Of a stretch of 64,000 bases of DNA, positions 1 to 64,000 are shown piece after piece. The translations under genes and the position numbers were made by a program. The stretch is from Vulcanimicrobiota bacterium (GTDB taxonomy: Bacteria > Vulcanimicrobiota > Vulcanimicrobiia > Vulcanimicrobiales > Vulcanimicrobiaceae), in the NCBI GenBank assembly GCA_963723515.1, contig CAVRQT010000003.1, positions 384,001 through 448,000 on the forward strand. The letters are read 5' to 3'. The number at the start of each line of letters is the position of its first letter. Within the stretch, counting starts at the first letter, position 1. Below the pieces are notes generated by a model. It did no database searches, had not been told where the DNA came from, and saw only the letters and a list, made by a program, of their open reading frames with translations.

Positions 1-495
1 GCATCATTTGGTCGGCCGACGTCTTCCCGAAAAAAACCACTGCAAAAATGCTCTGCTGTGACGTTGACGACGCAATTTAGCACAAACGTTGCATCGTTTT
101 GTGATAGCTCAAGTAACGGCTTTTCCGGTGTCGCGCTGCGCGCTGCAGCAAGGACCTTGGTCTTGACATGGTCATTCAGCATGACTTCCCCCAACGGTCG
201 CTCAAGTATCGTACGAATTTTGAGCTGCCCATCCGCCAGCATGTTGAGGCTTACATGAAGCCGGTCAAGGAAGTCTTTTCGATCGTACTGTCTCTTTGCC
301 CGATATCGCACTACGAGCGCTCCGGCAGCGGCGCCTACGAAGGCTCCTAGAAAACTCAGATTCTTGAAAATATCAATTGCATGTTGCAGCAAATTCTGAT
401 TCATGGAACCCGCCGTTCATCTGCCGGTAGGATTGTCCTAGGCCACTAATCGTTGAAAGGGGACGCGCCGGTCTGGCGGGGCACGTAGAGCGTTC

Positions 496-1200
496 GTGGA
501 AGTCGATAGATGCACCGTGGAAGATAAATCGCTAGGCGATAGCACGGTTACATTTCTCTTTACCGACATCGAGCATTCGACGCAACGATGGGAGCGTGAT
601 CGAAGTGCGATGATGTATGCGGTGCAACGACACGATGAGCTGATGCGGGGCGCGATCAATGCCAGCGACGGTCACGTTTTTAAGACCGTCGGTGACGCGT
701 TCTGCGCCGTATTCAAGCGCCCTACAAACGCCGTCGTCGCCGCCATCGAGGCTCAGCGGCGAATTTTCAACGAGGACTTTTCAGCCGTTGGGGGCCTGCG
801 CGTGCGGATGGCGCTGCACAGCGGGACGGCCGATGAGCGCGATGGCGACTACTTCGGCCCGGCCCTCAACCGAGTCGCGCGGATCGTTTCGATCATCTAT
901 GGCGGCCAAGTCGTGCTCTCAGAGGTAACCTGCCTTCAGGTGCGCGATGAATTGCCGGGCGATACGACGCTCGTCAACCTGGGTGCGCACCGGCTCAAAG
1001 ATTTGGCTGAGCCCGAGCGTCTGCATCAACTTGTTGACTCCCGATCTGCCGCACGACTTTCCGACACTACGCTCCCTTGAAAAGCTGCCGAACAATCTTC
1101 CGCTGCAACTCACGCACTTCATCGGCCGCGATGCTGAACTAGCCGCGTTAGAAGCACTTTTAGAAGAATCGCGACTTGTGACACTCGCCGGCACCGCTCC
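496..1200 (+). pseudogene. Truncated class III adenylate/guanylate cyclase + STAND (NB-ARC-like) protein
   Basis: Cyclase motifs TFLFTDIE, KTVGDAF, GDYFGPALNRVAR in ORF 496-1080. Continues by frameshift in ORF 947-1279 (PNNLPLQLTHFIGR...LVTLAGT), then similarity to paralog 18078-20888 stops at the Walker A loop. Confidence 0.8.
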
Positions 1201-1497
1201 GAAGCGAGCTGCGAAAGGAGCCTTTGGTTTCCGAGGTCCGGTGGGCCGTCCATGTCCTGCCATGGGCACTCACTTCTAACGGCGCAACTCGTTTATCTCT
1301 GCATGTCTCAAATCGTCACCGCATCGCTTCCAGCTGGGCGGCCTTCCGTCGCTTCTCGCACTTCCATGAGGCCAAGATGCGATGGCGACTGCGCGGATGA
1401 ATTGCACCGGTGCGGCAAAACGCTGATGAAGCGATGAACAGCATCGTGAGCAGTGCGCGACGGCGCTAAGCGCTTCGAAAAGCTCACCTCGCGCTAT

Positions 1498-4379
1498 CTA
1501 GGGCCAGCCATTTCTGAAGCAAATTCGGCGCAAGCATCCCGATAGTGCAATGATTGCCCCAAAGAGACCAGCTGGTGTACTTGCTAATCGCCTCCCCACC
1601 ATTAAGCAAAGCGATCGCTCCCAGTCGTGCGGATCAACCGAATAGATTGCTAGCGTTCCGTACTGATGCTGTTCCAGGTATCCCGCTACGAGGTACCGGC
1701 CGTCCGCGCTAAAGCTTAAGCTTCGGAAGTGGTGATAGTTGCCGTTGAAGTGGGGTGGTTGTGGCAGCGGCGGCCCTACTCGATGTGCCCGTTTGAAAAT
1801 CGGCAAGCTGAATACCACCGTTTTCCAAACTCTGGAACGCATAGAGTCGAGAATTTGGCGATAAAGCGATTGGACCGCTCGCGGAAATTTCCAACCCAGG
1901 AACGGGATTCAAAGATGGCAAGGAGTATACGCGGAGTCCGGTTCTTGTGCTCTCAGGTTGTACAAAAAGCGTAACCCTCGTCTTTAGAGAACCCGGTTCC
2001 GTCGAAAAACCTACCGAATGCGCGTACCATCTCGGAACAATGTAAATAAGTAACCGGGCCCAACGGGCGCAGTGTCTTCTGTAGGCAGCCAAAAGCAATC
2101 GCCCACGCGAGCTCAGATAATCGGCTGTATCACAATACGCTGAAAAGCTACGGACCCTTCCGCCGCCTTCTTTAAGCGATTCTATATCGTCTGGCGCGAA
2201 AAGACGGTGCCGCACGATCGTGACCCATGCGTCGATGGGTCCCCATGCCGCCTGACAGATCCTCTACGTAATTGCCATCCTTGTCTAGCGAAACCGGCGG
2301 TAGCTGGAAAGAGTGCACTACCCTGGGGCCTGCGCCGATATCCATTAGTTCGACTCTACCGCTCGTGAAATAGATCCTCACCGCATGCACGCCGTCCCCG
2401 ACGTCCTTCAGTCTTACCGAACCGTTCGCGTACGTATCTCCTTCGAGTTGTGTGCGAAAGCGATTCAGTTGATACGCGCGCAGTCGGTTCCGTCCTTGCT
2501 GGATAAGTGTATCTCCACTGAACGCGTAGCTGTCGCCCCACGGCCCACCGTCAAGCACACCAATCATGGGCGAATGAATCTCCGAAAGAGATCGAAGAGC
2601 TGAGCCCCGTGAATGGCTCGACCGTGGCCGATGGTGACTCATTAGTGACGAATTCTTTTACATGATCATCGTAGACTCGGGCGCAAAGAAAACCCGGACC
2701 TGGTAAGAGTACTCCGGTCCCACAAGGCGTCGCTTTCGTTCATCGAAGAGGCTGGGTTAACCGCCCAGCATCAATCGTTCCTCGCGGCCACGAGTAGTTT
2801 AACAAAGTCACGGCGTGCCCGCAGGAAGCGCCCGGGACAGTCTGGACGATCTTGGTTTCCCAAGCAGCAGTTCGTATTAAACCGTCGTCACACCACGAAA
2901 TTTCATTCTTGGTCGAGTTAAATGCTATTCCCTGAGAACAATCCTTGATACAGTCCGCCTTCTTTATCGGAATATCCCGAAGCTGGCGCAACGAGGGCGT
3001 CGCAAAGATGGTCAGCTCAGCAGCGCCGGTGACCTCGTCCTGTTCAAAGCCCCGAGCAACGGTTAAAATACTGAGGACAGCAACGAATCTTCCGTCTGGA
3101 GAAACCGCTAGTCCGCAGGAAGCCCCCGCACCTGTGCTGCAGCAAGTGCCTTAGCGGAGCCAACGCGATATAACGCTGTAAGTCGCCGACTACTTGATGC
3201 GACAGCAAGTAGAGACGCGCTACTGCACGCTAGAGCCCTTACGTGCGCGCCGCGAAGACTCGACATGACGACAAACCGCGATCGGTGCACGATGCTGTAG
3301 ATTGTAACGCCCGACGAATCCGAGGCTGCGAATAGAGGGTTGCGCGGAAAACCACACAGGTGCGTCGCCAGCCGATGTACGGGCGTCCGCGACATGACAC
3401 TGAGATCGTTGGAGTCCAAAGACAATGAAATCTTTCGGCTGCTTACCGTCGGGCGTGACTGTTTCTATAGCGAGCAGCCGCCCATAATCCGAAAAAGCCG
3501 CCAATTCCCAATCCGGCACGGCGACACTGCGCAGAGCGTCAAGAGTGCTCAATTGCGCAAGCATGGCGCCTTCAGTTTCTGGCGTTTCCGCCGTTTTGTA
3601 TGCCTCTGTAGCGAGGATCGCGCCGACGACGCTTCCTTTCCGCTGCATACTCATTGACGCGGTTGCATTTGCCCGTTGGACAACGAGTCAACGATAGGCC
3701 ACCGTCGTCGGCCACACAACCAACCCAATGAAGACGATAGCGAGGACTGCCCGCAATATGAGGACACGGCGACGGCGAATCCGATCTCGCACCTTGAGCT
3801 CATCGAACCGGATGCCCGCGATCGCTGCGACGATTCGTAATCGTACGTCTCTTGCAGGCTCACCATGCGGTCGCGCATCGATGACGAGTGGTTCAGGAAG
3901 CCTTGATCCAGCGTCGTCGATCAGCAACGCGGCTGGAAGCGAGTCGCCCAGTTCACCGGCGACGAGCACGGCGAAAATGCGATCGCTGCCGTTCTTGTTA
4001 CGGAATTGGCGGATCTCCTGATTGACCCAATTCGAAGCAGCTGCGTCCGGCGAACACAGAACGACGAGTGTGCGCGAATCTTCAAGAGCAGCGCGTAGAG
4101 AAGCGCCAAGGTCGGCGGAACCTGAGAGCTCATCGCGGTCGCGAAAGATCGGAATAGGCGCTTGGGGAGCGGCTCTGCTGGTTCGCCACCCAATTTTGCT
4201 GGCAGTCGAAACGTCTCGATGGCACGAGCGAGTCGTTCCGCGGTTCGTTGCTCGTGGTGACTATAACTGAGGAAAGCCCAGTAGCGGGGAGCGCGTCCTA
4301 CAGAGGTTTGCAAAAAGACACCTGACCGATGTTCCTTGGGCGCGTCGCGGCTGTTAGGCGCTTCCCCGTCCTCTATCAC
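1498..4379 (-). CDS. TIR domain + transmembrane helix + WD40-like beta-propeller protein (multiply frameshifted)
   Basis: Joined frames give YWAFLSYSH...PIFRDRDELSGSADLG...LVVLCSPDAAASNWVNQEI (TIR), then RRRRVLILRAVLAIVFIGLVVW (TM), the linker AILATEAYK...TEGAML, and propeller-like strands (AAFSDYGRLLA, IALSPNSRL, LSFSADGRYLVAG). Confidence 0.75.
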
Positions 4380-4851
4380 AGCTATAAAAATCTTCGGAGC
4401 AATTAAAAGAAAATCTTGCCTAGTCTACTGACGCGCACTCCACGTCGCTCGGAAAAGTCGGTTGCGCTGTACCGCGCCGGCTCGGAAACGCCCGATATCG
4501 TGCTGAAAATGCAGACGCAGCGGCGCGGATCCGTTACTCTATGTCACGGCATGTCACGGCTTCTGTTGCACTTCAAAACCGCCGACCCAGGCTCAGTACA
4601 GGGACACACTGACCTTCACCAGCAGGTGGCGCACTACATGTCGTCACGCCCTTTTGCGAACCTGGCGAGCCAAATCGCTCCCCGTCTGAACACGTTCACA
4701 AGATTTACGTCTTAAACGGAATTTCTCTCAAACAAGTTGGCCACAATTCATCAACTAAGGCCCCACCGCCCAGCGCCGGCCTCGCAATAGCATCCACCGT
4801 AATGCCGAGGAAGCCGCCGCGCACGAGACAGTTCACCCTTTTTCGATACCA

Positions 4852-6262
4852 TTAACTCACCGCAACCGGCTGTGTTGCGGTTTTGAAGTCCTCAATGAAG
4901 CGATCCAGTTCTTGCATGTCGATATCAGCCGGTGTGGCATCCTTTATCTCCATTAAGTTGCTTAGCGTCGTTGCGCTTTCGAACGGCTCAATCTTTAACG
5001 ATTAGCTTTAGCAGGCCAGCCCCCGCGCGTTGCCAGTCGTTCGCGAGTACTGCAAGTTCAATACCTGTTGCGAGTAGCCAGTAATCGGGCGTGTCGCCGA
5101 GGCGAGCAACGGCGAAGGTAACCGCTGGCACGATCTTTTTCTTCATCGCGATGGATTCTGGAGAATTTCGAATCGCGAGTAGCGTGGCGAAATTTACGCC
5201 GGGATAGTAGTCGCGCGGATCCGCCATGAAACCGCGCTGGTACGAAGCGATGGCTTCATCGAGAAACGCCATAGCTTGAAACGGGTTCTTGCCTTTTGTT
5301 TCCTTATAACGGTCTTTCCAAATGCGTCCTAAAAGTCCGCAGGTCTCGGGGTCATCCCCGTGATCTTTTACTATCGCTTCTAGCAGTCGTTGCGCTTTGT
5401 CGCGATCACCGGGTTGATTGCGTCGGTTGAGGACAAGCGCATATTGTTGGCGCAATGTGACCGAGGTGTCCATGAGCCACTGCGGCAGGCGTTCGGCTAA
5501 CAACACAGCCGCGTCCCAAGCTTGCAGATCTCGGTAGCTGAGCAACACATCGACAAATAGTTCGGCGTTGTTTTGCTGCGGAGCCCCCAGTTCAGTTTCA
5601 ATTGCCTTGATGAGCTCGAGGGCATGGTCGCTGTCTTTGCGAGCCGCTTGCAGGCGTATGCGCACACCGTCGACGTAACGGCTTCGGTCACGAAAGTTTT
5701 CCGTAACTTCGTGCGGCAAGTGGATTCCCGGAAACTCTGGAAGAAGCTGGAACAGCGGGCTGTCGCTCGATTCGGGATTCGCCAACGCGTATTCAACTCT
5801 GTCTTGAAGTGTTTGCTGCAATTGTGCAGCGCTCTCGGCGCTTAATTTTCCGTTGTCTAATTGATAGGGGATCGAGCTGATCATGGATATGTCGAAGGGG
5901 AGTATTCCTTGATTCCCCCAGATGATGATCGTGGACCGCGGCCGCGCGGCGTGCCGAATTCCCAGCTCGTAGAAGACGTTCGGGTTTGGGACCGTGACAT
6001 CGACGATCGTAACATCAGCTAGCAGCAAGCGCTCGAACATCGGCACATGAATAATCCCGCCACCGCGCTCCTCGTCCGCGCGGATGCATTCCAGCTTAAG
6101 GCCATCGACAGCCGGCTTAATTCCACGCGTGTAAATATCGTCGAAATCGATTTCCAACGTGCGCGTTGCATCTGGCTTCTTGCCGAAGGGCATCGCCACG
6201 AAGACCAAAGGCGCGCACGGGTTCGGCGCTTGCGGCGAAATGCGTTGCTTATGGGTAGTCAC
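4852..6262 (-). CDS. Nucleoside 2-deoxyribosyltransferase-like (DRHyd/ASK-type) domain + DUF4071/MAP3K TRAF-binding TPR protein
   Basis: FVAMPFG...RADE...ADVTIVDVTVPNPNVFYELGIRHA; LLSYRD...QQYALVLNRRN...ETCGLLGRIWKD...YYPGVNFATL. C-terminus continues after a frameshift near 4990 (FESATTLSNL...AVS*). Start estimated at GTG 6262. Confidence 0.85.
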
Positions 6263-6366
6263 GGGATCGACTCCGTTCAGTTGTACCGCAATGCGGTACG
6301 GTCTTAGTAGCGCTTTATCGGAAGCGGGGGATGTCCTCGTCGTTGGGCTACTAAATATACTTTCGT

Positions 6367-8024
6367 ATGGCCGCACGTGCACCGGTGATGGAAACGGGGC
6401 CGTTCCCGCTTGTGGTCGGCGTGACCGGACACCGCGACCTGCGAGAAGCGGATCTCCCTCCGCTGCGTGAGGCGGTGTGCGCGGTGCTCAATACGTACCG
6501 GACAAATCTACCGCGCACGGCAATTACGATTCTATCGTCGCTCGCTGACGGGGCGGATCGTTTGGTCGCGCGCGTAGCGCTTGAGCGGGGATGCAGCCTT
6601 GCGGCTGCGCTGCCGATGCCGCGCGAGGAATTTAAAACGACGCTTAAAGACGACGCTGCCCGCGCCGAGTTTGATTGGTTGCTCGCCCAATGTACGGCGC
6701 AGTTTGTAGCACCACCGCTGAACCGCGATATTGATTGGCGGCAGCGTCGGTCGATCTTCGCTACGCGAATTGCGCCGCGTACATAGTCATGCGATCCGCC
6801 GAACAAATCGCACTGTGGGACGGAAGGCGCACCGATGGAATCGCCGGCACAGCTGCCAGCGTGCGGTTCATGCTCGAAGGAGTTCCCGAGCCGATTGTCT
6901 CTCGGCGCAGCGACTTAGATCCCGAACCGATTGGCCCAATTATTCAAATCGTTACACCGCGAGAGGCTAATCCTTCGCCCGACGGTGTGCCTTACAGCAT
7001 CAAGCGCCTGTATCCGCCGTTCCTCATTTCGCAAGTTGATAACGAGGATGTCTTTGCGGATCTACTTCACCACCTTGATAACTATAATAACGACGCGATC
7101 GAATGCGCGCACGTGCGCAAGATGCGCCACTTTTCTCTTGAAGAGCTGCAAAACATCACCGAGGTGCTCTCGGGCTACTACCAGGGCTGGACGCAACGCG
7201 TACTGCTCTCGGCGTTGGCATTTTGTCTTGGCAACCGTCTTTTTCGACCTATATGTTACGGGGTTGCTTCAATCGGCATTGGTGTTACTGAGCTATTTCG
7301 GCTTAACGCTTGGCGCCGTTATCGTTTATGCGATTTCTCAACGGCGCGGCTATCAAGATCGCTATCAAGATTATCGTTCACTCGGAGAGGCCTTGCGCGT
7401 GGCCGCTTTTTGGCATCGAGCTGGCGTCGCCGCATCGCCCGCTGACGTGGTTGCGCACCTTCAGCGGGGAGAAGTGAGTTGGCTGCCGACTGCGATTCGG
7501 GCGCTCGTTGAACCATGGCTCCCAAATATTCCGAGGCCTTCAGTGAACGCGGCCGGGTTGCGAGATGTCTACGAGCAATCGGTCGTTGACCAAGCGGCTT
7601 GGTATGCTCGGCGAATCAAGGAAAAGCGACAGTTTAGCGCGCACGCCGCCGTTATAGCCTTCTAGCAGTCGCCGCGGCCGAAGCGATCATTCCGCTGCAG
7701 CTGCTGCCGGGGATGCATGGATGGCGCGAGGGGATATTTCTGGTAAGCGGCGTTTGCGCGATACTCGCCGCACTCATTAGCTACTATGCCGAAAAGCGGG
7801 GGTGGCTCGAGGAAATGAAGGAGTACATGCGGGTCGGCGCGCTGTTCGGTCGTGCACGCGAGCAACTGTCAACGCTCTTGTCTGAGCCTTCCTTAAGCGA
7901 AGCGACACTACTACGGATCCGCCGCATGCTCGAAGAACTCGGCCGCGAAGCTCTGCGCGAAAATATAGCGTGGCGCAATTTGCATCGCCAGCGTCCGATT
8001 AAGTTACCGCATATGCACGTATAA
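6367..8024 (+). CDS. SLOG domain + SLATT/DUF4231-like transmembrane effector protein (copy 1, frameshifted)
   Basis: SLOG motifs VVGVTGHR, SSLADGADRL, AALPMP, ALWDG...GT. TM pairs followed by YQDRYQDYRSLGEALR and LGREALRENIAW. Spread over ORFs 6367, 6735, 6931 and 7713. Confidence 0.75.
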
Positions 8025-8073
8025 TTTGCGGTGGAATGCAGGTGATCGAGTATCTATACTCACGGAATAAAGC

Positions 8074-8684
8074 ATGAATAAGAGAGGGGCTGGGATCGTA
8101 ATGGCGGATAAATCGGACCGCGCGATCGTAAATTCTCGGAACGTAATTCTATTCTCTTTGGCTTGGTTAATCGCTCTGCTCGCGTTCGGCGCGCAAACAT
8201 CGCTTCCGGCGACCGCTAGCGCCATACGCCTCGATGACGTGGTCGATATGACGCTCGCAGGTGGCTTGCGGCTTTCGCGCTGGGGTCTTTGCGCTCGAGG
8301 ACTTTTCGTTGGCGTCGTAGCAGCGAGCGACGAAAATTCATTCCTGGGCGTCATCTATATTAAGCGAAGCGCTGTAAGAATCATAACGGTGCGCGGGCGC
8401 GAACGGAGCAGCGATCGCTCTGATTGCGCGGCGTACCAATCCGTGTCCGACCTCGTCAGGGGCGAAACCTACCGTTGCCGTTGGAAATAGCCGACCGGAA
8501 AGGTAACGTGTATGTGGGCGCGACTCCTTTGCGCCTTAACTCCGGAACTTTTGATGTCGCCGGCGCGTGCCAATACCGCCGCGAACTTGGTGGACCAACG
8601 TGTCGGGAGAAGATTAGCGCTCATCGTCCCGTCATTTTGCGGTCCGAGGACATCATTCTCATTACGGGCTACAGGAGTAAATGA
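8074..8684 (+). CDS. Hypothetical secreted protein (probably frameshifted)
   Basis: Signal-peptide-like VILFSLAWLIALLAFGA in ORF 8074-8490 and an overlapping downstream ORF 8424-8684. No recognised domain. Confidence 0.35.
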
Positions 8685-8774
8685 AATCCGTTATTGATAT
8701 GTGGCTTTGTATTTATGCCGAGGCACTGTTAAAGCAGCGCAAGGCTTGTGCAGCGTAGGCGGAACGCATCGCAT

Positions 8775-9331
8775 CTATTGGTTTCGTTTTAGGCTGGCTC
8801 TTTTCAACCAAAGGTAAAGCGACGACGCGATCATCACGAGTCCCGTGAGGAGCCCGTACCCGGTCAGGCCGAGCAATAGCGTCGCAGGCATCGGTAGATC
8901 GCCAGTCCAGAGGCGTACGAGTAACGTCACCATGCCCGCAAGTACGGAAACGCTGCCAACCGTCGTGATTGCCGCGGAGCCGTCAGTGTTCGCACACCGT
9001 CCAGCGATCATTTCAAGCAGCCCTTTGCATATGAACCACCACATTAATGCAACTAAGTAACTGCCTGGCAGCCAGCATCAGCGCGGCAGACGTCAGGGTG
9101 GACAAAACCGAGTAGCAGCAACACATTTCTCGCGCGACCTCGTGACACGTACGCGGTCCAAGCTGAAAAGGCAAATTCCGTAAGTGCATACGCACAGCAC
9201 AGCAGCGGAAGAACAAAAATGAGGCCAACGAGCGCTGGCAAGATTGCGGCCGAAAACGCCAGCGCGAAGATGCTGCGAGGTAGAAGGAATGCCTGCCAAG
9301 TGCTGAACCATTTAGGCTGCAGAAGGCCCAA
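8775..9331 (-). CDS. Hypothetical multi-pass membrane protein (frameshifted)
   Basis: Hydrophobic ORFs 9053-9331 and 8775-9044 in series, just downstream of the TIR-MCE gene. Confidence 0.4.
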
Positions 9332-9360
9332 GAGGCTAACTGGCCTGTTGCTTTATTTGC

Positions 9361-10194
9361 TTACAGTCCCGTGCGGCTCTGCGCAAAGTACGGCAATGTG
9401 ATGTGGCAGCTGGCGGCTGATGAACTTCCGTAGAGAGGTTGTCCGATGTGAACTATCGGGGAGTTAAGCACACCATCGTGTGCAATTGTAAATCGTGCGT
9501 CTTCGGGAATGTCGATGTCAGGCTTAAGCTGCATGATCACCTCCACTCATCGTTTAACTTGTCTCGGCATGACGTATGCCGGCTCTGTGGGAGCAGAATA
9601 ACGTTACCAACTTGGCCCACCTCTACGCCATTGTATTGAACTGGCGTATCTGCGCTGACGCTTCCCGCATCTGGAAACGAGACGCCGATCGCGTACATGC
9701 CTACTCTTGCGTTGAAATCAATGAGCGAGCGAAACGCAAAGAACAAAGCGACGAGAACCAGCGGCGTGGCCCACAATGCAATGCGCCGCGTCATCCTGCG
9801 TCGCCGCGCCAGACGTTGGACGGTATCGCGAACCTCGGCGGCCACGTTCCCCTGCGGCATAAGCACTGAAAAAGGGCGTAACGAGCTAGGAAGCTCGTCA
9901 AACGGCACAGGTTGTAACATCACCGGAATAATGCGCCCTTGAGGCTTGCGCCATCGCTCTTCGGCAAAACGGAGTTCGGTTCGGGAAGCTCCCTCGTTGC
10001 ACTGACTCGGGGGTGACTAAGAAGATCATCATGTCGCTCTTATAGAGCGATTCTCTGATCCACTTGTTGAAATCGTCGCCCGCTATAATGTTGTCTTTGG
10101 CGAAGAGCACGTCATTCCCGGCGGACTTGAGCGTTGCTGCAATCGTTTCGGCATCTCGCTGATGTGCGTTCGGATAGGACAGGAAGATTCGCAT
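9361..10194 (-). CDS. TIR domain + TM helix + MCE/MlaD domain fusion (two frameshifts)
   Basis: MRIFLSY...IIAGDDF...IFLVTPESV...TELRFAEERW...RIIPVML (TIR); RRIALWATPLVLVALFFAF (TM); YAIGVSFPDAGSVSADTPVQYNGVEVGQVGNV...VEVIMQL...IPEDARFTI..DGVL (MCE pattern). Confidence 0.75.
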
Positions 10195-10242
10195 CGTACC
10201 TCAATCCGCAGATTCTGGCCGCAAGGGTTTTGGAGGACTTAC

Positions 10243-10505
10243 ATGAGCAATCGCCGCGTCGCTTTCGTCGCGGTCGTCATCGGCTTCCTTGCTCTTTCAA
10301 TGTTCAATTTGCTGGTCACGCGCGCGGTCGTTTCGGCCCGACAACCCTTATGCAAACTCTCCTGGTTCTATCTTGGGTGCTAGTTTCCGCGACGAACCTC
10401 GAGCAGGTTAAAGCTAACGTTTTGGCGCGTGGGATACTCGCGGAAGCGGTGCTGGTTATTGTCGCACTGCTATATTGCTGCTGCTGGCCCTTCGAAGAAA
10501 TGTAA
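10243..10505 (+). CDS. Small membrane protein (frameshifted)
   Basis: GGAGG RBS before ATG 10243; hydrophobic segments VAFVAVVIGFLAL and ILAEAVLVIVALL. Confidence 0.45.
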
Positions 10506-10599
10506 GGGACAGAAGTGAGATGGTGTGCCAGTTCAGCGTCGCTTTGCGTGTCAGCAGGCAAATTTCTGCAGACGGCGTCGCCAAAAAATGTCGCCTTTC

Positions 10600-12245
10600 T
10601 TAGTGCGGAACACTCAGGGGAGAATTCTCGTTGGCCGAGGAGCCAGTCCGCATGTTCGACTAACGCTTCACGGGCAAGGTTCCGAATGATGTCCGTCTCC
10701 GCTTGGCTGCGCGCCGTTACGCCATCGAGCAGGCGCGCGTATTGTGCGAACAGCAGGTACATGCGCTCGTAACGTTTGGCGTTTTTCGCAAATCCTCTCT
10801 TGGCGGCGTAGTTGGAAAGGAAGAGCGCAATTAGGCCGCCGATGGCGAGCGGTGCGGTGGCGTTGGGATCTTGCAACGAAGTCCCCGCGTGCGCCAAATG
10901 CCAACGCTGCATGTCAGCTGAAATCACGGTTGGCCATAGCCAGCCGGTCCGGGCTTCCACGTCGTGCGCATGCTGCGGCAAGATGGTGCCCAGCGTCCCC
11001 GCTAAAGCAACCAGCGCACCGACAGCGGCGCCCGCGACGTTGAGAAAACGGGCGTGCCCTGCTTGCGTTTTTGTTGCATTTTGGTAGTAGTCTCGTTGGC
11101 CAGTCACCCACTCTCGGGCTTCTCTGGAACAATCCGCTGTAGACTGAGGAGTACTTTGAGGTGCGGTTACCTCGATGCTTCGCAATGCCCTCCGGATCCA
11201 TTGCAGTTCGCTTTTCTGCATCGAGAGATAAGCTGTCTGAGCGAAATCAGACGGCAGCCCGGCGCACGCTGTTGCATACGTTGTGCGTAAGGCTTCGCTT
11301 AACGCGCGGTAATCTTGATAGCGGTTCTCGTAGTCGAACCGCCGTGCGAACGCAAATGCACCGTAGGCGAGGACGAGCGTCGCGATTTTCACGTCGTTGA
11401 CAAATGGAATATTGCTTAAGAATTGTGCCGCCGCGGCAAAGAATGCGCAAATATATACCAGCAAGACCAAAGCCAACGTGCGAGACTGGAGTTGTCCAGC
11501 GGCACGGCCCAACCGCTCTTGCATCGATCCGCTTTGCCGGGCGATGTCGAGATTGCATTTTCGCAAGTGGCGTAGCGCGCTGTTAAAGTCTCGCGCGGCG
11601 GTTTTGTCGCCTTCGAATCGCGGCGGGAATAGGCGCCTGATCGTAAAAGCGTCAGGCAGCGATTGCCCCGTTTCGGATGGCGTAAGGATTTCAAACGTCG
11701 GCGCGATATCGGGCTGTGACGGGCGGCGAGGTCGGCATCAACGCCGGTGGCCTCGCCCGTTTTTCGCATCGTAACGACGTCTCGCCGGCGCCGCCGTCCA
11801 ACGTGGCGCCGTCCCAAAAGATTGCGGCGATATGGCTAAAAGTAGCTAAGCACAGTGCGACCGCGTTGTCGCTCTGCGAAGGGTTTTCGGAGGTTCCGAC
11901 CACGATTGTTGTGCTACTTTGCTGCAACGCGGCACGAAAACGTGCCAGATGATCGGGCGAGAAGCGTTGTTCGTAGTCTGCTTGGGGCGCGGGCAAGAGT
12001 GCGATGACAGGAACGCGGGCCGCAAAGGCGCGCTCCGCGGCAATGATTTCCGCGCCCGGGCAAAGTGCACTCATGACGGCAAGCGGCAGACCTTTGTGCG
12101 CGAAAACGAGCTGATCTAAAAGAACGCCGAACGCGCTTGAAAGCTTCGGTTCGTCGGAGGGCGCGATCTGGGTGTATCCGGTTAGCCCGATGAGCAGTGG
12201 TATGCCCGGCGCGCTCCGCGCTTCGCTTGTTTCAAGCTGACCCAT
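10600..12245 (-). CDS. SLOG domain + SLATT/DUF4231-like transmembrane protein (copy 2, frameshifted)
   Basis: LIGLTGYT, SALCPGAEII, ALLPAP, IFWDG...GGAG; then YENRYQDYRALSEALR and LAREALVEHADW. Colinear with 6367-8024. Stop reconstructed at 10600 (...SPLSVPH*). Confidence 0.75.
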
Positions 12246-12629
12246 ATGGGCCCGTTCTAGCGGGTCGCCGCAACGCCTCGACAAATGACGTTTCTGCCCA
12301 GGCCCCGCCAGCGGTCTGACCTAATGTGTCGCAGCTCTGCGGCATTGAATATAGGTATTGTTTCGCCTTTGCGAACCAGACGACGACGTCTCAAATTCAA
12401 GCGGTGCACGACCTCTTCTCGCGCTGGCATTATGTCCACAATGCGCGCGACGGTGGCGGACGGTCACAAGCGGGAACAATTCTCGCTAACACGCCATCGA
12501 CTGTTTTCGTTGTACTGCATCGTTTCGTACCGCGCAATGATCGGGTGCACGCAGAGGGTTGAGCCCTGTGGAATCCGAACAACCTAGGATGAAACTCGCA
12601 GTGCGTTCGCACCGCGGGCCATTTGGCTT

Positions 12630-14141
12630 ATGGAGCCGGTAAGAGTGCCACGGTTATTCCTTTCGTATGCCCGAAAAGATGATGCACCCTTTGAAGAGCG
12701 GCGCGGCAGTGGGTTCGTTACTGTGTTGCTTAAGCATCTCGAAGAGGCACTTGACGATCTTGGGCCGCCGATTCCGGAAATCTTCCGCGATATGCGCGAG
12801 ATCGATGAGCCAGCCAGTTTGACCCGGTGCTACGTGAGGAATTAGCCCGAGCCGACTATTTGCTGGTTGTGCTCTCAAACAACTGGTTGCATCGACCATG
12901 GTGCCGGGACGAGTTAGAGTTGTTTGCATCCAGATGGCATCAGGGCGACCGTGCGCTCAAGGAACGCATCATCGTGATCGGCCGGCGCTTCATCGATCCT
13001 GAAAAGCGACCCGCGCTTCTCCAGGGACAAAGCGGATATCTTTTTTGCGCCTTCGACCGCACGACGAACGACTATGTGGAGTTCTACAAGCGCGGAGAGG
13101 TTTGTGATAAGCGATATCACGACGAAATAGAAGCTTGCCAAAAAACTTCAAAAGCTCGCGCAGACTGAGGCGCCGCTAGAGAGCGGCGCTCGCACCAAAC
13201 CAACGCGCAAAGTTTTCGTTTCAAAGCCAGCGGGCGATATGGAAGCTGCCTATGCCCGCGTTGTAAACGAGCTCGAAGCGCAGGTTTGTCTCGGAGGTGA
13301 TTCCGCCGCGTGATGCCGAGATTCCAAAGCAGCGAGCGGAAGCGTGGATTGACAGCGCGTTGGCCAAAGCGGAAATTGCAATTCATTTAATCGGAGAGAA
13401 ACCGGGATGGACGCCGGAGAGCGGGACCCCCATTGTCTGCACTTCTTCAACTTGCCCGCTCAGCGACACATGCGCAAAAATCCGATCTCCGCCGCATCAT
13501 ATGGGCGCCGAAGAAAGTCACCGCGGACGGCAACGCAGACACGCATGGTGATTTGCGCGAGCCGGTCTCGGTGGTGTCGCGCTTTTGTGAGAAATTGGAC
13601 ACTGACACCATCGATGGCAGCGAGCTTGCCAAGTTTCTTGAGTTCGTTACGCTGTATCTTCGGGAGCACCGCCCCGCCCCGGAATCCGGTACCGATGTGG
13701 CGCTCGCTGCGAACTCACGAGTGTACCTGCGTTACTGGGATGAAGACACCGATTATGCGCTGGAACTCAAACGAGCGCTCGAGCAGCGTCAAATTGCTAC
13801 CGAGATGTCGGTACTCGACGGCAACCAACCGGCTTGAGCTTGAAGAGTTTAACCGCCGTTTGCTCGATCAATCGGATGCGGCGCTTGTTTGTTGGGCGAA
13901 TGTCGACGAGCTGCGCGTACGCAGCCAAATGATGCAATGGCGCGACACCCGCAAGGTACGTGCCTTGGTTGCCGGTCCGCCCGACCGTAACCCAAAGAAA
14001 GTGCTCGTCGCGAGCCCTCCAAAGAACGACGTCGACGTTGTGCTCGATTTGCGCAATAGCGCTAAGGTCACGCCGGACGCACTTGACCCGCTGATCAAGA
14101 AAACGCGAACGCCGCACAACGCCTCCGCAACCAAACCATGA
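12630..14141 (+). CDS. Multi-domain TIR protein (TIR plus two further TIR/DUF4062-like alpha/beta domains; frameshifted)
   Basis: RLFLSYARKDD...IFRDMREI...LLVVLSNNWLHRPWCRDEL; second module KVFVSKPAGDM...IAIHLIGE; third module RVYLRYWDED...SDAALVCW. Stop overlaps next ATG (ATGA 14138-14141). Confidence 0.7.
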
Positions 14142-16413
14142 CCGTGGCGTTCAGCCCGCAGCTTTCAGCGGAGCGTCCGTTTCCGGGGCTGCGCGCCTTC
14201 ACATTTGAGGACCGCGAATTCTTTTTCGGACGGGAACAACAGATCTTCGCGCTTTATCGGTTATTAGACTTAAGCCGTTTTATCGCTGTCGTCGGCGGGT
14301 CTGGCAGCGGCAAATCATCACTGGTGCGCGCGGGCCTTGAGCCATTAGTGGAACAAGAGAGTGAGGCCGATGGCGGAAGGCCATGGATGCTTGCGACCAT
14401 GCATCCGGGAGAAGCGCCCATTTCGTCGTTGAGTGATGCCTTGGCATCACTACATGGAAAAATAGCAGGCGCTGCCGACACGGCGGACCACGCGATCCGT
14501 CGCAGTCGGATCGAGCATGCGCTTCGGCGCTCCAGCAGGGGCTTATTGCAACTGATTCGCGATACCGCTGCTTTCGAGAAAAGCGCTTACTGCTCGTGGT
14601 CGATCAGTTTGAGGAGCTCTTCCGCTATGCGTCACCTGGATTGAGAGCCAAGAATTCGATTTCTGAGTTCTCATGGCGCGACGAAGCGACCCAGTTCGTG
14701 CATCTCTTGCTCGAGGCGTCCGCGGACCGGGAGACATGGGGCTACCGTGCTCATCACCATGCGTTCCGATTTTATTGGAGACTGCGCACTCTATTATCGG
14801 CTCCCTGAAGCCGTCAGCGAAGCTCAGTTCCTCGTCCCATCGTTGACCCGCGGCCAGCGCGAAGACGTCATTCGCCAACCCATTGCCAAGGCCGGCGCTG
14901 AGATTGAACCAAGTTTAGTCCAAACATTGCTAAACGAGGCAGGTACCGAGATCGATCAGCTTCCCGTTCTGCAGCATTGCCTTGCGCGTCTGTGGGATCG
15001 AGCGAAATCTCGTGCCACCGAGCAGCGTCCGGCGCTGAACATTTCCGATTATGAAACCGTGGGACGCCTCCAAGACGCCCTTTCGCAACATGCAAACGAG
15101 ATTATGGCGTCACTGCCGGGCCTCGAGCAGGTCGTCGAGTCAGTGTTCCGCGCGCTGAGTGAGGTCGACAAAGAGGGGCGCGCCACGCGTAGAGCCATCC
15201 CGTTTGAGCAGTTGCTCGCGGAAACAGGCGCGTCTCGCGCGGATTTGATTCGAGTGCTCGATCGCTTTCGTGCTGACGATTGTTCATTTATCGTCCCGTC
15301 AACCTCAGCCGTACCCGTGCTGCATGATGCGACGCAAATCGATGTGGGACACGAAGCATTGCTACGCCGGTGGGACCGCATGACCGGTGATGACACGGCA
15401 AGGGGATGGCTTTCGGCCGAAGATGATGATGCCGGCTGGTACCGCATGTTGCTGCGATTTGCTAAAGGCGCTTAATGGGCGAGCCGAATCGTGTAACGTT
15501 GCCCGCTCAGCAAGTAGAAGCATGGTGGGCGCGTTGGAATGCACGCCCGCGTACCAGCGCTTGGGCGGATCGCTATGGCGGCGGTTTCGAGCGCGTCCAA
15601 GAACTGTTGAAAAACAGCCGGCAAGCGGTCGAAGAGCAACGCAGACGCGCACGTACCGCTCGAGCGCGGCGTATGCTAGTTGTCGTAGCAGCGATGTTCG
15701 TCGTGATTGTGCTTGCGCTCGGCTCCTGGCGTGTTCTTTACGTAGCGGACCAGACGCACAAGGAAGCAGTCGACGTGGCGGACACTGAGAATAACGCTCA
15801 GGTTTCCATGCAGTTCAGCGGGGTTCTGCGCTCGGTCGTACGCATTCGTGCAGGTTCCCAAGTTGGGACGGGAGTCGTGGTCGGACAACGAGCTTCCTCG
15901 TCATACATTTTAACCGCCGCTCACGTGATTGGTGCTGAGAGAAGTGTGCGAGTGTTTTTGCACGCTTTGTATGGTCAGGGCGACGGGATTGCAGCGCGCG
16001 TTATAAAGGCGAGCCCCCAAACCGATTTGGCCGTGCTTTCCATCCGGCGGACGAACGTGCCGGCGATTGCGCTTGGCCGGGTGAGCGAAGGGCTGCTGGT
16101 CTACGTGGTAGGTTTTCCGCAGTCTGAACGCGCCTTTGAGATGACAGGTATGCACCGTTCAACGACTACAACGCTTGGTGTGGTTGAGATCAATCACACC
16201 ACGGGGCGACTTAACGTTGAGGAGGCCTACAGCGGGCAGGCGCCGTTTCTGTACGGGGGCAATAGCGAAGGCCTCATCCTGGACCGTTATACATTGGGCC
16301 TTGTTGGAATCATCCATCGCGCGGTCAGTCGCGCGGGTAACGGCTACTCCTTTGCTCCCGTACCCATCAACACCATAACGCAATTCTTGCTACCGATTTT
16401 ACGCTCGTCTTAG
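14138..16413 (+). CDS. nSTAND1 P-loop NTPase + TM + C-terminal trypsin-like serine protease (frameshifted)
   Basis: PFPGLRAF...FFGRE, Walker A GGSGSGKSS, Walker B VDQFEELF, ITMRSDF, LPVLQHCL, HEALLRRW; TM MLVVVAAMFVVIVLALG; trypsin motifs GTGVVV, LTAAHV, DLAVL, GNSEG. Confidence 0.8.
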
Positions 16414-16510
16414 TGAGGCGTATGTGGCGCATCCGTTATCTGCTCATTCCAAAAATGACACGCTGCCACCGCGGCACCGCCGGGCAATCTGCCAACGAGA
16501 GGCGATATTA

Positions 16511-17563
16511 ATGCGGCTCTGGCTTTTTGTTATAGCAGCATTCGCATGTTTATGTTGTCTGACGGTCCTGTCTGCACGAACGTCAAGCGAATCGCCGCTA
16601 CTGCGACTCACCGATGCTAACGTTGTTGCATCCGGAGATGGCACGACGTGGTTCTCGGCGGTAATCGGGAACAATCCGGGCGCCGTAGTCGTCGGTGAAC
16701 TCGGACCGGCGGGGCCCGTGAACGTATTCGCGTTGTCTTCCGCTGATCAAGGAGTGCCAACAGCCGGGAACGTCGACGCGCACGGCGTTTTCTGGTTTCA
16801 GGGCAACGGAGGCAGATACATAGGCGAAATTTCTTCAGCGGGCATTCTCAAAAAGTATGTGCTGTCGCAGGTTAGCGTTGGCGACGTTAACGCAGCGCCA
16901 AACGGGAGCGTCTGGTTCACGGATCAACAAGCCGGTGGGGTTGGACTCTTGGACGCACGTGGTGCGTCATTTCGATGGATCCTCAAGGGCACTCGGGTCC
17001 ACAAAACTGCGGTCGCAGCCGATAGTTCGTTGTGGTTCACCGGGGTTGACACGGATACGGTTAACCATCTGCTGTCCAGTGGAAACAATACGCAATACAA
17101 GGTGAGAGCTGAAGGCGATCGGCCCTTTGAACCATCGGAAATAGCAGTTGCAAAAGATGGTGCGGTATGGTTTAGCGCACAAGAATTCTTGAATAAAGTT
17201 GGGACGATCACACCTTCCGGGTCGCTGCGAACTTTCTGGATACGGCCCTCTGACTTTGGAGCGTTCGCGCTTGCGCCGTACGACGGCTCGGGAGTGTGGT
17301 TTGCACAGAGCCGTCCTAGCCGCGTCGGGACAATTGACGCCGCAGGGCACGCTCAGGCACTGGATGTACCGATCAAAGGCCGTGAGGTAGAACCCACGAG
17401 CATCGCGACTGACCGCCTCGGCGACGTGTGGTTGTGCGACTCGAGTTCGAAGGGCGTCGGCTTTTGGCGACTGGACACTCGGCGACACTTCACGGAATTC
17501 ACCAGCGTGCCGTCGGCCAAGCAACCGCAGATCATCACCATAGTGGTAAGGGAAGTGCGTTGA
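16511..17563 (+). CDS. Secreted Vgb (virginiamycin B lyase)-like beta-propeller protein
   Basis: Signal peptide MRLWLFVIAAFACL; repeated xxDGxVWFx blades (NGSVWFTD, DSSLWFTG, DGAVWFSA, GSGVWFAQ). Confidence 0.75.
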   Translation: MRLWLFVIAAFACLCCLTVLSARTSSESPLLRLTDANVVASGDGTTWFSAVIGNNPGAVVVGELGPAGPVNVFALSSADQGVPTAGNVDAHGVFWFQGNGGRYIGEISSAGILKKYVLSQVSVGDVNAAPNGSVWFTDQQAGGVGLLDARGASFRWILKGTRVHKTAVAADSSLWFTGVDTDTVNHLLSSGNNTQYKVRAEGDRPFEPSEIAVAKDGAVWFSAQEFLNKVGTITPSGSLRTFWIRPSDFGAFALAPYDGSGVWFAQSRPSRVGTIDAAGHAQALDVPIKGREVEPTSIATDRLGDVWLCDSSSKGVGFWRLDTRRHFTEFTSVPSAKQPQIITIVVREVR

Positions 17564-17915
17564 GGATACCATTCAACTGCCTAATCGGGATTCGCAGGCA
17601 GCGACTCAATTGCGAACCACATCACGCTCTCAGTAAGAACTAGCGCGTCGAAGGCGACCCGCGTCCGTTGAAGCTGGGCTGCCATCCAGCGAGTTCTCGC
17701 AGAAATCGCAGCGCTCTCTATACGTTGCTTGTAATGCCCGTGCTGTTCGAAAGGCTGCACGGCGCAGCTTACCAGGTGCCAACAGTTTCGAGCGCGTTTG
17801 GCCGCCAATTTGACACATCCAAGGAGACGCGTGGATTCCACGAACCCCCTCGTACTGCGGCCCCTGGACGCGACAAAACGGGGCAAGGCCGCTATACGTT
17901 TAAGTTTGCTCCTAT

Positions 17916-17991
17916 TCCGGATTAGCTCAGTTGGTAGAGCAGCTGACTGTTAATCAGCGGGTCGTTGGTTCGAGTCCAACATCCGGAGCCA
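17916..17991 (+). tRNA. tRNA-Asn (GTT)
   Basis: 76 nt; acceptor stem TCCGGAT/ATCCGGA, D-arm AGCTCAGTTGGTAGAGC, anticodon arm GCTGA-CTGTTAA-TCAGC, T-loop GTTCGAGTC, encoded CCA. Confidence 0.97.
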
Positions 17992-17995
17992 ATGT

Positions 17996-18025
17996 AACGC
18001 CCGCCAACGTCAGTTGGCGGGCGTT
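17996..18025 (+). terminator. Hairpin immediately after tRNA-Asn
   Basis: AACGCCCGCCAAC-GTCA-GTTGGCGGGCGTT perfect 13-bp stem. Confidence 0.6.
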
Positions 18026-18077
18026 GTCATTGCGCGCGCAAACCGGCGATTCAGGAGCGAGGGTATAGCTGGCTGCG

Positions 18078-20888
18078 GTGGGCGATTTTACAGTTCGGCG
18101 CGAAGGCAGGCCAGTGGAAACTCCGCTGCGGACGCGGCGTCCCTCGAAGCGTCGCGCGTCGAAACTGCCAAGCGGGACGATCACTTTTCTCTTCAGCGAC
18201 ATCGAAGGCAGCACGCACCTTTGGGAAGACGACCATGCCGTTATGCAAAGCGCCGTACGCCGCCACGACGTCGTCATGAGGTCGGCGATCACGGCGAACG
18301 AGGGGTGCGTTTTCAAGACCGTCGGCGATGCGTTCTGTGCCGCCTTCGCCCTGCCGGGTGATGCCGTTGCCGCAGCGCTCGAAGCGCAACGCGCGCTTGC
18401 GCTCGAAGGGTCCGGCGATCAGATCCGTGTTCGCATGGCCCTCCACACGGGAACTGCAGACGAACGAGACGGAGACTACTTCGGCCCAACTCTGAATCGC
18501 GTCGCCCGATTGCTCGCAATCGGTCATGGCGGGCAGGTGCTCATCTCAGCAGTGACAAGCGAACTCATGCAAGATAAGATGCCACCGAAGGTAACGCTCG
18601 AGGACCTGGGCGCGCATCGCTTGCGAGATCTCGCAAGACCCGAACACGTCTACGAACTGCGCGCTCCTGATTTGCCGAATGGTTTTCCTCCGCTTCGTTC
18701 CCTCGATGCGCTACCCAACAATCTGCCGTTGCAACTTACGTCGTTCGTGGCACGAGAAAAAGAAGTGGACGAAATCACCGCGCTGCTAAGCAAACACCGG
18801 CTGGTAACGTTGGTCGGCGCCGGCGGAATCGGCAAGACGCGTATCTCCTTGCGAGTCGCAGCCAATATGCTCGACACAAGCGCCGACGGGGTGTGGTTTG
18901 TCGAGCTCGCACCGCTCACCGATCCCACGCTGGTGCCGAGCACGATCGCAAAGGCACTCCACGTCACCTTGCCGGCTGAGGGCGATGTGCTCGAGGCGTT
19001 GGCGCGCTCGCTGAAGGTCAAGCGCTTGCTTATCGTCCTTGATAACTGCGAGCATTTGCTAGGTGCTGCCGCGGCTGCGGCCTCAATGATCCTGCGGAAC
19101 TGCCCTAAAGTAACAATCTTGGCCTCAAGCCGCCAAGGACTGGCAATCACCGGGGAAGCCGTGTATCGCATGCCGTCGTTGGCGATGCCGAACGTCAAGG
19201 AATCTGCCACGCTTCGCGCGCACGAGGCGACGACCTATGGCGCGATCGCGCTTTTCGTTGCTCGCGCCGAAGCCGCCGATGCGCGCTTTAGGTTCACGGA
19301 TGAAAACGCACCAATTGTTGCGGATATTTGCCGTCGTCTCGATGGTATCGCCTTCGCAATCGAACTGGCAGCAGCGAGGGTGGGAGTTCTTAATCCGCAT
19401 GAGCTGCGAGCGCGCCTTGACCAACGTTTTCGTGTACTGACAGGGGGCGCGCGCGACGCGTTACCGCGACGGCAAACGCTTCGTGCACTCATCGATTGGA
19501 GTTATGATCTGCTCGACGAGCGCGAGCGCGCGCTCTTTCGCCGAATCGGTATCTTTGTGGACGGCTTTACCCTTATCGGTGGGCTGGCAGTTTCCGGTGG
19601 GGAAGTCGATGAGCTTGAACTCTTCGACGTACTCGCCTCGCTGGTGGACAAGTCGCTTGTCATAGCTGAAGGGGCGCACGATTCAACGCGCTATCGACTG
19701 CTCGAGTCGACGCGCGCGTACGCTTGCGAAAAACTCGATGAATCTGGCGAGCGCGCTACTATGGCAGAAAGGCACTTTGCCTACGTGCATGCTCTTTTTT
19801 CAGGAGCGGCGGCGTCCTTTGAAGGGAGCCCACGCGAAGACACCGTGTTTGCCTTGGCAACCGAGCTTGAGGACCTGCGCGTCGCGCTCGACTGGGCCGC
19901 AACGCAAGACCCTTCCCGAGGCGCGGACCTGCTTACGAAGACCCGACTGTTCCCCTACCTTGGACTCTATCGCGAGGGCATCGAACGTGCAGAGCGGTTT
20001 GCAACGCTGCTCGAAGGAAACAATGCAAATCTGCTTGCGCGGCTTTGGACGTATGCCTCGTTTTGTGCACAACGACACGTCAATAGGAAACGCGCGTTTG
20101 CCGCGGCAGAGTCCGCGCTCTCATACGCTCGCTCATCTGGCAATGCTACCGTACTTGCCGACGCGTTAGTCATGTACGGAAGCACCGCCGCCTCGTGGGG
20201 GCGCTTTTCGGAGGCTGAAGCGGCGTTCATTAAGGCCGAGGCGGTAGAAGCGCCTACGTTACGTCGGGAGCTCGACCTTCTAAGGTTCCGCGCACTGCTC
20301 ACCTATTTCCTGAGCAGTGATCCCCCTGCTGCGCGGCAAGCATTCGAGCACCTCCGCTCGTTGCACAAGTCACTTGGGAACATGCGCGGCGAATCAGCCG
20401 CTACGATCAGCCTAGCTGAGTTGGAGCACGCGCGCGGGGAAACCAGGCGCGCAATAGCCTTGGCGTCGGAAGCGCTATCCATGGCGCAGCGTCTTCAAGA
20501 CACCGCGTCCCAAGTGCATGTCAATATGAACTTGACGGCCTACCTTCTTGCCGTCGATGATCATGCGGCTGCGCGGATCGCGGGACACAGCGCGCTTCAG
20601 CTTTTTGCAAAGAGCGACCCGTACCACACCCACGTGGTCCTAACATTGGAACACCTTGCTCTGGCTTGTGCCCTCAAGGGCGATTTCGAGCGCGCGGCGC
20701 GGTTGGAAGGCTACGCCGACAATGCTTTGCGAGCGATTGGCGCCGAGCGCGAACGCACTGAGACCATAACGCACGAGCGTCTCGCGGTGCTGCTCAAGGA
20801 GCATTTTAGCGCAGTCGAACTGCGCGCGCTTCTCGCGGCGGGCGCCGCCCTGATGCCAGGTGAAGCCATCGCCGAAGGGCTCGCCTAG
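18078..20888 (+). CDS. Class III adenylate/guanylate cyclase + STAND ATPase + TPR protein
   Basis: FSDIEGST, KTVGDAF, GPTLNRVAR; Walker A GAGGIGKT; LLIVLDNCEHL; LDGIAFAIELAAAR; C-terminal helical repeats. Intact 936 aa ORF. Confidence 0.92.
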   Translation: MGDFTVRREGRPVETPLRTRRPSKRRASKLPSGTITFLFSDIEGSTHLWEDDHAVMQSAVRRHDVVMRSAITANEGCVFKTVGDAFCAAFALPGDAVAAALEAQRALALEGSGDQIRVRMALHTGTADERDGDYFGPTLNRVARLLAIGHGGQVLISAVTSELMQDKMPPKVTLEDLGAHRLRDLARPEHVYELRAPDLPNGFPPLRSLDALPNNLPLQLTSFVAREKEVDEITALLSKHRLVTLVGAGGIGKTRISLRVAANMLDTSADGVWFVELAPLTDPTLVPSTIAKALHVTLPAEGDVLEALARSLKVKRLLIVLDNCEHLLGAAAAAASMILRNCPKVTILASSRQGLAITGEAVYRMPSLAMPNVKESATLRAHEATTYGAIALFVARAEAADARFRFTDENAPIVADICRRLDGIAFAIELAAARVGVLNPHELRARLDQRFRVLTGGARDALPRRQTLRALIDWSYDLLDERERALFRRIGIFVDGFTLIGGLAVSGGEVDELELFDVLASLVDKSLVIAEGAHDSTRYRLLESTRAYACEKLDESGERATMAERHFAYVHALFSGAAASFEGSPREDTVFALATELEDLRVALDWAATQDPSRGADLLTKTRLFPYLGLYREGIERAERFATLLEGNNANLLARLWTYASFCAQRHVNRKRAFAAAESALSYARSSGNATVLADALVMYGSTAASWGRFSEAEAAFIKAEAVEAPTLRRELDLLRFRALLTYFLSSDPPAARQAFEHLRSLHKSLGNMRGESAATISLAELEHARGETRRAIALASEALSMAQRLQDTASQVHVNMNLTAYLLAVDDHAAARIAGHSALQLFAKSDPYHTHVVLTLEHLALACALKGDFERAARLEGYADNALRAIGAERERTETITHERLAVLLKEHFSAVELRALLAAGAALMPGEAIAEGLA

Positions 20889-21103
20889 TGTCGGAATGCG
20901 CCCATTTTAGTCTGGCCGTAGAGCTTCCCGAGGTAGGCTGAAGGCCGGCGGCTTCCGCGGCAAGCGCTGATGAGCAACTCGTACAGCAAAAGGGTTGTTC
21001 GCGGGCGTTCTTCCTCGGAAGAATCTGAAAAACCGCGCGGGCCGTTAGCCCCTAAAAAGCTTGTATTTGGTCGTTTCTGAAAGCCGTTGAAAAGACGCGC
21101 AAA

Positions 21104-21193
21104 CTGACTGTTAATCAGCGGGTCGTTGAACCGTCATCCTGAGCGGAGCGGCGAAGCCGCGATGTCGAAGGGCGAGTCCAACATCCGCAGCCA
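21104..21193 (+). repeat. Duplicated 3' half of tRNA-Asn (attR-like) interrupted by a REP element
   Basis: CTGACTGTTAATCAGCGGGTCGTTG identical to the tRNA; about 44 nt REP-like insert replaces GTT; then CGAGTCCAACATCCGCAGCCA. Confidence 0.85.
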
Positions 21194-21384
21194 AATTAAT
21201 AGAAGAGCCACCAAAACGGTGGCTCTTTTGCGTCTGTCACCCTGAGCTTGTCGAAGGGCGTCATCCTGAGCGGAGGGGCGAAGCCGCGATGTCGAAGGGC
21301 GAGTCCAACATCCGGAGCCAAATTAATAGAAGAGCCACCAAAACGGTGGCTCTTTTTCGTTGTCACCCTGAGCTTGTCGAAGGG
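21132..21384 (+). repeat. Tandem duplication of a ~127-bp unit (REP + tRNA 3' end + terminator + REP)
   Basis: Units 21132-21258 and 21259-21384 are nearly identical; each has CGAGTCCAACATCCGnAGCCA, AAGAGCCACCAAAACGGTGGCTCTT and TGTCACCCTGAGCTTGTCGAAGGG. Confidence 0.85.
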
Positions 21385-21534
21385 CGAAGGGCGAGTCGAA
21401 CATGCGGAGCCCTCATACGAGAAAAACCGCAAACAAGGGTTTTTCTCGTTTCATTTCCCGGCCGACTTCAAGCGCTCGTCGCTCTCATGTCAAGCTATAC
21501 CCTGCGCGCCCTCCTTAAGGTTTTAGCGCCTTAC

Positions 21535-21696
21535 TCATGGACGTTTCAGGAATCTGAGGTAGAAGCCAACGAATACCAAAACGATTCCTATATTCACTGT
21601 GAGGCGTCCCCAGAAGTGTGATCGGAAGAACGAGAAATCTACAGCCACGATAACCGCTATCAACAGCAGTATGTAAAGCACGACAATCGTTCTCAT
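21535..21696 (-). CDS. 53-aa two-helix membrane protein (not in the ORF track)
   Basis: Hand translation: MRTIVVLYILLLIAVIVAVDFSFFRSHFWGRLTVNIGIVLVFVGFYLRFLKRP*. Confidence 0.7.
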   Translation of the reverse strand: MRTIVVLYILLLIAVIVAVDFSFFRSHFWGRLTVNIGIVLVFVGFYLRFLKRP

Positions 21697-21841
21697 TTCA
21701 GTCCACAGTCAAAATATAAGATTAAGCCAAACACCGTAAGCTGGCGCTTTGTATACATCGCTGCAATTCCTTTGGTCGTCTGAGTTATGGAGCGAGCGGC
21801 CACGATGAGGCGCGCTAGTCAGCCAGCGAACCCTTAAAGAA

Positions 21842-21898
21842 GTTCAGTCCAACATCCGGAAGCATGTAATGAAGATCCACCAAAACGGTGGCGCTTTT
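21842..21898 (+). repeat. Degenerate tRNA-Asn 3' end + terminator copy
   Basis: GTTCAGTCCAACATCCGGA...ATGTAA (as after the real tRNA), then GATCCACCAAAACGGTGGCGCTTTT. Confidence 0.75.
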
Positions 21899-22087
21899 GT
21901 GCTTGGGAACCCGCAGGATGGTCCATGGCGTCTCCGTTGCGGCGAAGGACTGTTGCGGTCGCGCGATAACTAAGCGATTCCCCTAATCAGGTTGCTTCTA
22001 ATTTTAACACTGCAACAGCGCGTTTGGGGTCGGCGGCGGGCTTCGCGACCTCGTCGCACTGTTGCTTCTGCAACAGAGGTGTACGGT

Positions 22088-23902
22088 ATGAGTGAACGAT
22101 TGAGGTGCGTTCTTGCGGTTTGCTCGCTCCTCGGTTTAGCTGCCTGCCAAGGCGGCGGAGGCGGGTCGAGCATGCTGCCTACGGGATCGAGTGTAAATCC
22201 CGGTGCGGAAAGCGTAGGATACAGCGTTCCGCGAAGCAGACCAAACGGTGTCCGCATAAATGTTCGGCTTCCGCTTAGAAACAGTGACGATCTCGATAGG
22301 CTGATCGATCAGCAAAACACAAAAGGTTCGCCGTTTTACCATCACTGGTTAACCCCAGCGCAATTCCGCGCGGCATACGGACCCCGCTTCGAGGATCTGA
22401 AGACTGTTGCGGCCGCGCTTCAAGGAGCCGGTTTCAATACGACATTCACATCACAGGGTGTTATCGCTGATGCGCCACAAGCGACGGTCGAGAGAACGTT
22501 CAATGTGCACTTGCAGCGCGTTTCATCGCCCACCCATGGGAAGGTCCCAACACTCGCTGTGGACCGAGTCCCAACTATGCCAACGCCGCTACAGCGACTG
22601 GGTGCGCATCTCGCTGGTCTTGCGTCGTTCCAGATGAAACCGCAATACCTGCTGAAAAGCAAGAACCCCGTTCCGGAGAATCGCTATAGTCCCACTGGTG
22701 GCTACTGGGGCGACGATCTCAAGCAAGCGTATGAGTATCCTTCATACAACGTTTTGCGTGGATCGGGAACGAAAATCGCGATCTTGGCCGTTAGCGATTT
22801 CCTGGATAGCGACGTGGCGCTGGCCTTCGGTCACGAGAAACTAACTCCGCCCACCATCATTCGCCGACCTGTGGACGGTGGTCCGCAGCCATTCGGTGGC
22901 GTCAACGACGGTTTTTCGGATGAGATCTCGCTCGATGTTCAAGAGGCAGGCTTCTCGGCGCCTGGCTCAACGCTCATGGTTTACGGTGCGCCCGATGCAT
23001 CTTTTGAGCCGTCGTTCCTTGACATGTACACTGCGGTCGTCGAAGACAACCAAGCCGACCTCGTCAGCGCGTCCTTCGGCCTCTGCGAGCTTTTCTTCAC
23101 CGCTCCATACAACGGCGGCACGGACTTTACATCGATTCTGACTAGCGACTTCCATGACGTTTTCCGTCAAGGAAACGCACAAGGCATTACGTTTCTAGAC
23201 TCTTCGGGTGATGCGGGCGCACTTGGTTGTACCGACGTCGCTGGAGCGGTCGCGACACTTGGAGTTGAGGTGTTCGCCAATGATCCGACTAACGTAGGCG
23301 TTGGCGGCACGAATCTCGTGACGTCGTTCATCCCCGGCTCGAAACAATCGACGTATGTTCGCGAGAATGCGTTCAGCGATCCGATTGATCCCGCGTTCGG
23401 ATTCCCGGCCGGTTCAATCTGGGGCTCGGGCGGCGGAGTGAGCACGATTTGGAAGAAGCCGCTGTATCAGCATTTTGTGAATACCGGGGCGAGCATGCGT
23501 GCCGTCCCGGACATCTCGCTTCACATGGGCGGATGCCCGAGCACTGCCGTACAGCCGTGCGCTCCGGACCGCAGCTTCGATATCGTGGCGGTCGGAGGTG
23601 CATTCTACGGGTTTATCGGCACCAGTGCATCCGTCCAGGAGTTTGCCGGCTTGCAAGCGCTGCAAGACCAAAGGCTTGGAGTTCGGACCGGTAACGCCAA
23701 CTATCTGATATATGGCTTGGCAGCTGGCGGTTCACTCGGCAACGGCCCGATTTTCCATAACGACATTCCGGGAAATAATGGGTACCCGTCACACCATGGC
23801 TACAACTTCGTGGTTGGCAATGGAACGGTGCGCGGCGCGCAGTATGCGTTCGACCCGTTCGGCCCATTCGCCGGCACTCCGCAGACACCGACGAACCCGT
23901 AA
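22088..23902 (+). CDS. S53 (sedolisin/kumamolisin) family peptidase with pro-domain, lipoprotein
   Basis: Lipobox LAAC; pro-domain YHHWLTPAQF; catalytic EISLD, SSGD, GTS motifs; RAVPDIS. Confidence 0.9.
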   Translation: MSERLRCVLAVCSLLGLAACQGGGGGSSMLPTGSSVNPGAESVGYSVPRSRPNGVRINVRLPLRNSDDLDRLIDQQNTKGSPFYHHWLTPAQFRAAYGPRFEDLKTVAAALQGAGFNTTFTSQGVIADAPQATVERTFNVHLQRVSSPTHGKVPTLAVDRVPTMPTPLQRLGAHLAGLASFQMKPQYLLKSKNPVPENRYSPTGGYWGDDLKQAYEYPSYNVLRGSGTKIAILAVSDFLDSDVALAFGHEKLTPPTIIRRPVDGGPQPFGGVNDGFSDEISLDVQEAGFSAPGSTLMVYGAPDASFEPSFLDMYTAVVEDNQADLVSASFGLCELFFTAPYNGGTDFTSILTSDFHDVFRQGNAQGITFLDSSGDAGALGCTDVAGAVATLGVEVFANDPTNVGVGGTNLVTSFIPGSKQSTYVRENAFSDPIDPAFGFPAGSIWGSGGGVSTIWKKPLYQHFVNTGASMRAVPDISLHMGGCPSTAVQPCAPDRSFDIVAVGGAFYGFIGTSASVQEFAGLQALQDQRLGVRTGNANYLIYGLAAGGSLGNGPIFHNDIPGNNGYPSHHGYNFVVGNGTVRGAQYAFDPFGPFAGTPQTPTNP

Positions 23903-23978
23903 ACTGCGTCAGAAAATCTAAGCCGAAAGGGGCGGCGTTTCAAATAATAAACGCCGCCCTGAATCCTCGCCGGCTTCG

Positions 23979-24002
23979 TGTCACCCTGAGCTTGTCGAAG
24001 GG
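23979..24002. repeat. REP element
   Basis: TGTCACCCTGAGCTTGTCGAAGGG, identical to copies at 21235 and 21361. Confidence 0.85.
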
Positions 24003-24129
24003 CGAAAGACGCGTCCACAGCCCGACCCATTACCGAGAAAAACATCGCAAATCAGGGGTTTTCCTCGCTTTGATTTTCAAGCGGCAGAAGGATGCTCCGC
24101 CGCTTTACAAACTGAGGAGACTCACGCAC

Positions 24130-25063
24130 ATGAGACAAACGCGAACGTTCTTACTCTGGGCAATGCTTATCTTTGCGGCGGCCGTAGGACAGACGTTGGT
24201 CGCGCCGGCTATCGCTGCTCCGCGCGTGCCGGGCACCGTCTTCCGCGACTGCTCGAATTGTCCCGAGATGGTCGTAATTCCCGCGGGCAATTTCATCATG
24301 GGTTCGTCCGCAGCGGAGAAATCTTGGGCGGCGAGTCACGGTGGCAATCTGGCATCCGTAGCTGACGAAGCGCCGCAGCACCGTGTCGACCTGCGGTCCT
24401 TCGCATTGGGTAAGTACGATGTGACGCGAAGCGAATATGCAGCGTTCGTCCGCCAGACGGGGCATGCTGCAGGAGATGGATGTGGTCCTGACAGTTTTAA
24501 GTGGAAAAAACAAGCGGATGTGACTTGGGAGAATCCCGGCTTTCACCAAACCGAGCGCGATCCGGTCGTCTGCGTCAGCTGGCAAGATGCGCGAGATTAT
24601 GTTACGTGGCTGAACGGCAAGGTGCGGCCGCGTTGTGTCGATCACAGATAGTGCACCCTATCGACTGCCCAGCGAATCGGAATGGGAATATGCAGCGCGG
24701 GCGGGGACGACGACACGGTTCTGGTGGGGTGACGACGACAGCGCTGCACCCGGACATGCCTGGTACAAAGACAATTCCGGCGGTCGAACGCACACGGTAG
24801 GCGTGAAGAATGCGAACCCATTCGGTCTTTACGACATGCTGGGCAATGTTTGGCAATGGACGCAGGATTGTTACGCCAACAGCTACACAAACGCGCCGAC
24901 GGATGGCAGTGCGGCGGAATCGGGAAACGCCTGCCTTCGCGTCGACCGCGGCGGATCTTGGTTATATCCCGCGTGGCTGCTTCGGCCAGCAGCGCGCGAG
25001 CGGAACCCCGCCGACTACCGGGACATCATTATGGGGTTCCGCTTAGCCAGGACGCTCCCGTGA
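24130..25063 (+). CDS. Formylglycine-generating enzyme (FGE/SUMF1) family protein, secreted (frameshift ~24635)
   Basis: FRDCSNCPEMVVIPAGNFIMGS, DPVVCVSWQDA, YRLPSESEWEYAARAG, NPFGLYDMLGNVWQW, RGGSW, GFRLAR. Confidence 0.9.
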
Positions 25064-25279
25064 ATCGGAGCTTCCGTCGGGAAGTTTGGCTACTTCTCGG
25101 TGATTCTGAGGGATCGAAGTCTCTACAACCGCGTCCAACAGCGCCGCTCAAACAGTTCGTACTTTGTTTCGCATATGGGACGAGCGAAGTTTTTGAGTGC
25201 CCGAAAGATTTTGAAGCCCGCCCAAACAGTTTCGGCAGTTGACCGCTCTATAGATCGTATGTACTTCGAGGAGCAACTG

Positions 25280-25786
25280 ATGGGGCCGCAGGTTCCGACT
25301 GAGATCATAGAAGCCGCTAGGCGCGGCGGTTCAGCTGATATCGAGCGGTTGCTCGAGGCCGTATGGGTGGACGCGTACCGTCTCGCGCGAGCGATCGTTT
25401 CGCAGCCGCAGAGCGCGGAAGATGTTGCACAGGAGGCGTGCGTCATCATGTTCCGCACCATCGCTTCGTTGCGCAATCGGAACGCTTTCCGCGCGTGGTT
25501 CTATCGGATCGTCGTTCGCGAAGCCCTCAGGCAAAAGAAATTACAGCTGGTATCGACCAGCCTTTCAAAAGATGCCGCCTACTACGAAGATCCGTCGGTG
25601 TCCCTTGATCTTTGGCGTGCGCTAGCCGCGTTGCCTGATAGCCTCAGAACCGTCGTTGTTCTCCACTACTTTGAAGGACTCTCAAGCCGCGAAATCAGTG
25701 AGATCCTGCGCGTACCCGATGGCACAGTGCGCTTCAGATTGATGACTGCAAGACGGCCGAATGCAACCGCTCCTTCAACAGAATGA
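25280..25786 (+). CDS. ECF RNA polymerase sigma factor
   Basis: AEDVAQEA, FRAWFYRIV, LPDSLRTVVVLHYFEGLSSREISEIL..PDGTVRFRL. The C-terminus probably has a frameshift. Confidence 0.9.
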   Translation: MGPQVPTEIIEAARRGGSADIERLLEAVWVDAYRLARAIVSQPQSAEDVAQEACVIMFRTIASLRNRNAFRAWFYRIVVREALRQKKLQLVSTSLSKDAAYYEDPSVSLDLWRALAALPDSLRTVVVLHYFEGLSSREISEILRVPDGTVRFRLMTARRPNATAPSTE

Positions 25787-25818
25787 CGATTGCGCTCCCT
25801 CGAAAGGCGACGAACTCT

Positions 25819-26456
25819 ATGCACTATGATCTCTTAGAACGCTGCAGCACGGCTGCGCGCGAACATCCAGGCCCCGCCGTTCCCCTTGGAAGCAATCCGC
25901 ACGCGCAACGAGACGCTCTTCCAAACCTACTCCTCGCCGCCGCTCAGTCGCCGCTGTGATCGTTGCATCTGTTTCAATTGTTGCGCTCGCGGCAGCCGCA
26001 GAAGTTTTGCAGCAGACCCATCTGCGCTTCACGCCATCAGGCGGAATGGTCATCTCGTCCAACGCAAAGATGGGCTCGCGCCCGATTCATACGGAGGCAG
26101 AAATTCAGGAAGCCGCCCGGCGACTAGACTTTCCGGCGATCCTTCCTATGGGTTTGCCTGCCGGCGCGAAGCCGATACGCCTCTTCACCGCCGGAACAAG
26201 TATGCTCGCCATCACCTACGAGCTTCCGGGAACGCAACGCTCGTCTCACTTGCTTTGGGTATTCCTGACGAACCGGGCGACCATGTCCGGGCCGGCGCGG
26301 CCGCCTCAGGGACGCTATACGTTGCAAACTGGGGAACGCACGTCGCTCAGAGTGTGGGATGTAGGTAAAGAGGCCGTGATCGCCACCTCGACCGGCTTGA
26401 GCGATCGGGAATTTGCAACCATCAAGCGTGCGATGGAGGAAGGAACCCCGCGATGA
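25819..26456 (+). CDS. Putative anti-sigma factor (single TM, frameshifted)
   Basis: Directly follows the ECF sigma gene; TM segment VIVASVSIVALAAAA followed by an extracytoplasmic domain. Confidence 0.6.
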
Positions 26457-26498
26457 CCTCTGCTCCTACGACGTGGCTTAACAAAGAGTCGAAAGCTT

Positions 26499-26585
26499 AG
26501 CAAGTCGTACAGCAAAAGGGCCACCAACAACGGTGGCTCTTTGCGATTGTCACTCTGAGCGCGCGCGGAGCGCGTTGTCCGAGGG
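26499..26585. repeat. Repeat block: GTACAGCAAAAGGG motif + terminator variant + REP variant
   Basis: AGCAAGTCGTACAGCAAAAGGG matches 20973-20994 at 21/22; GGCCACCAACAACGGTGGCTCTTT; TGTCACTCTGAGC...TGTCCGAGGG. Confidence 0.7.
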
Positions 26586-26593
26586 CAAGCGGA

Positions 26594-27082
26594 TCATCGG
26601 CGACTGCGATCGTCGCTCTTTTCGAAGTCGAGTATACGTCGTAGGCTGGCTTTAACTTCCTTAAAGCGACGCTTACCAAGTCGCTTCGCCCACTCTGCTT
26701 CTATTTCAGCGATGATTGCGCGACCATGCTCGATCATCCGCTCGCCGCGCTCGGTCGTGAAAATCAGCTTTGCTCGGCGATCCGTTGGGTTTGGCCGGCG
26801 GACAACATATCCCGAGGCCTCCACATCGTCAATAAGTTCTTTCATCGCCGGTTTCGTCATACGCGCTTTGGCGGCAAGTTCGGTGAGCGTACTGCCTTCA
26901 TCTTCGATATAAATAAAGATGGGCGAGTGTGCGGCGCGGATTTGGCCTTGCGTTTCGACGCGAAGCCGATCAGTAATCTGGCCGACGAAGGCCGCATAGA
27001 TTGGCCCAATCAGTCGTCCAATGGACGTCGGATCCGGAGGAGGCGCTAGACGGCGGCGCGGCGCGCCATTGCGGCTTGACAA
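26594..27082 (-). CDS. MarR family transcriptional regulator
   Basis: TLTELAAKARMTKPAMKELIDDVEASGYVVRRPNPTDRRAKLIFTTERG winged-helix motif. Confidence 0.9.
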   Translation of the reverse strand: MSSRNGAPRRRLAPPPDPTSIGRLIGPIYAAFVGQITDRLRVETQGQIRAAHSPIFIYIEDEGSTLTELAAKARMTKPAMKELIDDVEASGYVVRRPNPTDRRAKLIFTTERGERMIEHGRAIIAEIEAEWAKRLGKRRFKEVKASLRRILDFEKSDDRSRR

Positions 27083-27141
27083 AAAGTTCTACGTATCCTA
27101 TTGTTAGGGAACCTTACTAAATAGTTAACTAGCCTTACTAG
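27076..27141 (+). promoter_or_regulatory. Sigma70-like promoter with two putative MarR operators
   Basis: TTGACA (27076), 17 nt, TATTGT (27099); CCTTACTA repeated at 27112 and 27133 within imperfect palindromes. Confidence 0.65.
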
Positions 27142-27195
27142 TTTCGCCGAGTGGCATTCCGGCCCTTGGATACCTGGTTGGCAAAGGAAAGCACG

Positions 27196-28170
27196 ATGAA
27201 ATATTTTAGCACAGCCGCGATTCTTGCTTTTGCGCTCGCCGCGGCGGGATGCACCGGAGCGACCACAACAAGTACGGCTGCGCCGCCTGCCGCAGGCCCG
27301 TTAACATGGACACTTCAGGCCGGCGCCTCAAGCACACAAGAGGCGTATCAGGGCTTACAATTCTATCCCACTTCGATCACGATCGACGCCGGCGACAGCG
27401 TGACGTGGACGTTCCCAGCCGGTGAGCCGCATACGGTCACGTTCTTAGGGAATCGCACATCGTTGCCGCCGCCGAACGACCCCAGCGTTCCGGCGCCTGC
27501 AGGCGGTTCAACATATGACGGTACGGTGTACACGAGTTCCGGGTTTAAATTGCTTGGCCAGGCCTACACGCTTATGTTTTCTAAGCCCGGTGCGTACAAG
27601 TACTATTGCTTACTTCACGGCGGCCTACGCGGTGGTATGGACGGAACGATCACGGTTCAGGCAGCCGGCGCTCCGTATCCAACCGCCCAAAGTCAATACA
27701 CCAGCGCTGGGCAGGCGATGATCTCGAGCGATCTTGCGAACGCTGCCGCGTCAATCAACCAGTTTCCCTATCCCATCGGCGGACCGCACCTTGCTGCGGG
27801 AATCGCTCCCGGGTTGAATGCAGCGCCGCCGGCGACGTCCACGGTGGTGCGCTTCCTCGATAGTAAGTCGGCGGCTAGCAATCAAAGTGTCACGATACCC
27901 ATCGGAGCAACAGTGAGCTGGACGAATCTTTCGAATAATTTTCCGCACACCGTAACGTTCGGCATCGTCGGTCAGCCGTTTCCGAAACTTCCGCCATTCG
28001 CGCCGCCGTCCGGCGGCACGACATACGACGGAACGGCAGTGACGAACTCCGGCGTCATGATGCCAGGCCAAAGCTACAGCCTGACGTTCACTAAGAGCGG
28101 CACGTACACGTATCACTGCCTGTTTCACGACGATACCGAGAACATGATCGGAACGGTCGTCGTTAAGTAA
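27196..28170 (+). CDS. Lipoprotein with two cupredoxin (plastocyanin/azurin-like) domains
   Basis: Lipobox AAGC; two PHTVTF...YxCxxH...M type-1 copper motifs. Confidence 0.88.
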   Translation: MKYFSTAAILAFALAAAGCTGATTTSTAAPPAAGPLTWTLQAGASSTQEAYQGLQFYPTSITIDAGDSVTWTFPAGEPHTVTFLGNRTSLPPPNDPSVPAPAGGSTYDGTVYTSSGFKLLGQAYTLMFSKPGAYKYYCLLHGGLRGGMDGTITVQAAGAPYPTAQSQYTSAGQAMISSDLANAAASINQFPYPIGGPHLAAGIAPGLNAAPPATSTVVRFLDSKSAASNQSVTIPIGATVSWTNLSNNFPHTVTFGIVGQPFPKLPPFAPPSGGTTYDGTAVTNSGVMMPGQSYSLTFTKSGTYTYHCLFHDDTENMIGTVVVK

Positions 28171-28188
28171 CCGAGGCAAACGAGTAAT

Positions 28189-28220
28189 AAAAAGGGTCAC
28201 CGCAAACGGTGACCCTTTTT
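28189..28220. terminator. Bidirectional intrinsic terminator
   Basis: AAAAAGGGTCACCG-CAAA-CGGTGACCCTTTTT between convergent genes. Confidence 0.85.
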
Positions 28221-28259
28221 ACTCTCTGCGGTCCGCGCTAAGGTGAAAGCTTTTGAGTC

Positions 28260-28529
28260 TTAAACCGCCGCCGAGATTGGTAAGCCGAATGCCGCCTCTT
28301 CGTTCAGCGGTACGTATTCGTTGCGGCAGACGTTACCTACAACGGGCTCTAGAAATTCCTTCACCGCCTCAACTGAAGGTGCTTCCCACAAGCACGTTGC
28401 TGTTTTGCGGTCCGCCCCGCTTAGATACTGGTGCAACTTGAGGTGCGACGGGATCGCTTCGGTTGCGGTTTTGGCGGAAGACTCGAATTTGTCGGGATCG
28501 CTAATGCGATGGATCACTGTAATGAACAT
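28260..28529 (-). CDS. Small hypothetical protein (alpha/beta)
   Basis: AAAGGA RBS; MFITVIHRISDPDKF...ATCLWEAPSVEAVKEFL. Confidence 0.65.
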   Translation of the reverse strand: MFITVIHRISDPDKFESSAKTATEAIPSHLKLHQYLSGADRKTATCLWEAPSVEAVKEFLEPVVGNVCRNEYVPLNEEAAFGLPISAAV

Positions 28530-28678
28530 GGTGTCCTTTCTGGGATGCTGGAGGTTCGTGCAAAGAAGAGCACGGCCTGTGACAGTCGATTGAGCGTTCA
28601 TACCAGAGACACCGTCGCGGAAGCTCCTTATCCTGTGGACGCTCATCCTGTCAGGGGTAACCGCCGCGTTACAGCGCT

Positions 28679-29032
28679 TTACATCGCTGGCCCGATTAGG
28701 ATCCACGTCCTTCCTTTGAAGCTTTGGATCATGACGACTGCTCCGCTCCGTTCCGGTCCGACCAGGAACGCATCTTCCGAGTTTTCCATGCCCGGCTGCG
28801 CCATTTCGGGTGCGCCCTTAAGGCGCGCTTTATACCACGCTTTTACAGTGGCGAAGTTGGCGGCGGTGGAGTAAGCCTTGACTTTGTGTGGTGGCACCGC
28901 GATGCCGACGCCCTCCGGGCGAACACCCAGCACCGCGCCTGGATAAATGGGCGGAGCGCGGAGCGCGGCAGCACTCACGGGAGCGCTAACCGCAAGTATC
29001 ACGGTCAACAACGTCATGACGAGCAGGCGCAT
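28679..29032 (-). CDS. Hypothetical secreted protein
   Basis: Signal peptide MRLLVMTLLTVILAVSAPVSA; PIYPGA motif. Confidence 0.6.
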   Translation of the reverse strand: MRLLVMTLLTVILAVSAPVSAAALRAPPIYPGAVLGVRPEGVGIAVPPHKVKAYSTAANFATVKAWYKARLKGAPEMAQPGMENSEDAFLVGPERSGAVVMIQSFKGRTWILIGPAM

Positions 29033-29237
29033 CACTAAAATTCTTGACGCGTTGGAGGGAACAGGACCACAAACAGCGCCGACTCGCATAATCTAGTGCG
29101 GAAGCATCGAGTTTCGGCTAAGCGCGAAAAGATCAACACGGCGACTCCTTAACGGTGCTTCGAAGTGAAGTGTGCGTTACTTAGCCACCGTCACCTTTGA
29201 GTACAGACCGTTGTTCTTAAAGCTACGGAGGAACACG

Positions 29238-29555
29238 ATGGCGTATTTTGTCGTGATTCGTGAACGGAGCGCGGGGTGGAACTGGTCGCTGCCGATGCGT
29301 CAGCAGCCGGAATGGGAAGCGCACGCCGCATTCATGGATGCGCTGGCCGATGAGCGGTTCATCGTTGCGGGCGGTCCACTCGGTAGTGAGAATGATGCGA
29401 AGCGTGTGATGCACGTGATCGACGCGCCAGGCACGGACGCAATTGAGTTGCGTCTAGCGCAAGATCCGTGGACGCCCATGCGATTGCTCACCACCGTTAG
29501 CGTCGAGCCATGGACGGTTCTACTCGGCGGGCTTGGCGACACTACAGTGGCGTAG
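29238..29555 (+). CDS. YciI family protein
   Basis: GGAGG RBS; WEAHAAFMDAL...IVAGGPLG...DPW. Confidence 0.75.
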   Translation: MAYFVVIRERSAGWNWSLPMRQQPEWEAHAAFMDALADERFIVAGGPLGSENDAKRVMHVIDAPGTDAIELRLAQDPWTPMRLLTTVSVEPWTVLLGGLGDTTVA

Positions 29556-29752
29556 GCCGGCCCGTCGCCGCGTTCTAAAGACCTAATCTTATAGTGCCAG
29601 ATGCACGGGGCGGCCGCGCTGTGGCCCTGGTACGATTTGGGTCTATGGCCGACGGTCCATCGAACCGCTCCGTTTCGTCGCGTCTTAACGGCCGCGAAAT
29701 TATCGGTTAAGTATGGCGCGCGTCGATTTTTGACATCTACAAGAATGGAGCG

Positions 29753-30004
29753 TTGCTGATTATTGCGTTGGCCGTCTTCGGCGCGGCCGCTGCGTGGCGT
29801 TCGGTCGAAGTTGGCGCAATGCTTGGGGCGGGCGTCGCTGCGTTTGTCGCACTGGTTGCGAACCCGGCCGACGTGGAACGGGTCGCTACGCTTCCGATCA
29901 CACCACTCGCCGTTATCCTCGCTTCGATAGGCCTGCAGCGCTTGGCCGATAGGCTACCGCTCACAGCAAGGCCAACGGCTCAAATGGAACCGATCGGATC
30001 GTGA
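29753..30004 (+). CDS. Hypothetical membrane protein
   Basis: Hydrophobic 83-aa ORF; no recognised motif. Confidence 0.35.
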   Translation: MLIIALAVFGAAAAWRSVEVGAMLGAGVAAFVALVANPADVERVATLPITPLAVILASIGLQRLADRLPLTARPTAQMEPIGS

Positions 30005-30032
30005 GATCCATGACGCAGATGCGACTGCTCAG

Positions 30033-30389
30033 ATGTTGACGCTGCGCGCCCACGCATTGATCGCGTTCGCCTTGTTTATCGCGATATTGTTATTCGCAGG
30101 TCTCGGCAACGTGCTGGCCGCATCCGGCCTCATCAAGAACGGCGCTGCGCTTCAAACGGCGATGAAGATTTTTTTTCTTGCCTTAACCGTTGCACTTGCT
30201 TTTTCAATGATCCCGGTAATCGTCAAAGGCGTTCTTGCAGCGCAGGTCGCGTTTGGCAATGGTAACCTCGCACTGGTTAAGACGGCGATCGAGCACGAAG
30301 TCGCCATTATCTTGACGCTCTGGTCCTTTATGCTATTTGGGTTCGCTGTCGCGTTGCCGTTCGCAATTCGGCAACGCTTCTTGCAATAG
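30033..30389 (+). CDS. Hypothetical membrane protein
   Basis: 118 aa with three hydrophobic helices. Confidence 0.6.
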   Translation: MLTLRAHALIAFALFIAILLFAGLGNVLAASGLIKNGAALQTAMKIFFLALTVALAFSMIPVIVKGVLAAQVAFGNGNLALVKTAIEHEVAIILTLWSFMLFGFAVALPFAIRQRFLQ

Positions 30390-30426
30390 AGCTTACTCTA
30401 TGGAATTGTGCGTTCCACGTCTTGCA

Positions 30427-32270
30427 CTAGCTTAATCGCGTAAAGCCGTCGCGGCTCCAGCCTTCGCTGCCGACACCATTGTGAACGATGAAGAGTCCCG
30501 TCGGGTCATATTTATGTTTGATTTCGTCCAAGCGCGTCATAGTTTGAACCCCAATACTGCTGCTGCCAATGCGGATCGAAATACGACGCTTCAGATACGT
30601 ACGAACCGCCGTCCGGAACGATTGCGCGCAACGCCGATGCGCAGTCATGTACTCGAGCGGCGTATGTTCGCGCTTCCTTGAGATTCGGGTTCATGATTAG
30701 TCACACCGGGGTAGACGTCTTGGTTTGAACTCGCCGTAATCGCAAGCGCAAATGCGTCAAGCATCGCTGGGTTCGTCGCCGTATCGCGTGAGCGCGCGAT
30801 CGCATCTGCCGGTGCGCCGCTAAGACCTTTATTGAAATGGAAGTTAAACCCGTAATGGCGGCTCGCAGCGAAGATTGCATCGACAAGACGAGCGCGGTTC
30901 TCCGGTGCGAGGAGCGATGCGGGCATCCACAGCGACTCGTAGGCGTAAACGAACTGACCAACCTGATCGGAATCGCCCGCCCACCAGAAGGAGCGGGGAT
31001 TCGCTCCGGGGCGCGGATCGATCACAATAGCGGATGGGGCGTAGCGCTTGATGATATCGGGATTCCACCAATACCGTGCGGGGACGGCAATGACGCCCGG
31101 CTTGTCGACGTACGAGTAATCCGCCGGGGCAGCAGAAATCCAATCGAAGAACGGCTGCCAAATCGTCTGCGCGGCAGATTGATCCAATCCTTGTAGGACG
31201 AGCGAAAGTTCGAATCTATTGCTGCGCCGAAATCCCACCTGCTCGCCCCAGTGCGGATCGTGCAAATGCTCCGCGTAGAATGTAACGAACCGCTCGATCA
31301 GTCGATGGTAGGCCACATCTGAATTGGCTTTGACCGTTCCAAACGCCGCTCCGAAGGTTTGCGGCAACTCGTGGGTCAACAGCGTCAGCCGTGTCATCAC
31401 GCCAAACGTTCCGCCACCGCCGCCCTTGAGCGCCCAAAACAAATCCGAATTCTGACAGGCATTTGCAGTGCGGATCTTGCCATCCGCCGTAACGACTTCA
31501 GCTTCCAATAAGCTCGCGGCGGCGCTGCCGAAATTTTTCGAAAAACTCCCGAAGCCCCCGCCCGAAACTAAGCCTGCGACTCCGACGGTCGTGCAGCCGC
31601 CGCCCTGAACGTAGCGTCCACCTCGCGTGGTGACCGCGTCGTAGACGTGTCCCCAAAGGCAGCCTGCGCCGAGGGAAACCGCGTGCACGGGTGCACTCGA
31701 GCAGCCCTGCGGCACGAATGCGTCATGCATTACGATTTGGTTCATCGGATGCGTCCAAATCAAAAGCGAATCCGGCGCATTCGACGTCCCTTGATAACTG
31801 TGGCCGCCGCCGCGGACAGCCACGCGAAGATCATGCTCTCCCGCAAAATTGATCGCCGCAGCGACATCGGCAGCGGAAGAAGCCGCCACCGCATACACGC
31901 TCGGATGTGAAACCCAGGCGTCGACCCAGCCCAGCGTTTGCGTGACGTTCGGCGTTTCGTTGATGTAGTACGGGTTCCGCAAGTTTTTGAAAAGCGTTGC
32001 GCAATAGTTCCGGTTTGAGCAGCGCGTAAACGCCGACTGTAATTTCAGCAGTCGCCCACCGACTTGCGATCGCAAACGTGCCCACTGCGCCGGCGACGGC
32101 CAGCGTGAAGTACCGGGCCGCGCGCGGCTGAACCGCGTCGCTGCAATGATCGGACGCAACAGCATCGAGAATGCCGCCGGCACCAGCGGCATTGCCGCGA
32201 TCGCTTTGAGAAGGCTCTTGCGCTTGATGCGATTGGGACCGCGTGCGCGACGATTCAGTTCAGGGGCCAC
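30427..32270 (-). CDS. FAD-binding oxidoreductase, berberine-bridge-enzyme-like (frameshifted C-terminus)
   Basis: AVRGGGHSYQG, GGGCTTVGVAG, LFWALKGGGGG; BBE tail GSYVSE...YWGSNY...IKHKYDPTGLF; Tat-like N-terminus. Confidence 0.9.
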
Positions 32271-33100
32271 CGTAGGCCACCCGATCCGTCGGCGTACTGA
32301 ACGGCCGTCACTCGATACGAAACGAACTGCGTTTGAAGCAGCGGAAGCGTCGCCGTACCCTGATTGCTAAGCAGGCAGTTCTCGGCAAGCGAACGAGGCG
32401 TGAAAGCTCCTTGAACGGATTGCTGATATTGATCGACGGTCGTCGCCCCCGCGATTGCAACGTTGGGCGAAAACGTGCCGGTTCGTTCGAAGTGAAGTGA
32501 AGTGATCGGCTGACTATTGGCATCGAGCAGCGGCAGATCGAAGTCAATCCGTGTCGCCGCGATCTTCGCGATGTTGGTGAAGGAGAGGCACACAAGAGCC
32601 GCACTGCCGTCGTTCTTGATGGCGGCGAAGCCGTTCTGAATCGTGACGCCGCTGGGTGGCGCCGCCTGCTGAAGCGTTGCTCGCGCCAGCGGAACGGCTC
32701 TCCAGTCTCCCGGTGACGGTGTGGGTGCCGGCCCTCCGCAAGAAACGTAATTGAAGGAATCAATTGGGAAGCGCTTCCCGCCGATCATTGCGTCGGTCGC
32801 ACCGCGCCGGCACAACGCCGCGCGGCTCTTAGAATTGAGCCATGCTAATACTGCATCGCGATCGCTCTGTCCAAGCGCCAGCACTTGCGCTTCGGCTTGC
32901 TGCCAATCGATCGTCGTCGTTGGTGGCGGCGATGGATTTGCTGCCCACCAAGCGACTTGCTGAAACGAGGAGCTGCTTAAACCGCGCAGCGTCGCCAGCA
33001 CTGATTGGAGTTGCGGTGATGCATAATCTCGCGCAGAGACGATTGTGCCGAGCGCGCTTAAACAAACAATCAGGCCGAATGCAAAACGCCTAGCGCGCAT
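32255..33100 (-). CDS. Hypothetical secreted protein
   Basis: Signal peptide MRARRFAFGLIVCLSALG; 281 aa ORF. Confidence 0.6.
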   Translation of the reverse strand: MRARRFAFGLIVCLSALGTIVSARDYASPQLQSVLATLRGLSSSSFQQVAWWAANPSPPPTTTIDWQQAEAQVLALGQSDRDAVLAWLNSKSRAALCRRGATDAMIGGKRFPIDSFNYVSCGGPAPTPSPGDWRAVPLARATLQQAAPPSGVTIQNGFAAIKNDGSAALVCLSFTNIAKIAATRIDFDLPLLDANSQPITSLHFERTGTFSPNVAIAGATTVDQYQQSVQGAFTPRSLAENCLLSNQGTATLPLLQTQFVSYRVTAVQYADGSGGLRWPLN

Positions 33101-33139
33101 CTATCTGCCCTCCGCTGGTGCGGTGTTTGCAGCGAGGCG

Positions 33140-33590
33140 TTAGACCGCCTGCAGAATTTGAGATGGCGGACCGCCCAGCGTGCTTCGGAGGAGCAACTGA
33201 AATAAATGAGGCAAATCCGGAAATGCGGCGATTGAAACAAGCGCATCCAAATCAGGACCGACGATGCCGAGGACCGGCAGTGCTTCGAACGACGATGGCA
33301 AAGATTGCGACGCCAAGCGCGCACTCAAGAACGGCGAGATGGACGAGTATCGCGACGCTTCAAAGGCGAGCGTCCACCAATCAAGTGGCGATGAAAAGCG
33401 GAATCACGAGCGTTACGACGGACCAGGCAATCGCGTCGCTGAACCGAGGGCAAAGCAGATGCAGCCAACCAAAAAATGCCAGTCCGTGCAGATCCCCTGA
33501 ACGCGCGACGATGAAAAGCACGATCCACGATATGCCGAAGGCAAACTGTCCCAGCACCATCGGGAGAGGCGGAATCCACAATCTTTTCAT
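33140..33590 (-). pseudogene. Fragmented hydrophobic membrane protein
   Basis: MKRLWIPPLPMVLGQFAFGISWIVLF... broken across frames. Confidence 0.25.
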
Positions 33591-33729
33591 GCGTGAAACG
33601 TCTATTGCTGCCAAGCCCGTGCTCGAAGACGAATGCTCTGTCGCGCATGTCGCTAGATTGGGCCGTCGGCCGAGACGATCGAGCGGCTGCAGGATTGGGT
33701 AGGCCAAAAGACCTAACCGGTGAGGTCGT

Positions 33730-34861
33730 ATGGCCGTGCTGCTGCATTCTGCCCTCTCCAAGGCCCTTTTTCTCATGATGATCGCGGCGTGCTTGCTCTT
33801 GCTCATGGTCGGCTGCGGGGGCGGTGGTGGAAGTTCGTCCATTCCGTCCGCCGGGAACGCACACGCCGGTAGCCCTTCCCCTGTTCCGGGGCCGCCAACG
33901 CAAAATCCGCGACCGACAGCGCAGCCTTCCGGAGTCCCGGGACCAACCCCGACGCCCCCGGGCCCTCCGCCACCGGGCAATGTGGCGGTCTTTGAAGGGT
34001 GCAGCATCTTCATGCCTGGCGATTGGTACAACGGGGATATCAGTACTGCGCCGACCGATCCGAACAGTGCCGGCTATATCAGTTCACTGATGCAATATGG
34101 TGACGGCGCCGGCTTTTGGGCGTCGACTGGAATCGAATTCATAAATTTAGCGAACAGCCGGCACGCCGCTGCTTCCGGTGCAAAGCGTGCCGGATGGCGA
34201 GCGGTTTTCGACTCCTTATCCGTGGCTTGCGACATATCGTATAGAACCCGACGTCGACCATCATGCGATGGTGCTTGACACAAGTGCGTGCCGGCTTTTT
34301 GAATTGTATAACACACAGTATGCGGCCGGTACGCTTTTCGCGTATAGCGGTTTTATTTGGAACTTGCATGCGTCGATGAGTTCTCCGCGGGCGGGACTCC
34401 CTTCGGCGATGGCATCCGGCTTATCGCTATTCGCAGGCGCGGTCAAATGGGAAGAGTACGTTGCGGGCTCGATCAATCACGCACTGAACTGGGCCCCGGC
34501 GGCCGGATCGATTTCACAATACAACTTTGTTGCGCCCGCAAGCGACACCGGTGGACTTCCGTTCGTTGGTCCCGCAACAGCGCCACAGATTCCATACGGT
34601 GCACATCTTCGTTTACGGCCGTCTTTCGATGTGAGCGGGTTGGGTCCACAGGCACGCGCAGTTGTGAAGGCGATGCAAACCTACGGCATCTATCTCGCCG
34701 ACACGGGCGGCACATGCTGCGGCAATGCCCTATACTTCGTCAATGCGGTTGATGGCAGCAATCGATGGAATACTAGCGATTTGAATGGTCTCGCTCAAGT
34801 ACACATCTCAGATTTCGACGTTCTGCGATTGCCGCCGCTGCAGCGCGTACCCGGCCACTAA
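33730..34861 (+). CDS. Proline-rich lipoprotein of unknown function (frameshift ~34150)
   Basis: Lipobox MVGC-GGG, Pro-rich linker, WYNGDISTAPTDPNS...ASGLSLFAG...INHAL...YGAHLRL...MQTYGIYLADTG. Confidence 0.7.
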
Positions 34862-34900
34862 TTTCTTTATCGTCGTCGAGCCTCCGATAGCCGCGAAACC

Positions 34901-35671
34901 GTGAGCGCTCTTCCGCCCGGCGTGCAAGGGGTGTTTTTTATCGGTTTGATGGTCGTCGTGGCAAGCGCCGGCGTCATCCTCACACGCCGCTTTGCACCGC
35001 AAGGCACGCTCGAGCGCCACAACGAGCTCGCCGGTTACGTCATCGCGGTTGTCGGCGTCGTCTACGCCGTCTTGCTCGCGTTTATGGCCTTTGCGGTCTG
35101 GGAGCGATTTGCCCAAGCGGAGATCCGCACGTACGACGAAGCGAACAATTTAGTGAATCTGTACCGCGATGTCGGCCCGCTCCCCACTGGTCACAAAATG
35201 CGAGCGGAAATCATTGCGTACACTCGCAGCGTCGTTAACGATGAGTGGCCGAAGATGCGTCGCGGCGAGGAAAGCGCGCAGGCAGATGCGCAATTGGAAG
35301 AGATCGGCCGCCAAGTACGGCATCTCCCGATCGCAAATCCCGGACAGCAAGATCTTCAGGCCGATGCGTTAGCCCGCCTCAATACGGTGCTGCTCGACCG
35401 CGATGACCGCCTCTCTATGAGTGTCGATGCTCTCCCGAAGATGATTTGGGTCATCCTGCTGTGCGGAGCGGCGGTCACGATCGGCTTCACGTTCTTGTTC
35501 GGCTTTCAGCGGCTCGAGCTGCACTTGATCACGACCGCGCTGCTGACGATCGCCATTGGACTCGCGCTGTTTCTGACGTATAGCGTTGACGCGCCGTTCG
35601 GACGTGGAATCCGAATCGAGCCGCGCGCCTTCGAGCGCGCGCTAGTGAGCTACGATCTAATCGGTCACTAG
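34901..35671 (+). CDS. DUF4239 (bestrophin-like) membrane protein
   Basis: HNELAG...GVVYAVLLAF...VWERF...YTRSVVNDEWP...DAPFG. Confidence 0.8.
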   Translation: MSALPPGVQGVFFIGLMVVVASAGVILTRRFAPQGTLERHNELAGYVIAVVGVVYAVLLAFMAFAVWERFAQAEIRTYDEANNLVNLYRDVGPLPTGHKMRAEIIAYTRSVVNDEWPKMRRGEESAQADAQLEEIGRQVRHLPIANPGQQDLQADALARLNTVLLDRDDRLSMSVDALPKMIWVILLCGAAVTIGFTFLFGFQRLELHLITTALLTIAIGLALFLTYSVDAPFGRGIRIEPRAFERALVSYDLIGH

Positions 35672-35692
35672 AGGTGCATCTGTTGCGGTCAG

Positions 35693-36133
35693 CTACACGA
35701 GTCGCGCTGTCAACTCGATCGCAATACCGCCCCGCAGCGCATTGGAAACCGGGCAAGTCGCTTCGGCGGCCTTCGCGATTTCCTGAAATTGATCGTCCGA
35801 AAGGCCGGGAACAGTAGCCGTCGTGTTCAGCCGCATCCGCGTGATCTTAAAACCACCGCCGCTTTGCGGTTCGACGATGCAGGTCGCGTCCGTTCTCACC
35901 TCTTGCGGCTGAGCGCCTCGTCCACCTAACGTCGCGGCGAGCGCCATGCTGTAACATGCAGCGTGCGCCGCGGCCAGCAACTCTTCCGGATTCGTGCCGG
36001 GCGCATTTTCGAATCGGGTCGCAAAACTATAGGGCGTATCCTCTAGCGTGCCGCTCGACATCGTGAAGCGGCCGTTTCCGCCGCGGAGATCGCCCGTCCA
36101 GGTCGCTGATGCGTTGCGCTCGATTGCCATCAT
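35693..36133 (-). CDS. osmC: OsmC family peroxiredoxin
   Basis: YSFATRFE..GTNPEELLAAAHAACYSMAL...CPVSNAL. Confidence 0.92.
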   Translation of the reverse strand: MMAIERNASATWTGDLRGGNGRFTMSSGTLEDTPYSFATRFENAPGTNPEELLAAAHAACYSMALAATLGGRGAQPQEVRTDATCIVEPQSGGGFKITRMRLNTTATVPGLSDDQFQEIAKAAEATCPVSNALRGGIAIELTARLV

Positions 36134-36145
36134 GAAAGCTCCTCG

Positions 36146-37768
36146 TTATAGAGATTTGCGTTTTCGCAAGTTGGCCCATGCCGTGCGAAGAATGGCGACG
36201 ACCGCGATTGCCGCTGCGATCCAAAAGATCCAGGGGATCACTTGATGCCAGCCGGTCGGCCGGTAGACGACGAAAAGCACCGTAATCCCGACGATGCATG
36301 CGGCTGCGAGCATCGTGGCATTTGCGCGCTCGACGACGCGCTCGATTGTTCGCAACGCCGGCTCCAAATCTTCCAGTTTTGCCCAAACACGAAGGTTGCC
36401 GCGCTCGATGTCCGCCAGAACGCGATCCGCTCGACGCGGTAAGTCGATGCTCAACTCTGCCGTGTCAAGCGCTGAAAGACGCGCGCGGTCGAACCATTCA
36501 TTCGGCGCTAGTCGGGCAACCGCGGCGCGCTCGGAAATCGGCCTCAAGAAGTCCGCCAGCGTTCGTTCGGGTGCAACGGTGCTGATGATCGATTCGCTCA
36601 TCGCCACGGTCTTGAAAAAGATCGTGAGCGCGCTCGGCGGCCGGAGGCCATACGTGCGAATGAGATCCAGCATATCGCTGAGCGCCGGTGCGATCTCGAT
36701 ACGCGCGAGCGATGTGCTCAGGTACCGCTCGAGCAGCCGGCCTAGCTCCGATCTGAACGCATTTCGATCGATCGGACCAGTCGGCGGCGCAACTTGCATC
36801 AAGCGGTCGGTGATCCGCTCGACGTCGTGCCGCTGCATGGCGATCAAGATGTCGGCGATGCGCCGGCGACTTTCATCGGTGAGCGTTCCAACCATGCCGA
36901 AATCGATGACGCCGATCGTGCCGTCTTCGTAGACGAGAATGTTGCCTGGGTGTGGGTCGGCATGAAAGATGCCATGCAGCAATGCCGGCTCGAGAACGAA
37001 CCGGGCGATGCGCTGAGCTGCCTCTTCACGCCGAGGTTTTGAGAGTGAAGCCGCTTCCGATGCGCGCATCCCATCAACTCGCGTCAGCGTCAAGACGTGC
37101 GTCGTCGAAAGTTCGGCGATGACTTCGGGCAGTCGTACGCCGAAGTCATCCTCAAAGAACGTGCGGAAGAGCCGAATGTTGCGTGCTTCACGCGCATAGT
37201 CGAGCTCGGCACGAAGCGTATCGGAAAATTCTTCAATAATGCCCGACATATCGTAGTCGGCTAAGTCCGGAAAGAATTTCTCGGACGAACCGGCCAGTTG
37301 CGAAAGGATCTCGAGGTCGCGTTCGACGATCGCGCGCACGCCGGGCTTACGAACTTTCACGACGACGTCGCGACCATCGTGTAATTTCGCTAAATGCGCT
37401 TGTCCGATCGATGCGGATGCCAGCGGCACGGGATCGAAGAACGCGAAGAGTTCTTGCGGCCTTGCGCCCAGCTCCGCTTCAATCTCCGTTTCGATGATCG
37501 CCGTGTCAACCGGCGGCATCGCGTCCTGTAACTTTGAAAGCTCTTCACGGTACTCGCGCGGCAGCTCTCCGCGGGTCGAGAGAATCTGCCCGAACTTGAT
37601 GAACGTGGGGCCAAGATCTTCACAGACAAGGCGCGCTTGCGTCGCTTGGGTGCGTGCACGCTCACCTGAAGCCAGTCGCAACGCGCCGGCGGCGGCAAGG
37701 CCATGCTTACCGAATGCGCCGATGATTTCACGATAACGCTCCGAACGCGTCGGTGCACGCTGCTCCAT
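36146..37768 (-). CDS. ABC1/UbiB (AarF) family kinase
   Basis: LGPTFIKFGQILSTR, ASASIGQAH, VVVKV, FHADPHPGNI, IDFGMVG. Confidence 0.92.
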   Translation of the reverse strand: MEQRAPTRSERYREIIGAFGKHGLAAAGALRLASGERARTQATQARLVCEDLGPTFIKFGQILSTRGELPREYREELSKLQDAMPPVDTAIIETEIEAELGARPQELFAFFDPVPLASASIGQAHLAKLHDGRDVVVKVRKPGVRAIVERDLEILSQLAGSSEKFFPDLADYDMSGIIEEFSDTLRAELDYAREARNIRLFRTFFEDDFGVRLPEVIAELSTTHVLTLTRVDGMRASEAASLSKPRREEAAQRIARFVLEPALLHGIFHADPHPGNILVYEDGTIGVIDFGMVGTLTDESRRRIADILIAMQRHDVERITDRLMQVAPPTGPIDRNAFRSELGRLLERYLSTSLARIEIAPALSDMLDLIRTYGLRPPSALTIFFKTVAMSESIISTVAPERTLADFLRPISERAAVARLAPNEWFDRARLSALDTAELSIDLPRRADRVLADIERGNLRVWAKLEDLEPALRTIERVVERANATMLAAACIVGITVLFVVYRPTGWHQVIPWIFWIAAAIAVVAILRTAWANLRKRKSL

Positions 37769-37806
37769 CGGACCCTTCTTACCCAGGACTCCGCTGCTGT
37801 GTGCGG

Positions 37807-38346
37807 TCAGTCTTCCGTTTGGCAGCGCGCCGTTTTCGGATCGTCGCTTGGAAAGATCGCGAACAGCGTGCCTTTGGGAACCGTGATGTTCTTGCCGCGA
37901 TGGAAGTAGTTGAATGCGCCGATCGCCGCACCGAAGCCGGGGACCGGGATCGCGCCCAAATACCCCGGCAAACTACTTGATGCGCCGGACTCCATGAGAT
38001 CGCTCGGCTTATGGTCGAGAACGACGCCGAGTTTTTGGCCGCTCGGCAAGACGAGGTAACGAGGTTCCAAAACGAGCGTACCTGCGTGTCCGCCTTTGCC
38101 GGCAGGCGAGGCGATCGCGACGATTCCCCATCCAAGCGTGTGGGCGGGAATGACGATATGCGTTCGATCCGTGACCGCGTTGATCGTTTTGAAGCGAAAA
38201 AAGTCGCCCGGATGCGCTTTCCCTGAATCGACCGAGTCGATCGTCTCGACAGCGACGATCGTGCATGGATCCACGCCTTGTTGCGGCGGTGGCGATGCTC
38301 CAAAGAGCGGTGCGCAAAGAAAAAGAGCGACGAGTCGTCGCCTCAT
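37807..38346 (-). CDS. Hypothetical secreted protein
   Basis: Signal peptide MRRRLVALFLCAPLFGA. Confidence 0.6.
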   Translation of the reverse strand: MRRRLVALFLCAPLFGASPPPQQGVDPCTIVAVETIDSVDSGKAHPGDFFRFKTINAVTDRTHIVIPAHTLGWGIVAIASPAGKGGHAGTLVLEPRYLVLPSGQKLGVVLDHKPSDLMESGASSSLPGYLGAIPVPGFGAAIGAFNYFHRGKNITVPKGTLFAIFPSDDPKTARCQTED

Positions 38347-38374
38347 CGCTCTTCCCATCACTACCTTGCCTACG

Positions 38375-38824
38375 TTATTGGGTCGTAAAGACGCCAACGA
38401 CGGTCGGCACACAACTTGAACCGGTATTGTTGACGGATACTTGCAACGACGTTGCGGGCGGAAACGTCCCAAATGCGCCGGTTTGATAAATCGGATTGGG
38501 GAACGGCGGAACCGTGTTCGGTGTTGGGAGTGGATTTGGTGCCGGGCTGAGGTTGCCGGCGCTCACGGCGACCAAAAAACCTCCACTCGTGAGTTCGATG
38601 TCCCAACCGGCGGGCAGCGTCGTCGTCGTTGCGATGATGACCTGTCCAAGAGTGTCCGGCACATTCGTCGAGCCATTCGCCGGATAGACCAGAGCGCTCG
38701 TCGCGCCCACTTCAGCCAAGCATGACGACGACGGTGCGGGCGTTCCACCGCTGGTGGACGACGAGCATGCGGCTGCGCCGACCGCAAGAACTGCCACAGA
38801 AAGCCAAATGAACTTGCGCATCAC
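38375..38824 (-). CDS. Hypothetical lipoprotein
   Basis: Lipobox AAAC-SSS. Confidence 0.65.
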   Translation of the reverse strand: MMRKFIWLSVAVLAVGAAACSSSTSGGTPAPSSSCLAEVGATSALVYPANGSTNVPDTLGQVIIATTTTLPAGWDIELTSGGFLVAVSAGNLSPAPNPLPTPNTVPPFPNPIYQTGAFGTFPPATSLQVSVNNTGSSCVPTVVGVFTTQ

Positions 38825-38873
38825 GGGCGATACTTTGCTGGCTGCAAGTGCGGCTCATGCCGAGAGGCGGCAC

Positions 38874-39221
38874 TCATTTGTTTTTCATTTGCTGATAAGC
38901 AGCGTCGCACTTTGCCGCGAGGATGAAGTCGCTTTCGGTTAGGCCGTCGATTTTATGCGTCCAAATCTCGAGTCTTACGCGACCCCAGCTCAAATGGATG
39001 TCCGGATGGTGACGCTGCTCCTCGGCGATCTGTCCAATCGCATCCGTAAAAGCAAGCGCTTGCCGAAAGTTCTTAAATTCGAACGTCTTTTCCAAATGGT
39101 GCTCATCGACGGAATGCCAACCGGACGAAAGCTCTTGCAGAAGCGGGGCGATCTCTTTCGCGCGCATCGGCGGCACGCCGCCTCGACACGGAATGCAGGT
39201 CTTCTGGGCGAGCTCCGTCAT
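38874..39221 (-). CDS. phhB: Pterin-4-alpha-carbinolamine dehydratase
   Basis: CIPCRGG...IAEEQRHHPDI...WTHKIDGLTESDFILAAK. Confidence 0.9.
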   Translation of the reverse strand: MTELAQKTCIPCRGGVPPMRAKEIAPLLQELSSGWHSVDEHHLEKTFEFKNFRQALAFTDAIGQIAEEQRHHPDIHLSWGRVRLEIWTHKIDGLTESDFILAAKCDAAYQQMKNK

Positions 39222-39278
39222 GTGAAAAAAGTTCGCGGCGCTAAGGGCAAATGCTTGTGCGCTTTGAAATCCAGGCGC

Positions 39279-40166
39279 ATGCGAGAAGCGGTGCTCGTCG
39301 CTCGTGCCGGGTCGCGTTACGGCGCGGTCGATCTTTCGCGAACCGCTCAGCTGCTCACCAGACGCGGCATCCGCATCGAACAAACGCACATTGTTCCAAG
39401 CCACGAGGCGCTGCATGCTCGGGTGAAAGACGCGGTGCGTTCACGTGCGGAAATCGTCGTAGTGTGTGGTGGAGACGGAAGCCAATCCGCTGCGGTGGAC
39501 GCAATGGCGCAATCCGAATCGGTTCTCGGGATCATTCCGGCCGGTACAGGCAACAGCTTTGCGCGCAGCCTCTCGATCAAGCCATCGCTTGAGGACGCTG
39601 TTGACGTCATTGCATCGGCGAAAGTTGTGCGCATCGACTTGCCTCGCGCCAACAAGACATACTTTGCGAACTTCGCGACCGTTGGACTCGCCGCACAAAT
39701 CGCCGTCGATACGCCGCATCTCTTGAAGCGAACGACGGGACCGCTCGCCTACGTCTTGACCGGCGTTGCACCCGTGCTTTTTCACCGGCCGTTCCACTGC
39801 ACGGTGAAGTGGGATGGAAAGAAAAGCTTTGAGATGACGACGGATCAAATAATCGTCGGTCGCTACTTCGGCGCCGAGCCGATTCTGAGCGACGTGACGC
39901 CGTTCGATGGCCGGCTTGCGTTCTTCGCAACTCGCGCGGGCGGCACGTGGAGCACCTTGCGCAGTTACTTGGCGCTTCTTCGTGGAACCGAGCGCCAGCT
40001 CTCGGATGCGCATTGTTTTTCCGCAGAAAAAATCAAGATTCGCACCGACTCTCCGCAGCCGCTCTCGCTCGACGGCAGCGATTTTGGCGAGACGCCGGTG
40101 AAGTTTTCAGTCTGCCGCCGCGCGTTGCGCGTCTTCGTGCCGCAAACTCTGGCGAATTCCGCGTGA
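39279..40166 (+). CDS. Diacylglycerol/lipid kinase family protein
   Basis: VVCGGDGS, IPAGTGNSFAR, LSLDG. Confidence 0.88.
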   Translation: MREAVLVARAGSRYGAVDLSRTAQLLTRRGIRIEQTHIVPSHEALHARVKDAVRSRAEIVVVCGGDGSQSAAVDAMAQSESVLGIIPAGTGNSFARSLSIKPSLEDAVDVIASAKVVRIDLPRANKTYFANFATVGLAAQIAVDTPHLLKRTTGPLAYVLTGVAPVLFHRPFHCTVKWDGKKSFEMTTDQIIVGRYFGAEPILSDVTPFDGRLAFFATRAGGTWSTLRSYLALLRGTERQLSDAHCFSAEKIKIRTDSPQPLSLDGSDFGETPVKFSVCRRALRVFVPQTLANSA

Positions 40167-40774
40167 TCGTCGAGAGCCGGCTGTGGATCGGCGCTTTGGT
40201 TGCAATGGCGCTTTTCGTCATCTTGGGCTTGGCGGTTTCGCGAATTCCGCCGACGCGTTTCGATATTGAAGCCGGCGCCGCTCGCGGCACAGCGACCCAA
40301 CTCGCGATCGCCTTCACGCAATCCGGCCGCTTTTGGCCCCTGATCGGACTGGCATCTCTCGGGGCGCTCATCTTCGCGATTGCGCGTTGGCCCATCTGGA
40401 TTCCGATTGCAATCTTCTGTTCGCAGATCGTTTCGCAGGGCGGCATTGAAATCGCTAAGCGCGTCTTTGCGCGAACGCGCCCGGACGATTGGCTGTTTCG
40501 CCACGAGCTGGGCTATTCGTACCCGAGCGGACACGCGTGCACGTCGATCGTCTTCTTCGGCGCGTATGCGCTTGCGGTCTCTGCCTTACCGATCTCGAGA
40601 GGCTGGAAAATCGGCATTGTGGCGTGCGTGATCGTATGGATTATGGGAATCGATTGGTCGCGCGTGGCGCTCGGCGCACATTATTTGACGGATGTGGTCG
40701 GCGGTACGCTTTTCGGTGTTGGCTGGCTTTGCGGTACTGTTGCGCTGTTGCGTTCGTGGAGCGCTTTACGGTGA
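40163..40774 (+). CDS. PAP2 family phosphatase
   Basis: KRVFARTRP, YPSGH, SRVALGAHYLTDV. Confidence 0.9.
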   Translation: MIVESRLWIGALVAMALFVILGLAVSRIPPTRFDIEAGAARGTATQLAIAFTQSGRFWPLIGLASLGALIFAIARWPIWIPIAIFCSQIVSQGGIEIAKRVFARTRPDDWLFRHELGYSYPSGHACTSIVFFGAYALAVSALPISRGWKIGIVACVIVWIMGIDWSRVALGAHYLTDVVGGTLFGVGWLCGTVALLRSWSALR

Positions 40775-42241
40775 CTTAACCGCGGGATCGCCGCTGCGCG
40801 GTGAGAGGCCGAGTCGCTCTTTCGCGTATTCCAAGATGACCCGAAAATGCGAAAGGAAGCCGCCGCCCAAATGACCTTGTGCGGTTGCATGCAGTGATTT
40901 TGTGGCGCCGATCTGCTGCGCTTCAACGCGGAAGTCGCCGACTTGAACCTGAGCGATCTCGCCGATCAGCTCTTCGCCGCTGCCGCCGACGCCGCTGACC
41001 GTTTGTGTTGCGGTTGCTGAAAACAATTCGGGATGTGCGCTGTAGTAGTCGTACGAGAGATTGATCGTCGACTCATCACCGGTATCGACCGCCAGTGCGG
41101 CAAGCGTGCTGCCCAAACGGACGGGCACGACCGGTACGAAATTGAAGAAGGAGAGAGGAACGATCGACGTGGTTGGACCGGCGGCATCTTCATTGAACTG
41201 CACGCTTCGCGCCCCGTAATCGATCGCAACCGTGGAACGTGCAAAGACGTCGGCTCCCAAAATCGCATCATAACGGAAACGGTGAATGTCGTGCAGCACG
41301 ACATAGTTGGCAGTCGGGAAGATGACGCCGCCGACATTTAACGGTCCGCCCCGAACGACTTCAGTTGCATAACGACCGAGACCGCGCACCTCGTACTCGC
41401 CAACGACGGGCAGGCGCTGTTGTTCGGCAAACTCCAAACTGACTGAAAGTCCCGAGTTCCCCGTGTCGAGTAGACATCGTAGCGTGACGGTACCGATCGT
41501 GCAGGGAATGACCGGCGTGTCGCCCGCGTCGAGCATCGGCACGGTGTCAGGCGTCGCCGGAAAGCGCGGCGACAACCCGTGCGGTGGTTGGAACGGTGCG
41601 GCAAGAATGCCGCGGCTTTCATAACGCTGAGAGATTGCGCCGTTTTGGTAAATCGTAAACGGCAGCAGTAACGGCCCGACGCGCCGGTAATCTGCATCCA
41701 CGAAAAGCACATGCCCTTGCCAGTCGCGAACTGCGAAGACGAGATAGGTCGAAGGATCGACCAAGATAACGACCGGCGCCGTATCCCGTGCCGTGATGCC
41801 GATCGAACGGTATGTGTACTTGCCTTCGGCCACCGTGCCGAAGTCGATCAAGGCACCCCCTTTACGTTCGAAGGCCGGTGCTAAGAATGTGCCGCTATTG
41901 ACGGTGCGCGTTGCGCGAACGAAGCGTTCCGTGGCGCCGGAATTGGGCAACGCCGTGTCGTTCAGGTTGACGGCATAGAGCCGATAGCCATCAAAGTAGG
42001 TTCCCGTACAAACGGTGTTCTTGCAAACGCGCGTGAGAAACGTCAGTCCGAAGAGATCGGTGCGCGTGATCGCCGTGTCGTCGGTGCGATCGCGTGAGGC
42101 GCTGACGATATGATAGCGGTATGGTTCTCCGGATGCGGCGCGCATATGTTGCACGAAGTCGCGCAGAGGCATTGCGGGGCCAGACCCTATGAGGAAAACC
42201 GCTAGGGTAGAGAGCGCCAGCAGCCGGCCGGCGAAGCCCAT
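40766..42241 (-). CDS. Secreted protein with two retropepsin-like aspartyl protease domains
   Basis: LLDTG...ILGAD and AVDTG...HLGGGFL. Confidence 0.8.
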   Translation of the reverse strand: MGFAGRLLALSTLAVFLIGSGPAMPLRDFVQHMRAASGEPYRYHIVSASRDRTDDTAITRTDLFGLTFLTRVCKNTVCTGTYFDGYRLYAVNLNDTALPNSGATERFVRATRTVNSGTFLAPAFERKGGALIDFGTVAEGKYTYRSIGITARDTAPVVILVDPSTYLVFAVRDWQGHVLFVDADYRRVGPLLLPFTIYQNGAISQRYESRGILAAPFQPPHGLSPRFPATPDTVPMLDAGDTPVIPCTIGTVTLRCLLDTGNSGLSVSLEFAEQQRLPVVGEYEVRGLGRYATEVVRGGPLNVGGVIFPTANYVVLHDIHRFRYDAILGADVFARSTVAIDYGARSVQFNEDAAGPTTSIVPLSFFNFVPVVPVRLGSTLAALAVDTGDESTINLSYDYYSAHPELFSATATQTVSGVGGSGEELIGEIAQVQVGDFRVEAQQIGATKSLHATAQGHLGGGFLSHFRVILEYAKERLGLSPRSGDPAVKSP

Positions 42242-42545
42242 GGAGATGGAATTCGAGTTGCTCGACCGGTATCTTCTGTCGGCCGAGGGTTCGAAGGCGG
42301 CCGTCGTTGCGGAACTGTTGCGCAATCCGTCAGCCGATCCGGCGGCCGCGCCGTTCTATCGAGCGCTTCGGCAAATCGGACCTCGCGCGGCCGATGAGGC
42401 GCTGATCGCCTTGCGCTTGGTTTTGGCGGGGAAGCCCCCTGCCGACGAAAATGTTCGTTCGCTGCGCGACCTAATCAAGAGTTCGCGCGCCGGCGGTGAA
42501 GATGCGGCTTCTGCGCGGGAAGCGTACCACGCGGAGTTGCGCTGA
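42240..42545 (+). CDS. Hypothetical protein
   Basis: About 100 aa helical ORF leading a co-directional operon. Confidence 0.55.
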   Translation: MEMEFELLDRYLLSAEGSKAAVVAELLRNPSADPAAAPFYRALRQIGPRAADEALIALRLVLAGKPPADENVRSLRDLIKSSRAGGEDAASAREAYHAELR

Positions 42546-43604
42546 TCGAAGCACTCGCAATTCCCGGCGTCTATTCCTGGTCGCGCTGGCAACCCGACCG
42601 CCGGATGTATTTCAACTCGCATCTTTTCATTCGGCCCAACGGTAATGTCGCCGTCGATCCGCTTTCATTAGATGAAGCTGACGCCGCGGAGCTGCGCGAT
42701 TTGGGCGGCGTCGCTTCGATTGTGGTAACGAACCGCGACCACGCTCGTGACGCCGTCTCGCTCAAAGAGCGGTTCGACGCCAAGATCGTAGCGAGCGCAC
42801 GTGAAGCAAACGAGTTCCCGTTCACCGTCGATGTCCTCATGTGATGACGGCGACGAGATCTTCGAGGGTGCGTTTGTCCTGGCGCTGCAGAATCAAAAGA
42901 CCGCCGGCGAGTTTGCGCTGCATTTCCCAACGCAGCGTATGGTTCTCGTTGGTGACGCCGTGATTGGATCGCCGGCCGGCGCATTATCGCTGCTGCCCGA
43001 TCAGAGATACGCCGACGTCCGAGCGGCCGCGCTGAGCCTGCGCCGGCTGCTCGCGGTTCAGCCGGAAATTTTGCTCCTCGGCGACGGAGCGAGTCTGTAT
43101 TGTGGTGCGACAAAATTGCTCGCTGCGTTGCTTCGTCAAAGAGCCGGCATTGGCGCGTACCGCATCAACATGGACGAATTGAGGTTTGAGCCATACACGG
43201 GCCCGGGTGAATACCACTCTTCGGAAGCGGAAGTCGGCTTTTGGATCGGCGCGCAGAAACTCGGCTACTGTGTCGTCACGCTGCCTCCCGGCGCGAAAGT
43301 GTGTCCGCTTCACGATCACGCTCAATCTGAGGAACTGTTCTTCGTCTTAGAGGGGCGGCCGAGTATCCGAGCCCGTGACGGAACGATCGAGTGCCGAAAG
43401 GGCGACTTTATCGCTTTTCCGACAGGCCCCAGCGGAACTCACCAGTTGTTGAACGAGAGCGACGCTGATGCGACCGTGTTGTTGCTGGGCGTCGAAGGCC
43501 CGGATGAGGTGTGCTTCTATCCGGATTCGAACAAAGTCTTAATCGACCCGGGGCGCCTCATTTTGCGAGCCGCTCCGATCTTAGATTACTATGATGGCGA
43601 ATAG
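42542..43604 (+). CDS. Degenerate MBL-fold domain + cupin domain fusion (frameshift ~42840)
   Basis: FNSHL...VDP...VTNRDH...VGDAVIG; cupin PLHDH...EELFFVLEG...GDFIAFP...HQLLN. Start uncertain. Confidence 0.75.
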
Positions 43605-44046
43605 GTGTTGGAAACAGGGCCGCGCTTTGCCGCGTTTCAAGAGTGGCATGATACTCGTACGCTTCCTGACTCTGCTGATGCTCGCGGCGGCGCTGGCCGG
43701 CGCCCCGGTTTATGCTGCCTCGCACGGCGTTTCGGCATTGCCGCAGATCGTCGGTGTTGACCGTCAGAATCAACACGACAACCGGGACGAGGAAGACACG
43801 CAATCGCAGGCGCGGGCGAGGGGCGTTATCACCGGCTCGGTCGTCGGCGTCGATTATGCGCACGGCGTTGTCCGTCTCCTCAGCGGGCGGACCATTTTAG
43901 ACATCGTCATTTTGCCGGGCACCGGCATCGTGCGTCCCGGCAATCAATATGGCACGATTGCCGACCTCGTCCGTGGAACGCGCGTTGCCGTCTACGTCAG
44001 CCAAGTCGGTGGCCGGCTGATGGCCGAGCTGATTCGAATAAGGTAA
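43591..44046 (+). CDS. Hypothetical secreted protein
   Basis: Signal-like LTLLMLAAALAG; OB-fold-like ITGSVVGVD...DLVRGTRVAV. Confidence 0.55.
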   Translation: MMANRCWKQGRALPRFKSGMILVRFLTLLMLAAALAGAPVYAASHGVSALPQIVGVDRQNQHDNRDEEDTQSQARARGVITGSVVGVDYAHGVVRLLSGRTILDIVILPGTGIVRPGNQYGTIADLVRGTRVAVYVSQVGGRLMAELIRIR

Positions 44047-45044
44047 TCGCCGTTTCGGTAACGCCTGCGCTTTCGGCGCGGGGGCTTACGAAGCGTTACG
44101 GAGCGCGGCTCGCCCTCGATTGTGTATCGCTCGATGTCTGCGAGCGTGAACGATGCGCCGTTTTGGGCGCTTCCGGTGCCGGCAAGACGACGCTACTTCG
44201 TTTGATCGCCGGACTCGAACGTCCGGATTCCGGTTCCATTACGATTGAAGGGCAAGACGTTACAGCGCTTCCCGCGCAACGCCGATCGGTCAGCCTGCTG
44301 CTCTCGCAAGGCGCGCTCTTTCCTCACTTAAGCGCATTCGAAAATCTGGCGTTTTCGTTGCATGTCAACGGTGAACGCCGTAGCACGCTGCGTTCAAAGG
44401 TACAGACAATTGCGGAGCGGCTTCAAGTTTCGTCTCGGCTGGCGACATCTGCACGTCTGCTATCCGCGGGCGAACAGCAGAGGGTTGCGTTGGGTCGGGC
44501 GCTCCTAAGCGCGCCGAAAGTGCTTCTGTTAGATGAACCGGTGGCGCACCTCGATCCGCCATTGCGCGAGAACGTTCGCAAGTCGATCGTCGAAGCCGGC
44601 GCCGAACGGGAGACCGCCATGGTCTACGTGACGCATGACCACGAAGATGCATTTGCGGTCGCTGACCGGATTGCAGTCCTGATCGATGGTCGAATCGCGC
44701 AAATGGGCACGCCTGAAGCGATTTACGATTTCCCGTCGAGCGTGCAGGTAGCGCGATTCGTCGGGCCGGTGCCGATGAATCTCTTTCGCGGCGAAACCGA
44801 TGTGCTCGGTGTACGCGCGGAGCATATCACGCTCGCGAGCGACACGAACGCCGACCTGTTGGGAGTCGTCACCGGCAGTTCGCTTGTCGGTGCCTCTCGA
44901 CTCGCGCACGTGCACACTGAAAAGGGCGACGCTCGCGTGGTCGCTGTGAACGGAGAGCTTCCGGCATCCGGCGCGCGTGTCGGCTTGAAATTTGCGCCGG
45001 AGCGCGTGAGGCACTTCGATCCGGTGGACGGCTTGGCGAAGTAA
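44046..45044 (+). CDS. ABC transporter ATP-binding protein (MalK/PotA-like)
   Basis: GASGAGKT, LSAGEQQRVAL, LLLDEP, YVTHD. Start uncertain. Confidence 0.9.
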   Translation: MAVSVTPALSARGLTKRYGARLALDCVSLDVCERERCAVLGASGAGKTTLLRLIAGLERPDSGSITIEGQDVTALPAQRRSVSLLLSQGALFPHLSAFENLAFSLHVNGERRSTLRSKVQTIAERLQVSSRLATSARLLSAGEQQRVALGRALLSAPKVLLLDEPVAHLDPPLRENVRKSIVEAGAERETAMVYVTHDHEDAFAVADRIAVLIDGRIAQMGTPEAIYDFPSSVQVARFVGPVPMNLFRGETDVLGVRAEHITLASDTNADLLGVVTGSSLVGASRLAHVHTEKGDARVVAVNGELPASGARVGLKFAPERVRHFDPVDGLAK

Positions 45045-46091
45045 TGGAGCGTCTGCGCGAGCTTTCTTCAAGCGTCATCTGCGCCGGATTCGAGGGCGAC
45101 GTCGCGGATGTTCTCGGTGCGGTTGAAGATTTTCGGCCGGGCGGATTTGTGTTATTCAGCCGAAACGCGGAATCGGTAGACGATGCGCGCGCGGTGACCG
45201 ATGCGTTGCGCGGCGCGTACGATGGCGTGGCACCGATTCTCGCGATCGATCAGGAAGGTGGGCGCGTCGCGCGGCTCCGTGAAGCAAGCGGTTCAGATTC
45301 CATCAGCCCGCGAGATGGGAGCGACTGGACACCCTCGCCTCGCCGAACGCGCCGGCATTCAAATCGGCCACGATCTGCGCCGCGCCGGCCTTAATCTCGA
45401 TTTTGCGCCCGTGCTCGATCTCGCGCTCTTGACGGACAACACCGTCATCGGCGACCGCGCGTTTTCAGGCGACCCGTACATTGTCACGGAATTCGGTCGT
45501 GCATTTGCTAATGGACTGCGAGAAGCCGGAATCGTTCCGACGTTCAAGCACTTCCCCGGGCACGGCAGTACAGCCGTCGATTCGCACACCGCGTTGCCGG
45601 TTGTGGAAACGAATCGCGCAACGCTTCAGCATCGCGATCTCATCCCGTTCGCGACGCTCTTGCCGGCCGCAGAAGCGGTCATGACGGCGCATATTCTTTT
45701 CAAAGCGTTCGATGCGCAGCTCCCGGCAACCATCAATCCAACGTTGCTCAAAGACGTGCTTCGTGAGGAGATGCATTTCGCCGGCGTTTGCTTCACCGAT
45801 TGCATGCAAATGGATGCGATGGCAAAGACGATCGGAAGTGAAGAAGCGAGCGTTCGAGCGCTGGTGGCCGGCGCGGACTGCATTCTGGTCAGCAATGGTC
45901 TGGAGCTCGCGCGCAAAATTGCGGCGGCTATCGAGGACGCCGTTCGCTCGCACCGTCTCGCGCTGGAGCGGTTGGAAGAAGCGCACGCTCGCGTGACGGC
46001 ATTGCGAACCAGGTTGAACGAGCCACTAGGACTGCATGCTCCGCCGCCCGATCCCGGCATCGGCGAAGAAATTGCGCGTGCCGCGGCTTAA
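45044..46091 (+). CDS. nagZ: Beta-N-acetylhexosaminidase (GH3), frameshift ~45290
   Basis: IDQEGGRV, FAPVLD, KHFPGHG...DSH, MTAH, FTDCMQM. Confidence 0.9.
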
Positions 46092-47112
46092 GAACGATTT
46101 CCGTGCAACAAACGGCGTTTTGGTCGATGCGACGGGAGAGATCTTCACGGGCGCGCTCGCACGCGTCGAACATGAAGGGATACTCATGTTCGAGCGCGCT
46201 TACGGCGTCACGCGTGATGATCGGCTTGGGGCGCCTGTCTATCGGGACACGATTTTTGATCTGGCTTCCCTGACCAAGCTCTTTATCGCAACTTGTGCTC
46301 TCGAAGCCGTTTGCGATGAGCGGCTGTCTTTAGATGAATCACTTGCCGCGTGGTTCGCCGAGTGGCGCGGAACAAAACACGAAGCGATCACTCTGCGCAT
46401 GCTGCTCGCGCACATCTCCGGTCTCGACTCCGGCGCCGACTACCGCGAACTGCTTGGCGATAACGTCGTTCATCATGCGCTGCATTGGCCGCTCGTCGCG
46501 GAGCCCGGCGAACGCGTAATCTACTCGGATCTGGGCTTCATCGCACTTGGCGAGCTGCTGCAGCGAACGCATGGGCGAGCGCTGGACGAAGTGGTCGCGC
46601 TCAGCTTCCGAGATGCAATGTATCGGCCTCGCGCAACATCTTGGCAAACGATTCCTGCAACGGAGGACGACGGTTGGCGCGGTCGCGTGCAAGGACAGGT
46701 TCACGATGAAAAGGCGTATCTCATGGGCGGCGTTGCTGGACACGCCGGCCTATTCGGCAGTGCCGCAAGCGTTGCGGCAATGGCGGAGCGCTATCTCGGA
46801 GTGCTGCACGAACGCAACTCCACGTTGCCCGCCTACATCGTTGCCGAAGCCGTGCGCGAACAAGCCGACGATCCGATCTTGCGCCGAGGCTTGGGGTGGG
46901 CGCTCAAGACGAGCGACGACAATTCGTGCGGGCGGTGGTTTTCGCGTTCAAGTTTCGGACATACCGGCTTCGTGGGAACCTGCATATGGGTGGATCCGGA
47001 GCGCGACCTCAACGCAGTATTGTTAACAAATTCCGTGTACTATGGGCGTGCCGACACGCGCGACTTGCGGGCTGCCTTCTACGAGGCGGTCGTTGAGGAT
47101 TTGGCGCGATAA
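46078..47112 (+). CDS. Serine hydrolase, beta-lactamase class C-like
   Basis: FDLASLTK (SxxK), YSD, GHAGLF, GHTGF. Confidence 0.88.
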   Translation: MPRLKNDFRATNGVLVDATGEIFTGALARVEHEGILMFERAYGVTRDDRLGAPVYRDTIFDLASLTKLFIATCALEAVCDERLSLDESLAAWFAEWRGTKHEAITLRMLLAHISGLDSGADYRELLGDNVVHHALHWPLVAEPGERVIYSDLGFIALGELLQRTHGRALDEVVALSFRDAMYRPRATSWQTIPATEDDGWRGRVQGQVHDEKAYLMGGVAGHAGLFGSAASVAAMAERYLGVLHERNSTLPAYIVAEAVREQADDPILRRGLGWALKTSDDNSCGRWFSRSSFGHTGFVGTCIWVDPERDLNAVLLTNSVYYGRADTRDLRAAFYEAVVEDLAR

Positions 47113-48261
47113 ATGATTGCGCTTGGCATGATGAGCGGGACGTCATTGGACGGCATCGACGCTGCGCTGGTAGAGATTGCTTTCTCGGGTACGCGGCACC
47201 AGATACGCTTGCTTGAGTTTCGCGCGGCGCCGTACAATGCGGCGTTACGTAACGACATCGAAGCACTCTTTCCGCCCGCAAGCGTGCAACCGGAAGAGGT
47301 TGCGGATCTCGACCGGCGGATCGGGCTAGCATATGCCGACGCGGCGGCTGCGGTGCCTTCCGATCAACGAATCGATTACGTCGCGATGCATGGACAGACG
47401 GTCTTTCATGACGGCGATCGGGCGATCACCCTGCAAATCGGTTCGCCGTATTTCGTACGGGATCGATTGCAAGCCACGGTCTGTTATGATTTTCGGCGCG
47501 CTGATTGTGCGCTCGGTGGCCACGGCGCTCCCCTCGTGCCCTACGCGGATGCGCTGCTGCTGGGCTCTTCCGTTGAAGATCGCATCGCAATCAATATCGG
47601 CGGCATCGCAAACCTAACGTACATTCCGCAGGACGCCAAATCGAGCCATGTGCTTGCGTTCGATAGTGGACCCGGCAATATGTTGATCGATGCGCTCGTT
47701 TACGAGCGGACGAACGGACGCCATCGCTACGACCTCGACGGCGGGTACGCCGCGCAAGGCAAGATCGATCGCTCGTCGCTCGCTGCGATGCTTGAAGATG
47801 AATACTTCTCTCGTCCGCCCCCGAAATCGACCGGGCGTGAGCGGTTCGGCGCTCCGTTTCTTGCGCAGCATAGGGCGGCGCTTTCCGAGTTGACTCTTGA
47901 GGACGCGGCGGCAACGCTTACGGCGCTCACTGCGGAGGCATTGGCTCGGGACGTCAAAGCGATTGCACCGCTTGGCGCGCGAGTGCTTGTCGGCGGCGGC
48001 GGTGCGCACAATGCGTCGCTGATGACCGCGTTGCAAGAGCGGTTGCCGTCCTACGTCGTTGAGTCGACTGACGCGCTCAATCTGCCGCCCGAAGCGAAGG
48101 AAGCAGTCGCCTTCGCGCTGCTCGGATATGAAACGCTGCGCGGCGTTCCGTCGAATTTACCGCGCGTGACGGGCGCCGCGGAACCAACGGTTCTCGGCAG
48201 CATCGTCCCCTACGAACTCGCGGAACTGCTCCAAAAGGTGCGTGCCGAATCCGCAACGTGA
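47113..48261 (+). CDS. anmK: Anhydro-N-acetylmuramic acid kinase
   Basis: GMMSGTSLDGID, HGQT, GAPLVP, NIGGIAN, DSGPGN, KSTGRE, KEAVAFA. Confidence 0.95.
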   Translation: MIALGMMSGTSLDGIDAALVEIAFSGTRHQIRLLEFRAAPYNAALRNDIEALFPPASVQPEEVADLDRRIGLAYADAAAAVPSDQRIDYVAMHGQTVFHDGDRAITLQIGSPYFVRDRLQATVCYDFRRADCALGGHGAPLVPYADALLLGSSVEDRIAINIGGIANLTYIPQDAKSSHVLAFDSGPGNMLIDALVYERTNGRHRYDLDGGYAAQGKIDRSSLAAMLEDEYFSRPPPKSTGRERFGAPFLAQHRAALSELTLEDAAATLTALTAEALARDVKAIAPLGARVLVGGGGAHNASLMTALQERLPSYVVESTDALNLPPEAKEAVAFALLGYETLRGVPSNLPRVTGAAEPTVLGSIVPYELAELLQKVRAESAT

Positions 48262-48268
48262 GCGGCTG

Positions 48269-49150
48269 ATGAGCGATCTTCCACCGACCGAACACGTCAA
48301 CCAGCGCACGCGCGACATGGATATGCTGCGGACAGCCGATTTGGTCGAGCTGCTCGTTGCGGAGCAGCGTGAAGCGATTGATGCGGTGGCGGCGGAGCGG
48401 GAGCAAATCGCAAAAGTCGTCGAGACGATTGCGGCGCGTTTGCGCAGCGGCGGGCGACTGCACTATGTCGGCGCGGGGACGAGTGGACGCCTCGGGTTTT
48501 TGGACGCGTCGGAGTGTCCGCCGACGTTCGGAACGCGGCCCGAGCTCATCTGCGCACATATCGCCGGCGGAAGCAATGCGATCGTGCGAGCAGTTGAGGG
48601 CGCCGAAGACGATAACGCAGCGGGCACAGCAGAAATGCGTGATCACGCCGTCCGAAACGACGTTGTCATTGGCTTATCGGCGAGCGGCAGCGCACCGTTC
48701 GTCGCCGCTGCACTGGCTGTTTCAAAGGAAAGCGGTGCATGGACGGTCGCCGTGACGCACGATCCAAAAAGTGACGTTGCGCAAGCCGCGGATGCAACCA
48801 TTATCCTGAGAACTGGCCCGGAGCCGCTCGCCGGTTCAACGCGCTTGCGTGCCGGCACTGCGCAAAAAGTTTTACTGAACGCGATCTCAACGGCCACCAT
48901 GATTCGCTTGAACAAGGTCTACGACAATTTGATGGTCGACGTCGTCGCGACAAACAACAAATTGCGCCGCCGCGCATTGCGACTCGTCATGCACTTAGCA
49001 GACGTCGATGAACGACGTGCCGCGGCGTTGCTCGAAAACGCGGGCGGCAAGGTCAAGGTCGCGGCGGTGATGGGGCGCCATAACATGGGAGCACAAGAAG
49101 CGGAAGCGCGGCTTGAAGCAGCCGACGGCTCGTTACGCGCTGCTCTGTGA
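48269..49150 (+). CDS. murQ: N-acetylmuramic acid 6-phosphate etherase
   Basis: GAGTSGRLG.LDASECPPTF, GPE..AGSTRL.AGTAQK, NLMVDV..TN.KL. Confidence 0.95.
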   Translation: MSDLPPTEHVNQRTRDMDMLRTADLVELLVAEQREAIDAVAAEREQIAKVVETIAARLRSGGRLHYVGAGTSGRLGFLDASECPPTFGTRPELICAHIAGGSNAIVRAVEGAEDDNAAGTAEMRDHAVRNDVVIGLSASGSAPFVAAALAVSKESGAWTVAVTHDPKSDVAQAADATIILRTGPEPLAGSTRLRAGTAQKVLLNAISTATMIRLNKVYDNLMVDVVATNNKLRRRALRLVMHLADVDERRAAALLENAGGKVKVAAVMGRHNMGAQEAEARLEAADGSLRAAL

Positions 49151-50712
49151 CGCGGAAGAACGTGGCAATGAAACGGGCAGCGCTCCTTGTCTGTTTGCTC
49201 TTGGGCATGCCGATCGGCGCGTCGGCAGCATCACACGTCGTGCTCGTGCCGATCGACGACCGTCCGGTTACGCTGCAATTGCCGCAAATGCTGGGCGAAA
49301 TTGCCGGAACGCACGTTCTCGTGCCGCCGAGAGAAATACTTGGACGCTTCTTGATGCCCGGCGATCCGGCCGGCATCGCGCAGTGGTTGCAATCATCAAC
49401 GGCGCAAGACGCGGATGCGTTCGTCCTCTCTACGGACATGCTGGCGTACGGCGGTTTGATTGCGTCGCGCGTGCCCGCTACGCCTCAGCATGTCGCGCTC
49501 GAGCGGCTGCGCATCCTTTCAAAGGTTCGCGAGCAGCATCCGCGGGCGTGGATCGGCGCCTTCGGCACGATCATGCGATTGGCGCCGACCGGCGTGCCGG
49601 CGCTCGGTGCGGCAAGGAATTTTTTTGCGGCGTACCCCGCTTGGGACTATCTACAGCAGTACGCTAATCTGCATGATCCGCCGTTTCCGGCAGAAGAAGC
49701 GACGGCCGAACATCTGCGGCAACTGATTGGCCCGACCGTTCTGCAGCAATACTTGAAGGCAAGGGCGCGCAATCGCGCGGTCGATCAATTTGCGTTGCAG
49801 TTGACGGCGCGCGGCGATGTCAACCGCTTTGTCTTGGGGCAGGATGATGCCGGACCGGTCGGCCTGCATATTCAGGATGTCGCGGCGCTGCGCTCCGATG
49901 TGCAAACGCTCGCTATCGCCGACCGTACAAGCATCGAACCGGGCGCCGACGAATTGGCAATGGCGCTCGTCGCCCACGCGCTTGCGTGGCGGATTCAATG
50001 GACGCCGCGCATTGCGGTGCGCTATTCGACGCCCAATGGCGCGGCATTCAACGATCCACTCGAGTTCGTACCGGTCGATCAGACGATCGACAGTTTGATC
50101 TCACTCTGCGGCGGCGTTCGCGATGATCGGAACCCTGAAATTACGCTATACGTGCGCGTACCGGACGGCCTCGACATTGAAGACCCGGCCTTATTGGCAA
50201 CGATGGAAGGCGATTTGGCGGCACATAAATCTATTGCCGTTGCCGACTTAACGTTTCTAGAGCCGACGTTTACGCATCAAGCCGCCTTTGCGCAGGGCCT
50301 GATCATGTCGGGCGTTGCTGGAAAACTTGATGCGTACGCATCGTGGAACACGAGCGCCAATACGGTGGGGACCGCGCTCGCCGAGTCGGTCGCCGTCGGC
50401 GCCGGACGCCGCGCCCACTCCTATAACGCCGTCGCGCACGCGCAATTTATGCTGAACCGCTTTATCGACGACTATGCGTATCACGCATACGTTCGGCCCG
50501 TTCTCAACGCCGAGCTTGACGCGCGCGGCGTCGATCACAGTTATCTCTTAGCGCAAGACGCGATGCCTACCGACCACCTCAATCGCGCGCTGCTTTGGCG
50601 CGAGGCCGTGTTGCTGAAGAATGAAATTTATCCGCAGTATAAGGATCGCGGCTTGACGATAACACTGCCGTGGGACCGCACATTCGAAACGCAAATCGAC
50701 GTGCGCTTATAG
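49147..50712 (+). CDS. DUF4127 family protein, secreted
   Basis: VPIDDRP, SxDMLAYGGLIASR, TIMR, LGQDD, PGADE, YASWNTSANT.G, RFIDDYAY. Confidence 0.8.
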   Translation: MTRKNVAMKRAALLVCLLLGMPIGASAASHVVLVPIDDRPVTLQLPQMLGEIAGTHVLVPPREILGRFLMPGDPAGIAQWLQSSTAQDADAFVLSTDMLAYGGLIASRVPATPQHVALERLRILSKVREQHPRAWIGAFGTIMRLAPTGVPALGAARNFFAAYPAWDYLQQYANLHDPPFPAEEATAEHLRQLIGPTVLQQYLKARARNRAVDQFALQLTARGDVNRFVLGQDDAGPVGLHIQDVAALRSDVQTLAIADRTSIEPGADELAMALVAHALAWRIQWTPRIAVRYSTPNGAAFNDPLEFVPVDQTIDSLISLCGGVRDDRNPEITLYVRVPDGLDIEDPALLATMEGDLAAHKSIAVADLTFLEPTFTHQAAFAQGLIMSGVAGKLDAYASWNTSANTVGTALAESVAVGAGRRAHSYNAVAHAQFMLNRFIDDYAYHAYVRPVLNAELDARGVDHSYLLAQDAMPTDHLNRALLWREAVLLKNEIYPQYKDRGLTITLPWDRTFETQIDVRL

Positions 50713-50734
50713 GTTTGAGGCTGGGTCACGTCTC

Positions 50735-50937
50735 TGTCACGCTGAGCTTGTCGAAGCGCAGCGATAGTCTTGATAGGCGCGACCGTCCCGGTGTCACATT
50801 GAGCTTGTCGAAATGTGACATGAGCTCTTGTCATGCTTCGACACTTCGTCACGCTCAGTGCAGGCTAAGCTCAGCATGACACTGCGACCTTCGAGTAGCG
50901 CCCATTATCGCTGCGCTTCGACAGGCTCAGCGTGACA
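50735..50937. repeat. Nested REP/REPIN-like inverted-repeat cluster
   Basis: Outer 32-bp inverted repeat (50735-50766 / 50906-50937, one mismatch) enclosing further REP variants (e.g. 50792-50820). Confidence 0.85.
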
Positions 50938-50945
50938 GGGCACGT

Positions 50946-51347
50946 TCACTCGGTATTGCGCTGGCAGAGTTCGATCAAAACGCCCGCCGTGCTGGATGGA
51001 TGCAAGAACGCGATGAGGTTGCCGTGCGCGCCTTTGCGCGGCGTTTCGTCGATCAACCTGACGCCGCTGTTTTTGAGCGCCTTAAGCGTTGCCGCCAAGT
51101 CGTCGACTCGGTAGGCCGTGTGGTGCAGTTTGGTCTGCGCGTCACCGCGGTAGCGCGCGACCGGTGAATCATCGGCGAGCGGCCGAACCAGCTCGACGAT
51201 CGATTCGCCCGCCTGCAAGCCGACGACTTCAACACCTTGATCGGCGATCGTTTCCCGATACGCAACTGTGAATCCGAGCGTCTTCGTGTAGAGTTCGAGC
51301 GCCGCGTCTAGATCTTTGACGACGATCGCGACGTGATCGAGCGTCAT
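50946..51347 (-). CDS. mce: Methylmalonyl-CoA epimerase
   Basis: [30 protein letters not shown]...GVLIEL; adjacent to the mutase. Confidence 0.9.
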
Positions 51348-52930
51348 GCCGGGACTTGACCGGCTGCATAGACGCCAAAGACGTCCCGCAACACGTTGCA
51401 AATTTCGCCGAGCGTCGCACCCGCATCGACCGCTTCGATGAAATGCGGCATTAAATTGTCGCGCCCGGATGCGGCGGTACGTATGGCGGCGAGCCGCTCA
51501 TTGACAGAAGTGGCATCGCGCTCGCGTCGCACACGCTGCACGCGTTCGGTTTGCTCTCGCTCGATCGCCGGATCGACGCGCTGCAACTCGATCTCGACCG
51601 GCGCACCGTCACGCGACGCAAAACGATTTACGCCGACGACGATCGCCTCTTTGTTCTCGATCGCTTCTTGCGCGCGATACGCAGAGTCGGCGACGCGGCC
51701 GGCGATCCAGCCGCTCTCGATCGCGGCGACGCTTCCGCCCAGTGCGTCAACCTCGTCGATCAACTCCTGCGCTCTTGCGATCAACTGATTCGTCAAAGAT
51801 TCCACGTAGTAGGATCCAGCGAGGGGGTCGACGACGTTCGGGACGCCGCTTTCGTACGCGATGATCTGCTGCGTTCGCAGCGCCAACTTCGCCGATTCGG
51901 GCGTTGGGAGCGCAAGCGCCTCATCTTTGCCGTTCGTGTGCAGCGACTGCGTTCCGCCCAAGACCGCCGCGAGCGCCTGCAAGGTTGTGCGCACGATATT
52001 GTTGTCCGGCTCTTGGGCGGTTAATGTCGAGCCACCGGTTTGAGCGTGAAAGCGCATCATGTGCGAGCGCGGATCTTTGCATCCGAACTCGTCGCGGGTG
52101 ATGTGCGCCCAAAGGTAGCGCGCAGCGCGGAACTTTGCAACTTCTTCGAAGAAATCGTTATGCGCGTTCCAAAAGAACGAAACCCGCGGCGCAATCGAAT
52201 CGAGGTCCAGTCCTGACTCCTGCGCTGCACGCAAGTACGATTTGCCGTTTGAAAGCGTGAACGCGATCTCTTCAACCGCCGTCGAGCCAGCTTCGCGAAT
52301 GTGGTAACCGGAAATCGAAATCGTGTTCCAGTTCGGCACTTCACGCGCGCAATACGACATCACGTCGGTCACTAAGCGCATCGACGGTTCAGGCGGATAA
52401 ATGTAGGTGCCGCGGGCGATGTACTCTTTGAGCACATCGTTCTGCACCGTTCCGCCCAATTTGTCGAATGCGACACTGCGACGGCGCGAGAGAGCAAGAT
52501 ACATTGCGAGGATGATCGCCGCCGGCGAGTTGATCGTCATCGAAACCGTGACGCGATCCAGAGGAATGTCGCGGAAGAGGAGATCCATGTCGTCGATCGT
52601 GTCGATTGCGACGCCCACTTTACCGACTTCGCCATGCGCCTGCGCCGCATCAGAGTCGTACCCGAGTTGCGTCGGTAGATCGAACGCGACGGAAAGTCCC
52701 GTCGTGCCGTGCGACAAAAGATATCGGTAGCGCGCGTTGCTTTCGCCTGCGCTCCCAAAGCCGGCGTACTGGCGCATCGTCCAGTGGCGCGCGCGATACA
52801 TCTCTTTACGGATCCCGCGCAGGAATGGAAACTCACCGGGCTCGCCGGCTTCATGCAGCGGACCCTCAACGCGATCGTATACCGGCAAAATCGGGATGCC
52901 GCTTGCATTTCGCGATTGCGCGCGTGTCAT
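51344..52930 (-). CDS. Methylmalonyl-CoA mutase, N-terminal (catalytic) subunit
   Basis: [54 protein letters not shown]. No B12-binding domain. Confidence 0.93.
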
Positions 52931-52990
52931 GCGTTTAACTGCCGGAGGCGCACCGAGGTATCCTTGCGTGGTGATACCAAATGGGCCGGC

Positions 52991-53686
52991 ATGGCCGGAC
53001 GTTTGATCTTGCATTCGCGCTTGCCGACGATCGTCGGGCTGATCGTCGCTCTCGCGTGGCCGCTGCTCTTCGTCCTAATGCCGGGTCAGCTGCATCAAGA
53101 CGTGACGAATGCGCGGCAAGACGAACAGATTCTTCTCTTAGAGTGGTGCATAACCGCGATCGTAGCCCTCATCGTCATTTACTGGGAGCGTTTGCCGTTC
53201 TTCGCGTCGGTCGGTCTTCGCAAACCTAACCGGCGCGACGTTCTCACAATTGTCATAGCGGTGGCGGCAATTATCGCCGTCGTCGCCATCATCGGCTTCG
53301 CCCTTCATGGCCGAACGACGTTCTCAGCCGGCGACCTCTCGAAGGTCAAGAATCTGCCGCTCGGGCTGCGTATCGCGCTGGTGTTCACCGCCGGCATTTG
53401 CGAAGAGATTCTGTTCCGGGGTTATGCAATCGAACGTTTCACGGCGCTCACCGGAAAAGTCTGGCTGGGCGGCTTGGCGGCGATCGTTCTCTTCACGCTG
53501 GGGCATGTTGCCCGTTATGGTGTGAGCCTGGGGCTTCTCGGAGTCGCGATCATTGCGTTCTTTCTGACCTTGATTTACGTCCGGAGGCGCAGCCTCTGGC
53601 CGTGCATCGTGGCGCATTGGGTCATCGACGGCTTGCCGTTGCTTGTTGCGCCGCAATTCATCGGCGGACGGCCTACGATAATGTAA
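52991..53686 (+). CDS. CPBP (CAAX protease-like) intramembrane protease
   Basis: [19 protein letters not shown]. Confidence 0.88.
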
Positions 53687-55403
53687 CGAGAGGCGATTGC
53701 GCTTCAACCGTTGAGCCTAAGGAAGCGTGCACTTTGGAGACGATCCCGTCTTTGTGCGCGCGCACCTCGTTCATCATCTTCATCGCTTCGATCACGGCGA
53801 CCATTTGGCCGGTGCGCACAGGGTCGTCTTGCTTGACCGCCAGCTCAATCACGATGCCATGCATCGGCGAGATCACGTCGTTGCCGTCAGTGGAAGTAAC
53901 GGCGCGAACACTTGCGATGCGCGGCGGAGATTTCTTTGCCGCAGATGAGCGTGGCGCATCAAGGATGCGCACATGATACATTTTGTTGTTGATCTCGACG
54001 CGAATCGGCTGCGGCGTTGGTGCCGGCACCTCCGCCGCTGCGAGCGCCGGCGCCGCTTTTTCACCGTACGAACGAGCAAATGTTTCAAGCGTGGCGGTTC
54101 CGTACTTCGCGCTCACGACGTCCGGCCGATCGATCAGCGCACGCAAGATGCCGAGCGTTGTCGGAACGCCTTCGATTACGAACTCATCGATTGCGCGCCT
54201 GAGTCGTGCCCGCGCTTGGTCGCGATCCGGCGCCCAGACGATCAGCTTGGCGATCAGTGAATCATAATCGGATGAAATCGTGTAGCCTTCGAATGCAGCT
54301 GAGTCAACGCGCACGCCGATGCCGGCGGGCTCACGATACTTCGTAACCGTTCCCGGAGCGGGTCGAAAATCGTCTGACGAGTCCTCGGCATTGACTCGCG
54401 CCTCAATCGAGTGCCCGCGAAAGACGATTGCATCTTGATCGTAGCCGAGCGGCTCCCCCGCGGCGACGCGGATTTGTTCGCGAATCAAATCCAACCCCGT
54501 GACCATTTCGCTGACGGTGTGCTCGACTTGAATGCGCGTGTTCATCTCTAAGAAATAGAAATCGGTGCCCGTAACGAGGCATTCAATCGTTCCGACGCTG
54601 TCATACTGTATCGCTTGGGCAGCCTTGATGCCGGCGGCGCGCAGTGCGGCGCGCGTCTGCTCCGGAATCGATGGCGGCGTCTCCTCCCACAATTTTTGAT
54701 GGCGCCGCTGCAGCGAACAATCGCGCTCGCCGACATGCAATACCTTGCCATGCTTATCGGCAAGAATCTGCAGTTCGATGTGCTTCGGATTTTCGAGATA
54801 GCGCTCCGCATAGATCGTGTCGTTCTTGAAGTACGCCGAGGCTTCACGTTGAGCGGTCGTAAACGCGCTTTCGAGTTCGCTCTCCGAACGCGCGATCTTC
54901 AGACCCTTACCGCCGCCGCCTCCGGAGGCTTTGAGCGCGAGCGGCAAACCGTAACGCTTTGCAGCCTTGTGCGCAGCGGCAACATCTTCGATCGCTTCGG
55001 TGCCGCCGGGAACGATCGGGACGCCTGCCGCAGCCATCGTTTGGCGCGCGCGAACTTTATCGCCCATCGCTTCGATCGCATCCGGATGCGGACCGACCCA
55101 AACCAAACCGTTTTTGACCACGGCGCGCGCAAACGCTGCGTTTTCTGCTAAGAAGCCGTACCCGGGATGAACCGCTTGTGCGCCCGAGCGTTTTGCGATT
55201 TCTAGAACGCGTTCAACATTCAAATAACTCGCAGCCGGCGAGGCGGGTCCTAGCAGGTATGCTTCATCGCCAAACTGCACGTGCAGCGCGTCGCGATCGG
55301 CTTCAGAGTAAACGGCCACGGTTGTAATGCCCATCTCTTTCGCCGTGCGAATAACGCGCAGCGCGATCTCGCCGCGGTTCGCGACAAGAAGCTTAGAGAA
55401 CAT
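53673..55403 (-). CDS. Acetyl/propionyl-CoA carboxylase alpha subunit (biotin carboxylase + BCCP)
   Basis: LVANRGEIA, HPGYGFLAEN, RDCSLQRRHQK, EMNTRIQVEH, EAMKM. Confidence 0.93.
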   Translation of the reverse strand: MFSKLLVANRGEIALRVIRTAKEMGITTVAVYSEADRDALHVQFGDEAYLLGPASPAASYLNVERVLEIAKRSGAQAVHPGYGFLAENAAFARAVVKNGLVWVGPHPDAIEAMGDKVRARQTMAAAGVPIVPGGTEAIEDVAAAHKAAKRYGLPLALKASGGGGGKGLKIARSESELESAFTTAQREASAYFKNDTIYAERYLENPKHIELQILADKHGKVLHVGERDCSLQRRHQKLWEETPPSIPEQTRAALRAAGIKAAQAIQYDSVGTIECLVTGTDFYFLEMNTRIQVEHTVSEMVTGLDLIREQIRVAAGEPLGYDQDAIVFRGHSIEARVNAEDSSDDFRPAPGTVTKYREPAGIGVRVDSAAFEGYTISSDYDSLIAKLIVWAPDRDQARARLRRAIDEFVIEGVPTTLGILRALIDRPDVVSAKYGTATLETFARSYGEKAAPALAAAEVPAPTPQPIRVEINNKMYHVRILDAPRSSAAKKSPPRIASVRAVTSTDGNDVISPMHGIVIELAVKQDDPVRTGQMVAVIEAMKMMNEVRAHKDGIVSKVHASLGSTVEAQSPLVTLS

Positions 55404-55593
55404 CCCAGGGCGCGTCACCTTGGCGCCGTAGATCCTCGAGCGTCGCTTCCGGGAAGCGGGCAGCTAGACGCCACGGACTTATGCCGGCTTGCCCGTCCCG
55501 CTGAGAAAAGAAGAGGCGCTGCAGCGCTATTTCAAGTGCCGCAATCTCCTCTGGTGACGGCTGCGCGCCAACGAACTCAACCTTCAAGCGCAT
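55393..55593 (-). CDS. Acyl-CoA carboxylase epsilon-like small subunit
   Basis: PSPEEIAAL...SPWRLAAR pattern; position upstream of the alpha subunit. Confidence 0.6.
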   Translation of the reverse strand: MRLKVEFVGAQPSPEEIAALEIALQRLFFSQRDGQAGISPWRLAARFPEATLEDLRRQGDAPWDVL

Positions 55594-56374
55594 CCGATTT
55601 GTCGGGATACATTCCCATAGCGTGGTATCCGGCGTCGACAAAATGAACGTCGGCCGTTACGGCTCCGGAGAGATCCGACATCAGATACACGGCCGCTTTG
55701 CCGATGTCATCGGCGGTGATGTTTCGCCGTAGCGGCGCCGCTTGCCCAACCTTTTCAAGCATTAACGTGAACCCTTTGACCTGTCGCGCGCTCGCGGTCT
55801 TGACCGGTCCGGCAGAAATTGCGTTGACGCGAATGCCCCGATCGCCGAGGTCGAAAGCCATATACCGGATCGATGCCTCGAGCGCCGCTTTGGCAATGCC
55901 CATCACATTGTAGTTTGGAACGATAGCGGTGGCGCCGAGATAGGTGAGCGCGACAATGCTCGCGCGATCGTTGAACGTCTCGCGCAACGCTTGCACGAGC
56001 GCAATCAGCGAATATGCGGAGACATCGAGCGTCGTTTCAAAGCCGGCGCGCGATGTATCGTAGACCTTGCCCATAAGATCTTCTTTGTTGGCAAAGGCAA
56101 TCGAGTGGACGAGCCCGTCGAGTTGTCCGAAATCCATTGCGAGTCGCTCGTTGAGCTTACGCAGCGCTTCATCTGCAGCGACGTCGCACTCGATGACCGG
56201 ACCGCCTCCCAATTCGGCCGCCAACTTCTCGACCTCGCCTTTGACGCGTTCGCCTTGATAGATGAACGCGAGGCGTGCGCCGTGCTCGTGCATTTGATGT
56301 GCGATGCCGGTAGCGATAGACCAGCGATTTGCAACGCCGGTAATAAGGATATTCTTGCCTTCCAAAAGCTTCAC
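55577..56374 (-). CDS. fabI: Enoyl-ACP reductase
   Basis: ITGVANRWSIA, HSIAFA, SAYSL, YNVMGIAKAALE, NAISAGP. Confidence 0.93.
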   Translation of the reverse strand: MKLLEGKNILITGVANRWSIATGIAHQMHEHGARLAFIYQGERVKGEVEKLAAELGGGPVIECDVAADEALRKLNERLAMDFGQLDGLVHSIAFANKEDLMGKVYDTSRAGFETTLDVSAYSLIALVQALRETFNDRASIVALTYLGATAIVPNYNVMGIAKAALEASIRYMAFDLGDRGIRVNAISAGPVKTASARQVKGFTLMLEKVGQAAPLRRNITADDIGKAAVYLMSDLSGAVTADVHFVDAGYHAMGMYPDKSDALEG

Positions 56375-56427
56375 GCGGCTACATACCATTGCGAAGGTTG
56401 TGCTCCCCTCTACAGGAAGGGTGCGAC

Positions 56428-56839
56428 GGTCGCGCGCAGTTTTCGATGTGTGCCGGCAGCGTTAAGAATCGTCTGGTTCGTTCAATGCATTTACTATGTC
56501 ATGACGGCCGTCCCGGCGCTCCTCAGCCGGCAGTTGTTTGAGTCGATCACCGGCCCGAAAACGGACTACTGGCTCGTTCACATGGTGGCGTTGCTTGTGA
56601 TGGTTATCGGCGTTGCGGTCGGGATCGCCGCTTGGCGCCGTTCATTTACGGCAGAAATGGTTGTGCTTTCGATCGCCGGCGCCGCATCGTTTGCTCTGAT
56701 CGACATCATCTACGCGCTGCGCGGAACGATTTCGCGGATCTATCTGGCCGACGCGGCCGTTGAAATCGTTATCATTATTGCTGTCGCTATAGCTGCGCGC
56801 TTGCCCTACAAGGGTGCAGCGGGGGCCCGCCCGCGATAG
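56428..56839 (+). CDS. Hypothetical membrane protein
   Basis: Q..YY..T...P.L....FE.ITGPKTDYWLV...IYLADA; four hydrophobic helices. Start uncertain. Confidence 0.6.
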
Positions 56840-56923
56840 TTTGGGCGGGGGCGTGTAGATTCGTTTCCGCCGCATCGTGGCGGAAGCGAAATCGGAACGC
56901 CAAGCGCTGAGCGCAGTTCAGCG

Positions 56924-58473
<1,550 letters not shown>

Positions 58474-58477
<4 letters not shown>

Positions 58478-59901
58478 GATTGTGCCGCAACGTGGTGGCC
58501 GCGGGCGAAGAAGACGAGTTTGCCAAGCGGGAGGTGGTGACGCAGCAACTGCGTGCCGGGTTGCGCCGCTCCGACACTCTTCATCGCGATAAACGAAATG
58601 CCGACGAGCACCATAAAGGCGATCGACGTCAAGAATGCGCCGCGAGTTCCGAGCGCCGTCTCGAAAACCGTTCCGCCGATCGCGACGCCGACGCTCAAGC
58701 CGATCTGAATTCCGGTACTCAAGATTCCCGAAGCTGCGCCGGATTGGTCCGCGGGAATATGGGCAAGTCCGACCATCATCGACATCTGATAGGTGATCAT
58801 GCAGCCGAAGCCCGCGATCACCGTGCCCGGCAACGCGCCAATGACGTACGGCGTATCGCGGTTGATCGACACCATGATGATGCCGCCGATAAGCATCAGC
58901 AGCGTGGCCGCGAAACCGACGGTTCGGCCACCGAAACGCGTCGCAAGCGGCGCGCTGAACGGTCCCGCAAATGCGGTCAGCAAGACGGACATCGGCAAAA
59001 ATGCCATTGCCGCCCGCCAGGGCGCCCAATGCAGCGCACTTTGAAAGTAGATCGACGCATAGACGAAGAGCGCTGCGTATGCCGCTGCCTGAAAAATTGC
59101 GACACTCGCCGACGCGGAGAGGTTCGGCAGCTTGAAAACCGAGAGCGGCATCACGGGATTGCGCGCGCGAGTTTCGACCCACACGAACAGCGCAAGAACG
59201 CCAATCGCGACGATGAGCCGCCACAGCGTTGCAAGCGACAAGAGCCCGCTTTCGGCGATTTCTTCGATCGCGTAGATCAACAGCAAGATGCCGGCGGTCA
59301 TGAGCAACGCGCCGAGATAATCGATCCGTTGGCGAATGCGCGCGCTCAATTCATGCGGGATCAATAGCGGCGTCAACGTAAGCAATAGTACGCCGATCGG
59401 GACATTGACGAAGAAGACCGCTCGCCATCCGAGCGCACTCGTCAATATGCCGCCCAGCAAAATGCCGGCGGTCAAGCCGGCGCTCCCGATCACTCCCCAC
59501 AGGCTCAACGCGCGATTGCGCGGCGCGCCTTCCGCAAAGAGATCGGTCACTAACGCCAGCGCGGCGGGATTGACCATCGCGGCGCCGAGACCCTGAACGC
59601 CGCGCATGATCACAAGAAAAGCGGGCGTGTGAGAAAATCCGGCGACAAGCGATGACGCGGTGAAGATCAACAGTCCAGCGATGAAGATGACGCGCCGTCC
59701 GAGGAGATCGCACAAGCGGCCGGCGACCATCAAGAATCCGGCGAAGATGATCGTATAAGCGCTGATCACCCATTGCAGATCGCCCGGCGGGAAGTGCAGA
59801 TTGCGTTGGATCGCCGGCATCGCGATGCTGACGATCGAAAAGTCGAGGACGATCATAAAAAACGTGGTGCATAAGAGCACGAACGTCCATAAATTCTTCA
59901 C
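58474..59901 (-). CDS. MFS transporter, DHA2 (14-TM) family
   Basis: LDFSIV..AMP, WVISAY, GRLCDLLGRR, RGVQGLG, WRAVFFVNVPIG. Confidence 0.9.
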
Positions 59902-59945
59902 TGCGTCGGACTACGTCCGGCGGGTCGCTATGCTGGTGACTTGCG

Positions 59946-60257
59946 TCACCAAATGCCGAGCATCATCTTGACGTCTTCGCTCGCCATTTCGCGCGGATCC
60001 CAAGGCGGCGAAAACGTGATGTCCACTTTGGCCGATTTGACGCCTTCCATGGCTTCGATGCGATCGAGCACGTCCTTACGAAATTGCGGCCCGACCGGAC
60101 ACATCGGCGACGTCAGCGTCATCATCACCGTCACATGTTCGTTTTGCTCGCCTTCGACGGCGATGTCGTAGATCAAACCGAGATCGACGACGCTCAAATG
60201 CAGTTCCGGATCCAGCACATCTTTGAGTGTGGAACGAACTTCATCGACAGTCGGCAT
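59946..60257 (-). CDS. Metal-sulfur cluster assembly factor (DUF59/SufT-like)
   Basis: DPEL..SVVDLGLIY, TLTSPMCP, FSPPW. Confidence 0.9.
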   Translation of the reverse strand: MPTVDEVRSTLKDVLDPELHLSVVDLGLIYDIAVEGEQNEHVTVMMTLTSPMCPVGPQFRKDVLDRIEAMEGVKSAKVDITFSPPWDPREMASEDVKMMLGIW

Positions 60258-60378
60258 GCTGGTTATCCTCTCCTTGAACTAGGCCCCGAAACTTCTGCTA
60301 TCCTTGAAAGGTTACTATAATAGGTTTTGGGGGACCCGCCCGCGATTAGTTTGGGGGGTATAGGAGAAGAAACACGCG

Positions 60379-62871
60379 ATGTCGATGTGGGAACCGTTCA
60401 CCGAACGAGCAAGGCGCAGCATCGTGCTCGCTCAGGAAGAGGCGCAACGGCTCGGCAACAACTACATCGGAACCGAGCACATCTTGCTCGGCATCATTTC
60501 CGAAGGCGAGAGCTTGGCCGCCAAAGTGCTCGAAACGCTGGGCGTCAACCTCGCCAAAGTTCGCCAAGAAGTTGAGGCGATCGTCGGACGTGGCGGGCAG
60601 ACCGTCCAGCAGGAGATGGTCTTCACGCCGCGCGCAAAGCGCGTCATCGAGCTCGCCTTTGAGGAAGCCCGGCAGCTCAACCACAACTACATCGGCACGG
60701 AGCATCTGCTTCTCGGCTTAATCCGAGAGGGAGAGGGCGTCGCCGCACGGGTTCTGACCAATCTTGGGGTCGATCCCGCCAAGGTTCGGCTGCAGACTAC
60801 ATCGCTGCTCGGTGCGGAAGGTCAGCCGCCGGCGCCCAAAGGCAAGTCGAAGACGCCGACGCTCGATGCGTACGGTCGAGATCTGACGACCCTCGCCCGC
60901 GAAAACAAACTTGATCCCGTCATCGGCCGCTCGATGGAGATCGAGCGCGTCATTCAAATTCTCTCGCGGCGCACGAAGAACAACCCGGCGCTGATCGGCG
61001 AACCGGGCGTCGGAAAAACCGCGATTGCCGAAGGCTTAGCGCAACGCGTCATCAAGGGCGACATTCCCGAACCGTTGCGTGAACGGCGTGTCATCACGCT
61101 GGATTTGGCAGGCTTGGTTGCCGGAACGAAATATCGCGGCGAGTTTGAAGAGCGCATGAAGCGCGTGATGGATGAGATCCGCGGGGCTGCTGGGGAGATC
61201 ATCCTCTTTATTGACGAGCTGCACACGCTTGTCGGCGCCGGCGCCGCCGAAGGGGCCATCGATGCAAGCAATATCATCAAGCCGGCGCTGGCGCGCGGCG
61301 AGTTGCAGTGCATCGGAGCGACGACGCTCAACGAGTTTCGCAAATACATCGAGAAAGATGCGGCCCTCGAGCGGCGGTTCCAGCCGATCATGGTCGGCGA
61401 GCCGAGCATCGACGAGACGATCGAAATTCTCAAAGGACTGCGCGACCGGTATGAAGCGCATCATAAGGTGCAAATCACCGACGAAGCGCTGGCTGCTGCC
61501 GCACGGCTTGGCGATCGTTACATCACCGATCGCTTCTTACCCGACAAAGCCGTTGACTTGATCGATGAAGCTTCGTCACGCGTGCGCCTGCAAGCGACGC
61601 TTCCGCCGCCTGAAATTCGCGAAATCGACGCGCAGTTGCGTAAAGTCCTGAGCGAAAAAGAATCGGTCGTCAAGTCGCAAGAGTTTGAGAAAGCCGCCGA
61701 GATTCGGGATCGCGAGGAGAAGCTGCGGCTCGAGAAGGCGCGGCTCGAGCAAGAGTGGCAAGAGAAGCGCTCGCAGCTCGACAAGACGCTCAAAGTCACG
61801 GATGAAGACATCGCCGGCATCGTTTCATCGTGGACGAAGATTCCGGTTTCAAAACTCGCCGAAGCTGAAACGGCCAAGCTTCTCAATATGAAGGAATCGC
61901 TGCATCGACGCGTCGTTGGACAAGACGAAGCGATCGAAGTCGTCACGCGGGCGATTCGCCGTTCGCGCGCCGGATTGAAAAACCCGCATCGCCCGATCGG
62001 TTCGTTCATCTTCCTCGGTCCGACGGGCGTCGGAAAAACAGAGGTCGCGCGCAGCGTCGCCGAGTTTCTCTTCGATGATTCGGACTCAATTATCCGCATC
62101 GACATGTCGGAGTACATGGAGAAGTATGCGGTCAGCCGGCTAGTCGGCGCACCGCCGGGATACGTCGGTTATGAAGAAGGCGGTCAACTGACCGAAGCCG
62201 TGCGGCGCCGTCCTTACTGCGTCGTCCTGCTCGATGAGATCGAGAAGGCACATCCAGATGTCTTCAACATCCTCTTGCAAGTGCTCGACGACGGCCGCTT
62301 GACGGATAGTCAAGGCCGCGTCGTTGACTTTAAGAATTCCGTGATCGTGATGACGAGCAACGTCGGCGCGACCGGTATGCAAACGACGACGGATATCGGT
62401 TTCCGTCCGCAACGTGATGAAGGCAAGACCGAAGACCAGCTCTACGAGAAGATGAAGAATAAGGTGCTTGAAGAGGTCAAGCACACCTTCCGCCCCGAGT
62501 TTTTAAATCGCGTTGACGAAATTGTGGTCTTCCATCAATTGACGCGCGAAGAGATCGAGCAGATCGTCGGACTCGAGCTCGAGAAAGTCATCCGCGAAGT
62601 CAAGGCACAAGATATGCATCTCGAGGTTACCGAGGATGCGAAGAAGCTGCTCGCCCAAAAAGGTTGGGATCCGCAATTCGGTGCGCGCCCGCTGCGGCGC
62701 GCGATTCAGCGCGAAGTGGAGGACGAGCTATCCGAAGAGATGCTGCGCGGGACCTTTTCATCCGGCGACCACGTTTTGGCTGAAGTCAATCCAGACAATC
62801 CGGATAAGCTGAAGTTCAGCAAGATTCCGGCGGTCGAACCACCGCCGGTCCCAGAACCAGTCACAACCTAA
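60379..62871 (+). CDS. clpC: ATP-dependent Clp protease ATP-binding subunit ClpC
   Basis: Two Clp-N repeats, [11 protein letters not shown] domain, [11 protein letters not shown] loop. Confidence 0.95.
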
Positions 62872-62873
62872 CG

Positions 62874-62903
62874 AAAAGCGGCGCCTCGGCGCCGTTTTCT
62901 TTT
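62874..62903 (+). terminator. Intrinsic terminator after clpC
   Basis: AAAAGCGGCGCC-TC-GGCGCCGTTTT followed by CTTTT. Confidence 0.75.
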
Positions 62904-62923
62904 AAGGCGGCCGAGTTCAACCC

Positions 62924-63025
62924 TGTCACCCTGAGCTTGTCGAAGCGCCACCGGAACGGTGAACACCGAGCTTTAAATCGTGACATTCATGATCGGGGTG
63001 GCCCTTCGTCAAGCTTAGGCTGACA
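62924..63025. repeat. Inverted REP pair
   Basis: TGTCACCCTGAGCTTGTCGAAGCG (62924) and inverted CCCTTCGTCAAGCTTAGGCTGACA (63002). Confidence 0.75.
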
Positions 63026-63112
63026 CAGTGAGGCGTGGACACCAAAAAAACAACGTAGCTAGCGTCAGCCCGAGAGGATGATGCGTGCACGGCAAGCGTA
63101 CACACCTCATCA

Positions 63113-64000
63113 GTGAAGCCGGCGCTGCTTGCTTGCCTTTTCTTTACCGGCCTCTTGTTCGGGCGTGTTGCGCTCGGACAAGAATCACCATCTCCCTCGC
63201 CGGAAGCAACTCGCGCGCGCCGTTGATAACGCCGGCGCCGACGTTAACGCCCGGGCCGACATCAACGCCGACCACGACGCCGCAACCCGGACCGCTGCAG
63301 GCCAATCCACCGTCGATTCAGAGCAATATCGGCGTGCCGAAAAGCGTTGCAATCGGCGGCGCAACCGGTGCGCTAACCGCAACGATCGATCCCAAGATCG
63401 CAACGCTTGCGATTGCCGGCACGACGCTGACGGTAACGCCGTCGATGAACGGCCGGGCGACGATTCATGTGGTCGATGCGGCCGGTGCATTCGTCGACAT
63501 CTTCTTGCGCGTTGCGCCGAATGCGGCGACGATTTCCCGAATGGTGAGCGTCAAGTTAACCGGCGACCTAGACTCAAGCTTCATCGCAAATGAGACGTCG
63601 CTTGCCGTGCATCAGGCGGTCAACGCGAATCCCGGCACAACCATCAACATCGGCTTGCTGCCGCCGCCGACCACTTCGTTGCCGGTTGGAAGTGAATACA
63701 GCTTTGGACTTCCGGTTACGGTGCTTGGGGGCGATCAATATCTCGACGTGAGCGACGTGATGCGAGTTGACGTCCAGCATGTCGCCGCTCAACCGTTCTC
63801 GCCGACGATCCTCTACTATTCCGACGATCCCGAGCGGATCGTGAACGACGGCGTGCTCTTCCGCGGGACCGTAACGACCGGCACGCCGGTGCGGCTCTAC
63901 GATTACCACGAGAACGGTACGGATCCGCGCCGTTTAGTTGTTGCGCTCAGCAGCTCTTCAACCACGCCGACGAGCGCCCAAATCGTCGAATCGTTCGCCG
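63113..64000 (+). CDS. Hypothetical secreted protein with Pro/Thr-rich linker (partial, frameshift ~63215)
   Basis: Signal peptide VKPALLACLFFTGLLFGRVALG; long open frame running off the window end (ILYYSDDPERIV..GVLF). Confidence 0.6.

What the first reader, a model, noticed from the sequence alone, without database searches (positions are those of the whole stretch)
1498..17563. Candidate multi-component TIR-receptor / SLOG-SLATT nucleotide-signalling (immune-like) island
Seen: within about 16 kb of lower-GC DNA there are three TIR genes, each keeping the Glu at the TIR catalytic position (WVNQE, xTEL, WCRDE), two SLOG+multi-TM proteins, a deoxyribosyltransferase-like TPR protein, an nSTAND1-protease and a secreted propeller. 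Established: bacterial TIRs are NAD+-processing enzymes; in type I Thoeris a TIR-made ADPR-derived signal binds the SLOG domain of ThsA; SLATT 2TM domains are predicted membrane effectors linked to SLOG/SMODS systems. Inference: membrane-anchored TIRs with different outside domains act as TLR-like sensors, make a nucleotide signal and gate SLOG-SLATT pores. I do not recognise this combination as a named defence system.
Basis: partly seen in the sequence, partly recalled or inferred. Interest (0 to 1): 0.88.

Follow-up and report, generated by a model that had tools for sequence, protein, structure and literature searches.

The report
Frameshifted TIR / SLOG-SLATT defence island
A low-GC island holds every TIR and SLATT gene of this small genome, arranged as Thoeris-like modules that relatives carry intact, but most copies here are broken by frameshifts.

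Summary
Window 1498-17563 carries three TIR genes, two SLOG-SLATT genes, a DNPH1-like/TPR-S gene, an nSTAND1-TM-trypsin gene and a secreted propeller. These include all 3 TIR_2 matches and both DUF4231 matches of the 2.11-Mb assembly. GC is 0.565 against a genome mean of 0.596.

About 20 frameshifts, with no in-frame stop at aligned codons, break six of the nine genes. I lean towards assembly indel error over real decay.

It reads as three adjacent modules, not one machine:
- A: SLOG-SLATT1 divergent from TPR-S → TIR-TM-propeller.
- B: SLOG-SLATT2 → TIR-TM-MlaD.
- C: TIR3 → nSTAND1-TM-trypsin → propeller.

In 201 genomes of the class, 44 of 45 TIR3 loci abut nSTAND1. In a 61-genome sample, 21 of 32 SLOG-SLATT loci have a TIR domain within 3 kb. 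In other phyla the figure is 12 of 25 within 2.5 kb. Most partner TIRs are TIR-TM-outside domain.

The signalling logic is already in print: Thoeris types VII (TIR+SLATT) and VIII (TIR+CMP-hydrolase-TPR), and the Aravind-lab predictions. I found no paper on the fused SLOG-SLATT effector, which has at least 4,050 clusters at 50% identity. I also found none on the membrane-anchored nSTAND1.

Verdict: a new variant of a known kind, of moderate interest.

The parts
496..1279 (+). Left border: truncated, frameshifted copy of a cyclase-STAND gene. It is a paralogue of the gene at 18078-20888.
   Evidence: Guanylate_cyc 9.6e-10. A 96-nt direct repeat, 71% identical, links 619-714 to 18252-18347.
1498..4379 (-). 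TIR1: N-terminal TIR, one TM helix (VLILRAVLAIVFIGLVVW), then about 750 aa of outside region with propeller-like repeats. It is broken into about 8 frame pieces.
   Evidence: TIR_2 2.9e-8 and ThsB_TIR 2.4e-8. TM. ORF tiling. Frameshift at 4153. Relatives are TIR-WD40, TIR-TPR and TIR-unknown proteins of 620-1175 aa. The outside domain gave one weak match in 200 other genomes of the class.
4988..6382 (-). TPR-S protein, intact. The N-terminal domain is DNPH1/deoxyribosyltransferase-like and keeps the YELG motif. The C-terminal TPR region is homologous to the ASK1 regulatory region. It is a candidate ThsI-like effector or sensor.
   Evidence: MAP3K_TRAF_bd 1.3e-38 and TPR-S 6.7e-25. ASK1 chains 8qgy and 5ulm at 2.3e-17 and 3e-16, DNPH1 at 0.04-0.09 over residues 101-149. 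PADLOC TIR-effector model PDLC00733 at 1.8e-7.
6367..8024 (+). SLOG-SLATT 1, with 4 frameshifts. It lies divergent from the TPR-S gene.
   Evidence: YAcAr 1.8e-5. 35% identity to the G011 homologue over 508 codons, with shifts near 6767, 7246, 7290 and 7664. Sub-threshold DUF4231 match.
8074..8490 (+). Small ORF of 138 aa with an N-terminal hydrophobic segment. It matched no family.
   Evidence: No Pfam, PADLOC or NCBIfam match. TM.
8716..9360 (-). TM-rich reading frames downstream of TIR2. The gene model is unresolved.
   Evidence: Hydrophobic segments. No family match.
9364..10194 (-). TIR2: TIR, one TM, then an MlaD/MCE domain, with at least 2 frameshifts. It lies directly downstream of SLOG-SLATT 2 on the same strand.
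   Evidence: TIR_2 4.5e-13 and MlaD 7.5e-8. TM. Translations. No longer relative was found by the word-based search.
10600..12284 (-). SLOG-SLATT 2, with at least 3 frameshifts. The last one removes the native stop, so the ORF runs on to 10316.
   Evidence: 44.5% identity to the G011 homologue over 515 codons, with shifts near 11782, 11720 and 10621. DUF4231 0.0017. SLATT_3 under the cut-off.
12588..14141 (+). TIR3: a soluble protein of about 500 aa with an N-terminal TIR and two further alpha/beta domains. The last of these gives weak TIR_2 matches in relatives. 5 frameshifts.
   Evidence: 47% identity to the G037 homologue, with shifts near 12811, 13133, 13278, 13441 and 13838. Model and fold hits. 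PDB TIR matches. Sub-threshold TIR_2 matches to the third domain in relatives.
14138..16413 (+). nSTAND1 NTPase, one TM helix, then a trypsin-like domain predicted to lie outside the membrane. It reads as one gene through 4 frameshifts.
   Evidence: nSTAND1 2.7e-27 and 9.3e-45, Trypsin_2 1.5e-15. 62% identity to the G037 homologue over 489 codons, with shifts near 14580, 14740, 15461 and 15495. TM at residues 70-88 of the trypsin ORF.
16424..17563 (+). Vgb_lyase-family beta-propeller with an N-terminal hydrophobic segment, read as secreted or anchored. Intact.
   Evidence: Vgb_lyase 3.4e-34. TM or signal segment at residues 32-50. Similar propellers lie next to related loci L013, L035, L058 and L059.
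17916..17991 (+). tRNA-Asn, which marks the right border of the island.
   Evidence: ARAGORN. Its 3' half is repeated at 21104-21128 (25 nt, 100% identical) and partly at 21173-21199.

Best explanation
The region is a horizontally acquired conflict (defence-type) island beside tRNA-Asn. It holds three adjacent Thoeris-like modules that share one logic.

The proposed mechanism is that a TIR protein cleaves NAD+ and makes an ADP-ribose-derived messenger. That messenger is read by the YpsA-like SLOG domain of a SLOG-SLATT protein, which then opens or assembles a membrane-breaching SLATT helix bundle. In module A it is also read by the TPR-S/DNPH1-like protein, which is ThsI-like.

The modules are:
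- A: SLOG-SLATT1, divergent from TPR-S → TIR-TM-propeller.
- B: SLOG-SLATT2 → TIR-TM-MlaD.
- C: TIR3 → nSTAND1-TM-trypsin → secreted propeller. Here a membrane-anchored STAND NTPase is the sensor and switches on its soluble TIR partner. In relatives this pair is often joined to SLOG-SLATT and patatin.

Shown here: the domain identities, the SLOG fold, the membrane anchoring predicted from hydrophobicity, the strict TIR3-nSTAND1 pairing, and the recurrent TIR/SLOG-SLATT neighbourhood across phyla.

Inferred: the messenger, who senses what, and pore formation.

In this assembly six of the nine genes are out of frame. I put about 0.6 on assembly indel errors and about 0.35-0.4 on genuine decay.
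For: Domains.

SLOG fold:
- The AF2 model of the G037 homologue has pLDDT 85.9 and pTM 0.83.
- The best Foldseek hit is YpsA (2nx2, E 2.3e-4, target-normalised TM 0.65).
- It is followed by DprA, the Moco carrier protein, LOG, PpnN, ShosA and TRPM channels.
- The C-terminal half is all long helices with 2-3 hydrophobic segments.

Clustering: all 3 TIR_2 matches and both DUF4231 matches of the genome lie in the island.

Class-wide counts, 201 genomes including G000:
- SLOG-SLATT in 80, the TIR3 family in 39, nSTAND1 in 42 and TPR-S in 12.
- 44 of 45 TIR3 loci have nSTAND1 within 300 nt. 11 of 45 have SLOG-SLATT within 3 kb.
- 34 of 39 TIR3 genomes carry SLOG-SLATT, against 46 of the other 162.

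In a 61-genome sample there are 83 TIR_2 matches, 1.4 per genome. Even so, 21 of 32 SLOG-SLATT loci have one within 3 kb.

Pfam on neighbours:
- A TIR gene lies within 1.7 kb in 13 of 24 class loci that lack TIR3.
- A TIR gene lies within 2.5 kb in 12 of 25 loci titled Planctomycetota, Gemmatimonadales, Acidobacteriota, Chloroflexota, Armatimonadota, Deltaproteobacteria and others.

TPR-S abuts SLOG-SLATT in G000, G051 and G161, and abuts TIR3 in G175.

All 17 nSTAND1 homologues examined have one TM after the NTPase, at residues 430-640 in 15 of them.

Complex test of nSTAND1(1-450) with TIR3:
- The verdict was weak support: median ipSAE 0.59, best of 3 controls 0.00.
- The mark was reached by 116 of 157 solved complexes and 2 of 215 mismatched pairs. 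At 0.60 or under it was reached by only 18 of those 157 and by both mismatches.
- The runs agree in at least 93% of contacts, and the partner's pLDDT is at least 79.

Literature (passages read):
- TIR+SLATT (type VII) and TIR+CMP-hydrolase-TPR (type VIII) both defend and both respond to cADPR. They sometimes share an operon (10.64898/2025.12.03.692087).
- In type I Thoeris a SLOG domain binds 3'cADPR (same paper).
Against: - No enzymatic or binding data exist for any protein of these families.
- SLATT and SLOG matches to curated models are all under the cut-offs. DUF4231 scores 19-35 bits against 24.7, passing only in some homologues. SLATT_3 scores 25 against 26.3. YAcAr scores 25 against 28.2.
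- PADLOC finds no system-level match. NCBIfam Thoeris type III models score 18-21 bits against a cut-off of 220.
- About a third of SLOG-SLATT loci show no TIR within 5 kb (9 of 32). Some of those sit on short contigs.
- 29 of 45 TIR3-nSTAND1 loci have no SLOG-SLATT within 10.5 kb, so module C can work without it. Its TIR may simply deplete NAD+.
- In this genome most genes are out of frame, so the island may do nothing here.
- The frameshifts are not spread evenly. There are none in the 3.6 kb of TPR-S, trypsin ORF and Vgb ORF, although those stretches have as many homopolymers. Simple random error does not predict that.
Confidence: 0.55

Rival explanations
1. This is one integrated multi-receptor system. 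All three TIR receptors feed a common messenger pool that gates both SLOG-SLATT pores and the TPR-S enzyme.
For: - Every TIR and SLATT gene of the genome sits within about 10 kb.
- Type VII and VIII effectors respond to the same molecule and can share an operon (10.64898/2025.12.03.692087).
- G175 strings TPR-S → TIR3 → nSTAND1 with SLOG-SLATT 8.6 kb away.
Against: - The modules occur separately in relatives: TIR3+nSTAND1 without SLOG-SLATT nearby at 29 of 45 loci, TPR-S alone in G011, and SLOG-SLATT with only one TIR.
- The two SLOG-SLATT copies are diverged paralogues. They are 35% and 44.5% identical to the same homologue, which suggests separate specificities.
Confidence: 0.15
2. The TIRs are terminal NAD+-depleting effectors, as in TIR-STAND/Avs, SPARTA and CBASS-TIR, and not signal generators. 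On this view SLOG-SLATT is an independent single-gene system, or senses some other nucleotide.
For: - TIR3 is strictly paired with a STAND NTPase (44 of 45). That is the usual setting of effector TIRs. The Yirmiya preprint discarded Avs TIRs as effectors.
- The best fold hits of TIR3 include the SPARTA TIR-APAZ NADases.
- 9 of 32 SLOG-SLATT loci have no TIR within 5 kb.
Against: - The TIR/SLOG-SLATT neighbourhood recurs with four unrelated TIR architectures and across several phyla. That is hard to explain without functional coupling.
- SLOG is the known cADPR-isomer receptor in ThsA.
Confidence: 0.2
3. The same biochemistry operates, but the input is extracellular or envelope-derived. Candidates are cell-envelope damage, phage adsorption or injection, contact-dependent attack, or kin signals. 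The system would then be an outside-in cell-death or dormancy switch, not a cytoplasmic phage sensor.
For: - The predicted sensor domains lie beyond a TM helix: propeller, MlaD, WD40, trypsin and LRR.
- The downstream genes encode proteins with N-terminal hydrophobic segments: RHS/DUF6531 or Vgb-like propellers.
- A parallel design was proposed for ParA-TM (PCTM) systems, which were suggested to sense periplasmic perturbation (10.64898/2026.10.19.760177).
Against: - Topology rests on a hydropathy scan only.
- No ligand is known.
- The Thoeris TIRs characterised so far sense phage inside the cell. This is from abstracts only (PMC12578639, listing).
Confidence: 0.3
4. The island is a genuinely decayed remnant made of pseudogenes and has no function in this organism.
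For: - About 20 frameshifts concentrate in the TIR, SLATT and NTPase genes. TPR-S, the trypsin ORF and Vgb are intact despite equal homopolymer density.
- Neighbouring metK and ahcY are intact.
- The genome is small at 2.11 Mb.
- A truncated paralogue flanks the island.
Against: - The damage is indel-only. No in-frame stop occurs at any aligned codon of four genes that still share 35-62% identity with homologues. Decay should also give nonsense changes.
- Several shifts lie at homopolymers: A6 at 13133, C5 at 13441, T5 at 7246.
- Ordinary genes elsewhere in the assembly are also split: PEP carboxykinase, penicillin amidase, UvrD and CopD.
Confidence: 0.35

Closest known systems
Thoeris type VII (ThsB TIR + ThsH SLATT effector; cADPR). 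bioRxiv 10.64898/2025.12.03.692087, passages read.
   Same: A TIR gene lies next to a membrane protein with a SLATT-type helical domain. The predicted logic is TIR product → membrane effector.
   Different: - The effector here carries an N-terminal YpsA-like SLOG domain of about 200 aa. ThsH is described only as SLATT, with pockets formed between protomers.
- The partner TIRs are mostly membrane-anchored with outside domains, or are STAND-linked.
- Homology to ThsH was not testable. I had no sequence or model of it, and bioRxiv supplements are closed.
Thoeris type VIII / BcTir-BcTpr (TIR + CMP-hydrolase-like-TPR protein). 10.64898/2025.12.03.692087 and 10.1101/2023.05.26.542521, passages, abstract and section 9 read.
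   Same: - The window's TPR-S protein has a DNPH1/deoxyribosyltransferase-like N-terminal domain that keeps the YELG motif.
- It also has the TPR-S/ASK1-type TPR region.
- It lies directly upstream of a TIR gene on the same strand.
   Different: - The TIR partner is a TIR-TM-propeller protein of about 930 aa, not a small soluble ThsB.
- A SLOG-SLATT gene is divergently attached.
- Similarity of the N-terminal domain to DNPH1 is weak (E 0.04-0.09).
TPR-S-centred assemblies of Burroughs & Aravind 2020 (J Bacteriol). Known to me only through its citation in 10.1101/2023.05.26.542521, section 9; the paper itself was not seen.
   Same: The listed partners of the TPR core are TIR, YpsA-type SLOG, patatin, TM segments and caspase. 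TIR, SLOG-SLATT and TM are seen here, and patatin in relatives.
   Different: I could not check whether the fused SLOG-SLATT, the membrane-anchored TIRs or Eremiobacterota are covered there.
nSTAND1 counter-invader systems (Kaur et al. 2021, eLife, PMC8195603, one passage read).
   Same: - A central nSTAND1 NTPase.
- TIR or trypsin effector domains.
- Repeat domains such as WD40.
   Different: - No bDLD3 or EAD10 adaptor, nor any other Pfam family, was found in the TIR3 partner beyond TIR.
- The NTPase is followed by a TM helix, so the WD40 or trypsin part is predicted to lie outside the cell.
PCTM systems (ParA with C-terminal TM). bioRxiv 10.64898/2026.10.19.760177, one passage read.
   Same: The gene order and topology match: an upstream effector gene, an NTPase with a TM and a periplasmic domain, and a downstream extracellular protein.
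   Different: The NTPase belongs to a different class (STAND, not ParA), and the effector is a TIR.
Thoeris type I (ThsB + ThsA SIR2-SLOG).
   Same: TIR plus a SLOG-bearing effector. There, SLOG binds 3'cADPR.
   Different: No SIR2 domain occurs in the island. The output here is a SLATT membrane domain.

Membership tests
SLOG superfamily (YpsA-like) | Rossmannoid SLOG fold | tested here: met
   The AF2 model has pLDDT 85.9. The best Foldseek hits in the PDB are YpsA 2nx2 (E 2.3e-4, TMt 0.65), DprA, the Moco carrier protein, LOG, PpnN and ShosA.
SLOG superfamily (YpsA-like) | A curated sequence model passed at its cut-off | tested here: not met
   YAcAr scores 24.9 bits against 28.2. DNA_processg_A scores 19-20 against 29.6.
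SLATT (2TM effector) | A match to SLATT or DUF4231 models | tested here: inconclusive
   - DUF4231 scores 34.6, 27.2 and 27.7 bits (cut-off 24.7) in three homologues.
- In the window's copies it scores 19-22 bits.
- SLATT_3 scores 25.2 against 26.3.
- NCBIfam SLATT_1 and SLATT_3 score 19-27 bits against cut-offs of 41 and 45.
Thoeris type VII | A TIR gene adjacent to a SLATT effector gene | tested here: met
   In the window, SLOG-SLATT2 lies about 400 nt upstream of TIR2 and divergent from TIR3. In the 61-genome sample, 21 of 32 SLOG-SLATT loci have a TIR_2 match within 3 kb.
Thoeris type VII | Effector homologous to ThsH, with cADPR as the signal | not testable with these tools
   No ThsH sequence or model was available. 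PADLOC 2023 predates it, and bioRxiv supplements are closed.
Thoeris type VIII | An effector with a CMP-hydrolase/deoxyribosyltransferase-like domain plus TPR | tested here: met
   TPR-S at 6.7e-25 and MAP3K_TRAF_bd at 1.3e-38. The DNPH1 alignment over YELG has E 0.04, so the N-terminal assignment is weak.
Thoeris type VIII | An adjacent TIR gene | tested here: met
   TIR1 starts about 600 nt downstream on the same strand. In G175, TPR-S lies 195 nt from TIR3.
Thoeris type III | NCBIfam Thoeris_type3 models passed | tested here: not met
   ThcB4 scores 18.3 and 21.3 bits against a cut-off of 220. No model matched the SLOG-SLATT proteins.
Thoeris type I | A SIR2-SLOG ThsA | tested here: not met
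   No SIR2 match among 107 ORFs. ThsB1 in PADLOC gave only E 3.4e-4.
nSTAND1 systems | The nSTAND1 NTPase module | tested here: met
   PF20703 at 2.7e-27 and 9.3e-45 in the window. It reaches 1e-84 to 1e-87 in intact homologues.
nSTAND1 systems | A shared adaptor (bDLD3/EAD10) between effector and NTPase | tested here: not met
   Pfam shows only TIR_2 and TIR in TIR3 homologues at E up to 0.001. The predicted contact has weak support only.
TIR NADase | A conserved catalytic Glu | tested here: met
   - TIR3 family: E91 is invariant and aligns with the Glu of PDB TIRs.
- TIR1: the Glu aligns to the same column.
- TIR2: judged by eye only.
- No enzyme activity was tested.
CBASS / Pycsar | A CD-NTase or Pyc cyclase beside the effector | tested here: not met
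   There is no SMODS/CD-NTase match in the island. Class III cyclase domains occur only in the flanking cyclase-STAND genes.

The most novel reading that the evidence does not exclude
Bacteria of many phyla run a true outside-in TIR pathway. An extracytoplasmic sensor domain (propeller, LRR, MlaD, or WD40 on a membrane-anchored STAND) is coupled through a single TM helix to a cytoplasmic TIR. The TIR's ADPR-derived product then gates a dedicated SLOG-SLATT channel.

This would be a Toll-like receptor topology joined to a TRPM2-like 'SLOG domain + ion channel' output. It would be encoded by a family of at least 4,050 clusters at 50% identity on which I found no experimental study.
Probability: 0.25. 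Interest if true: 0.8.

Novelty: new variant of a known kind. Interest (0 to 1): 0.55.

Why it matters
If the reading is right, three consequences follow.
- The fused SLOG-SLATT protein would be one of the more common TIR-signal effectors in uncultured soil phyla. The profile finds 13,354 cluster representatives at E ≤ 0.001 and 4,050 at E ≤ 1e-30.
- Its partners would add membrane-anchored TIRs, and a membrane-anchored STAND, to the Thoeris picture. So far that picture is cytoplasmic sensing by small soluble ThsB proteins.
- It would give a directly testable bacterial counterpart of receptor-type TIR signalling, and of SLOG-gated channels such as TRPM2.

For this genome itself the value is lower, because the local copies are mostly out of frame.

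Tried and rejected
- Sequencing runs for window 6400-16399: none was listed. The question of error against decay therefore stayed open.
- PADLOC on 30 proteins: no system-level match, only generic TIR, phospholipase and protease models.
- NCBIfam: nothing passed a cut-off.
- TIR1 outside domain: 1 weak match (E 1.5e-6, to the WD40 part of an nSTAND1 protein) in 200 other genomes. Homologues align only to residue 267, so its frames could not be mapped. The count of about 7 shifts rests on ORF tiling.
- TIR2-MlaD: no longer relative among 997 candidates. The architecture is therefore unconfirmed elsewhere.
- phmmer of the TIR1 fragment against the PDB: 0 hits at E ≤ 0.001.
- SLOG-SLATT profile against PDB sequences: only chance-level hits. 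The fold search was needed.
- Profile comparison of the three TIR3 domains: weak (E 0.001-0.017, probability 3-21%). The sub-threshold TIR_2 matches to domain 3 are the better hint.
- Integrase or att-bounded element: no integrase domain was found. The tRNA-Asn repeat brackets the neighbouring cyclase-STAND gene, not the island.
- Burroughs et al. 2015 (NAR) is not held, and I did not see Burroughs & Aravind 2020. What I say about them is from recall or from citing papers.
- Searches for 'SLOG-SLATT', 'SLATT-SLOG', 'SLOG-2TM' and 'SLOG-TM' found 0 papers. This is a string search of the open-access library only.
- Vgb-like propellers next to five related loci: I rejected this as evidence of linkage, because the family is abundant in these genomes.

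Full report
**What is there**

- three TIR pieces, at 3691-4260(-), 9901-10200(-) and 12809-13165(+);
- an intact MAP3K_TRAF_bd/TPR-S protein (4991-6487-);
- weak SLOG (6355-6783+) and DUF4231/SLATT (10319-11737-) matches;
- MlaD (9540-10016-);
- nSTAND1 in three frames (14087-15472+);
- Trypsin_2 (15466-16410+);
- a Vgb_lyase-family propeller (16379-17560+).

The clustering is not chance. All 3 of 3 TIR_2 matches and both of 2 DUF4231 matches in the whole 2,114,483-base assembly lie here. The island's GC is 0.565 against a mean of 0.5955 (sd 0.0104). Only 1.6% of 1,027 16-kb windows are as low.

The island lies between a truncated cyclase-STAND paralogue (496-1279) and tRNA-Asn (17916-17991). 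No integrase was seen.

**Damage**

Coverage of the island by ORFs of at least 200 aa is 0.51. The genome median is 0.86 and the 1st percentile is 0.51. Frameshift-aware alignment to intact homologues from relatives gave the following.

| Gene | Frameshifts | Identity to homologue |
|---|---|---|
| nSTAND1 | 4 | 62% over 489 codons |
| TIR3 | 5 | 47% |
| SLOG-SLATT2 | at least 3 | 44.5% |
| SLOG-SLATT1 | 4 | 35% |

TIR1 has one mapped shift, and its ORF tiling changes frame about 7 times. TIR2 has at least 2. No in-frame stop occurs at any aligned codon.

Points towards consensus indel error:
- Several shifts sit at homopolymers: A6 at 13133, C5 at 13441 and T5 at 7246.
- Ordinary genes elsewhere are also split: PEP carboxykinase, penicillin amidase, UvrD and CopD.

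Points towards real decay:
- The neighbouring metK and ahcY are intact.
- Within the island, the TPR-S gene, the trypsin ORF and the Vgb ORF (3.6 kb together) have no shift, although their homopolymer density is as high.

No sequencing run could be listed. I put about 0.6 on error and about 0.35-0.4 on decay.

**Gene models**

- TIR1 is a TIR, one TM helix, then about 750 aa with propeller-like repeats. Its TIR relatives are TIR-WD40, TIR-TPR and TIR-unknown proteins of 620-1175 aa.
- TIR2 is a TIR, one TM, then MlaD.
- TIR3 is soluble. The AF2 model of its G037 homologue (pLDDT 79.8, pTM 0.42) shows three alpha/beta domains. The first is a TIR. Its fold hits include SPARTA TIR-APAZ, RUN1, RPS4 and RPP1, and its profile matches 36 PDB TIR chains at E ≤ 0.1. 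The third domain gives sub-threshold TIR_2 matches in relatives (22-27 bits).
- The start of the trypsin ORF continues the conserved C-terminal helices of nSTAND1. It then has a TM helix. The gene is therefore nSTAND1-TM-trypsin.
- The SLOG-SLATT model (pLDDT 85.9, pTM 0.83) has an N-terminal Rossmannoid domain. Its best PDB matches are YpsA, DprA, the Moco carrier protein, LOG, PpnN, ShosA and the TRPM N-terminal region. A bundle of long helices with 2-3 hydrophobic segments follows.
- The TPR-S protein matches the ASK1 regulatory region (2.3e-17). It weakly matches DNPH1 over a segment that keeps YELG (E 0.04-0.09), and a PADLOC TIR-effector model (1.8e-7).

**Comparative genomics**

The closest named loci are titled Eremiobacterota/Vulcanimicrobiota MAGs, so that is the likely phylum.

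In 201 genomes of the class, including G000:
- SLOG-SLATT occurs in 80, the TIR3 family in 39, nSTAND1 in 42 and TPR-S in 12. These tallies include the unpublished G145 and G202.
- 44 of 45 TIR3 loci have nSTAND1 within 300 nt, and 44 of 49 nSTAND1 loci have TIR3.
- 11 of 45 TIR3 loci have SLOG-SLATT within 3 kb, and 16 of 45 within 10.5 kb.
- 34 of 39 TIR3 genomes carry SLOG-SLATT, against 46 of the other 162. Related genomes are not independent, so no test is offered.

Intact cassettes in one family of the class (L009, L010, L011, L020, L021) read patatin ← | → SLOG-SLATT → TIR3 → nSTAND1-WD40 → RHS/DUF6531.

TIR genes next to SLOG-SLATT:
- Among 24 SLOG-SLATT loci without TIR3, 13 have another TIR gene within 1.7 kb. 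These are short TIR-TM proteins, multi-TM-TIR proteins or TIR-NB-ARC-TPR proteins.
- In a separate 61-genome sample with only 83 TIR_2 matches (1.4 per genome; G036 is unpublished), 21 of 32 SLOG-SLATT loci have a TIR_2 match within 3 kb and 23 within 5 kb. Chance expectation is well under 1%.
- Outside the phylum, 12 of 25 loci have a TIR gene within 2.5 kb.

Of the 26 neighbouring TIR proteins:
- 15 are N-terminal TIR, one TM, then a C-terminal domain. One has LRRs and one has a 3-keto-disaccharide-hydrolase-like lectin domain.
- 4 are multi-TM.
- 7 are TIR-STAND-TPR.

Further points:
- All 17 nSTAND1 homologues examined have one TM after the NTPase.
- TPR-S abuts SLOG-SLATT in G000, G051 and G161, and abuts TIR3 in G175.
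- The SLOG-SLATT profile finds 13,354 representatives of 50%-identity clusters at E ≤ 0.001 and 4,050 at E ≤ 1e-30. Atlas clusters are labelled 'hypothetical protein'.

**Mechanism**

The best-supported reading is three adjacent modules that share Thoeris logic. A TIR makes an NAD+-derived messenger. A SLOG-SLATT protein, and in module A the TPR-S/DNPH1-like protein, act as the receptor-effector.
- Module A: SLOG-SLATT1 divergent from TPR-S → TIR1.
- Module B: SLOG-SLATT2 → TIR2.
- Module C: TIR3 → nSTAND1-TM-trypsin → propeller.

In module C the membrane STAND would be the sensor that switches on TIR3. The predicted nSTAND1(1-450)-TIR3 contact has weak support only:
- The median score is 0.59 and the best of 3 controls is 0.00.
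- The mark was reached by 116 of 157 solved complexes and 2 of 215 mismatched pairs. At 0.60 or under it was reached by only 18 of those 157 and by both mismatches.
- The runs agree in at least 93% of contacts, and the partner's pLDDT is at least 79.

The messenger, the pore and the input are inferred, not shown.

**Comparison with what is known**

- Passages of 10.64898/2025.12.03.692087 describe Thoeris type VII (TIR+SLATT) and type VIII (TIR+CMP-hydrolase-TPR). Both respond to cADPR and they sometimes share an operon. The same paper describes type III (several TIRs plus a SLOG effector) and the SLOG of type I, which binds 3'cADPR.
- Section 9 of 10.1101/2023.05.26.542521 lists TPR-centred assemblies with TIR, YpsA-SLOG, patatin and TM partners. 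It credits them to Burroughs & Aravind 2020, which I did not see.
- PMC8195603 defines nSTAND1 systems with TIR or trypsin effectors.
- 10.64898/2026.10.19.760177 describes a ParA-TM system with the same gene order and topology.
- PMC9503650 restates the prediction that SLATT is an ADPr-derivative-regulated membrane effector.

The logic and most parts are therefore in print. Three things I found described nowhere in the library:
- the fused SLOG-SLATT effector as the common TIR partner;
- the prevalence of TIR-TM-outside-domain partners;
- the TM-anchored nSTAND1 clade.

The closed supplements of the 2025 preprint, which lists 29 predicted effector types, may well include SLOG-SLATT.

**Verdict**

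This is a new variant of a known kind. It is moderately interesting as a family and less so as this particular, mostly out-of-frame copy.

Noticed in passing
window 17916-17991 and 21104-21438: The 3' half of tRNA-Asn is repeated 3.2 kb downstream: 25 nt identical at 21104-21128, and 27 nt 89-93% identical at 21173 and 21300. A 127-nt tandem repeat follows at 21132-21438. The repeats bracket the cyclase-NB-ARC-TPR gene (18078-20888) like att sites of a small integrated element.
   Followed up: partly
window 496-1279 and 18078-20888: The island is flanked by two copies of a class III cyclase-STAND-TPR gene. One is truncated and frameshifted and the other is intact. Such cyclase-STAND proteins are themselves conflict-system candidates.
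   Followed up: no
G000:C3 (L016 1445-3202), G000:C2 (L018 11647-13193), G000:C3 (L019 10683-12937), L015 3-868: Ordinary genes elsewhere in the assembly are also interrupted: PEP carboxykinase, penicillin amidase in three frames, a UvrD-like helicase and CopD. This bears on assembly quality.
   Followed up: partly
G000:C3 (L019 5937-19204): This is a second defence-type region. It holds a Swt1-like HEPN, an AAA_16 protein, PD-(D/E)XK with a UvrD helicase, a C-5 cytosine methylase with Vsr and an NgoMIV-type restriction enzyme, and a Z1 domain.
   Followed up: no
L011 4532-5980, L020 5077-, L021 14110-, L022 13995-, L038 9608-: A conserved protein of about 430-483 aa with one hydrophobic segment and no Pfam family ('unk483') travels with patatin and SLOG-SLATT in relatives. 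The window lacks it. The only patatin gene of G000 lies 165 kb away (C3:220614-221294).
   Followed up: partly
L052 6234-10220, L053 7216-10725, L051 7132-9612: In some relatives SLOG-SLATT is part of much longer ORFs of 827-1329 aa. I did not examine the extra domains.
   Followed up: no
L107 4466-6805: A locus titled Planctomycetota encodes TIR, one TM and leucine-rich repeats next to SLOG-SLATT. This is the closest bacterial look-alike of Toll-like receptor domain content seen here.
   Followed up: partly
L013 12847-14089: An IS605 OrfB/TnpB-like gene (OrfB_IS605 plus the Cas12f1-like TNB domain, split over two frames) lies beside the TIR3-nSTAND1 pair of G010.
   Followed up: no

Follow-up and report, generated by a model that had tools for sequence, protein, structure and literature searches.

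A gene on the minus strand of the 64,000-nucleotide stretch of Vulcanimicrobiota DNA analysed here (the window) joins two domains that we have found together nowhere else. Its product, read across 9361-10194, is a single-pass membrane protein of approximately 278 residues, comprising a TIR domain, a basic patch, a transmembrane helix, an MCE domain of the MlaD/LetB type and a short tail. The assembled sequence interrupts this reading twice. The explanation that best accounts for the data overall is a receptor-like TIR-TM-MCE gene that is intact in the organism, to which we assign a probability of roughly 0.55.

Gene architecture

Three-frame translation of the minus strand spreads the TIR-TM-MCE reading over three frames, here called A, B and C, the last of which is the same frame as the first. 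The ORF list gives three overlapping ORFs of 98, 128 and 61 codons, and the stretches open without a stop span 100, 159 and 61 codons in A, B and C respectively. Frame A begins with an ATG at 10194, four bases after a GAGG, and reads MRIFLSY...FLVTPESVQRGSF; it matches positions 1-78 of the 122 in Pfam TIR_2 (PF13676) with an E-value of 4.2e-13 and a score of 50.3 bits (cut-off 28). Frame B, which meets no stop between 10016 and 9540 (159 codons), contains, in order, the remainder of the TIR domain (RTELRFAEERWRKPQGRIIPVML followed by LMPQGNVAAEV), RRRRMTRR, the helix IALWATPLVLVALFFAF, and MYAIGVSFPDAGSVSADTPVQYNGVEVGQVGNVILLPQ, which provides the match to MlaD. Frame C (9546-9364) opens with VEVIMQLKPDIDIPEDARFTI and runs to a stop codon at 9361-9363. 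The TIR domain does not lie in one uninterrupted frame, since the first break splits it near profile position 78.

TIR-TM-MCE is nevertheless one gene and not two, because frame B crosses from the TIR half to the MCE half, by way of RRRR and the helix, without meeting a stop. This stop-free passage makes the fusion independent of how the breaks are repaired. An earlier note on this DNA had proposed that TIR, RRRR, helix and MCE belong to one gene, and the continuity of frame B, the Pfam matches to TIR_2 and MlaD, and the scores of our own MCE profile all bear this out. The features of the gene are collected in Table 1.

Table 1. Features of the TIR-TM-MCE gene and its upstream neighbour, in order of reading.
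Feature	Position	Strand	Evidence
SLOG-SLATT gene, split; upstream neighbour of TIR-TM-MCE	10316..12284	minus	homology to fused relatives; frames -3 and -1
Frame A: ATG and first two thirds of TIR (MRIFLSY ... ESVQRGSF)	9985..10194	minus	Pfam TIR_2; family alignment up to ..RGSF
Break 1, reading forward one base (frame A to B)	9981..9987	minus	family alignment
Frame B: remaining TIR and conserved pre-membrane stretch (RTELRFAEERW, GRIIPVML, LMPQGNVAAEV)	9807..9983	minus	HMMER matches to 149 TIR proteins; family alignments
Glu codon of TEL	9975..9977	minus	Glu in 114/114 aligned family members; three codons after break 1
Basic patch RRRRMTRR, cytoplasmic side of helix	9783..9806	minus	sequence
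Single transmembrane helix IALWATPLVLVALFFAF	9732..9782	minus	Kyte-Doolittle window 1.96; aligns with LetB/YebT anchor and with anchor of own MCE protein
MCE domain, first half, frame B	9585..9731	minus	Pfam MlaD 3-43/81; own MCE profile; LetB E 3.8e-13
38-base segment in place of two codons in related MCE proteins	9547..9584	minus	own MCE profile positions 72-73 fall here
Break 2, reading back one base (frame B to C)	9540..9546	minus	flanking stops
MCE domain, second half, frame C VEVIMQLKPDIDIPEDARFTIAHDGVLNSPIVHIG	9442..9546	minus	BLASTP and own MCE profile
C-terminal tail, 26 residues and stop codon; no helical extension	9361..9441	minus	sequence; similarity to 572-aa MCE protein stops here

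Identity of the MCE domain

The earlier note had treated a match of the C-terminal part to PF02470 as decisive, and this expectation held for one half of the domain and not for the other. Frame B matches positions 3-43 of the 81 in Pfam MlaD (PF02470) above the cut-off (E 5e-8 to 7.5e-8; 33.0-33.5 bits, cut-off 25.1), whereas frame C alone has no Pfam match and nothing relevant in the PDB, and is recognised as MCE by BLASTP and by our own profile. In BLASTP against the 572-aa MCE protein encoded by the same genome, frame B aligns to residues 55-127 (E 5e-9) and frame C to residues 128-148 (E 2e-5), so that the two matches are directly contiguous; identity over the matched stretches is 33-48%. 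Eight MCE N-termini, from the host genome and seven relatives, were combined into a profile, which gives 39.4 bits for frame B (positions 13-71) and 14.6 bits for frame C (positions 74-107), the best of 200 shuffled versions of frame C reaching 2.4 bits. With frames B and C joined by an X at the break, the same profile reports a single domain at 56.2 bits. Both MCE motif strings quoted in the earlier note are present in the translation.

Frame B also matches LetB/YebT (E 3.8e-13), its helix and first MCE domain falling on chain residues 18-87, and more weakly MlaD (E 0.03-0.04). The gene product shares with MlaD, PqiB and LetB/YebT the succession of N-terminal basic residues, one membrane anchor and an MCE beta-barrel domain facing the periplasm, the anchor lying directly before the MCE domain at 9732-9782. 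Unlike these proteins, TIR-TM-MCE carries a TIR domain on the predicted cytoplasmic side, ends 26 residues after its only MCE domain without a helical extension, and contains approximately 13 extra residues in one loop of that domain. It likewise has nothing that corresponds to the long C-terminal region of the 572-aa MCE protein encoded by the host. Neither MlaE nor MlaF is encoded nearby, as had been remarked before: the only MlaE of the genome lies at C3:677138, 284 kb from TIR-TM-MCE and beside the gene for the 572-aa MCE protein.

A large family of TIR proteins with variable outside domains

An exhaustive HMMER search, run with frame B against 1.84 billion representatives, returned 1129 hits at E<=1e-3, the best 150 of which (the window's own fragment and 149 proteins) were examined further. 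These 149 best relatives align to the C-terminal half of the TIR domain, the basic patch and the helix. TIR_2 is recognised in 143 of them and at least one helix is predicted in 136, the first beginning at a median residue of 140 (interquartile range 137-145) and preceded by a median of four basic residues. The 102 members with a single helix continue for a median of 165 residues beyond it. MlaD was found in none of the 149 (E<=1e-3 for 59 proteins, E<=1e-5 for 90). Most have no recognisable C-terminal domain. The domains that can be recognised are FGE-sulfatase (five proteins), Amidase_2 (two), PAN (two), CarboxypepD_reg (two, below the cut-off) and Big_6 (below the cut-off), together with CHU_C/FlgD_ig, CBM_20, PG_binding_1, CHAT with LysM, and a legume-lectin domain. 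The FGE-sulfatase outside domain seen in this family is of the FGE-sulfatase/C-lectin type.

A profile scan of one genome per species, for which alignment A2 was used, added 32 further members from many phyla. All are uninterrupted ORFs, of 207-632 aa; five contain TPR repeats, and again none contains MlaD. Among 53 neighbouring ORFs around 27 TIR-TM genes, mostly the nearest on each side, there is no recurrent partner family, and the TIR-TM family thus looks self-contained. As judged from these alignments and domain predictions, the TIR domain, basic patch and helix are the constant module of a large, predicted single-pass bacterial family in which the outside domain varies from member to member. 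This variability implies that the MCE domain occupies a variable 'sensor' slot. The notion that the MCE domain wires the protein specially to the Mla machine accordingly loses its footing, since many different outside domains are carried in the same slot. No description of the TIR-TM family was found in the published literature under the names searched.

Known TIR domains recognised by the family TIR profile are those of TIR-STING (E 8e-8), C. elegans TIR-1, TLR6/1/2/10 and SARM1, and the profile places the region 9807..9983 on the TIR domains of TIR-STING and TLR6. The invariant Glu of TEL presumably corresponds to the catalytic Glu of NADase TIRs. With its outside domain, single helix and inside TIR domain, the protein has a layout resembling that of Toll-like receptors, a likeness that extends to the TIR domains of SARM1 and TIR-STING; unlike in Toll-like receptors, the TIR domain of TIR-TM-MCE is N-terminal, the outside domain is C-terminal, and there is no LRR or Ig ectodomain.

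By sequence, TIR-TM-MCE belongs to this family. It has the same TIR subtype, including the stretch PVM..P..P.YL..L.P.G..AEV, the same basic patch, and a helix at about residue 140; its identity to other members is 26-38% (alignment A1). Within the family it is a low outlier, agreeing with 31 of 40 well-conserved columns (family minimum 29, 5th percentile 33, median 37), with Leu at an invariant Phe column and Ala at an Asp column that is 96% conserved. It differs from the other members in these nine of 40 conserved columns, in having an MCE domain outside, and in having a frame that is interrupted in the assembly.

The MCE-bearing version appears to be unique so far, a further type of ectodomain within a large family of receptor-like TIR proteins, because MlaD is absent from all 149 database relatives and all 32 genomic ones. 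A second TIR-MCE protein would match both halves of the query and rank at the top of the HMMER search, which contained none. A cluster look-up covering 15 billion proteins gave no second copy of the fragments, the two that had been called as proteins being singletons, and metagenome contigs held no relative of frame B. Among 60 relatives, a set that includes the unpublished genomes G020, G048, G029, G030 and G059 in its tallies (no sequence of theirs was used), there was no TIR-MCE combination, and the MCE proteins present were only those of 500-600 aa, at no more than 43% identity. The same-genus genome (77% complete) contained no TIR-MCE protein either. A word-indexed protein search returned no 'longer' match for frame B; for the MCE part, its 'near' match was the window's own fragment only and its 'longer' match one PqiB-like protein (E 9e-3). 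The ESM Atlas offered no usable match to the query, and a PDB search with a single family member (P0025) offered no match. PADLOC and NCBIfam produced generic TIR and MCE matches only, with no system model, and no TIR-MCE fusion was found in the published literature.

A variable island of conflict genes

The housekeeping genes metK and ahcY end approximately 10.6 kb before the window, and a tRNA-Asn gene lies within it at 17916-17991. Between position 1 and 17.9 kb nothing in the window matches the same-genus genome (77% complete), and the G+C content of the stretch is 55-58%, against 59-60% for the contigs. The stretch up to 17.9 kb is a variable island.

Directly upstream of TIR-TM-MCE, the SLOG-SLATT gene is split into ORFs at 11691-12284 and 10316-11566, whereas relatives have it as one fused ORF (530-590 aa) at 11 of 11 loci. 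SLOG-SLATT is present in 90 of 301 genomes, a tally that includes the unpublished genome G263. Two relatives have SLOG-SLATT followed by a TIR protein of approximately 505 aa and then by a STAND NTPase of more than 1400 aa. The window contains a homologue of this soluble TIR protein at 12651-14126 on the plus strand and a homologue of the STAND NTPase at 14174-15630 that covers only the first ~484 of 1447 residues. A second copy of SLOG-SLATT lies at 6403-8012 on the plus strand, and the minus-strand gene is inverted relative to the arrangement in relatives. Apparently whole genes, at 4988-6382 and 15475-17563, flank the approximately 9 kb of broken ones. A promoter and terminator scan of 8600-12500 gave counts no higher than in shuffles, and the assembly contains no second copy or alternative haplotype of the island.

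The frame breaks

The two breaks that had been suspected near ~9985 and ~9545 can be placed at 9981-9987 and 9540-9546. At break 1 the family is best fitted by frame A as far as TTC (9987-9985) and by frame B from CGA (9983-9981), with one base between them; the break falls three codons before the conserved Glu, and the 98-residue product of frame A lacks that residue. Break 2 is confined to 9546-9540 because stops close frame C at 9549-9547 and frame B at 9539-9537. The 38-base segment next to it lies between LLPQ and VEV and contains a 17-base palindrome at 9565-9581; no other copy occurs in the genome that would mark it as a repeated element. The segment may be a genuine long loop combined with the loss of one base, or an insertion of a length not divisible by three. 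On inspection, neither break shows a slippery heptamer, a stop-codon pause or a long homopolymer, and neighbouring genes are broken likewise; programmed frameshifting was discarded on these grounds, and transcriptional slippage was ruled out by inspection of both sites together with the occurrence of the same kind of break in the neighbours.

A search for public reads over 9200-10400 listed none. Frame switches were counted gene by gene against an intact orthologue. There are five in the soluble TIR homologue, three in the STAND NTPase, one in the minus-strand SLOG-SLATT gene, at least three in its plus-strand copy and two in TIR-TM-MCE. The five genes, between 6.4 and 15.6 kb, thus carry at least 14 small frame switches in 9.2 kb. 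Their homologous frames contain no stop codon at all, the four stops inside BLAST matches all falling in wrong-frame stretches, and each segment of the broken genes is still 33-57% identical to its orthologues in other genera. Outside this stretch, the genome contains 141 ORFs of at least 600 aa, 23 of them of at least 1000 aa, with a median long-ORF cover of 87%. An rRNA operon and a tRNA cluster account for the other long-ORF-poor regions that were examined, which are thus uninformative on clusters of errors.

Weighing the alternatives

Thin long-read consensus produces runs of small indels with neither nonsense mutations nor loss of gene bodies, whereas bacterial mutation spectra lead one to expect that neutral decay with many indels also brings several nonsense mutations and larger deletions. 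The breaks here are small indels one after another, with homologous frames free of stops and the gene bodies kept; for these reasons we favour errors over decay, and consider it likely that both interruptions in TIR-TM-MCE are indel errors of the consensus and that the organism has an intact gene. The contrary reading is that both frameshifts are real and that the gene is dead, a natural pseudogene within a conflict island decaying next to tRNA-Asn. We regard this as unlikely, if a serious contender. From 6.4 to 15.6 kb no multi-domain gene is unbroken, in an otherwise clean genome, and the limits of the broken stretch are sharp, at approximately 9 kb, as would fit the decay of one functional module. 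The same stretch contains real rearrangements in its truncated STAND gene and inverted SLOG-SLATT gene, the island is absent from the same-genus genome (77% complete), and the TIR domain deviates at conserved columns. Against decay, so many indels (at least 14 switches, with zero stops in homologous frames and no other kind of lesion) should have been accompanied by nonsense mutations and larger deletions. The 33-57% identity to other-genus orthologues that the segments retain, the 100, 159 and 61 codons over which the frames of TIR-TM-MCE stay open, and the uninterrupted state of all 32 of its genomic relatives also speak against it. The assembly is unreliable in this stretch, and the sequence needs to be confirmed before further work is built on TIR-TM-MCE.

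Other readings concern what the gene is rather than whether it is broken. TIR-TM-MCE could be the TIR partner of SLOG-SLATT in the manner of type VII Thoeris, with an NAD-derived signal, made by the membrane TIR, binding to SLOG and opening a SLATT pore. A gap of 121 bases separates it from SLOG-SLATT, its immediate neighbour upstream on the same strand, and in three of 11 relatives' loci a TIR_2 gene follows SLOG-SLATT. A recent preprint presents TIR and SLATT as an experimentally demonstrated defence pair with a cADPR signal, and a gene content of TIR plus SLATT as that of type VII Thoeris (bioRxiv 10.64898/2025.12.03.692087). The likeness to that system (ThsB TIR and ThsH SLATT) lies in a TIR gene adjoining a SLATT-type gene on the same strand, and the difference in that the TIR domain here is membrane-anchored with an outside domain and the SLATT gene carries SLOG. 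However, the TIR protein that follows SLOG-SLATT in relatives is a different, soluble one of 503-857 aa with a STAND NTPase following or fused, and its homologue stands elsewhere in the window (12651-14126, plus strand). No SLATT neighbour occurs among the 27 TIR-TM loci at E<=1e-6, all SLATT matches in the window are below curated cut-offs, and no PADLOC or NCBIfam system model for such a system matches here; we consider this reading improbable. Equally doubtful is an accidental chimera, in which rearrangement within a scrambled island brought the 5' end of an MCE gene to lie behind a TIR-TM gene, giving a fusion that never had a function of its own. Such an origin would suit a singleton whose MCE similarity begins at the very N-terminus of MCE proteins (MTRR.. 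against MSKQ../MTRQ..) and whose MCE part is cut off right after the domain, in a stretch where rearrangements are evident nearby. Yet the MCE part is no recent copy, being at most 43% identical to any MCE protein found and 33-48% to the genome's own, and the junction lies at a helix common to both parent families in the same orientation, so that a sensible topology is kept. Separate TIR and MCE genes, or one gene read by programmed ribosomal frameshifting, are scarcely credible to us: a Met (M75 of frame B) does stand exactly where an MCE protein would start, and the two breaks are of opposite sign, but frame B has no stop between the TIR and MCE halves.

A putative receptor facing the envelope

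If the receptor-like gene is indeed intact, its TIR domain would be cytoplasmic and its MCE domain periplasmic, as in MlaD and LetB, a topology that we infer from the established topology of MCE proteins and the positive-inside rule. The pattern of the family suggests that the outside domain would serve as input and the TIR domain as output. More speculatively, the state of the MCE domain, whether ring self-association or the binding of a lipid or other hydrophobic ligand, could set the packing of TIR domains under the membrane, and this packing could control the cleavage of NAD+ or the formation of a signal derived from it. A role in defence or programmed growth arrest would be in keeping with the conflict genes nearby (SLOG-SLATT, TIR and STAND NTPase). 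This specific mechanism, with the MCE state governing TIR packing and NAD chemistry and with a role in defence or growth arrest, is put forward tentatively and with less than even confidence.

The earlier note had suggested that the MCE domain either drives TIR assembly or senses envelope lipid disturbance, and that it could co-assemble with the host MlaD ring. Ring formation is not assured. MCE proteins are described as forming hexameric rings in one preprint (bioRxiv 10.1101/064360), and the isolated MCE domains of Mce1A and Mce4A as mainly monomeric in another report (PMC8420772). The monomeric state of isolated MCE domains, the lack of a long C-terminal or helical region in TIR-TM-MCE, and its identity of only 33-48% to the host MCE protein would all argue against a ring. 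A more far-reaching reading of the intact gene, which we think quite unlikely, would make the periplasmic MCE domain a sensing and clustering device for a putative cytoplasmic TIR enzyme. An envelope lipid, a hydrophobic ligand or damage to the envelope would then be converted into NAD-based signalling or suicide, and the protein would belong to a large class of bacterial single-pass TIR receptors, as yet undescribed, that exchange their ectodomains and are mirror images of the Toll-like receptors.

To our knowledge, MCE domains have so far been known only from lipid-transport rings and machines; if the TIR-TM-MCE gene is intact, they would also be ectodomains of signalling proteins. An intact gene would furthermore provide a testable model of a bacterial TIR domain switched on from outside, with a ring-forming domain on one side of the membrane and an oligomerisation-dependent enzyme on the other. 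More generally, the TIR-TM family, with its hundreds of members, exchanges outside domains of the lectin, peptidoglycan-binding and carbohydrate-binding types, to which MCE can now be added, and is a candidate class of envelope-facing immune or stress receptors.

Frame switches and the variable island

In a 9-kb stretch of the window, five conflict-system genes are interrupted by small frame switches, at least 14 in all, and their homologous frames contain no stop codons. This stretch is probably a local cluster of assembly consensus errors. Immediately 3' of one of these genes, which encodes the TIR-TM-MCE protein, lies a pair of short ORFs, of 92 and 89 aa, each with two hydrophobic stretches and no family match; they could be fragments of another broken membrane protein gene. 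The window's homologues of a conserved pair, a soluble TIR protein and a STAND NTPase, were compared with their counterparts in two relatives (loci L062 and L063), where a TIR protein of ~505 aa precedes a STAND NTPase longer than 1400 aa. The window's STAND part ends at about residue 484, running into a trypsin-like ORF.

A tRNA-Asn gene bounds a variable island of ~28 kb (374-402 kb of contig CAVRQT010000003.1) with lower G+C, which has no match in a same-genus genome that is 77% complete. Just past the tRNA, the second of two genes with an adenylate/guanylate cyclase domain is intact and encodes 936 aa. Elsewhere in the genome, the 23S rRNA gene of the rRNA operon contains a group I intron.

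Features of the window and of the rRNA operon
Feature	Position	Strand	Remarks
Cyclase domain gene, first	496-1080	+	
464-aa MAP3K_TRAF_bd/TPR-S protein, small TIR ORF downstream	3921-6382	-	
SLOG-SLATT fusion gene	6403-8012	+	
Frame-switched conflict-system genes	6403-15630		SLOG-SLATT (two), soluble TIR, STAND NTPase, TIR-TM-MCE
92- and 89-aa ORFs	8775-9331	-	
SLOG-SLATT fusion gene	10316-12284	-	
TIR/STAND NTPase pair homologues	12651-15630	+	
Trypsin-like ORF	15475-16413		
tRNA-Asn	17916-17991		
Cyclase domain gene, second	18078-20888	+	fused to STAND NTPase and TPR repeats
Group I intron (RF00028)	L068 (locus on same contig):7721-7993; contig about 735.7-736.0 kb		Rfam match, 67.5 bits

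Possible likeness to Thoeris systems

The small TIR ORF downstream of the MAP3K_TRAF_bd/TPR-S protein has a TIR_2 match at 3952-4158. A preprint on Thoeris types discusses a TPR domain of the TPR-S kind for the type VIII effector (bioRxiv 10.64898/2025.12.03.692087).

SLOG-SLATT homologues are present in 90 of the 301 sampled genomes of the phylum. A TIR gene directly follows SLOG-SLATT in 3 of 11 loci, an arrangement that resembles type VII Thoeris, with the SLOG domain as an addition.
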